Sequence record: MK054224.1
DNA: 16,044 bases
Reading direction: 5' to 3' (one strand)
Below the pieces are notes generated by a model. That model was not told the DNA's origin. It was given only the letters and a program-made list of their open reading frames with translations, and ran no database searches. Within the stretch, counting starts at the first letter, position 1; every line of letters starts with the position of its first letter. This document shows, piece after piece, positions 1 through 16,044 of the stretch. The position numbers and the translations under genes were made by a program.

Positions 1-49
1 ATGGGGGCCTGTCGAGCCCCTGACCCGGGTTCAAATCCCGGCCGCGGCG
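1..49 (+). tRNA. 3' part of tRNA-Asp(GUC), serving as the att core
   Basis: Anticodon stem GGGGC(4-8)/GCCCC(16-20), loop CTGTCGA with GTC at 11-13; T-stem CCGGG(25-29)/CCCGG(37-41), loop TTCAAAT; acceptor 3' strand CCGCGGC(42-48) plus discriminator G49. The 5' half is not in the window. Confidence 0.92.
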
Positions 50-226
50 TTGTGGGGGAATATCCCCCACTCCCCCTACTGCTATGTAAGTTTCTATTAT
101 CTTATCTAAAGGTGCAATGTAATAATGCCTTTGCTTACCGCCATCATCCTTCTCTATTAAGTAAACATAATACTTACCTTTAATCTCTTTTACATAGAAT
201 TTAGAATTAACGTAAAAGGAAGGCAT
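1..226 (-). CDS. int: Integrase N-terminal fragment, int(N), running through att
   Basis: Manual translation from ATG at 226: MPSFYVNSKFYVKEIKGKYYVYLIEKDDGGKQRHYYIAPLDKIIETYIAVGGVGDIPPQRRGRDLNPGQGLDRPP; SSV2-type integrase N-terminus; no stop before position 1. Not in the ORF track. Confidence 0.93.
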   Translation of the reverse strand, partial: MPSFYVNSKFYVKEIKGKYYVYLIEKDDGGKQRHYYIAPLDKIIETYIAVGGVGDIPPQRRGRDLNPGQGLDRPP

Positions 227-250
227 TCTAAGAATGTTAAGTAACGCGGG

Positions 251-258
251 TTTAAATA
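251..258 (-). promoter_or_regulatory. Putative TATA box of int (TATTTAAA on minus strand)
   Basis: TATA begins 32 nt upstream of the int ATG, typical leaderless Sulfolobales spacing. Confidence 0.55.
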
Positions 259-360
259 CTCATTCTAATAGAACGATCAGCGTGGAGTTGAAAGAAGACG
301 GCAAAGATTCCTCACTTTTGCGAAAAACTGAATATGTGATACTTAGCAACTGTGAGGCTT

Positions 361-746
361 TGGAAAATTTGTAATTGTATAACTGCTCACTAATTTATAC
401 AAGAGATACCCCTGTTTTGGGGGTATATCTAGAATAAATTAGTGAGGGTTGAGAAATTTTCATATTTTCCCGGCGGTCACTAATTTTTAGTAGCAACTGC
501 CAAAAAAAGAGGTGTAGTTTAAACTTTTGTAGACCGGGTTTAAAGTACACCTACTCCAGAAAAATTTGCTACTAAAAATTAGTGAGCACTTAGACAATTA
601 CAAATTTTCCAAGTGGTCACTGTTTTTTACTAGCAACTCTCAAAAAATGAGGTGTGTCTAGAATAAATTAGTGAGCGTTTAGAAAAATTATACATGTTTT
701 TGGGGTACACCTATGCCAGAAAAAATTTTTAGAACAAATTAGTGAG
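361..746. repeat. Iteron and inverted-repeat block, putative replication origin
   Basis: AAATTAGTGAG at 436-446, 576-586, 665-675, 736-746 (+) and 386-396 (-), one-mismatch copy 476-486 (-); exact 20-bp inverted repeat 477-496/566-585; 34/36 inverted repeat 361-396/576-611; exact 19-bp direct repeat 428-446/657-675. Repeats are directly seen, origin function is inferred. Confidence 0.75.
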
Positions 747-759
747 AGGTGGAACAAAT

Positions 760-1065
760 TCAAAAACTAAACTTCTTTTTAATCTTTAGTAGACTATCTA
801 AATGTTTTAGCTCCAATTCGCTGACCTGTAACACTTGACCGTCTTTAAGTCTCACAATGTAATAGACTTTACCCTTCTCATCTCTCTGCCATCCAATGAT
901 TTCGTAACTGTTGTCTGGTTCAATGTATCTAAAAATTGGAGGTTCTACAGTCCTATCAATATAAAGAAACACCAAACGTAAACATTCTTTAGCCTTTTCT
1001 ATCGTTTTCTCGTCAGCTACTAACCCGTCAAATTCTTTACAAGAATTCCACATACTCTTCACCAT
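760..1065 (-). CDS. Hypothetical protein (97-101 aa), last gene of leftward operon
   Basis: ORF overlaps the 3' end of the helicase-like gene; GGTGA SD favours the ATG at 1053. Confidence 0.75.
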   Translation of the reverse strand: MVKSMWNSCKEFDGLVADEKTIEKAKECLRLVFLYIDRTVEPPIFRYIEPDNSYEIIGWQRDEKGKVYYIVRLKDGQVLQVSELELKHLDSLLKIKKKFSF

Positions 1066-2638
1066 CTGTCATTTTATGGTTTACTAAGCCCCTTTCTTCG
1101 GCCCATTTTAGTACTTTTTCTGCAATCTCCTCACCGAGTATGCCATAAAATTCGCTGATCGTGAACTGCTTCCCCTTTAACTCTTTGTAAATTTCTGCCA
1201 TGTTACCCGCAAACGTCAAATCGCCGTTACCATCCCTCTCTTCTTTATAACCGTTCACGACAAGGTCTATGACCTTTTGCCCGAACTCGTTACGCCTCCA
1301 TTTATTCCTATTCGCTTTGTCCTTGTCAAGGTCTACCAGCCCTTTACGTGATAGGTTGTAGAGCCATGCCTTTGCTGTCTCTGTATCGACCTTGAGTCTC
1401 ATTGCTATAGTCTTCGTTTCTTCGAATTCGGTACTGGTAGCCTGTAACGCTTTCAGTTCGACACTCGTTAGCCCTACCGCTGATACTAGGAAGTACCTCA
1501 ATAGCTTTTGTGAGAAAAGTGAGTAAACTTCATCATCAACTACTTCTTTCCCTAACAACGATGCAAATATCTTCATAACTTTTAGGCCTTGGTCGTAAAC
1601 TCTAAACGCGTACTGGTTATACTCCGTAATGACGTCCTTGAACCTCATTGCGATTTCTTTCGGCAGTTTAACACTCCTCGGTGTATAGTACATCCATGCG
1701 ATAGCCAGGTATTTTGTCACGGGGTCATACTCAAACGCGTTATCACCCCTTTCCGCTATCTTCTCGTATATCTTTTCCACGTCTCCTCGTTCCAGGTCTA
1801 GGGCAACAGTCAGGAAACGACTCATTATCTGTGTCACTTGGTCATTGCTATAATCAATGTTTACCGCAGTAGAAACGACACTAGGCGGGTAATCTACTAT
1901 ACCGTAACTGCTTCCTAACTTATCATCTGTACTTTTTGCGGTTAAATTGGCCAGTCTACCTTCAGTCATCAGCATGCTTAACTCCTTTAACGCCTCGACG
2001 TCAATCGTTTCGACTATAAAGAGACAGCGGTTCTTCAGTAGTTTACCGTTCTCGTCGAAAGCCAGGTAGCTAAGTGCTTTTTTTGTTAAGTTTGAAACCC
2101 ACAGTACAGCTCCATATCCTTCTTTTAGACTAAACATATTGACGATACTCTTCACTGCTGAAGATTTTCCCGCTCCTGCACTCCCTAGCACAAGAACACC
2201 GATTTTAGGTAGACCTTCATAAAATGCCGATTTTATTGCTATCAACGTCAGTAGTTTTACCTCGTCGTCACCAACGTGCCATTTTTCAGATTGCCTTAAG
2301 AACCAACCGATAGGGTCTTTTCTTAATTCTTCCCACTGCTCCGGGAACTCTGTCATTACCCATTCCTGTAAAGGTTTCTCAACCGTATTTTCCGCTAACA
2401 CTTGCCTGACAAACTCGTTGAACTTCTCCTTTTCCCTTTTTATTGATGTACATTCGCTACTACGTTTAAACGTTCCTTCCGTTATAGGATATGTCACTTC
2501 TTTCCCGTCTTTGATATACCTGTAACTCGGTACAATGTATACTATGCCGTCGTCAATCGTTGCGTAAGTGTTTTCATCATCTATCTCTACTTCGATTTCA
2601 GCGTTTACACATTCACTATCATATGAATACCTCCTCAT
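1037..2638 (-). CDS. MCM-like AAA+ ATPase, putative replicative helicase with C-terminal winged-helix domains (533 aa)
   Basis: Walker A GSAGAGKS (2185-2162), Walker B-like LFIVE, sensor-1-like VVSTAVN, Arg finger IMSRF, sensor-2-like FRVY; C-terminal wHTH-like segments (TIAMRLKVDTETAKAWLYNLSRKGLV; AEKVLKWAEERGLV). Confidence 0.75.
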   Translation of the reverse strand: MRRYSYDSECVNAEIEVEIDDENTYATIDDGIVYIVPSYRYIKDGKEVTYPITEGTFKRSSECTSIKREKEKFNEFVRQVLAENTVEKPLQEWVMTEFPEQWEELRKDPIGWFLRQSEKWHVGDDEVKLLTLIAIKSAFYEGLPKIGVLVLGSAGAGKSSAVKSIVNMFSLKEGYGAVLWVSNLTKKALSYLAFDENGKLLKNRCLFIVETIDVEALKELSMLMTEGRLANLTAKSTDDKLGSSYGIVDYPPSVVSTAVNIDYSNDQVTQIMSRFLTVALDLERGDVEKIYEKIAERGDNAFEYDPVTKYLAIAWMYYTPRSVKLPKEIAMRFKDVITEYNQYAFRVYDQGLKVMKIFASLLGKEVVDDEVYSLFSQKLLRYFLVSAVGLTSVELKALQATSTEFEETKTIAMRLKVDTETAKAWLYNLSRKGLVDLDKDKANRNKWRRNEFGQKVIDLVVNGYKEERDGNGDLTFAGNMAEIYKELKGKQFTISEFYGILGEEIAEKVLKWAEERGLVNHKMTDGEEYVEFL

Positions 2639-3073
2639 TTATATCGCCCCGGCGTTCATTATGATAACGTCCTTTCTTAAGAATAATTCCTCGAAGCTAA
2701 GCCTAACGATTGGTTTAGACATGTCTGTTTCTCCTATAGTCCTATAATTCGTCAAATCGGAATATAGTACCTTTATTTTGTTAACGCATATTATGTCAGT
2801 GGTTTTCCCCGAATAAGAATTGTAAATCTTCAACTCATCGTTCTCTTTAATTAATTTGAATTCGTGATGATCGCAAACTTGCAATATTGCGTAAGCTTTA
2901 GGAGGTGAACCTCTCAGTGATACGAATATCGTAGAATAAAGGCCGTTATAGTCTTTCATAAACGCAATTATCATTTTCCTGATTTCGATATTTTCCTCAT
3001 AACACCTTAAATCATGTCCGCAGTAGGCTGAAGCCAATAAATGTTTAACGTAATCCCAACCGTTCTTAGTCAT
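2639..3073 (-). CDS. Hypothetical protein (144 aa)
   Basis: ATG at 3073 overlaps the upstream TGA (ATGA) with GAGGCG SD; its stop abuts the helicase-like ATG. Confidence 0.8.
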   Translation of the reverse strand: MTKNGWDYVKHLLASAYCGHDLRCYEENIEIRKMIIAFMKDYNGLYSTIFVSLRGSPPKAYAILQVCDHHEFKLIKENDELKIYNSYSGKTTDIICVNKIKVLYSDLTNYRTIGETDMSKPIVRLSFEELFLRKDVIIMNAGAI

Positions 3074-3489
3074 TTGCATCGCCTCAACTCGATAACCGGC
3101 TTTTCGAAAAGTATGCGTTCACAATTAGCTTTTTCAAAACTAAGACCTAGTTCCTCTAACCTCTTTTCTATTTCTTCAACATTTTCCTTTAACGTTAATC
3201 TCCTTTTACCTTCTATGTCACATAACGGGCAATTCGCATTAAAGCACCACTTAGCATCTGAACATGTTGCAGAAGTACCGTCGTCAAGAGCCGGTTGAAT
3301 GACAACATCGTTAACAATTAAAGGTGTTAAGGGGTCGTCGTTGATAAACGCTATACCTTTTCCGTAAGTACAATATCCTAAACTATACTTCCTATTTTCA
3401 AATCTCAGGACATTAACATACCATATTACTTTATGGTGGTATTTTTCTGGGTGTTCGAGTAAGTCCTTAATGTATTCTTTGACGTTCAT
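3070..3489 (-). CDS. Hypothetical Cys-rich, putative Zn-binding protein (139 aa)
   Basis: C-x5-C-x4-C-x2-C (CSDAKWCFNANCPLC); tight operon packing. Confidence 0.8.
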   Translation of the reverse strand: MNVKEYIKDLLEHPEKYHHKVIWYVNVLRFENRKYSLGYCTYGKGIAFINDDPLTPLIVNDVVIQPALDDGTSATCSDAKWCFNANCPLCDIEGKRRLTLKENVEEIEKRLEELGLSFEKANCERILFEKPVIELRRCK

Positions 3490-3492
3490 CGT

Positions 3493-4011
3493 TTACCCCT
3501 TTAGTTTCGGCTTAGCCTGTGTTACTTTTTTCGCTTCATTCTTTTCCTGTTCTACTCTTTCTTCCGTTTCCTCTTCCCTTTCTTCGTCTTCTGTTTCTTC
3601 ACCTAGCACTAGTATCTCGTCGTAGAACGTCTTGTTCTGCTTCTTACTCACTTTGATTTTTAGTTTGGTACCCTCGGTGATTTCTTTACTCTCCCATGCG
3701 TCGTATAACACCTCATATGCTTTAGACGTCAACTTCATTATAGCTTTGTCTCCTAGTTCACTCGCATCATACTTCTTTGGTTTTACAACTTCATCACCGT
3801 CTTCCGTCTTCGTAACGACTTTCTCCGTGACGCTCTCAAACTTTCCGCTTACCGGCTTTACGATAATACTGTAGTCTTCAATCTTCTTCACTGTACCGTC
3901 TTTCAACGCTATTTCTCTCTCAACGGCCTTTGGTGATTGCAACACTTCTACGGTTACTTCGTCGAACGGCTTAACGATTGGTAACCTTTCCCTTTTCATT
4001 AATACTTTCAT
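3493..4011 (-). CDS. Probable SSV1 E178-like protein; possible OB-fold ssDNA-binding protein with acidic tail
   Basis: Beta-rich core followed by EETEDEEREEETEERVEQE tail; position next to F93-like and RHH genes as in SSV1. E178 similarity is from recall; SSB function is inference. Confidence 0.7.
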   Translation of the reverse strand: MKVLMKRERLPIVKPFDEVTVEVLQSPKAVEREIALKDGTVKKIEDYSIIVKPVSGKFESVTEKVVTKTEDGDEVVKPKKYDASELGDKAIMKLTSKAYEVLYDAWESKEITEGTKLKIKVSKKQNKTFYDEILVLGEETEDEEREEETEERVEQEKNEAKKVTQAKPKLKG

Positions 4012-4193
4012 GCGTTAACACCCTCCTTTAATACCTCTTGTCTCTTCTTGTCGATATACCCTCTGCTTAACGCTTCAATGATTAAGATCTCAATTGCATC
4101 TGTTAGAGTTAGCTTTTCTTGTTTAGCTAAAAAAACGAATTTTTCTTTAATTTCACGATCTAATTTTATTCCTACATACTCTCTCTCTTTCAT
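4008..4193 (-). CDS. Ribbon-helix-helix (CopG-like) regulator, 61 aa, possibly SSV1 E51-like
   Basis: YVGIKLDREIKEKFVFLAKQEKLTLTDAIEILIIEAL is an RHH pattern; ATG at 4193 lies 34 nt below a TATA box, so the track start at 4247 is probably too long. Confidence 0.8.
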   Translation of the reverse strand: MKEREYVGIKLDREIKEKFVFLAKQEKLTLTDAIEILIIEALSRGYIDKKRQEVLKEGVNA

Positions 4194-4205
4194 GGCCAAT
4201 TTATA

Positions 4206-4245
4206 TTTAAACAACAAAAGTATAAAAGTTTTTTGGTGTTTAAAC
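4206..4245 (-). promoter_or_regulatory. Leftward early (T5-like) promoter: TATA flanked by inverted operator half-sites
   Basis: TTTTATA on minus strand (4227-4221) between ATTTAAACAACAAA (4205-4218) and TTTGGTGTTTAAAC (4232-4245); 37/40 identical to the inverted 4740-4779. Confidence 0.75.
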
Positions 4246-4254
4246 ATAATTAGG

Positions 4255-4692
4255 CTAAGATTTCAAGAACCTTTGTAAATATTTCAAGTCGTCTATAATC
4301 CTCTTTTTAGCCTCTTCATCAAGTATCCCCAATCTTGTAAATATTTCAACATATGGAATCAAGATTGTCTGTCCCGCTAACGCCATTGCTATAAGTATCT
4401 TGTTAGGGTCTGCCTCTTTTTTCATTCGTTTATAGGTCTCAATACCCGGTTTCAGCGATATCGCGAAAAGTTTACCCTTTTCCGTGAGATATATCTTTTT
4501 TTCCCCTTTCTCTTGTTTCTCTTCTATAAAGCCTTCCTGAATAAGAAATTTCTTAGCGTCATAAAAAGTGGCGGTGGACATGGGGAAATCCGCGTTTACT
4601 TTCTTATATAAATCATATGTGGCTATCCCTTCATTATCATATATGTAGACTAATACTATCGCTTCAGGGTAGAAGAAAGGAGTACTTTTCAT
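4255..4692 (-). CDS. SSV1 F93-like winged-helix (MarR/PadR-like) regulator with C-terminal extension (145 aa)
   Basis: MKSTPFFYPEAIVL...MSTATFYDAKKFLIQEG...YLTEKGK closely matches recalled SSV1 F93; TATTTAAA (4722-4715) lies 30 nt upstream of the ATG at 4692. Confidence 0.88.
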   Translation of the reverse strand: MKSTPFFYPEAIVLVYIYDNEGIATYDLYKKVNADFPMSTATFYDAKKFLIQEGFIEEKQEKGEKKIYLTEKGKLFAISLKPGIETYKRMKKEADPNKILIAMALAGQTILIPYVEIFTRLGILDEEAKKRIIDDLKYLQRFLKS

Positions 4693-4713
4693 ATATCGCA
4701 TATATAATTTATA

Positions 4714-4780
4714 GTTTAAATACCAAACGTTTTAGTGTTGTTTAAATACCAAAAAGTTTTTATACTTTTGTTGTTTAAAC
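4714..4780 (+). promoter_or_regulatory. Rightward early (T6-like) promoter with three operator copies
   Basis: GTTTAAATACCAAA at 4714-4727 and 4740-4753, inverted TTTGTTGTTTAAAC at 4767-4780, TTTTATA at 4758-4764. Confidence 0.75.
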
Positions 4781-4800
4781 AATAGATAGAGGGTCAAAAA

Positions 4801-5109
4801 ATGGTTGAACCCCAATACCAGGAAAAAGTTTTGGGTGAAGTTAGTTTGAATTTTTTTATTCGTTCCGTAGAGGTTGAGGGAAGACATAACTTCTACTTCA
4901 AACTATACGTGAGAATAAAAGATGATAAGAATGGAACTGAAATCGATCAGCAGTTTCTAAGTCCAGAAGAGTATGAAACCCACCGCATTTTGAAAGACAT
5001 CGAGAAATTGTATAATTTAGCCCGCTTTTCGCAAAATGAAAAATTGGCACAAGGGGCGAAAGAAGAGATTCTAAAATTAATTGCGTTACTGCTTTCGCGT
5101 GTAAGTTGA
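4801..5109 (+). CDS. SSV1 A100-like protein (102 aa)
   Basis: First gene of the rightward early operon; C-terminal KEEILKLIALLL resembles the A100 family. Confidence 0.7.
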   Translation: MVEPQYQEKVLGEVSLNFFIRSVEVEGRHNFYFKLYVRIKDDKNGTEIDQQFLSPEEYETHRILKDIEKLYNLARFSQNEKLAQGAKEEILKLIALLLSRVS

Positions 5110-5117
5110 GGTGGACG

Positions 5118-5252
5118 ATGATGAGGAGTAGACGTGAAAAGATGTTAAAAATATTCGAGAAGATCCTAGACGAAACAGATGATATAGAAGATCTTGAGCA
5201 ACTAATAGAGATAATTCAAGATTATATATATCGTGCCGGTGAGGGGGAATGA
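5118..5252 (+). CDS. Small acidic helical protein (44 aa), absent from ORF track
   Basis: GAGGTGG SD at 5108-5114; MMRSRREKMLKIFEKILDETDDIEDLEQLIEIIQDYIYRAGEGE; stop overlaps the next ATG (ATGA). Confidence 0.8.
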   Translation: MMRSRREKMLKIFEKILDETDDIEDLEQLIEIIQDYIYRAGEGE

Positions 5253-5467
5253 CCAAGAAGTGGAATAAGAAGAAGGAGGAAAGATATGAGGATATATGTT
5301 TAGGTGAGGACTATGATGAGGAGTATTGTTATGACTTTGTAACAAGGGAAGATGACTCAGTTGATGACGAGAATGAAGTATTAGAGATTCTTCTTGACGC
5401 TAAACGCTTAACAGATTTGCTTTCTCAAGAGTTGAATAATTATATCATAAGGGTGACAAAGGGATGA
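5249..5467 (+). CDS. Highly acidic hypothetical protein (72 aa)
   Basis: ATGA overlaps at both ends; 21 of 72 residues are D/E. Confidence 0.8.
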   Translation: MTKKWNKKKEERYEDICLGEDYDEEYCYDFVTREDDSVDDENEVLEILLDAKRLTDLLSQELNNYIIRVTKG

Positions 5468-5658
5468 AGGCAAGAGTGGAATACATTAAACTCCCGAAAT
5501 CTTATAGCCCTCGTAAAGACTGGGACATGGACGTGATTTCATTCAAATTACCTCCAGAGCTTAAGGCAAAATTAGAGAGAGTAGCGTACGAGAGAAAGGT
5601 TTCAAGAAGTGAACTGATTAGAATAGCGATCACCAAATATCTAGAAGAGGTAAAGTGA
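5464..5658 (+). CDS. SSV1 C80-like RHH transcription regulator (64 aa)
   Basis: MKARVEYIKLP N-terminus and VISFKLPPELKAKLERVAYERKVSRSELIRIAI RHH motif. Confidence 0.9.
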   Translation: MKARVEYIKLPKSYSPRKDWDMDVISFKLPPELKAKLERVAYERKVSRSELIRIAITKYLEEVK

Positions 5659-5659
5659 A

Positions 5660-5902
5660 ATGTATAGATGTCCAATTTGCGGTTTCAGAACCATCAGGTT
5701 GTTTGCATTAAAACAACACGCACGACATGCCCATGTATTAAATCAGTGTCCAGTTTGCAAGAAGGAATATCTTAATATTTATCAGCATTTCTATGTCCAC
5801 GCATACAACGATACTAGCCACTTAGTTCTGTGCTATTTATTTACAACCAACAAACTCAGGAGTTTCGCGAAACAAAAAGTGAAAGAACTCTTAAGGTGTT
5901 AG
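5660..5902 (+). CDS. SSV1 A79-like C2H2 zinc-finger protein (80 aa)
   Basis: CPICG...HARHAH and CPVCK...HFYVH; follows the C80-like gene. Confidence 0.9.
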   Translation: MYRCPICGFRTIRLFALKQHARHAHVLNQCPVCKKEYLNIYQHFYVHAYNDTSHLVLCYLFTTNKLRSFAKQKVKELLRC

Positions 5903-5904
5903 AT

Positions 5905-6207
5905 ATGATGATTTATGATATACTATTATATTATGGGTTTCAGTTCAATGACTATTGGACAACAATATTAGGTACCAAAGTTGGCGGAAGAGAAGCAAAT
6001 CTAGTAGCGAGGTTGTTTATGAAAAACAGATTAACATTAGCTATCTATAAATTTGATCTCGCTACAGTGGCTCTATTATTAGCTTTCATGTTAGATAACG
6101 TAAAAATGATACAAACGTTCCTACTTATTGTTGATGTTGTTGAATGCCTTGTAACACTAAACAATACTCTTACGATATATAGGCGTAAGAAGGTGAGAGC
6201 AAAATGA
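5905..6207 (+). CDS. Hypothetical protein (100 aa), positional SSV1 C102a-like
   Basis: AAGGTG SD before the ATG at 5905; the track start at 5830 overlaps the upstream gene and is unlikely. Family assignment is mainly from gene order. Confidence 0.65.
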   Translation: MMIYDILLYYGFQFNDYWTTILGTKVGGREANLVARLFMKNRLTLAIYKFDLATVALLLAFMLDNVKMIQTFLLIVDVVECLVTLNNTLTIYRRKKVRAK

Positions 6208-6383
6208 GGAAATTATGGGTGGTTTCAGCAAAAGACCCTTACGGTGATATTGTTTATCTGAAAATAACGCCTAAAAAGTCTACTGCGAAACGGTATTTGA
6301 AAGAGTGCAAAGAGATTTTCAATAGTTGTGAAATGGTACTTGGTGAGTTCTACACTCTCGATGAGGCTGAGGGGAAAATATAA
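6204..6383 (+). CDS. Hypothetical protein (59 aa), absent from ORF track
   Basis: MRKLWVVSAKDPYGDIVYLKITPKKSTAKRYLKECKEIFNSCEMVLGEFYTLDEAEGKI; ATGA overlap upstream, TAATG overlap downstream. Confidence 0.8.
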   Translation: MRKLWVVSAKDPYGDIVYLKITPKKSTAKRYLKECKEIFNSCEMVLGEFYTLDEAEGKI

Positions 6384-6754
6384 TGTCAGGTAATAAAAAT
6401 TACCTGAGTAATCGTAAAACTTTAGGGATTCATGTGTCTGCAGAAGAACTAAAACGGTACCACTCTTTATCTGCAGAACAGAAAAGGTTGTTAAGGATAA
6501 TCGTTAAGGTGCTTATTTATAACCCTGAATTGCTTAACGAAAGTTCTTATCTTTACAAATTACTCACCACAAAAGCTATATCGCCTTACGTTTGCCCCCT
6601 TTGCTTAATACCGTTTTCCTCTTCCGTTAGTCTGAAACAACACATTAGATATGCTGAACATACGACAACTTGCCCGGTGTGCGGTAAGGAGTTTGCAAAG
6701 ACTGACGCACTCTTAGACCATGTTTGCAAAAAACATAATATCTGCGTTAGTTAG
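6383..6754 (+). CDS. SSV1 B129-like tandem C2H2 zinc-finger DNA-binding protein (123 aa)
   Basis: CPLC...HIRYAEH and CPVC...HVCKKH; usual position at the end of the early operon. Confidence 0.9.
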   Translation: MSGNKNYLSNRKTLGIHVSAEELKRYHSLSAEQKRLLRIIVKVLIYNPELLNESSYLYKLLTTKAISPYVCPLCLIPFSSSVSLKQHIRYAEHTTTCPVCGKEFAKTDALLDHVCKKHNICVS

Positions 6755-7096
6755 GTGATGTTGATGAATAGGCTAAAGGTCTTATGGTTCATCTTCATTT
6801 TAGGTAATATTTATGATGTCGTAATATCGGCAATAGCGTGGAGGTATGGGGCTATGGAAATAAATCAAACTTTAATTGATTTAGGCTTATGGTATGGTAA
6901 CACATCATTTTTTTCAGTAATGGAAGCATTTGTTGGCGTCAAATTAATACTAATAGTTGGAGTTTATTGGTTACTAAAATTATTCGAAAAACTTGGAGTT
7001 AGTAAGTATGAATGGTTGGGATTGGCCCCATTCGCCATTGAAACAATTTTTGTTTTAATATATGATACTTATAATTTCGTAATGCATCTTTTTTAG
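6755..7096 (+). CDS. Multi-pass membrane protein (110-113 aa)
   Basis: About three hydrophobic segments; NIYD...GAMEINQ resembles the DUF5658-type motif (recall); GGTGA SD favours the ATG at 6764. Confidence 0.8.
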   Translation: MMLMNRLKVLWFIFILGNIYDVVISAIAWRYGAMEINQTLIDLGLWYGNTSFFSVMEAFVGVKLILIVGVYWLLKLFEKLGVSKYEWLGLAPFAIETIFVLIYDTYNFVMHLF

Positions 7097-7109
7097 GCCC
7101 TTTATAAAG
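7094..7109 (+). promoter_or_regulatory. Conserved promoter TAGGCCCTTTATAAAG (T3-like)
   Basis: TTTATAAA starts 32 nt before the ATG at 7133; identical 16-mers at 8292 and 12343. Confidence 0.85.
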
Positions 7110-7132
7110 TCTACCTTCTTTTTTCGCTTACA

Positions 7133-8032
7133 ATGAGGAAGACCCTTCTAGCTCTTCTAACCCTATCCCTAGCGTTACTAATGTTAACAACACCTACCGG
7201 TGCTATAACTGCAAGTCAGTTAGGTGCAAATCAAATAGTATTTACGACTAATCAATTCTATATTGCCGGCGTTTCATATAGCAATGAGTGGTTTTCAGCC
7301 TTCTTCCATGGTTGGAACCCAATCGTATATGATGTTGAGGGTATCTATTTACGTAACATCTCTTTAGGGTACGTGAACAACCCTAATGGTAATGGCTATA
7401 ATGAAATATTTATAGGTATAGGGCTTAGTGCATATGCCACCGGGACTTTAGGAGGTGCCGGAACGCCGGGACAAATTATAAACAATGCAGTGTTGGCGGG
7501 CTTATATATTGTAACTACCAGTAGTGGATCCTATTATTATTATGTAGGCGCTGAAACATTACAAAATGGTAATCCTATAATTGCTAAAGATTCACCACCC
7601 ATAACCGGTTCTCTTCCAATAAGTGTGCAAACATATTTATATGATGATGGGAACGGAACTGCCACTGCGTATATAACATTATATTATTCATATGGTCTAC
7701 TGACATATAGTTTCTACGTCCCATATCCTTTTAATCCTAGTCAAGGATATGCCTCATATTCTGCACTCACTTTAATTGGTGCGATATTGCAATTACCATA
7801 TATTAGTGGAGGGCTAACGAGTTTCGATTTTACCTATCAAAGTAACGGGCAAAACTATGAATGGCCGAATCAGGTAGCCTCTGGTACTCAGATCATGGCA
7901 GGGGTTTATAACATATCAAGTTCCGTAAACGAGTTTACACAAGTAAGTCTGTATAACGGTTTCTTAAATAATGGTTTGTGGTCTTACATCTATAATTTTA
8001 CCTATCCATATCCTACCACACACGCACTCTAA
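7133..8032 (+). CDS. Secreted protein at the SSV1 A291 / SSV9 B310 locus, putative viral toxin (299 aa)
   Basis: Signal peptide MRKTLLALLTLSLALL like A291; Y/G/S/N/T-rich body; own promoter; located upstream of VP4. Confidence 0.7.
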   Translation: MRKTLLALLTLSLALLMLTTPTGAITASQLGANQIVFTTNQFYIAGVSYSNEWFSAFFHGWNPIVYDVEGIYLRNISLGYVNNPNGNGYNEIFIGIGLSAYATGTLGGAGTPGQIINNAVLAGLYIVTTSSGSYYYYVGAETLQNGNPIIAKDSPPITGSLPISVQTYLYDDGNGTATAYITLYYSYGLLTYSFYVPYPFNPSQGYASYSALTLIGAILQLPYISGGLTSFDFTYQSNGQNYEWPNQVASGTQIMAGVYNISSSVNEFTQVSLYNGFLNNGLWSYIYNFTYPYPTTHAL

Positions 8033-8038
8033 GGCAAA

Positions 8039-8060
8039 ATTTTTTATCCTTTCTTTTTTA
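8039..8060 (+). terminator. T-rich tract after the A291-like gene, possible terminator
   Basis: TTTTTTTATCCTTTCTTTTTTA-type pyrimidine run just after the stop; part of it could instead be the TATA box of the next gene. Confidence 0.45.
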
Positions 8061-8061
8061 T

Positions 8062-8286
8062 ATGTTTAATCAAATGCCAACCGAGTCTATAACAAACGTA
8101 ACAAACGAGCCTATAATACCGTTTACGGTTAAGACTCATAACCCCTCCCCACCATCGCCGTTCCAAGTGGTTTATGATTACATCCCTACAATAATTCTAT
8201 CAATAGGAATAACCCTTTTAGTTTTAACAATCTATGTATCACCATCCCTCAGAATAGCATTAAGAAAATTCTTCGTAAGACGTTAA
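8062..8286 (+). CDS. Small single-pass membrane protein (70-74 aa)
   Basis: Pro/Thr-rich N-terminus with NVT sequon, TM segment IPTIILSIGITLLVLTIYV, basic C-tail RIALRKFFVRR; occupies the SSV1 C124 slot. Confidence 0.75.
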   Translation: MFNQMPTESITNVTNEPIIPFTVKTHNPSPPSPFQVVYDYIPTIILSIGITLLVLTIYVSPSLRIALRKFFVRR

Positions 8287-8291
8287 CAGAT

Positions 8292-8307
8292 TAGGCCCTT
8301 TATAAAG
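8292..8307 (+). promoter_or_regulatory. Conserved promoter TAGGCCCTTTATAAAG for the VP4 operon
   Basis: TATA starts 31 nt before the ATG at 8330. Confidence 0.85.
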
Positions 8308-8329
8308 CCATTTAATTTTTTATCGCTTA

Positions 8330-10765
8330 ATGAAGTGGGGACTATCTTTACTACTACTAACCCTCTTACTCTCACCTATCTTAACAAACGGTGTTATAAC
8401 CGGGCCTCATCCATACTTAGATGGCGGTGGGGGTTTTACCGGGCCTTTCTTCAAATACTCTAACACAATTCAAGTTGGATCCTCTACTTTTTCTTCTAAA
8501 TACAATGGTTCAACCCTTTCTACCGCACCATGGCTTAACCCGACTTACGTTTCGATATACAACACTTATTACCTTCAAGTTTTACCGAACCAAGAGTACA
8601 TTTCAAATAACGTATCTCTTTCTCTTTCATCATCACAAATCGCTCTAAACGTCACATGGTTATTAGCGTCTTCCGGTAATTCCGGATCCTACGGTTCAAT
8701 CGCCATAGGCTACGGTGTTAATTTTCCTTCAGGATTTACGGGTAACTATGCACCCGCACCACCTTACGCCTCTGATGGGATTGTAGTTTATCTGGAAAAA
8801 GGTGGTTTTCCAACATATAGGCTATTCGTATACTTTGATGGTGTGAAACAGTTAAACGTATCTGTGGGATCAATCAGTGTTGGGCAACAAATAGGTTTAG
8901 GGTTCTGGTACTTACCCGCTACAAACCAACTTTACGTTTATTACTATAACGGTACTCTAAAGACTTTTTCAATAACACCGGGTCAAGTTATCAATAATCA
9001 ATTTTATCCTCTTTCATTGAATACTATAAATAGTAATTATGTCATTGATGCTCAAAATGTTGGGCCGGGGTACGGTTACGGGCAGTGGGTGTTAATATCA
9101 TACTCAATCTTCCAAACTAAGACATATAGTGCAACACTTAGCTATACATCTGTTATTTTAGGCAATGGTATTCAGGCTTTGGCGGGATTTACTGGTGCGT
9201 ACAACCCTTTAAACGTGTCCACTAATGTGACCTCTTGGTCTGTTGTAGGTATCGTTAAGGTTGTAAATTATAGTGTTTCAAACTCACAATATTCATTGAT
9301 CGGTAGTGTGAGTTACTTAACATCAACAAATACTGTTTACTTCATTCTTAATAGTATTTACCCCACATATAGTGTAAACACATGGTATCTTAACGTAACG
9401 TTAGAGTTTCAGTTTGTAACGCCCTCAAGTACAGTCTACAAGAATATTACAATTCCGATTTTTGACGGGGGATTTGCGGTTCTTGTCCAAGTAAGCTTAC
9501 CGCAATCATCATACCTATCAGGTCAGACTATTAGTGTTTCTAATTCTACAACTATTGAATATCCCTCTAATGCGGGATATTCGTTAGCCTTAAAACCGGT
9601 TGTAGAAATTAATATACAAGGTCTCACTAACGGCTTTGTGCCATTACCTTACACGGTTACTGCGAATGTGAACGCACAAACAACATATTATTACGTTATA
9701 AACATACAATTCGGTCAATTCTCTCTAGGTGGTCAAACTGGTACAATAACAATATACCCCGTCAGCCAATTACCCGTTATATTCGTTTCACAATATCCCA
9801 CATCAGTTACGTCTGGTACTAAGGTGACTATAACTTTTCAATTCACTCTCAACACACCCGTTTCAAATGTGACAATGTCAGCGTTTAGCCAATCCACTAC
9901 GACTTTCGCATGGACTTACGCGTCTCTTTTATCGTCATCATCACTTGTGGAGTTTCAGGGGTACTGGCTATCAGCGAATGACGGAATTATAATCATTACG
10001 CAAAGTCAAAACTATTTAATTCCCTTCAATTATGTAGGTTTGACGTTTTATAACAACAGTGTTAACACAATTCAGATTAACGTTATAAATAACGCGTTAC
10101 AACTGAATGTTAATAATAACGTGCTAAACTTAGCTAACTCATCTAAAGTTATCGGTATAGGATTCTATTACGGTGCGGGGAAGTTAGTGTTAAACTGGTT
10201 CTTTGTTAGCGGTATCGTTTTGCAGTCTGCCACTGCAAATCAGGCGTATACGATTCTGACGGGTACAAGTCTGAACACATTGACACAGTATACGAATGGA
10301 TACACGAATGCGTCAGGGTTTGGACAAGTGACAGTGACGCTTACATATACTCCTTACGAGTTAGTGGAAATCTACTGGGGTGGTCTACAGAAATACGCAA
10401 TCCTAAACATTAGCGTCACTCAGCCTACTACAACTACAACTACGACTGTGAATACTTCAACATTAAACTATAACTACACTAATCCGTTTACTAACAACAT
10501 ATCGCCTACCTCAACCCTTTACAACTTTAGCAATGCCCAACCATGGGCGATGTTGATAGGGATAGCCGTGACGGTGATAGTCACGTTACTAGGTTGGAAG
10601 TTTGGTGGAAAAGGTGGTGCTAGTGGTGGTGTAGTTATGGGGTTAATCGCCGTGTCCTATCTAGGTTTAGTGCCATGGTATATCTTCTACATCTTCATCT
10701 TTGGCATAGCGTTACTATTAGCGAAAATATTCGTAGATAGGTTTATGGGTGGTGAGGAGGAATGA
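8330..10765 (+). CDS. vp4: VP4 tail/adsorption protein (SSV1 C792-like), 811 aa
   Basis: Signal peptide, long S/T/N/Y-rich body with many N-x-S/T sequons, C-terminal TM helices; precedes the B78-like gene. Confidence 0.92.
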   Translation: MKWGLSLLLLTLLLSPILTNGVITGPHPYLDGGGGFTGPFFKYSNTIQVGSSTFSSKYNGSTLSTAPWLNPTYVSIYNTYYLQVLPNQEYISNNVSLSLSSSQIALNVTWLLASSGNSGSYGSIAIGYGVNFPSGFTGNYAPAPPYASDGIVVYLEKGGFPTYRLFVYFDGVKQLNVSVGSISVGQQIGLGFWYLPATNQLYVYYYNGTLKTFSITPGQVINNQFYPLSLNTINSNYVIDAQNVGPGYGYGQWVLISYSIFQTKTYSATLSYTSVILGNGIQALAGFTGAYNPLNVSTNVTSWSVVGIVKVVNYSVSNSQYSLIGSVSYLTSTNTVYFILNSIYPTYSVNTWYLNVTLEFQFVTPSSTVYKNITIPIFDGGFAVLVQVSLPQSSYLSGQTISVSNSTTIEYPSNAGYSLALKPVVEINIQGLTNGFVPLPYTVTANVNAQTTYYYVINIQFGQFSLGGQTGTITIYPVSQLPVIFVSQYPTSVTSGTKVTITFQFTLNTPVSNVTMSAFSQSTTTFAWTYASLLSSSSLVEFQGYWLSANDGIIIITQSQNYLIPFNYVGLTFYNNSVNTIQINVINNALQLNVNNNVLNLANSSKVIGIGFYYGAGKLVLNWFFVSGIVLQSATANQAYTILTGTSLNTLTQYTNGYTNASGFGQVTVTLTYTPYELVEIYWGGLQKYAILNISVTQPTTTTTTTVNTSTLNYNYTNPFTNNISPTSTLYNFSNAQPWAMLIGIAVTVIVTLLGWKFGGKGGASGGVVMGLIAVSYLGLVPWYIFYIFIFGIALLLAKIFVDRFMGGEEE

Positions 10766-11001
10766 CTGACGCAATTAGTTTAGCCCTTCAAACGGGTTTA
10801 GGGCCCGTTATTGGCGTCGTCATTATCATTTCTCTAATGGGGTTGACGTACAAAATTGCGGGAAGGATCCCCGCTATCATCACGGGAATAGCGTCAACAT
10901 TTGTATTGATTTTTATGGACTTTATACCCGTTTATTGGGGTATAGGGATTATATTTGGTCTGATAGCCGGGATGGTATTAGGTGGGAAAGATGGGTACTA
11001 A
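10762..11001 (+). CDS. SSV1 B78-like membrane protein (79 aa)
   Basis: Hydrophobic; ATGA overlap with VP4; MTDAISLALQTGLGP start. Confidence 0.88.
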   Translation: MTDAISLALQTGLGPVIGVVIIISLMGLTYKIAGRIPAIITGIASTFVLIFMDFIPVYWGIGIIFGLIAGMVLGGKDGY

Positions 11002-11494
11002 GCTAATAGTCTACGTGTTAATTTTCGATATCTTTCTTTCGCTAATGGTAGGTGCTTACGGTGGAATCTCACCACCGTCAATACCACCGATACCTAGCTA
11101 TAGTTTCGATCAAGCTTTAGCATCATCAATCGTGTGGACTGTAGGATGGCCACCAATCACTTTATGGGGATCCGTGACACTTATTCCACCGTTTTCGATA
11201 TTGGGGGCCAATTTTCCGGGGCTAACTTTACCGGGTGTAACGATTCCGGGCGTAACACTGTTTAGTATATCGTTTTCATGGCTAGCACCCCTCTTCTACA
11301 TCTCTGGTTGGATAATCTGGATATTCCAAACGGTAGCATCAACAGTAGGATATTTGTTAAGTATTTTTACAAGTAGTGTAGCGTTACTATCGTCAGTACC
11401 GGTGGTAGGGCCATTCCTTACTGCGTTTATACTTATTGTTAATTTCATTCTCATTTGGGAACTGGTGAAACTGATAAGGGGTTACGGGCCATGA
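10991..11494 (+). CDS. SSV1 C166-like membrane protein (167 aa)
   Basis: GGTGG SD before the ATG at 10991; hydrophobic and Pro-rich; core gene order. Confidence 0.88.
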   Translation: MGTKLIVYVLIFDIFLSLMVGAYGGISPPSIPPIPSYSFDQALASSIVWTVGWPPITLWGSVTLIPPFSILGANFPGLTLPGVTIPGVTLFSISFSWLAPLFYISGWIIWIFQTVASTVGYLLSIFTSSVALLSSVPVVGPFLTAFILIVNFILIWELVKLIRGYGP

Positions 11495-11832
11495 CTTATA
11501 ACGCGAATGAGATAAGGGCAAAAATCCTAAGAAAGAAGATACTGGAGCTTATCGCTGAAAACTACGTACTCTCTGCGTCGCTAATCTCTCACACACTGCT
11601 TTTGAGCTATGCCACCGTTTTGCGTCATCTCAGGATCCTAAATGAACACGGCTATATCGAATTGTACAAAGAAGGGCGAACGTTATATGCAAAAATTAAG
11701 GATAATTCGCGGAAAATTCAGATTCTGAATTCAGAACTGGAGGGGTTTAAAAAGCTTAACGAAAAGACCTTAGTGACCAAGAATGAGGGCAGTCGCGGTA
11801 TTGTCAACACCAAAGAAACTAAGAAGGGCTGA
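11491..11832 (+). CDS. SSV1 B115-like HTH regulator (113 aa)
   Basis: [39 protein letters not shown] wHTH; ATGA overlap at 11491. Confidence 0.9.
11737..11753 (+). promoter_or_regulatory. VP1/VP3 (T1/T2-like) promoter inside the B115-like gene
   Basis: CTGGAGGGGTTTAAAAA-type sequence with TTTAAAAA at 11746-11753, 37 nt before the VP1 ATG; resembles the recalled SSV1 capsid promoter. Confidence 0.7.
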
Positions 11833-12052
11833 GGCAACTAACATAGGTGTACTGTTAGGGTTATTCATCTTCATCCTTATAGGAATAGTATTATTGCCCG
11901 TTATCGTTTCACAAGTAAACAACCTCACGAGTGGTACCGCACCCGCGGTTACGGGTACTAATGCTACATTATTGAACTTGGTACCGCTATTCTATATACT
12001 TGTATTGATAATAGTCCCCGCGGTAGTAGCGTATAAGATCTACAAAGATTGA
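11783..12052 (+). CDS. vp1: Major capsid protein VP1 precursor (89 aa)
   Basis: [35 protein letters not shown]...[12 protein letters not shown]; two TM helices; conserved Glu at the maturation site; NLT and NAT sequons. Confidence 0.97.
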
Positions 12053-12066
12053 GAGGTGTGAGAAAG

Positions 12067-12345
12067 ATGGAGTCAAATGTTAAGGCAATTATTTTTTTGT
12101 TTGTCTTTATCCTCATCGGGGTTGTCCTATTCCAACCAATTTATAATGAAGTAGTTTACGTTACGACATCAGGAACTTACACTACTATTACCTCAGGTAC
12201 TCTAGTTACATCATCGTTTATACCTAACCCGCAATATGTAGGGTCTTCAAACGCTACTGTTGTATCATTAGTACCGGTCTTCTACTTACTTGTGTTGATA
12301 ATAGTACCGGCCGTGATTGGTTACAGATTGTACAAGAGTGAGTAG
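12067..12345 (+). CDS. vp3: Minor capsid protein VP3 (92 aa)
   Basis: VP1 paralog with TTSGTYTT...[11 protein letters not shown]; GAGGTG SD before the ATG at 12067. Confidence 0.96.
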
Positions 12346-12358
12346 GCCCTTTATAAAG
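12343..12358 (+). promoter_or_regulatory. Conserved promoter TAGGCCCTTTATAAAG (T9-like)
   Basis: TATA starts 31 nt before the ATG at 12381; the first three bases are the VP3 stop codon. Confidence 0.85.
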
Positions 12359-12380
12359 CCATATTCTTTTTTTCCTCTTG

Positions 12381-12629
12381 ATGAGTGCGTTAGGCGATGT
12401 AATCTATATTTTAGGTATTTTAATCCCACTCCTAGGATTGGTCGTAAGGAACTATCTAGTTGAATTGCTAGGTTTTGTAATGGGTACGATTGCGTTCTTA
12501 GCGTTTGTGCAAAATTATACAGACATAACATTTTCAGCGTCAAACTTCTATTTGGCGTTACTACCTTTAGCGTTTGGCTTAATGGACTTTGCCTTCTTCT
12601 TTAACTGGCTTAAGGAGGAAAGAATATGA
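12381..12629 (+). CDS. SSV1 A82-like membrane protein (82 aa)
   Basis: MSALGDVIYILG; hydrophobic; first gene after the T9-like promoter. Confidence 0.88.
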   Translation: MSALGDVIYILGILIPLLGLVVRNYLVELLGFVMGTIAFLAFVQNYTDITFSASNFYLALLPLAFGLMDFAFFFNWLKEERI

Positions 12630-12862
12630 AGGTGATACATAATGATATACGTTTCAGAAAATTACGCATTGGACATACTTATTTTCGATATAACTATGCT
12701 CATTACTGCACTACTATTCAGAAAGCCAAAGCCCAAACCCGTGAAATCAACATTAGACCACAAAACCATAAGGCGATTAGGGTATTACACCGTAGGAGCC
12801 GGGGTATTAACGCTCTTCTTAGGCCATTTGGGTTTTTACGAAAGTTTTTGGGAATACCTTGA
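12626..12862 (+). CDS. SSV1 C84-like overlapping basic ORF (78 aa)
   Basis: AAGGAGG SD and ATGA coupling to the A82-like stop, but almost entirely overlapped by the A92-like ORF in another frame. Confidence 0.45.
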   Translation: MKVIHNDIRFRKLRIGHTYFRYNYAHYCTTIQKAKAQTREINIRPQNHKAIRVLHRRSRGINALLRPFGFLRKFLGIP

Positions 12863-12926
12863 AGGGTTGATGTTAGATGCTTTCCTATTTTACATTGGGT
12901 TGAGAATGGTGATCCAAGGTGAGTGA
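12642..12926 (+). CDS. SSV1 A92-like membrane protein (94 aa)
   Basis: AAGGTGA SD; three hydrophobic segments; YVSEN...DITMLIT...KPVKST motif. Confidence 0.8.
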   Translation: MIYVSENYALDILIFDITMLITALLFRKPKPKPVKSTLDHKTIRRLGYYTVGAGVLTLFLGHLGFYESFWEYLEGLMLDAFLFYIGLRMVIQGE

Positions 12927-13746
12927 TGGGAAACTACTTCATGCGTGGGAAGAGGAATTAAGAAAGGCCCAAACGGTAGATGAGTTAAGGCAAAAATATG
13001 AAGAAATGCAAAAGCAGATAGCGGATAGCAAAACGCTTAAACGCTTATACAAAGTTTATGAAAAGAGAGAATTCGAAATAAAGAAAGCACAGTTTGAGCA
13101 GTTGAAGGCTGAACTTTCAAAGAAGAAGAAGAGGTTCAAGAAAGAGAAGGTTGACGTTAGGGTTAAGGTAGTTAAGAAATGGATCAATTCGCGTTTGTTT
13201 ACGGCTGAGCATTATGTGGCAATGCTACAACAGAGTCGCGACGGTTTACAGTTACTGTTCCTCAGGAAAGTGAAGTTAATCGAAAATCAGGGGTACCTGA
13301 TGTTGGAAAATAGGAAGATGAGAAAGTCATGGGTCTTAAACGGTGAACCGTTGTTACTTGAAAAGAGTAAATTCCCGTTTGGGCGGAAATTTGTAGCCGT
13401 ACACTTTGTCCTACCAGACTATCCGTATACGCTTAACTTAACGGTTGACGAGAAGATTAGGCAATTAACGCTGAAGAGTCTTAACGCCCCTCAGATTATT
13501 CACTCTATTGTTAGGACAAAGTTCTTTGAAGCACTTGCAAAAGTCGGTGGTGGGCCGGATTTTACAATGTTAGTTATCGGCGTTATAATGGGGATAGGGA
13601 TAGGGGTAGCCGTAGGTTTCGGAATAGCAAACGCTAACTTAACGCATTTACTCTCTCAACACGTGACTAATAGCACAGTAACGCATGTTACATCATCAAC
13701 AACATCACCTAGTTTCACGATTCCAAGTAACAGTACAAAGGGGTGA
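12919..13746 (+). CDS. SSV1 B277-like protein (275 aa)
   Basis: N-terminal coiled coil, C-terminal TM (VIGVIMGIGIGVAVGFGIA) and Ser/Thr tail; GTG start with GGTGA SD; core gene order. Confidence 0.88.
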   Translation: MSDGKLLHAWEEELRKAQTVDELRQKYEEMQKQIADSKTLKRLYKVYEKREFEIKKAQFEQLKAELSKKKKRFKKEKVDVRVKVVKKWINSRLFTAEHYVAMLQQSRDGLQLLFLRKVKLIENQGYLMLENRKMRKSWVLNGEPLLLEKSKFPFGRKFVAVHFVLPDYPYTLNLTVDEKIRQLTLKSLNAPQIIHSIVRTKFFEALAKVGGGPDFTMLVIGVIMGIGIGVAVGFGIANANLTHLLSQHVTNSTVTHVTSSTTSPSFTIPSNSTKG

Positions 13747-13751
13747 GTTAA

Positions 13752-14216
13752 ATGGCTAAGAAGACAGAAGTAGAACAATTACAGAAAGAGAATAATGAGT
13801 TAAAGAAAAAGTTAGCAGAGATAGAGAGTTTACTAAATAATAATAAGGAATTAGATGAGGATGAAAAGTTACAAGAGATAGAGAACCCCTACACGGTCAC
13901 GAATAGGGCAATAACCGAGTTAGTAGAACCTAAGGACACAATGTTTTACCTTTCGGGGTCTCAGATATCACTGATTTTGACGGCGTTTGAGTTTGCAAGA
14001 CTCCCTAGTTATTTCGGGGAAGAACCAGTTGTCGAGTTAGCGGAATTCGCTCACAAACTTAAGCACTACTTAGTTTCAAAGAGTGGAAGAGGAAGAAGGG
14101 ATATACTGAGGGTACTTAGGGTGTCATCAGGTCAATCTAGGGAAAACGTGAATAAGAGTTTGATTAGTAAAATATTAAAGGGGACTGATATGGATGCCAG
14201 AGAAGAAGAAGGTTAA
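13752..14216 (+). CDS. SSV1 A154-like protein (154 aa)
   Basis: Coiled-coil N-terminus; ENPYTVTN and HYLVSKSGRGRRDILRVLR motifs; immediately precedes the B251-like ATPase. Confidence 0.88.
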   Translation: MAKKTEVEQLQKENNELKKKLAEIESLLNNNKELDEDEKLQEIENPYTVTNRAITELVEPKDTMFYLSGSQISLILTAFEFARLPSYFGEEPVVELAEFAHKLKHYLVSKSGRGRRDILRVLRVSSGQSRENVNKSLISKILKGTDMDAREEEG

Positions 14217-14931
14217 ACATATTAATACAGGGCAGTTAGGGCAAATGATCATAAAAGAGATGCAGGATAACGGTTTTCAAAGCATAACAATATTCGGTAA
14301 GCAGGGTGCAGGGAAAACTACTTATGCATTAAAAGTAGGGGCAAGAATATTAATGTATTTATACCCAGAGCTTACTGAACATGACGCATGGTGGCAGGCA
14401 TATAATCTTATGGTCTTTTCTCTAGATGAGGCAATAGAAAAACTGACAAGTGTAGTAAACACACATGAACAGGGTAATATAAACTATAGGTTACCATTTT
14501 TGATAATTGATGACGCGAGCATTGACTTGATTAAATACGCATGGCATCAAGAACAAAATATCCAATTTGCTAAGTTATTTAACTTAGCTAGGACATGGTC
14601 TACGGCATTAATTTTCACCACTCCATGGATAGATGACCTTCAGAAATTCTTAAGAGAGAAAGCATGGATAGTAGTGCAAGTACAAAAATTCGGGAAATCT
14701 AAAGGAAACTATCCCCAGTCAATTGCATGGATATATAAGAGGACTATCAAATTGGTCAATGGGGAATTTAAGGGTAAATATGTAGAAAAATATTACGATA
14801 TCTTTAGGAGGGAAATGCCCAATGACCTTTATGAAGAATATATTAAAAGACGTGATAAGGTAATGGCGAAAATAGCGAGTGAGGTACTTGCTATACTTAG
14901 GGAAAAAGCCTCAAAAGTACCAAGTACATAA
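14194..14931 (+). CDS. SSV1 B251-like P-loop ATPase (245 aa)
   Basis: Walker A GKQGAGKT, Walker B FLIIDD; last gene before the converging integrase. Confidence 0.9.
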   Translation: MPEKKKVKHINTGQLGQMIIKEMQDNGFQSITIFGKQGAGKTTYALKVGARILMYLYPELTEHDAWWQAYNLMVFSLDEAIEKLTSVVNTHEQGNINYRLPFLIIDDASIDLIKYAWHQEQNIQFAKLFNLARTWSTALIFTTPWIDDLQKFLREKAWIVVQVQKFGKSKGNYPQSIAWIYKRTIKLVNGEFKGKYVEKYYDIFRREMPNDLYEEYIKRRDKVMAKIASEVLAILREKASKVPST

Positions 14932-15045
14932 CGTTGTTTTTCTTTCAATTCTACACGTGTAAGGTACTTGAAACGGGTCTAGTTTTATAGCGGGGGCAGT
15001 GTTTGCTTATTCCTAATATATATTATGTAAACCGCAAAAGAAAGG

Positions 15046-15053
15046 CTTATTAG
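15046..15053 (+). promoter_or_regulatory. Putative TATA box (CTTATTAG) with A-rich BRE for the 31-aa ORF
   Basis: AAAAGAAAGG-CTTATTAG starts 31 nt before the ATG at 15077. Confidence 0.5.
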
Positions 15054-15076
15054 CTTTTTAAATATATGATAAAAAT

Positions 15077-15172
15077 ATGGACTCGATATGGCTTTTAGTT
15101 TTAGCAGGCATTGGGTTGGAGTCACTCTTTATTTATTATATGGAAAGGCTAAGGCGTGTGTCCAACACGTAA
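15077..15172 (+). CDS. Small single-pass membrane peptide (31 aa), absent from ORF track
   Basis: MDSIWLLVLAGIGLESLFIYYMERLRRVSNT; hydrophobic stretch followed by basic residues; promoter-like sequence at leaderless spacing. Confidence 0.55.
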   Translation: MDSIWLLVLAGIGLESLFIYYMERLRRVSNT

Positions 15173-15193
15173 GTTACATGCACCCTCTCTTAC

Positions 15194-15265
15194 TAGGGGT
15201 ACCGGGGTTAAGGTACCCTATGGGGTACCGATGTACCCCCATGGGTGCCGGGTTCAGCCCGGCAC
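15194..15265. repeat. Three consecutive GC-rich hairpins built on GGTAC(C) motifs
   Basis: GGGTACC(15197-203)/GGTACCC(15212-218); GGGGTAC(15222-228)/GTACCCC(15233-239); GTGCCGGG(15245-252)/CCCGGCAC(15258-265), the last overlapping the int stop. Confidence 0.85.
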
Positions 15266-16044
15266 TTTGGACAGCCATTCCGCGTACTTCTTATACTCTT
15301 TTTTCGCTAAAGCGTATAAGTCCAAATAATGTTTTGTTAGCACGTCACTAGGTGTTCGTCCTTCTATGAAATCTATGACTTGACTTGGTATTTCCAATTC
15401 CGCCATTTTTGTTGCCACGAATTTGCGAAAATATTTAGGCGGGACTAAGTTCAACCTCCTTATCGCACTGGTAATCTGTCCTTCAGTTATCTTTATTTTC
15501 CGTAGAGGCGTGATGTGGAATAGGTAGAAACTCTTCTTTTGCCCCCTGACCCAATTGAGGACGTAAATACTAAAGCCGTCCTCATTAATTTCGTTTTTCT
15601 CGTCATAATTGCTTAGGACTTTAAGCACTTCTCTTTCTCTTCCGCCCGACTCTAAAAGTAGTCTGTAAAACGTGTATAACGCGTAGTTATCCCTTACCGC
15701 GTTGAGGGTCTTCCAGACTTCTTCTAATGTCGGCACGCGTAAGTCCGGTTTCGTCTTTTTCGGTTTCAGGTCTTTAGGCGGGTCTTTGTTCAGCACGAGT
15801 TTGTAGAAATTCCTCCACGCTTTGATGCAATTATTCGATTCTTTTCTTCCTTGCTTAACGCACGAGATATATTTCTTTATTGTCTCTTCACTGATATTCT
15901 TACTACGTAAAGCAATTTCGAATTTGAGTAAATCACTTGCGGAAATTTCAGAGTTGTTAGAAAGCGTTAGATTAGAGTCAATTATTCTAACTCCTTTCAA
16001 TTCATCATAATTAGCATTGGGGGTCTTAGGGGGTGTCCCCCCTA
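15254..16044 (-). CDS. int: Integrase C-terminal catalytic fragment, int(C), tyrosine recombinase
   Basis: LLLESGGRERE (Arg), KYFRK, EGR and KHY (Tyr) motifs; frame stays open from 16042 (GGTPPKTPNANYDELKGV) and joins int(N) through the att. Confidence 0.95.
   Translation of the reverse strand, partial: GGTPPKTPNANYDELKGVRIIDSNLTLSNNSEISASDLLKFEIALRSKNISEETIKKYISCVKQGRKESNNCIKAWRNFYKLVLNKDPPKDLKPKKTKPDLRVPTLEEVWKTLNAVRDNYALYTFYRLLLESGGREREVLKVLSNYDEKNEINEDGFSIYVLNWVRGQKKSFYLFHITPLRKIKITEGQITSAIRRLNLVPPKYFRKFVATKMAELEIPSQVIDFIEGRTPSDVLTKHYLDLYALAKKEYKKYAEWLSKVPG

Follow-up and report, generated by a model that had tools for sequence, protein, structure and literature searches.

Whether a non-coding, repeat-packed stretch beside a gene for a helicase-like protein could serve as a replication origin is the question raised by this locus, for which an earlier reading of the same DNA (hereafter the original prediction) had proposed an origin paired with a cognate helicase. 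Its premise that fusellovirus origins are poorly defined is borne out by the literature, since no origin of a fusellovirus has been mapped and none of any SSV has been characterised by function (PMC6080066), and origins of archaeal plasmids or viruses have been defined in few cases. The window analysed in this study is the whole of record MK054224 (16,044 bp), which is the complete genome of the Sulfolobus spindle-shaped virus NL01B.C01.07 of Yellowstone origin.

With modest confidence, we regard the repeat array at 362–765 as a candidate cis-acting replication origin of a portable MCM-like replication module. The array is strictly spaced and travels with the gene for an MCM-like helicase, which makes it a concrete candidate origin for that module. 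This reading rests on the geometry and conservation of the repeats, their exclusive linkage to a pair of genes, the prediction of an MCM-like fold and the precedent of pRN1; from these we infer binding, loading, melting and origin activity at the array. It holds for the gene module, not for fuselloviruses in general. What had been a "repeat-rich region" is thereby narrowed to a 49-bp dyad with a consensus and three candidate binders.

Inventory of the repeat array

The array comprises about 400 non-coding base pairs with seven box units and their flanks, the boxes being oriented -,+,-,+,-,+,+. The core box is AATTAGTGA (9 bp), and the motif AAATTAGTGA(G/C) occurs in six exact copies, all within the array and none elsewhere in the 16,044-bp genome. 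An exact-motif scan placed AAATTAGTGAG at 386–396 (box 1, minus strand), 436–446 (box 2, plus), 576–586 (box 4, plus), 665–675 (box 6, plus) and 736–746 (box 7, plus), and AAATTAGTGAC at 476–486 (box 3, minus); these are the six copies in both orientations that the original prediction had listed. The degenerate copy that it had also noticed, box 5 (616–626, minus), reads AAAACAGTGAC (other strand GTCACTGTTTT) with two mismatches; its distance from box 4, exactly 40 bp, is the dyad spacing across the whole family. All seven boxes fall within 360 bp. When one mismatch to the box was allowed, the genome held eight matches against 1.14 expected, and none of 200 shuffles reached eight. This result speaks against chance, which together with an assembly artefact would be a barely credible explanation of the array. 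Short-read assembly of repeats can err, and N runs stand inside the arrays of the sister records MK054225 and MK054222, so that the assembly is ambiguous there; however, the same architecture recurs in independent GenBank genomes, in JGI and ENA metagenomes and in one complete Acidianus chromosome.

The boxes are embedded in nested palindromes. In a repeat search, palindrome P1 (362–470) showed 51-nt arms around a 7-nt centre and carries boxes 1 and 2 divergently with 50-bp spacing; palindromes with a 7-nt centre are present also in the related loci L017, L018 and L020. Dyad D1 (437–485) is a 49-bp palindromic unit of the form AATTAGTGA - 31 nt - TCACTAATT with an A/T-rich centre, and dyad D2 (577–625) is a like unit with a decayed right arm that forms part of a 140-bp duplication. 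Palindrome P2 (477–585) has exact 20-bp arms (477–496/566–585) round an inner near-palindrome at 511–551, whose arms (511–524/538–551) differ by one mismatch. Folded as single-stranded DNA, the P1 region (355–478) and the P2 region (470–592) each gave z = -7.8 versus shuffles, with 511–524 pairing with 538–551 in the latter. The 20-bp repeat and the inner near-palindrome agree with what had been predicted from the letters, and two further claims were confirmed with adjusted limits: the duplication of 140-bp period spans 429–515 versus 569–655 at 77% identity, and the 34/36 inverted repeat (361–396/576–611) extends to 63 nt at 79%.

This region has the highest repeat density in the genome, begins no more than 20 bp from the stop of the neighbouring 101-aa gene and exceeds the genome modestly in A/T content (GC 0.33 vs 0.36–0.45), with no long A/T-rich tract. 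GC/AT skew was considered as an origin indicator and rejected, because its extremes fall at gene-orientation switches and are thus uninformative on the origin. The Rfam search of the array gave only sub-threshold matches to hairpin-type miRNAs, due to the palindromes, and no known structured RNA. A bacterial promoter and terminator scan, whose model is not suited to archaeal promoters, reported a single hairpin, which sits in the middle of P1. The claim of no convincing ORF also holds: the 51-aa CDS annotated in GenBank at 395–550(-) was rejected as a gene, since its tblastn relatives are several matches per locus, on both strands and inside arrays, which indicates repeat DNA and no conserved gene. 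Redder et al. 2009 may contain an earlier description of these repeats.

The gene module and its linkage to the dyads

On one side of the array, the record is linearised inside the integrase gene at a tRNA-like attP core (1–49, plus strand; Rfam tRNA, 3' part, 32.3 bits), and the N-terminal part of the SSV-type integrase occupies 1–226 on the minus strand (joined CDS AZG03697.1, 15254..16044 + 1..226, with SSV integrase homology). Divergent from it is an annotated 46-aa ORF of uncertain coding status (234–374, plus), whose tblastn relatives in L075, SSVK1 and SSV10 are weak and whose position is that of the SSV10 "Tori" ORFs described in PMC6080066. A TATA-like element at about 247–256, for which the consensus of the same paper was used, is likely the integrase promoter and lies outside the array.

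On the other side lies the module, which is ordered along the minus strand as early promoter, ribbon-helix-helix (RHH) gene, three small genes, 533-aa gene, 101-aa gene and array. Its promoter is a T6-type early promoter copy (4206–4246, minus; 41 nt), 93% complementary to an inverted partner at 4739–4779. The RHH gene (4008–4193, minus; 61-aa protein; weak RHH_1 match) comes first in the operon, just as the module begins with an RHH gene of 63–68 aa in L017, L018, L020, L075 and L077. The annotated RHH start at 4247 probably falls in the promoter, and it is doubted because the promoter copy overlaps the annotated N-terminus. Three small genes (146, 139 and 172 aa) occupy 2639–4011 on the minus strand, and homologues of the 139-aa, 172-aa and approximately 142-aa genes stand in the same order in L075. 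They are followed by the gene for a 533-aa MCM-like AAA+ ATPase with two C-terminal winged-helix domains (1037–2638, minus), a candidate replicative helicase/initiator, and by the 101-aa gene (760–1065, minus), which is always the last gene before the array and has 24 invariant columns in nine homologues. The 101-aa protein was modelled by AlphaFold with a pLDDT of 83, yet had no PDB match below E = 0.1, and only faint chromo/Tudor-like barrels were found. The NCBIfam search of the module proteins gave nothing useful. Elsewhere in the genome (14194–14931), the B251 DnaA-like ATPase, common to all SSVs, is the usual candidate initiator, a point against the origin reading. The RefSeq label "DNA helicase" in SSVK1, SSV7 and ASV1 was also followed and set aside, as it belongs to a different neighbouring gene of the B494 family that is absent from this genome.

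The co-occurrence of the repeats with the helicase gene in other viruses and plasmids, which the original prediction had named as a check, proved tight and specific and extends over many independent elements. Fifteen related loci carry a homologue of the 533-aa gene, and 14 of them also the 101-aa gene. These 15 loci hold 58 exact 9-mer boxes, every one of them no more than 1 kb downstream of the 101-aa gene; the stretches concerned add up to 13.8 kb, and the remaining 136 kb contain none. In the reverse test, metagenomes were scanned for the dyad alone, and the hot-spring loci with at least three boxes (n = 40) were kept; the 101-aa and/or 533-aa gene adjoins the array in 29 of the 40, invariably with the 3' end of the 101-aa gene facing the array. 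The other 11 have no such gene in view, and seven of these have too little flank to judge; in L085, L093, L103 and L156 the array lacks an adjacent 533/101 gene despite adequate flanks, which counts against the origin reading.

Control scans gave background levels. One genome per species yielded 51 single-dyad matches, all bacterial and none multi-dyad, which corresponds to chance, and no dyad was found in the Sulfolobales representative genomes. A variable-gap dyad scan of viral contigs returned 52 loci, 51 of them chance matches and L035 alone real. No comparable array was found downstream of the distant homologues (25–38% identity) at SSV7, ASV1, Sulfolobales virus YNP1 and pSSVi, nor beside those in MK054236 and MK054215.

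The geometry of the boxes is as conserved as their position. The consensus from 193 unique box contexts is T..CT.GTA.AAATTAGTGAG...T.AGAAAATTT.AAA, and the dyad unit consists of a box, 31 nt and an inverted box (49 bp). Converging motif pairs round an A/T-rich centre, which had been described for the window only, are thus a conserved unit: of 59 unique convergent pairs, 50 are spaced by exactly 40 bp, and the divergent 50-bp spacing was found in 20 unique pairs. Spacer positions 12–15 and 17–20 are 96–99% A/T round a central G/C, and the dyad centre over about 15 positions is 66–99% A/T, against a background of 57%. Each array holds 4–12 boxes over 250–900 bp. Box and 40-bp spacing are kept although the 533-aa proteins are only 69–86% identical and the spacer flanks differ, which points to selection on binding geometry.

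In its 5' half, GTAAAAATTA, the box resembles a TATA element, so the array may act in transcription. The boxes might be an operator or copy-control array that binds a module-encoded transcription factor (RHH, 101-aa or F93-like winged-helix protein); this factor would act on the termination of the module operon, on the divergent small ORF or on the integrase, or would monitor copy number, and the array would not be a replication start. Fuselloviruses are rich in small DNA-binding regulators and have T5/T6 promoters with direct repeats (PMC6080066), and on three metagenome contigs where no 533/101 gene is in view, the array adjoins an RHH gene. We nevertheless consider such a regulatory role rather unlikely: the number and extent of the boxes, with the fixed 40-bp dyad, exceed a typical archaeal operator, the likely integrase promoter lies outside the array, and the array stays after the last module gene whatever lies beyond, be it the integrase, T6 genes, a HicB-like gene or conjugation ATPases.

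Predicted helicase and known origins

The original prediction had called the adjoining 533-aa protein helicase-like, and the predicted structure agrees with it. The AlphaFold model (pLDDT 81.5, pTM 0.73) shows two C-terminal winged-helix-like units. Foldseek ranked MCM2-7 subunits and hexamers of archaeal MCM highest among its PDB matches (E 4.5e-9 to 1e-7, probability 1.0), with TM about 0.4 over 430–550 aligned columns; RuvB and BchI come next, and among the viral structures matched are phage ring helicases and primase-helicases. A classical Walker A motif (GSAGAGKS, 152–159) and an SRF arginine-finger-like motif (IMSRFL, 271–276) are present, and G152, G157, K158, Q270 and R274 are near-invariant in 22 relatives. 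The Pfam MCM P-loop domain matched five of these 22 weakly (best E = 1.7e-6), and a TrmB-type winged helix matched 12. The 533-aa protein of the window has its own Pfam family, PF27228, and was not matched by the Pfam MCM model, giving only DUF815 and nSTAND below the cut-off; its sequence search against the PDB yielded nothing significant, and only fold comparison gave matches. No prim-pol or SF3 helicase family matched, and the first 60 residues are rich in beta structure and show no obvious zinc-binding cysteine pattern. A search for relatives in genome contigs by peptide patterns, which were too strict, returned none. The protein is thus predicted to be MCM-like in fold, with a helicase role as a candidate function.

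Among plasmids, its sole homologue is the largest ORF of pSSVi (5,740 bp). In pXZ1, a relative of pSSVi, a large unrelated protein replaces the pRN RepA (PMC2926602), and Makarova et al. (2014) proposed that C674 of ASV1, a distant homologue, helps to initiate viral replication (PMC4158269).

The module and its array are found on diverse backbones, namely contigs with pRN PlrA-like genes (L017, L020, L077), a contig with conjugation-type ATPases (L018) and an Acidianus manzaensis provirus (L021). Such conjugative-like contigs and proviruses are backbones of low-copy type, on which a partition site or maintenance element could also be expected: the array might be centromere-like (with, for example, the 101-aa protein as adaptor), a multimer-resolution site or an incompatibility determinant. 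Arrays of direct and inverted repeats beside an NTPase operon fit partition loci as well, and a conserved downstream region of pRN1 affects stable maintenance (PMC4234260). However, the NTPase here is predicted to be MCM/AAA+-like, the operon proteins gave no match to ParA, ParM, TubZ or actin-type NTPases in Pfam, PHROGs and NCBIfam, and the operon showed no protein resembling ParB or AspA. A partition role is accordingly judged improbable.

For the favoured origin reading, the following mechanism can be proposed. A module protein would recognise the AATTAGTGA boxes, most plausibly through a winged-helix domain of the 533-aa protein, with the 101-aa or RHH protein as alternative binders. Inverted boxes 40 bp apart are about four helical turns from each other, so both would present themselves on the same side of the DNA, and two helicase rings might be positioned head to head over the near-invariant, easily melted WWWW-S-WWWW centre between them. 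P1 and P2 could extrude or assist melting at 75–80 °C, and the presence of several dyads may provide redundancy and cooperativity. No co-variation of the winged-helix recognition region was visible with the variant boxes of SSVK1 (AATTAGGAGA) and L017 (TTTTTAGTGA). In its most specific form, which we offer only tentatively, the 533-aa protein would be a self-loading MCM-type helicase whose own winged-helix domains read the boxes, the 49-bp dyad would be a double-ring loading pad, and helicase, 101-aa partner and origin would form an Orc1/Cdc6-independent replicon cassette moving between fuselloviruses and the integrative and conjugative plasmids of Sulfolobales.

The closest precedent is pRN1, whose experimentally defined origin is a stem-loop of about 100 bp that starts 54 bp past the rep gene, the operon being headed by an RHH repressor; this origin was proven by deletion and relocation, and the authors' model is that the helicase assembles at the stem-loop (Berkner et al. 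2014, PMC4234260). Both systems belong to Sulfolobales hosts, unite a ring-helicase-type ATPase and a winged helix in one protein, and have a large stem-loop (here P1 and P2) shortly downstream of the replication operon. Nevertheless, the pRN1 protein combines a prim-pol with an SF3 helicase, whereas the 533-aa protein is MCM-like with no primase domain detected, and the pRN1 origin is a single stem-loop conserved in structure and not in sequence, whereas here a 9-bp box is repeated 4–12 times at fixed 40- and 50-bp spacings. With the stem-loop present and an ORF904-type protein lacking, the locus has a pRN-like layout and is not a member of the pRN origin group.

A comparable arrangement is known from the origins of SV40 large T antigen and papillomavirus E1, where short inverted boxes flank an A/T-rich melting stretch and the helicase, which has a DNA-binding domain of its own, forms two head-to-head hexamers. 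Those helicases, however, are SF3 enzymes with another origin-binding domain, and boxes, spacings and hosts are unrelated; direct recognition of the boxes by the protein studied here is putative. Archaeal ORB origins likewise place inverted repeats round an A/T-rich unwinding element beside the gene for Orc1/Cdc6, an AAA+ protein with a winged helix, whereas the neighbouring protein here folds closest to MCM and the element resides on mobile elements.

Within fuselloviruses, the proposed SSV10 origin is the "Tori"/ORF A49 stem-loop (Goodman and Stedman 2018, PMC6080066). It shares the slot that separates the start of the integrase from the end of the T5 operon and that has inverted repeats there too, and a Tn5 insertion at 4468, inside the inverted repeats of this slot, abolished virus function (PMC6080066 Table 3). 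The SSV10 repeat differs, however (GTAGTAACGTAGTAT), SSV10 has no MCM-like gene, and its element is tied to the slot, whereas the present one is tied to the module and leaves the slot on inversion. For SSV1, an origin has been predicted in the T5/T6/Tind promoter region (Cannio 1998, Frols 2007, cited in PMC6080066), which is similarly a non-coding, repeat-bearing regulatory region proposed from sequence; its equivalent here, at about 4700–4800, is some 4 kb away and is without AATTAGTGA boxes.

Inversion, absence and scope of the module

Sister viruses form a natural comparison set, with the module, with the module inverted, and without it. In MK054223-type sisters, the module is inverted and the array moves along to the T6 side, away from the integrase. 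The inversion junction between the window type and the MK054223 type lies at 298–428, within P1 and at its centre. The block of array and 101-aa gene matches MK054223 at 100% and 99.6%, whereas the 533-aa gene of the window is of MK054220 type.

This separate inheritance of the block would suit a regulatory array and, as a mosaic history, also a recombination hot spot, in which the palindromes promote module exchange or inversion during co-infection and box conservation reflects recent common descent. The junction inside P1 and the N runs noted above fit such a hot spot, and inversion via repeats at T5+ ends has been discussed (PMC6080066). Conversely, the repeats flanking the invertible segment are the promoter copies (4206–4246/4739–4779 in the window; 11371–11420/15440–15500 in L007) and not boxes, and box and spacing are maintained across elements whose 533-aa proteins have diverged. 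A recombinational origin of the pattern seems, on these grounds, quite improbable.

The possibility that the element is a general fusellovirus origin was not supported. MK054227, which is 98% identical over about 10.7 kb, has neither module nor boxes, and other repeats fill the same slot; module and boxes are missing also from SSV-RH and SSV10. Their lack in so close a sister marks an accessory, module-specific element and not a universal fusellovirus origin, and judging from these genome comparisons the module is dispensable for the virus backbone.

Against the origin reading, the 533-aa and 101-aa homologues are both frameshifted in the record of SSVK1/SSV9, yet this virus is propagated in the laboratory (PMC4453537). 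Should the array prove to be an origin, the roughly 4-kb cassette would give Sulfolobales vectors a small and portable replicon, and the placement of an MCM-like ring on DNA in the absence of Orc1/Cdc6 could be studied in a simple system. In several SSV lineages, the slot upstream of the integrase is occupied by repeat arrays particular to the lineage, which points to module-specific cis elements driving the known variability of the T5 region.

Structure of the repeat array

The window sequence matches MK054224.1 exactly, the complete circular genome (16,044 bp) of Sulfolobus spindle-shaped virus (SSV) strain NL01B.C01.07, whose source is an isolate of Sulfolobus islandicus from Nymph Lake (Yellowstone). 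The record was opened at the tRNA-like attP core (Rfam tRNA 3' part, 1-49) within the integrase gene, and this minus-strand gene spans the linearisation point, starting at 226 and ending at 15254, beyond the record start. The repeat region (361-746) lies inside a 533-bp gap between the integrase start (226) and the stop (760) of the 101-aa gene (760-1065, minus strand), the last gene of a minus-strand operon running from 4247 down to 760 and called the module here. Upstream of the module is an F93-like gene (4255-4701) with its own separate transcription.

All repeats listed in the original prediction were confirmed as real. The motif AAATTAGTGA(G/C) occurs in six exact copies in the 16,044-bp genome, all inside 361-746, and its one-mismatch matches number 8 against 1.14 expected, a count reached by 0 of 200 shuffles. 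The repeat density of the genome is highest in this region, and each of the two main palindromes, folded as single-stranded DNA, gave z = -7.8. The repeats resolve into a single unit of ~35 nt, with the consensus T..CT.GTA.AAATTAGTGAG...T.AGAAAATTT.AAA (193 unique copies from related elements), whose conserved core is the box. Facing units form a 49-bp dyad (AATTAGTGA, 31 nt, TCACTAATT), and the start-to-start spacing is 40 bp in 50 of the 59 unique convergent box pairs; among back-to-back pairs, the commonest spacing is 50 bp (20 unique pairs). The 31-nt spacer is itself symmetric, with 96-99% A/T at positions 12-15 and 17-20 and a central G/C, against a background of 57% A/T. The window array holds one perfect dyad (437-485), one dyad with a decayed arm (577-625), the palindrome P1 (362-470) formed by one back-to-back box pair, and two single boxes.

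The absence of a convincing ORF in the array was also upheld. The 51-aa CDS AZG03663.1 (395-550, minus strand), wholly within the palindromes, was rejected as a most likely mis-annotation, because its apparent homologues lie inside other arrays, with several matches on both strands at each locus.

Linkage of the array to the module

The main result of this analysis is the linkage of the array and the module. Co-occurrence of the boxes with the helicase gene in other elements, which had been put forward as a check, was searched for in both directions, and a tight linkage was found. The forward test covered 15 loci that encode a 533-aa homologue (69-100% identity), 14 of them with the 101-aa gene as well. 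The exact boxes of these loci, 58 in total, are all found ≤1 kb downstream of the 101-aa gene, with 0 in the other 136 kb. Among the loci are sister viruses from Yellowstone, metagenome contigs bearing pRN PlrA-like genes (L017, L020, L077) or conjugation-type ATPases (L018), and an Acidianus manzaensis provirus (L021). For the reverse test, metagenomes were scanned for the dyad alone and genes were sought afterwards, giving 40 hot-spring loci that hold three or more boxes. In 29 of them the array is adjoined by the 101-aa gene, the 533-aa gene or both, and it is invariably the 3' end of the 101-aa gene that points toward it; the flank was too short to judge in 7 of the remaining 11, and neither gene was seen beside the arrays of L085, L093, L103 and L156. 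The same scan over one genome per species returned 51 single-dyad hits, all bacterial, which sets the level expected by chance. Independent occurrences across many data sets exclude the explanation that the array is an artefact.

Sister viruses of the MK054223 type have the entire module in the opposite orientation with respect to the integrase and T6 genes. The array, inverted together with it, there adjoins the T6 genes, and is therefore part of the module rather than tied to the integrase. Five sister genomes (MK054223, MK054225, MK054230, MK054234 and MK054235) have the segment 428-4017 (window numbering) inverted, with palindromic promoter copies (GTACAAAGTTTGTAC around the TATA box) at both ends (11371-11420 and 15440-15500 in MK054223, L007); one junction also holds ~740 bp of unique sequence with a winged-helix gene in it. 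That the invertible segment is bounded by promoter copies, and that the geometry of the boxes is conserved, contradicts the notion of the array as a recombination hot spot. N runs occur within the arrays of MK054225 (~4149-4169) and MK054222 (~575-585), indicating ambiguous short-read assembly, and thus the dyad copy number of these two genomes may be wrong.

Kamchatka SSVK1/SSV9 carries a 533-aa homologue of 84% identity with a homologous array downstream, whose units are still alignable (ACACCTCT.TTTTTGGCA...AATTAG) but differ in the core (AATTAGGAGA). In this genome (6100-8043), a frameshift splits the homologue into A460 and C78, and that of the 101-aa protein is likewise spread over two frames, reflecting either errors in the 2004 sequence or module decay in a laboratory virus. 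No obvious array was found downstream of distant 533-aa homologues (25-38% identity).

The module is accessory, since neither module nor boxes are present in MK054227, a virus of the same spring with 98% identity over ~10.7 kb. Its integrase-upstream slot (324-548) holds different repeats, TGCTGCATGCAGC in four copies and CTCCTAAGGAG. The same slot of SSV10 (4380-4620), which is without the MCM-like module, has its own repeats (GTAGTAACGTAGTAT), and a Tn5 insertion at 4468, inside them, was non-functional (PMC6080066). Neither the slot nor the boxes are present in SSV-RH.

Proteins encoded by the module

The gene of the 533-aa protein (1037-2638, minus strand) encodes a classical Walker A motif and gave weak AAA/STAND and winged-helix hits. 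The family is small (34 clusters in 1.84 billion representatives) and is assigned to PF27228 in precomputed Pfam tables. The AlphaFold model, for which 22 relatives were used, is confident (pLDDT 81.5, pTM 0.73). In the PDB it most resembles eukaryotic MCM2-7 subunits and archaeal MCM hexamers (E down to 4.5e-9), then RuvB and BchI; matches among viral models are phage ring helicases and primase-helicases. An SRF motif with a nearly invariant R274 falls at the MCM arginine-finger position, and two winged-helix-like units lie C-terminal to the ATPase. On these features, a helicase is a reasonable reading of the protein. The earlier helicase assignment is thus backed by a predicted MCM-like fold, although the protein cannot yet be placed in the MCM family itself, as the Pfam MCM model misses it. 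The RefSeq label 'DNA helicase' (SSVK1, SSV7, ASV1) concerns another gene, B494/A583/C559, which the window genome lacks.

The 101-aa protein is strongly conserved (24 invariant columns), and its predicted fold matched no known structure. The first gene of the operon encodes a ribbon-helix-helix (RHH) protein and is preceded by a copy (93%) of the T6 early promoter, which implies early expression of the operon. The two promoters are the arms of a 41-nt inverted repeat (4206-4246 and 4739-4779, 93% complementary) on both sides of the F93-like gene, one being the T6 early promoter and the other preceding the RHH gene. An early promoter of its own is thus likely for the operon, and RHH translation probably begins not at the annotated start (4247) but 54 nt downstream of it, at an ATG near 4193 (61 aa).

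Possible role in replication and related arrays

Origins built from repeated initiator sites beside the initiator gene are a known kind. On balance, the array is a somewhat probable replication origin. Of the rival explanations, that of an operator or copy-control array is the strongest, given a box that resembles a TATA element and RHH genes that lie beside some arrays. A partition or maintenance site was also considered, and no partition-type NTPase was found to accompany it.

Concerning precedents for an origin, the best-characterised Sulfolobus plasmid origin, that of pRN1, is a ~100-bp stem-loop that was proven by deletion, relocation and mutation; it starts 54 bp downstream of the rep gene, and its operon is led by an RHH repressor (PMC4234260). 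The candidate origin shares this layout of an RHH-led operon with an element downstream of the replication gene, but the helicase family differs, and the element is box-based rather than purely structural. A replication role of the 533-aa family was suspected earlier: ASV1 C674, a distant fuselloviral homologue, was proposed by Makarova et al. to act in viral replication initiation (PMC4158269). The sole PLSDB plasmid with a homologue is pSSVi (5,740 bp), in which it is by far the largest ORF, and in pXZ1, a relative of pSSVi, a large unrelated protein replaces pRN RepA (PMC2926602).

The most economical view would be that a lineage-specific cis element occupies the integrase-proximal slot in many SSVs. 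In the window lineage, this element would serve as origin for an imported MCM-like replication cassette; a backbone origin may be present elsewhere, alongside it. Every SSV encodes the DnaA-like ATPase B251 (14194-14931 in the window). The equivalent slot of SSV10 was earlier proposed as an origin, and no description of the box, the 49-bp dyad geometry or the exclusive MCM-like/101-aa linkage was found in the literature searched, outside which lies Redder et al. 2009. With this array, the long-open origin question is now directly testable.

Hot-spring metagenome contigs (L035/L095, L138, L140, L144, L147) carry 9-12 boxes with 4-5 perfect dyads over 750-900 bp, much larger arrays than the window's, and dyad number clearly varies between elements. 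The SSV-like contig L093 (JGI Ga0326758_104020, 2,047 bp), with neither the 533-aa nor the 101-aa gene visible, shows in order an integrase N-terminus, the 46-aa ORF, reversed VP1/VP3-like genes, a 5-box array and a T6-type first gene; it may represent a satellite, a variant with the origin alone or a chimeric assembly. On the higher-GC contigs L085 (2445-2644), L103 (496-1107) and L156 (455-812), two of which have a GC of 0.48-0.51, arrays with this dyad adjoin an RHH protein gene (start MTANRGRTTIR.../MAPTDRVRLSVR...), with an SSV-type integrase also near in L085, which suggests a second kind of element with the same boxes. The integrated copy in the host contig L074 (ENA k141_18362, 500-3100) has a homologue of 556 aa (81% identical) with an integrase fragment and then host genes after it, lacks the 101-aa gene and exact boxes, and is probably the end of a decaying provirus. 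Elsewhere in the window, a 68-nt direct repeat (72%; 11978-12045 and 12268-12335) in the C-terminal parts of the VP1- and VP3-like genes resembles repeats reported as mediating the loss of VP3 in SSV1 (PMC6080066).

Follow-up and report, generated by a model that had tools for sequence, protein, structure and literature searches.

A candidate MCM-like initiator-helicase gene and adjacent iterons in a Sulfolobus islandicus SSV provirus

In the alpha protein of phage P4, a ring ATPase, a C-terminal winged helix binds the origin of the phage itself. ORF904 of plasmid pRN1 is likewise a ring ATPase whose C-terminal winged helix binds its own origin (PMC2777425). MCM-like helicases without the canonical MCM N-domain have also been described from mobile elements, including SCCmec Cch/DUF927, the Bacillus cereus prophage MCM (BcMCM), and phage DUF3987 proteins (PMC5862659, PMC4889955), and fusion to a primase serves as a hallmark criterion for replicative helicases (PMC4889955). 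The C674 protein of the virus ASV1 was found by Makarova et al. (2014) to be close to the helicase domain of the prim-pol arCOG07809 (Mpal_2033 type) and was tied to viral replication initiation (PMC4158269). According to PMC6080066, an SSV origin has yet to be characterised functionally.

The window analyzed here, the whole 16,044-nucleotide stretch of record MK054224.1, covers the whole circular genome of an SSV that is a provirus in S. islandicus from Yellowstone. It contains an ORF of 533 codons (Table 1) that GenBank labels hypothetical protein AZG03665.1 and whose dN/dS of 0.06, relative to the MK054230 allele, indicates strong purifying selection. Judged from its sequence and modeled structure, the product of this gene is probably, though far from certainly, an initiator-helicase for replication that the virus itself supplies and that is of the MCM-like type (superfamily 6, AAA+). 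The 533-aa protein is a divergent MCM relative and not a canonical MCM, because its N-domain resembles none of the known folds, its model shows no helix-2 hairpin, and its Walker B is Val-Glu. The link between its family and replication initiation was already published in 2014, and the protein is a further member of that family. An initial annotation of this DNA had proposed an initiator-helicase fusion; the two winged-helix-like segments behind that proposal are present, but the word "fusion" is overstated, since canonical MCM likewise has a C-terminal winged helix.

Table 1. Features of the locus, in window coordinates.
Feature	Residues	Position (nt)	Strand	Basis or remark
Iteron cluster, candidate origin		387..745		six exact AAATTAGTGA copies
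AAATTAGTGA copies		387-396, 436-445, 477-486, 576-585, 665-674, 736-745	-, +, -, +, +, +	
Mobile block: iterons, ORF97, MCM-like gene, upstream ORFs		428..4017		inverted as a unit in MK054230
ORF97, small downstream ORF	97 aa	760..1053	-	17-nt overlap with 3' end of MCM-like gene
MCM-like AAA+ ORF	533 codons + stop	1037..2638	-	ATG-to-stop; dN/dS
Low-confidence linker and winged-helix-like domain 2 (wH2)	467-479 (linker), ~475-532 (wH2)	1040..1243	-	
Winged helix 1 (wH1), MarR/TrmB type	386-465 (profile-supported segment ~386-450)	1244..1483	-	Pfam and PDB profile
Alpha-helical lid	286-385	1484..1783	-	AF2 model; profile aligns through Sso MCM lid
Candidate sensor-2 Arg346 in FRVY	345-348	1595-1606		within lid
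AAA+ alpha/beta core	125-285	1784..2266	-	AF2 secondary structure; MCM best match
Arginine finger S273-R274-F275	273-275	1814..1822	-	R274 invariant
Beta-4 and sensor 1, SVVSTAVN	253-260 (STAVN 256-260)	1859..1882	-	
Predicted pre-sensor-1 beta-hairpin	229-248	1895..1954	-	AF2 strands 229-237, 240-248
LSMLMTEG	220-227		-	quoted motif present
Beta-3 and non-canonical Walker B CLFIVETID	C205-D213	2000..2026	-	LFIVE at 206-210
Walker A GSAGAGKS	G152-S159	2162..2185	-	K158 invariant
HVGDDEVKLLTLIA	121-134		-	motif quoted in initial annotation
N-terminal domain	1-124	2267..2638	-	family-specific; AF2 pLDDT 87.8
Three upstream ORFs, tightly packed operon with MCM-like gene	144/146, 139, 172 aa	2639..4011	-	

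Three independent tests, by Pfam, by PDB profile searches, and by an AlphaFold model compared in Foldseek, agree that the ATPase is nearest MCM. The Pfam MCM P-loop domain PF00493 was matched by 12 of 31 family members with a best E of 1.7e-6, which is the best value for any Pfam ATPase family across these members. The 533-aa protein itself gave no PF00493 match, and a local Pfam search with it returned generic AAA and winged-helix matches, all sub-threshold. Against PDB sequences, an ATPase-plus-lid profile (A3) found the archaeal MCM 8q67 first (E 3e-6), followed by MCM9, MCM8, and the Pyrococcus MCM fragment 4r7z, and its alignment to Sso MCM spans profile positions 11-300 of 301. Only profiles from diverged members reached MCM; PDB sequence searches with the single sequence or a close-homolog profile gave nothing useful. 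The AF2 model of the protein (pLDDT 84.3, pTM 0.75) was compared with the PDB by Foldseek, as the initial annotation had recommended, and the best nine matches are all MCM subunits, with E-values of 4.8e-9 and up. The TM-score was 0.60 against MCM5/MCM8 chains comprising only the ATPase tier and 0.54 against BchI.

Several other assignments ranked below MCM. RuvB reached a Foldseek E of 6.8e-8, yet its TM-score was 0.39-0.40 and its rmsd 16-17 Å; RuvB_N was matched by one of ten relatives scanned singly (E 0.0057) and falls outside the 25 Pfam families that most members match. An SF3 assignment was rejected as well: beyond the core lies a helical lid in which an Arg is conserved, and none of those 25 Pfam families belongs to SF3. 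Orc1/Cdc6 and MoxR fell below MCM by Pfam, Foldseek, and PDB profile.

All of the motifs quoted in the initial annotation occur in the ORF in the order given there. GSAGAGKS follows the Walker A consensus GxxGxGK[ST]. Its lysine, K158, and the arginine finger R274 are invariant in 17 of 17 diverged family members, in which G157, T257, L189, and Y191 are at least 90% conserved. The SRF finger precedes strand 276-279 of the AF2 model, as it does in MCM. The predicted pre-sensor-1 strands sit between helix 214-226 and beta-4, where sensor 1 carries N260, a residue that is not conserved across the family. R346 opens lid helix 345-361 (AF2), and most of the family members displayed in the alignment likewise have Arg at this position. 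Between beta-2 (178-181) and beta-3 (205-208) the AF2 model contains two short helices, 188-192 and 196-201 (pLDDT 78-80), and no helix-2 insert hairpin. Walker B departs from the canonical hhhhDE (MCM "IDEFDK"): V209 lies where the Mg-binding Asp is expected and E210 at the catalytic Glu position, so that the Glu is kept and the Asp replaced by Val, a V-E pair that had been read correctly before. Across the family, the first of these positions varies among E, D, V, Q, T, A, and G and the second between E and Q; the E-Q pair of the pSSVi clade resembles a hydrolysis-dead mutant.

The N-domain is conserved across the family and was modeled as a long antiparallel sheet (residues 2-48) followed by helices (66-120). 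Foldseek with this domain alone found no match in the PDB (best E 0.53), and Pfam gave no MCM_N or MCM_OB match, in keeping with the earlier statement that the Zn/OB N-terminal region of MCM is absent. With two cysteines in all, the domain could not form a zinc site of four Cys; around C63, two spaced Cys are present in most relatives.

Relatives of the protein, homologous along the entire sequence and with the N-domain conserved, were found by tblastn and BLASTP in SSV9 (84% identity), YNP1 (38%, E 2e-47), and ASV1 (26%, E 5e-11), and B471 of SSV7 is ~25% identical. Precomputed PF27228 assignments cover 31 of 34 listed homologs. Scans of one-genome-per-species contigs with SSV-type and pSSVi-type alignments found no relative. 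Among distant relatives, P0064 carries an N-terminal DnaG-type primase, and P0067 joins an archaeo-eukaryotic primase (AEP-TOTE), likewise N-terminal, to the ATPase and a MarR winged helix (phmmer E 4.6e-4). Through P0067, homology to the ATPase of AEP-fused arCOG07809-type proteins was found; the label "superfamily I helicase" used in PMC4158269 is unsupported by the present results. ORF735 is the sole large ORF of the 5.7-kb satellite plasmid pSSVi, which makes it the candidate replication protein of that element. The role in replication that had been suggested for the gene fits both the primase-fused relatives and this pSSVi homolog.

Certain features speak against a helicase: Walker B has no Mg-binding Asp and is E-Q in the pSSVi clade, the domain through which MCM assembles into hexamers and loads onto DNA, its N-domain, gives way here to another fold, and the AF2 model has no helix-2 insert hairpin. 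The degenerate Walker B, with its V-E pair or, in pSSVi and its clade, E-Q, can also be read as that of an origin-binding ATP switch resembling Orc1/Cdc6, which would bind ATP with little hydrolysis, place its winged helix on the repeats, and recruit the host MCM. This alternative is possible, if rather unlikely. The order of AAA+ core, lid, and winged helix is the Orc1/Cdc6 architecture too, and JGI calls one homolog a "Cdc6-like AAA superfamily ATPase". However, no Orc1/Cdc6 chain is among the best 50 Foldseek or best 60 PDB profile matches, the 25 Pfam families that most members match include none specific to Cdc6, the predicted pre-sensor-1 hairpin is typical of translocases, and primase fusions mark replicative helicases (PMC4889955). 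An SF2 helicase gene adjacent to the homolog in four related viruses lends the switch a variant form, in which the protein of ASV1, SSV7, and SSV9 might recruit the neighboring XPD-like helicase. That gene lies just upstream of the homolog in ASV1, SSV9, and YNP1, where its product could be the unwinding enzyme, and is absent from the window. An SSV7 counterpart is mentioned in the ASV1 record. The RefSeq "DNA helicase" of SSV9 is this neighboring, different gene, the XPD-like ORF B494, and was rejected as a homolog.

Two winged-helix-like segments had been noted at the C-terminus, and both are present. The first, wH1, is supported by MarR/TrmB profiles: Pfam TrmB/MarR was matched by 20 of 31 family members, and the PDB profile gave MarR matches to 3.5e-9 and an MCM8 match covering the MCM8 lid and winged helix. 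It is likely, as predicted from these matches, a sequence-specific DNA reader, with its putative recognition helix at residues 419-431. The second, wH2, is indicated by a predicted H-b-H-H-b-b topology (AF2) and by marginal TFIIE-beta matches (E 0.02) only. Its identity to the wH2 of pSSVi-type proteins is 56-80%, against 27-30% for the remaining domains, and it is absent or replaced in other family members. The earlier suggestion that the pair reads the adjacent iterons may hold for wH1 and is doubtful for wH2, which pSSVi shares, although the pSSVi sequence examined has no AATTAGTGA iteron; wH2 has the look of an interchangeable domain that binds a partner rather than of one that reads iterons.

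The dominance of MarR/TrmB matches in sequence searches also bears on a reading of the protein as an AAA+ regulator of transcription, or remodeller, that acts on early and lysogeny genes and takes no direct part in replication. RefSeq names pSSVi ORF735 a "MarR family transcriptional regulator", and the gene lies in an early T5-like operon, downstream of an F-93-type regulator. We regard this reading, in which an ATPase resembling MoxR, chelatases, or enhancer-binding proteins would be held on DNA by the MarR-type winged helix, as improbable. The Foldseek matches include MoxR-like and BchI structures, but MCM stands above MoxR and chelatase in all tests, relatives are fused to primases, and pSSVi would then be left without any replication protein.

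The gene is part of a block that was inverted as a unit in MK054230, with ORF97 staying adjacent to it; a family search with ORF97 gave no match. The 172-aa upstream ORF is a homolog of SSV9 C158. The segment 188-4026, which contains the block, has no counterpart in the sister virus MK054227. The MCM-like gene is accessory, and the many SSVs without it presumably rely on host initiators. The SSV "toxin" of PMC8628083 is not this gene, as the toxin locus lies upstream of VP4. A sigma-70 promoter and terminator scan gave chance-level results, from models that are not meaningful for an archaeal virus. The gene's position in the variable, recombining part of SSV genomes, the swapping of wH2 between viruses and satellite plasmids, and weak nSTAND and DUF815 Pfam matches would suit a selfish or conflict NTPase, either a STAND-like factor of defence or anti-defence or one that excludes competing SSVs and satellites. 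This appears very improbable: the nSTAND matches are below threshold and confined to the P-loop region, the lid, arginine finger, and MCM-wide alignment indicate a ring AAA+ protein, and no effector domain is present.

The iterons adjoining the gene, mentioned earlier, are real: six exact copies of the 10-bp AAATTAGTGA occur, all within 387-745, against an expectation of 0.09, and none of 200 shuffles reached six. The cluster lies 290 bp beyond the stop codon of the MCM-like gene, and the iterons are embedded in 87-nt repeat units spaced by 140 nt (copies at 429-515 and 569-655). Gene and iteron region occur together in 14 of 14 genomes and invert together in MK054230, a co-occurrence that physical linkage alone could produce. 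The same iteron lies downstream of the gene in the metagenomic SSVs L010 and L011, whose proteins are 90% and 86% identical, and SSV9 has six copies of the variant AATTAGGAG at the equivalent downstream site. The SSV9 variant is also written AATTAGGAGA; the iterons differ as TGA in the window and GAG in SSV9. In two lineages in which the ATPase part is synonymously saturated, the 3' end encoding wH1 and wH2 and the iteron region are near-identical. The stretches downstream of the ASV1 and YNP1 homologs showed no iteron cluster. MK054227, which has no such gene, carries a cluster of other repeats, CTCCTAAGGAG and TGCTGCATGCAGC, in this position beside the integrase, so such repeats do not require the MCM-like protein.

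If the protein is an initiator-helicase, it would form a ring, probably a hexamer, in which R274 would complete the ATP site of the neighboring subunit. wH1 would recognize the AAATTAGTGAG iterons and nucleate assembly at the AT-rich repeat region, and beta-hairpins lining the central channel would pull one DNA strand, 3'-to-5' if the protein is MCM-like, so that the origin opens. Because the protein has no primase of its own, host primase and polymerase would then be recruited, possibly via wH2 or the N-domain. A broader and unlikely extension of this initiator-helicase model is that integrase, iteron origin, and MCM-like protein make up a self-contained, portable replication-integration module that fuselloviruses have in common with their satellite plasmids and whose parts can be exchanged. 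The N-domain and AAA+ core would then be the motor, wH1 and its cognate iterons (AATTAGTGA in the window, AATTAGGAG in SSV9) the specificity unit, and wH2 the partner-binding part. The near-identical wH2 of viruses and pSSVi-type plasmids might reflect rivalry for, or sharing of, one host or helper replication factor.

The locus offers a testable pair, a candidate initiator-helicase and a candidate origin a few hundred bases apart, with natural specificity variants in the TGA and GAG iterons and natural controls in sister viruses, the module being inverted in one and absent from another. Should the protein prove active, it would represent a minimal motor of the MCM type that runs on an unusual Walker B and has no Zn/OB N-domain, and would inform what an MCM ring requires for loading and unwinding. 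Gene and iterons could together serve as a compact replicon for Sulfolobales genetics, and the portable module, if true, would provide a molecular basis for the replication interplay between helper and satellite.

Compared with known systems, the 533-aa protein shares with archaeal and eukaryotic MCM (Sso MCM 6mii/4fdg, M. acidophilum MCM 8q67, MCM8/9) the AAA+ core with its alpha-0 "VG..e.K" helix, Walker A, a predicted pre-sensor-1 hairpin, the SRF finger, and, ahead of a winged helix, a lid with a candidate sensor-2 Arg. It differs in lacking the Zn/OB N-terminal domain and a visible helix-2 insert hairpin, in having V-E in place of D-E in Walker B, and in its extra second winged helix; sequence identity to MCM is ~11-14% in structural alignments. 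With Orc1/Cdc6 it has in common its domain order and a presumed origin-binding role, and the predicted pre-sensor-1 hairpin, a translocase-clade feature, sets it apart. By analogy, the protein would work similarly to pRN1 ORF904 and P4 alpha; unlike these SF3 proteins, which have their own primase and no AAA+ lid, it has a lid with a candidate sensor-2 Arg and matches AAA+ proteins, of which MCM ranks highest. Like Cch/DUF927, BcMCM, and DUF3987, which are often primase-fused or primase-adjacent, it is a divergent SF6 AAA+ protein of a mobile element with a candidate role in replication, and the Foldseek viral matches include DUF927 and primase-helicase proteins. Those elements belong to another host domain and have no detectable direct sequence link to it, the likeness coming from the literature and weak fold matches. 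Closer relatives are A460 and C78 of SSV9 (SSVK1), two ORFs in the deposited sequence, ASV1 C674, SSV7 B471, and YNP1 gp57, all of the same family; in these four viruses, unlike in the window, the gene is directed away from the integrase. pSSVi ORF735 differs in its E-Q Walker B and ~150-200 extra N-terminal residues, mostly low-complexity in close relatives. The two proteins are nevertheless truly homologous: their ATPase, lid, and wH1 are 27% identical (E 2e-29), they share the conserved N-domain, and their C-terminal wH2 is 56% identical. In both elements the gene is followed, in the same orientation, by an SSV-type integrase.

The window matches MK054224.1 at all 16,044 bases; this record is the complete circular genome of Sulfolobus spindle-shaped virus (SSV) strain NL01B.C01.07. 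The virus is an alphafusellovirus and was found as an integrated copy at tRNA-Asp in an isolate of Sulfolobus islandicus from the Yellowstone site Nymph Lake (PMC6452263). All 36 genes of the record are annotated as hypothetical. The gene described here is an intact reading frame, and the seven motifs quoted in the initial annotation all occur in its 533-aa product in the order given, which confirms the underlying observation. It lies in a tightly packed minus-strand operon, in which the ORF preceding it ends at 2639 and a 97-aa downstream ORF (ORF97) overlaps it by 17 nt, and its dN/dS of 0.06 against the allele of MK054230, a sister virus, indicates that it is constrained.

Coordinates of the MCM-like gene, its predicted domains and associated genes
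Feature	Position	Strand	Description and basis
MCM-like gene	window 1037-2638	minus	ATG-to-stop ORF, 533 codons; stop codon 1037-1039
Integrase gene	window 15254-16044 joined to 1-226	minus	spans record start
XPD/Rad3-like SF2 helicase gene, SSV9	SSV9 1020-2504		
XPD/Rad3-like SF2 helicase gene, ASV1	ASV1 1152-2831		
XPD/Rad3-like SF2 helicase gene, YNP1	YNP1 1439-3133		
N-domain	residues 1-124		long antiparallel sheet, then helices; model and alignments
AAA+ core	residues 125-285		model and alignments
Helical lid	residues 286-385		includes R346; model and alignments
First winged helix (wH1)	residues about 386-450		MarR/TrmB type; Pfam and PDB matches, model
Linker	residues 467-479		low confidence; model
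Second winged helix (wH2)	residues 475-532		H-b-H-H-b-b topology; model

Three independent lines of sequence and model evidence point to MCM as the closest ATPase. Searched alone, the protein gave only generic AAA matches in Pfam, all sub-threshold, and no match among PDB sequences. When the members of a diverse alignment were scanned, 12 of 31 matched the Pfam MCM P-loop domain, and the lowest of their E-values (1.7e-6) was the best for any ATPase family in that scan. A profile built from 17 diverged members over residues 88-390, searched against 177,635 PDB sequences, had as its top match the archaeal MCM 8q67 (E 3e-6), with MCM9, MCM8 and a Pyrococcus MCM fragment (4r7z) close behind; Sulfolobus MCM aligned across positions 11-300 of the 301 in the profile, and non-MCM matches covered only the P-loop. 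A confident AlphaFold2 model from the 31-sequence alignment (mean pLDDT 84.3, pTM 0.75) was compared with the PDB by Foldseek; the nine top-ranked matches were all MCM subunits (E from 4.8e-9), the TM-score being 0.60 against MCM5/MCM8 chains containing only the ATPase tier, 0.54 against BchI and 0.39-0.40 against RuvB. The main rival reading, an Orc1/Cdc6-style ATP switch that would recruit another helicase, seems unlikely; neither Orc1/Cdc6 nor SF3 proteins were among the best matches. The MCM-like AAA+ core proposed in the initial annotation is borne out by these searches, and an MCM-like reading of the protein is supported as far as computation reaches.

Within the predicted core, K158 of the Walker A motif (GSAGAGKS) and R274 of the arginine finger (S273-R274-F275) are invariant in the family alignments. 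Strand beta-3 reads CLFI and is followed by V209-E210, strand beta-4 reads SVVSTAVN, and a long hairpin (229-248) occupies the pre-sensor-1 position in the AlphaFold2 model. Two winged-helix-like segments follow, as had been proposed: wH1 is matched by TrmB in 20 of 31 members and by PDB MarR proteins at E-values down to 3.5e-9, and wH2 is recognized by its predicted topology, with a marginal TFIIE-beta winged-helix similarity (E 0.02) as its only sequence support.

The gene is present in 13 other Nymph Lake SSVs (protein identity 93-99%). More distant homologs occur in SSV9 (SSVK1; 84%, split as ORFs A460 and C78), Sulfolobales virus YNP1 (38%), and ASV1 (C674), SSV7 (B471) and some Kamchatka SSVs (about 25%). 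Redder et al. reportedly noted the similarity among ASV1 C674, SSV7 B471 and SSV9 A460. The SSV9 homolog (2501-4113) is divided by a frame change within the wH1 wing, which may be either a sequencing error or a genuine split. The only plasmid matched was the SSV satellite pSSVi, whose 735-aa ORF (ORF735), by far its largest gene and named a MarR regulator in RefSeq, shows 27% identity across residues 92-462. Phmmer, run exhaustively on 1.84 billion cluster representatives, returned only 34 proteins at E <= 1e-3, so the family is small. Many members are 600-860 aa long, the extra N-terminal sequence being mostly low-complexity in those examined; one relative (P0064) carries DnaG-type primase domains N-terminal to the ATPase and another (P0067) an archaeo-eukaryotic primase domain.

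The SSV9 protein called 'DNA helicase' in RefSeq was rejected as the homolog, as it is the adjoining XPD-like ORF B494, a different gene. XPD/Rad3-like SF2 helicase genes immediately precede the homolog in SSV9 and ASV1 and are separated from it by one small ORF in YNP1; an SSV7 counterpart (A583) is mentioned in the ASV1 record. At this position the window has two small ORFs, 139 and 146 aa in length. In pSSVi, a 55-nt inverted repeat (482-600; 82% complementary, G+C-rich centre) lies within the part of ORF735 encoding its N-terminal extension.

The last 54 residues of the protein, corresponding to wH2 (480-533; window 1040-1201), match the C-terminus of ORF735 (pSSVi 2387-2548) at 56% identity and that of P0039, a pSSVi-like protein, at 64-80%, whereas the rest of these two proteins is only 18-30% identical to the 533-aa protein (18-28% for the other domains of P0039). 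In P0027, an otherwise close SSV homolog, wH2 is replaced (34% identity), and several family members lack it or differ in it. This pattern suggests that viruses and satellite plasmids have exchanged the domain. The AATTAGTGA iteron was not found in the pSSVi sequence read. The winged-helix pair had been suggested to read the adjacent iterons; the iterons are real and lie downstream of the gene, but wH2, judged by its exchange pattern, would be better suited to an exchangeable partner-binding or regulatory role than to iteron reading.

The window has six exact copies of AAATTAGTGA, oriented both ways and all lying between 387 and 745 (expectation 0.09; 0 of 200 shuffles reached six), the nearest (736-745) about 290 bp beyond the stop codon. 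In blastn searches, the iteron region was found in exactly the same 14 genomes as the MCM-like gene, although physical adjacency alone could explain their travelling together. Two metagenomic SSVs, L010 and L011 (proteins 90% and 86% identical), have the same iteron downstream of the gene, and in L011 (IMGVR_UViG_3300026877_000099, 4876-5870) the region has grown to about 1 kb and holds nine AATTAGTGA copies arranged as inverted pairs, together with another, densely repeated family, GGTATTAC. At the corresponding place SSV9 carries a variant, AATTAGGAG, in six exact copies (expectation 0.09), and three positions differ in its wH1 recognition helix. Downstream of the ASV1 and YNP1 homologs, no iteron cluster was found.

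MK054230 comes from the same spring, and in it block 428-4017 as a whole (iterons, ORF97, gene and upstream ORFs; MK054230 571-3710) is inverted relative to its flanks, while the iterons remain on the 3' side of the gene. The 146-aa ORF (2639-3079) is absent from the inverted version. A 41-nt inverted repeat (4206-4246/4739-4779; 93% complementary) surrounds an F-93-type regulator gene, at a divergent promoter region and close to one of the two ends of the invertible block. The gene itself (MK054230 1503-3101) is a recombinant mosaic: dS reaches about 1 or saturation in the N-domain and ATPase parts (the 5' two thirds), and is 0.36 in the lid, 0.02 in wH1 and 0.0 in wH2. The iteron region is 99.1% identical between the two genomes, so the DNA-binding end and the iterons were inherited together.

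MK054227 is 97-98.5% identical to the window over the aligning parts (4027-4815, 5464-15336) and has no counterpart of 188-4026. It is without the gene and integrates at a different site (tRNA-Leu vs tRNA-Asp), yet a cluster of CTCCTAAGGAG palindromes and TGCTGCATGCAGC units occupies the same place (MK054227 330-545), between the integrase and T5 genes; its repeat core, CTCCTAAG, resembles the SSV9 iteron CTCCTAATT. Most of the integrase gene (window 15337-16044 and 1-103) finds no nucleotide match there, so that integrase, repeats and MCM-like module differ together between these sister viruses. For SSV10, a possible origin was proposed in the corresponding position upstream of the integrase; according to the same paper, none has been characterised functionally in any SSV (PMC6080066).

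Elsewhere in the window, ORFs at 7133-8032 and 8062-8286 lie upstream of VP4, where SSV9 encodes a secreted anti-Sulfolobus toxin (PMC8628083); the 299-aa ORF there is the SSV8 C247/SSV10 B298/SSV7 allele, not that of SSV9. The homolog of the SSV 'DnaA-like' ATPase (14245-14931) matched only the Pfam Zot P-loop family, marginally (E 3.5e-4).

[quoted passage not shown] The best explanation from computation, which we favour by a modest degree, is a candidate viral initiator-helicase mechanism. The locus would offer a directly testable origin-plus-initiator pair in a virus family with as yet uncharacterised replication.

In its gene order the module of this virus matches pSSVi, where Rep is followed by integrase. 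Compared with MCM, the protein has an N-domain of its own, conserved across the family, pSSVi included; in keeping with the reported lack of an MCM Zn/OB region, no MCM_N or OB match was obtained for it, and modelled alone (pLDDT 87.8) it had no structural match (best Foldseek E 0.53). The helix-2 insert hairpin was not seen in the AlphaFold2 model, which has two short helices there instead. Walker B, read by anchoring on the preceding [KR]-hhhh, is unusual family-wide: V-E in the 533-aa protein, Q-E, T-E, A-E or G-E in others, E-E or D-E in a few and E-Q in the pSSVi clade. The earlier caution about activity was justified, as the 533-aa protein keeps the catalytic Glu and lacks the Mg-binding Asp. 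Given these departures, the protein is MCM-like and stands outside the MCM family proper; MCM-like helicases without the canonical N-domain occur on other mobile elements (PMC5862659, PMC4889955).

Follow-up and report, generated by a model that had tools for sequence, protein, structure and literature searches.

The genome of SSV strain NL01B.C01.07 (MK054224), a Yellowstone Sulfolobus spindle-shaped virus, contains a leftward block of genes that are all annotated in GenBank as 'hypothetical protein'. An earlier note read the block as a swappable replication cassette, derived from a plasmid and grafted onto an SSV backbone. Here, the window is the complete 16-kb genome (16,044 nucleotides). 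The six minus-strand ORFs (Table 1) encode, in the direction of reading, an RHH protein, an OB/SSB-like protein, a Cys-rich protein, a product of unknown type, a P-loop ATPase and a small protein, after which the repeat block follows. The RHH and 172-aa genes overlap by 4 nt (ATGA), the 172-aa and 139-aa genes are separated by 3 nt, the 139-aa and 146-aa genes overlap by 10 nt (4 nt if the GenBank start at 3073 is used), the 146-aa and 533-aa genes have a gap of 0, and the 533-aa and 101-aa genes overlap by 29 nt (17 nt with the GenBank start at 1053). The tight packing, the junction figures and the order of products given in the earlier note (RHH, SSB-like, Cys protein, unknown, helicase-like, small ORF, repeats) were all borne out.

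Table 1. Features of the leftward block and its borders in MK054224 (+/-, strand;., no strand).
Feature	Coordinates	Strand	Remarks
SSV-type integrase gene, 5' part	1..226	-	continues 16044-15254 across the circle junction
Repeat block	340..765	.	six ATTAGTGA(G) boxes, both orientations
o101, small ORF, 97-101 aa	760..1065	-	overlaps 3' end of Rep gene
o533, Rep candidate	1037..2638	-	533 aa, AAA+ ATPase and winged helices
o146	2639..3079	-	facultative cassette member
o139, Cys-rich	3070..3489	-	five invariant cysteines
o172, OB-fold, SSB-like	3493..4011	-	AF2 model and structure comparison
RHH (CopG-like), 61 aa from Met19	4008..4193 (annotated to 4247)	-	backbone; 3' end is the swap junction
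Inverted-repeat arm, 41 nt	4206..4246	.	93% complementary, TATA-like core; second arm 4739-4779
F93-like winged-helix regulator	4255..4701	-	Pfam F-93_WHD, E 1.6e-29

The block occupies a variable slot between the backbone regulators (F93-like and RHH) and the integrase. When the window was compared with sister SSVs from Nymph Lake, the backbones of which are 92-98% identical to its own, the same block was found inverted in MK054234 and MK054223, a distant Rep allele occupied the slot in SSV11, and MK054221 harboured a D244-type nuclease set with a VirArc_Nuclease protein and without Rep. The slot thus has three alternative contents, with the cassette in two orientations and with shared breakpoints. 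In the junction alignment, a breakpoint near 4017-4027 is common to all slot versions, and MK054221 and SSV11, both with other cassettes, match positions 4027-4812 at 97% identity. The other border is the integrase gene, whose C-terminal part matches Phage_integr_3 (E 2.6e-44); collinearity with the sister genomes stops near 298. The swappable unit spans ~340/428-4017 and comprises the OB gene, two small ORFs, the Rep gene, a small ORF and the ATTAGTGA box block, and the exchange junctions lie at the 3' end of homologous RHH genes and near the 5' end of the integrase gene. The proposals that the cassette is swappable and that it sits in the D244 nuclease slot of SSV1-type viruses therefore hold, whereas the suggested GC comparison (0.395 for the block vs 0.384) revealed no foreign signature. 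The RNA-seq contigs that were found derive from SSV11, and none covers the MK054224 cassette.

Only two genes of the leftward set, RHH and F93, are part of the backbone. The F93-like protein, encoded upstream of the cassette, is 86% identical to SSV1 F-93 and has a C-terminal extension of ~50 aa. The RHH protein matches Pfam RHH_1 weakly (E 0.054) and is homologous to ASV1 A58a, which passes this family (23 bits vs a cut-off of 20.5). All alignments of RHH homologues start at residues 19-24, and the first 18 annotated codons overlap a promoter-like inverted-repeat arm; Met19 is probably the true start, which fits the right edge of 4193 in the earlier note. The two arms lie on either side of the F93-like gene and, judged from the sequence, may contain promoters or operators of the leftward transcript.

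The largest product, o533, is an AAA+ ATPase that comes closest to MCM and carries MarR-like winged helices after the ATPase core; its earlier designation as helicase-like is corrected to this description. It consists of a beta-rich N-terminal part (~1-85), the AAA+ core (~100-375) and winged helices at 388-462 (MarR-like) and ~480-533. The core contains Walker A (GSAGAGKS, K158), a Walker B-like motif (FIVETID), a sensor-1 region (STAVN) and an SRF arginine finger (R274); K158 and R274 are kept in at least 90% of the family members. When the family was aligned to 27 archaeal MCMs with hhalign, the match (98.0%, P 1.8e-13, 328 columns) covered the AAA+ core, lid and winged helix, and the controls MoxR (92.9%) and Orc1/Cdc6 (58.8%) were both clearly below it; with the core only, the score to MCM was 87.6 compared to 87.7 for MoxR, so that the family is about as distant from MCM as MoxR is. 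The motif order is that of archaeal and eukaryotic MCMs (helix before Walker A, Walker A, Walker B, HEAMEQQ-aligned block, sensor 1, SRF finger, sensor 2, lid), and both have a C-terminal winged helix. In contrast to MCM, o533 lacks the MCM N-terminal domain (OB fold, zinc finger), has a shorter helix-2 insert region and bears a second winged helix; Pfam MCM scored 16-18 bits, under the gathering cut-off of 23.3, and helicase activity is predicted. The best Foldseek matches were MCM2-7, SsoMCM and RuvB, with low MCM TM-scores of ~0.27, and in the AF2 model the AAA+ core is predicted poorly (pLDDT 30-50). The winged helix superimposes on MarR/SarZ with a Z of 12.3 (rmsd 1.5 Å, 74 residues), and the precomputed Pfam assignment of o533 is PF27228.

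Homologues of o533 are SSV9 A460+C78 (84% identity), ASV1 C674, SSV7 B471, the proteins of SSV11 and virus YNP1 and that of locus L012 (81%). Further homologues are Rep genes on small plasmid-like contigs, Rep genes that lie downstream of an RHH gene in integrated or plasmid-like elements, and ORF735 of the integrative plasmid pSSVi (28.6% identity, 80% query coverage, E 6e-14). The idea of a plasmid-derived replicon gains plasmid kin from these matches, but the direction from plasmid to virus is not established. ASV1 C674 has been linked to the helicase domain of prim-pol fusions, and a role in viral DNA replication initiation was suggested for it (Makarova et al. 2014, PMC4158269). As the earlier note had stated, no primase or polymerase was detected in any ORF of the genome at Pfam sensitivity.

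The second gene of the block, o172, was previously grouped with the SSV1-like genes F93, E51 and E178. However, o172 shows no similarity to SSV1, and the E178-like assignment was rejected; o172 belongs to the family of SSV9 C158 (83% identical) and ASV1 A171. It is also homologous to SSV7 B204 (hhalign to A171/B204 95.4%, P 1.9e-8). The protein is part of the cassette and not of the backbone, and this OB/SSB-like partner is conserved across the alpha- and betafusellovirus versions of the module. Its globular part (~12-137) is followed by an acidic linker, disordered and variable in length, and the C-terminal tip is basic and conserved (KPKLKG). The AF2 model has a pLDDT of 82.8, and its best Foldseek match is an SSB (E 0.012, probability 0.89). 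In VIA-align, the top rows were mostly ssDNA-binding proteins (LEF-3, Z 5.9; Coxiella and E. coli SSB, Z 5.4; also Rim1, PriB, PRD1 P12, gp32 and RPA), with OB-fold Z-scores of 5-6 that are under the level VIA-align treats as specific. E. coli SSB, T4 gp32, PRD1 P12 and baculovirus LEF-3 likewise have a single OB fold with a disordered acidic tail behind it and end in a short conserved tip, whereas o172 has no sequence similarity to any SSB family and its tip is basic, unlike the acidic-hydrophobic tip of bacterial SSBs. Given the OB fold and the acidic tail, we regard o172 with moderate confidence as SSB-like and a predicted ssDNA binder, in agreement with the earlier note.

The remaining genes are less uniform. 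The product of o101, which matched no Pfam family, often accompanies Rep, being homologous to the gene after Rep in an A. manzaensis provirus (43% identity, E 2e-27), on the 4.6-kb plasmid-like contig L093 (43%, E 1e-22) and in the C-terminal part of L094_205, and SSV9 has an unannotated, frameshifted copy at 7684-8033; in L012 no o101-like gene was called. o146 is shared by the window and MK054232 (64% identity), whereas in MK054231, MK054234 and MK054223 it is missing and Rep directly adjoins the o139 homologue; family searches gave only a weak match to phrog_6988. The o139 family comprises only 15 proteins among 5.8 billion and is limited to the Yellowstone type. It has no Pfam, PDB, NCBIfam or PADLOC match, and its invariant cysteines in the family alignment (C40, C76-x5-C82-x4-C87, C123) possibly bind metal. 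The gene takes the position of the XPD-like helicase (plus a small ORF) of SSV9, ASV1 and SSV7.

In the repeat block, ATTAGTGA boxes lie at 387-, 438+, 477-, 578+, 667+ and 738+ (position and orientation), inside nested direct and inverted repeats of 40-87 nt. All six exact boxes of the 16-kb genome fall within 387-745, with 0.81 expected genome-wide, and a count of six was reached in none of 200 shuffles, which is far beyond chance. The annotated small CDSs at 234-374 and 395-550, which overlap or adjoin the block, are doubtful. The inverted cassettes keep the block (L006, 3385-3685; L007, 12124-12424), and in the A. manzaensis provirus it comes after the Rep module (L011, 11979-12168). A block of the same type, but with ATTAGGAG boxes, is present after Rep in SSV9 and L012. 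Rep and repeats thus travel together, through inversion and divergence, and the block is a candidate origin or Rep-binding array.

Much of this arrangement has been published for ASV1, SSV7, SSV9 and pSSVi, and the general idea is in the literature. The 'T5+' gene block of ASV1, SSV7 and SSV9/SSV-K1 is said to have been described by Redder et al. in 2009. It is a close known system (Goodman and Stedman 2018, PMC6080066). It lies in the same slot beside the integrase, has the order RHH, OB protein (A171/B204/C158), Rep (C674/B471/A460) and small ORF, and is flanked by repeat blocks; an inversion hypothesis was published before. In the window, however, the XPD/Rad3-like helicase (B494/C559/A583) is missing and o139 and o146 are present instead, the block is read leftward and lies behind the F93-RHH pair of the backbone while T5+ has its own RHH and reads rightward from it, Rep is a single intact ORF and not split as in SSV9 (A460 and C78), and the boxes differ as described above. 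The lack of the XPD-like helicase and the leftward reading behind F93-RHH are new in this copy.

The 5.7-kb integrative plasmid pSSVi, an SSV1/SSV2 satellite in S. solfataricus, encodes with ORF735 a large homologous AAA+ and winged-helix protein without prim-pol domain, the last 54 aa of which are 56% identical to the window Rep. An RHH/CopG gene lies nearby and an SSV-type integrase is adjacent. The plasmid differs in lacking an OB/SSB-like gene, o139/o146, a detectable o101 homologue, the ATTAGTGA array and capsid genes, and the N-terminus of ORF735 is ~200 residues longer. The assignment of ORF735 as the pSSVi Rep by Wang et al. in 2007 was reportedly made from sequence. The RepA proteins of the pRN family (pRN1 ORF904, pSSVx ORF892) are likewise replication proteins of Sulfolobales plasmids or satellites with helicase and winged helix; a CopG-type RHH gene precedes RepA, and pRN-family elements spread inside SSV particles. 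RepA, in contrast, combines a prim-pol domain with a superfamily-3 helicase; o533 lacks both and is an MCM-like AAA+ ATPase.

On balance, we favour the view that ~340-4017 is a self-contained, accessory replication module, and consider this reasonably probable; the tight coupling of the six genes also speaks for it. The 533-aa protein would act as initiator and helicase: its winged helices would recognise the ATTAGTGA boxes of the candidate origin, and its MCM-like core, with the Walker A lysine and the SRF arginine finger intact, would form a ring and open or unwind DNA. The OB-fold protein would coat the exposed single strand. As the viral genome encodes neither primase nor polymerase, the host would provide priming and synthesis (PriSL primase, PolB, PCNA). 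Accessory roles may fall to the small partner o101 and to the Cys-rich o139, and the upstream RHH and F93 regulators would set expression of the module.

A different role is conceivable, if unlikely, in which the winged-helix ATPase, by binding to the box array, would control the transcription, copy number or partitioning of the episome, or the module would exclude or exploit pSSVi-type satellites that have a protein and boxes of a related kind. In favour of this, the winged helix resembles MarR/TrmB, ORF735 is named 'MarR family transcriptional regulator' by PGAP, the module is dispensable for the family, and close Rep relatives differ in box sequence, as specificity or incompatibility determinants would. 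Moreover, pSSVi needs SSV infection for multiplication and spread (PMC8371274). A ring ATPase of MCM-like type with a conserved arginine finger and an OB/SSB-like partner would nevertheless be an unusual design for a regulator, and ORF735 is the sole large non-integrase protein of pSSVi, the replication of which must be driven by something. Recombination, repair or replication restart, in which motor and OB protein would process recombination or stalled-fork intermediates and might also drive inversions and cassette swaps, has a rather low probability. It accords with the XPD/Rad3-like SF2 helicases (Pfam Helicase_C_2, 1e-19 to 5e-22) directly before Rep in SSV9, ASV1, SSV7 and the A. manzaensis provirus, with the nuclease in the same slot of other SSVs and with the region being a recombination hot spot. 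However, the window and pSSVi keep Rep without the XPD-like gene, the window keeps the repeat block as well, and boxes that stay with Rep yet differ among close relatives suggest site-specific binding, not structure-specific repair.

A role in defence or counter-defence, in which a STAND-like NTPase bearing a DNA-binding winged helix would detect or block host immunity or competing elements, seems highly improbable. Such genes often occupy variable slots of viruses, but the matches to nSTAND NTPases and to CARF/Csa3 winged-helix parts are all weak, sub-threshold and confined to the P-loop or winged helix, the MCM profile-profile match is far stronger, and no significant PADLOC family was found. 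We give equally little credence to the genes being adjacent only because the slot tolerates insertions. The facultative o146, the restricted o139, the absence of the OB gene from pSSVi-type elements and the missing o101-like call in L012 would fit this, but the order RHH, OB protein, (variable genes), Rep and small ORF is conserved in alpha- and betafuselloviruses and the provirus, Rep and repeats stay together despite inversion and divergence, and overlaps of start with stop codons run through the entire block.

Of the earlier reading as a whole, the swappable cassette stands, while replication is the function that we infer for it. As SSV1 and MK054221 lack the block, it is dispensable for fuselloviruses as a group; these viruses replicate, and the module is therefore accessory and cannot be the replicon of the family. 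It is exchanged by recombination among fuselloviruses and probably also with pSSVi-type integrative plasmids.

[quoted passage not shown] The earlier note had described six tightly packed leftward genes, and the minus-strand ORFs and their junctions match this description. Going from the RHH gene towards o101, successive ORFs overlap by 4 nt, stand 3 nt apart, overlap by 10 (or 4) nt, abut directly and overlap by 29 (or 17) nt. Judged from the sequence, the true start of the RHH gene is most likely Met19 at position 4193 and not 4247, because alignments of its homologues begin at residues 19-24 and because the first 18 annotated codons overlap the left arm of an inverted repeat; this agrees with the right edge of 4193 given in the earlier note. 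The inverted repeat, 41 nt long and 93% complementary, contains a TATA-like core. Its arms, at 4206-4246 and 4739-4779, lie on either side of the F93-like gene, the latter arm upstream of it. Two annotated small CDSs, 234-374 and 395-550, overlap or adjoin the repeat block and have detectable relatives in near-identical genomes only; they are probably not genes.

Features of the gene block and the adjoining integrase gene in the window
Feature	Position	Strand	Remark
SSV-type integrase	15254-16044 joined to 1-226	-	gene spans the window ends
RHH ORF	4008-4247	-	annotated extent
o172 (OB/SSB-like)	3493-4011	-	
o139 (Cys-rich)	3070-3489	-	
o146	2639-3079	-	
o533 (Rep candidate)	1037-2638	-	
o101	760-1065	-	

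The RNA runs that were found derive from SSV11-infected cultures, and their contigs match the window only at 4027-4780, the region of the F93-like and RHH genes. These contigs of about 0.8-1 kb span both genes and continue into SSV11-specific sequence. They are compatible with co-transcription of the two genes in SSV11, although a single transcript cannot be proven from them and carry-over of DNA is possible.

Whole-genome comparisons of the window with sister SSVs revealed that the place between the regulator genes and the integrase is a variable slot. In MK054234 and MK054223, window positions 428-4017 are inverted, whereas 1-298 and everything from 4787 onward are collinear at 95-98% identity. 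Both viruses carry an A58a-type RHH gene at the head of the block, and the window segment 4018-4786, with the F93-like and RHH genes, has no match in them. In the slot of MK054221, Rep is absent and the genes are those of a MarR-like protein and a VirArc_Nuclease (D244-type) protein plus three unknown ORFs, which bears out the proposal that the slot corresponds to the place of the D244 nuclease. In SSV11 the slot is occupied by a distant Rep of 640 aa together with two small ORFs and an ORF of 110 aa. Over window 4027-4812, the match of either virus to the window is 97%, and beyond this stretch they diverge. When the junctions were aligned, the swap point fell at the 3′ end of the homologous RHH genes, immediately before the ATG of the OB gene, and therefore the mobile unit is about 340/428-4017. 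By these alignments, the F93 and RHH genes belong to the backbone in the window virus. Thus, a cassette previously drawn at 760-4193 is indeed swappable, as the slot comparisons show, but its extent had to be revised.

The Rep type of the window, at an identity of at least 93%, is present in 14 Yellowstone MK0542xx genomes. According to the fetched genomes and the match pattern, about nine have the cassette oriented as in the window and five have it inverted, and a single Rep subtype includes both orientations. For the 'T5+' gene block of ASV1, SSV7 and SSV9, Goodman and Stedman 2018 (PMC6080066) had proposed that flanking repeats mediate an inversion or deletion. The RHH gene, OB protein, Rep and small ORF adjoining the integrase are common to 'T5+' and the window. 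However, the 'T5+' module has an XPD/Rad3-like SF2 helicase before Rep and reads rightward (plus strand), whereas the window cassette lacks the helicase and reads leftward. A mark of foreign origin was also looked for in the base composition, as the earlier note had suggested, but neither GC (0.395 in the block versus 0.384) nor GC3 sets the block apart.

Downstream of o101, the region 340-765 is densely filled with nested direct and inverted repeats around a ATTAGTGA(G) box. All six exact ATTAGTGA boxes of the genome lie within 387-745, whereas 0.81 are expected genome-wide, and none of 200 shuffles reached six. A ATTAGTGA cluster follows the o101 homologue in every cassette orientation and also in the provirus of A. 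manzaensis. The same kind of block is found after Rep in SSV9 (Rep 84% identical) and in the integrated element on metagenome contig L012 (Rep 81%), but there the boxes read ATTAGGAG. The flanking words CCAAAAA.AGAGGTGT are common to the blocks of the window, SSV9 and L012. At the sequence level, the window block resembles an iteron-type origin, in which clustered repeats adjoin a candidate initiator gene and differ in sequence between relatives. Rep and its repeats thus stay together, a pattern that fits the idea that the boxes are read by Rep.

We then placed o533 within the P-loop ATPases. Its Pfam matches are limited to weak ones with P-loop and winged-helix families. A word search returned about 30 close relatives (69-94% identical), all of which carry the recent Pfam family PF27228, 'MTBMA_p00010_2nd', and when 1.8 billion cluster representatives were searched exhaustively with an HMM, one small family of 34 proteins was returned. 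Many members are 600-860 aa long and have extra N-termini, mostly of low complexity. In sequence order, the family alignment shows VGyE..K...L (a helix preceding Walker A), G.sGAGKS (Walker A), lFiEQID (Walker B-like), LREmMTE, ITTsV and Q..SRF. At least 90% of the members retain K158 and R274.

The family was compared by hhalign with 27 archaeal MCMs, 24 Orc1/Cdc6 and 10 MoxR proteins from genomes. The best result was obtained with MCM (98.0%, P 1.8e-13, 328 columns), in an alignment that extends from the complete AAA+ core through the lid to the C-terminal winged helix and in which each motif has its counterpart (SRFL corresponding to MCM SRFDL). MoxR scored lower (92.9%, P 3.7e-7), and Orc1/Cdc6 reached 58.8%, with the core alone aligning over 29 columns around Walker A (47.5%). 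In the control, MCM versus MoxR gave 96.9% (P 1.6e-10). These comparisons place o533 in the AAA+ group that holds MCM and MoxR, with MCM nearest, and at the level of profiles it is about as distant from MCM as MoxR is. An identity as Orc1/Cdc6 or as a STAND ATPase was rejected, being weaker than MCM in the controlled profile comparisons.

We nevertheless call o533 MCM-like and not MCM, because of this MoxR-like distance, because it has no MCM N-terminal domain and because the Pfam MCM cut-off is not reached. PF00493 (MCM) does not match o533, and its relatives score 16-18 bits against a gathering cut-off of 23.3 bits, at model positions 21-97 only. By profile alignment, the N-terminal domain of MCM (OB fold and zinc finger) is absent: the hhalign match begins at MCM column 308, past this domain, and in o533 about 85 beta-rich residues precede the AAA+ core. 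The AF2 model (pLDDT 64) has MCM2-7, SsoMCM and RuvB as its best Foldseek matches, but the ATPase core is poorly predicted, so that the MCM assignment leans mainly on hhalign. The first winged helix superposes on MarR/SarZ (Z 12.3, rmsd 1.5 A, 74 residues). Sequence searches of the PDB with o533, o172, o139, o146 and their profiles returned P-loop and MarR-type matches only, or none. At Pfam sensitivity, no primase, prim-pol or polymerase family was found in any ORF of the genome, in agreement with the earlier note, to which no primase-polymerase was visible, nor was a prim-pol/AEP family detected in the longer relatives of o533. In this respect o533 differs from the pRN-type RepA, which has an N-terminal primase-polymerase domain.

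Among plasmids, tblastn with o533 gave a single match, the 735-aa ORF of pSSVi (28.6% identity over 80% of the query, E 6e-14), a 5.7-kb integrative plasmid of S. solfataricus whose ORF735 is homologous to o533 in both the ATPase core and the winged helix. The final 54 residues of o533 are 56% identical to ORF735. The stretch concerned is the second winged helix (last ~50 residues; window 1037-1200, and 2387-2548 in locus L008), and the remainder of Rep shares only about 28%. Likewise, the Rep C-terminus appears far closer to the C-terminus of the plasmid-like protein P0037 than does the remainder of Rep. This distribution of identities suggests that virus and plasmid versions of Rep have exchanged the C-terminal domain.

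Among viruses, o533 is 84% identical to A460 and C78 of SSV9. These two (SSV9 6100-7709) are parts of a single Rep gene, which is interrupted by a frameshift when compared with the intact 533-aa versions, and an unannotated, frameshifted o101 homologue follows at 7684-8033. The SSV9 'DNA helicase' B494 was also considered as counterpart of o533 and rejected: B494 belongs to the XPD-like SF2 helicases and has no window homologue, the true counterpart being A460 plus C78. B494, ASV1 C559 and SSV7 A583 are all XPD/Rad3-like SF2 helicases (Helicase_C_2 at 1e-19 to 5e-22, plus ResIII, DEAD and DEAD_2), and Pfam found no DEAD_2 or Helicase_C_2 protein in the window. ASV1 C674, SSV7 B471 and the SSV11 protein are only 25-27% identical to o533 (E 1e-6 to 5e-11). 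A connection between ASV1 C674 and the helicase domain found in prim-pol fusion proteins of integrated elements was already drawn by Makarova et al. [quoted passage not shown] A relative with 38% identity over 66% of the query is present in Sulfolobales virus YNP1 (KP282679/NC_029027, 31853-32896), a 40.9-kb non-fusellovirus that encodes the closest non-SSV relative of Rep; the Rep family thus extends beyond fuselloviruses and pSSVi-type plasmids.

Several other loci were inspected. In MK054232 (1028-2629), Rep is annotated as two CDSs (1028-1816 and 1880-2629), whereas tblastn finds one piece with 99.3% identity to o533; this may be an in-frame stop or an annotation break. The o139 homologue of the same virus is truncated to 92 aa. 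On L012, an 83-kb host metagenome contig, the Rep gene lies (297-3098) between a 50-aa RHH gene and the ATTAGGAG repeat block, which is followed by an N-terminal integrase fragment; the gene calls include no OB, o139 or o101 gene. As the contig begins 296 nt upstream, the element may be cut off. Metagenome contig L094 contains a probable integrated element at 4530-10627. Besides an RHH gene, it encodes an archaeal integrase, a Rep relative of 669 aa and a protein of 205 aa in which an ASV1 B119-like N-terminal part is fused to an o101-like C-terminal part. A search of genome contigs with alignment A1 confirmed no related loci.

The protein o172 is 83% identical to SSV9 C158. By profile comparison, its family is homologous to ASV1 A171/SSV7 B204 (95.4%, P 1.9e-8, 113 columns). 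Within the family, about 135 aa form a conserved domain, which is followed by an acidic linker that differs in length between members and by a KPKLKG tip, which is conserved as well. In the AF2 model (pLDDT 82.8), o172 adopts an OB fold (strands, one helix and two more strands) followed by a disordered tail. The top VIA-align rows are mostly ssDNA-binding proteins, namely baculovirus LEF-3 (Z 5.9), the SSBs of Coxiella and E. coli (Z 5.4), Rim1, PriB, PRD1 P12, T4 and RB69 gp32, and RPA (overall Z 4-5.9), and the best Foldseek match is an SSB (E 0.012). By sequence, o172 joins no known SSB family in Pfam, NCBIfam or the PDB and matches only phrog_21681, of unknown function. The modelled structure thus points to an OB-fold, SSB-like protein, which we hold with moderate confidence because the structural scores are middling.

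The SSV1-like E178/E51 neighbourhood assumed in the earlier note did not hold for o172 and the RHH protein, as tblastn and blastp gave no similarity. The window RHH protein scores 13.9 bits against the RHH_1 cut-off of 20.5 bits in Pfam, whereas its homologue ASV1 A58a (37-40% identity, E 1e-7 to 8e-8) lies above it at 23 bits. The Cys-rich o139 belongs to a family of 15 proteins with five invariant cysteines (C40, C76-x5-C82-x4-C87 and C123) and no detectable relatives outside this family. The small ORF o146 is facultative, being missing from MK054231, MK054234 and MK054223. The gene directly after Rep is an o101 homologue both in the A. manzaensis provirus and on a plasmid-like contig of 4.6 kb, and an o101-like part forms the C-terminus of a fused protein on another integrated element. 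The predicted complex of Rep and o101 scored 0.00 against a mark of 0.32, a value that counts neither for nor against binding.

We consider it fairly probable that the cassette is an accessory replication module. In such a module, the winged helices of Rep would bind the boxes, its MCM-like ring would open the DNA, the OB protein would cover the single strand, the host primase and polymerase would carry out synthesis, and the F93 and RHH regulators of the backbone would control expression. A regulatory or incompatibility role, a role in recombination or repair, and a role in defence are each possible, at lower odds; searches with PADLOC and NCBIfam gave nothing significant. The module cannot serve as the general fusellovirus replicon, as it is missing from SSV1 and MK054221. 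A stronger version, which we put forward tentatively and think somewhat improbable, is that the fusellovirus clade of this virus carries a complete portable replicon, made up of a defined iteron origin, an initiator-helicase of MCM-like type and an SSB of its own, that is traded between the viruses and their satellite plasmids and can be inserted in either orientation.

To our knowledge, no replication origin or initiator has been demonstrated for SSV1, despite its study since the 1980s. Earlier publications cover the gene block, its kinship among ASV1, SSV7 and SSV9, the possibility that it inverts, and a proposed role of the C674 family in replication. New are the controlled placement of the ATPase with the MCM-like proteins, the OB/SSB-like partner, which is conserved across genera, the variant free of the XPD-like helicase that lies leftward behind F93-RHH, the population-level series of slots with a defined junction, and the differing box sequences in close Rep relatives. 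Since the link to replication and the mobility of the block had been published, the gain is a refinement and not a discovery.

What is on offer is a candidate pair, the 533-aa protein and the ATTAGTGA box array, with the ATTAGGAG boxes of SSV9 as a second natural specificity and built-in control. The Nymph Lake isolates, from one host population and with near-identical backbones, differ in the block: it may be forward, inverted or present as another allele, or a nuclease set takes its place. This series is suited to asking how the module affects copy number, host range and the interplay with pSSVi-type satellites, and the module is a possible small replicon for Sulfolobus vectors. If the portable replicon is real, it would give the fuselloviruses their first origin-initiator pair amenable to experiment. 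It would also be a natural case of viruses and satellites that share and swap their replication specificity, with joint changes in box sequence and winged helix.
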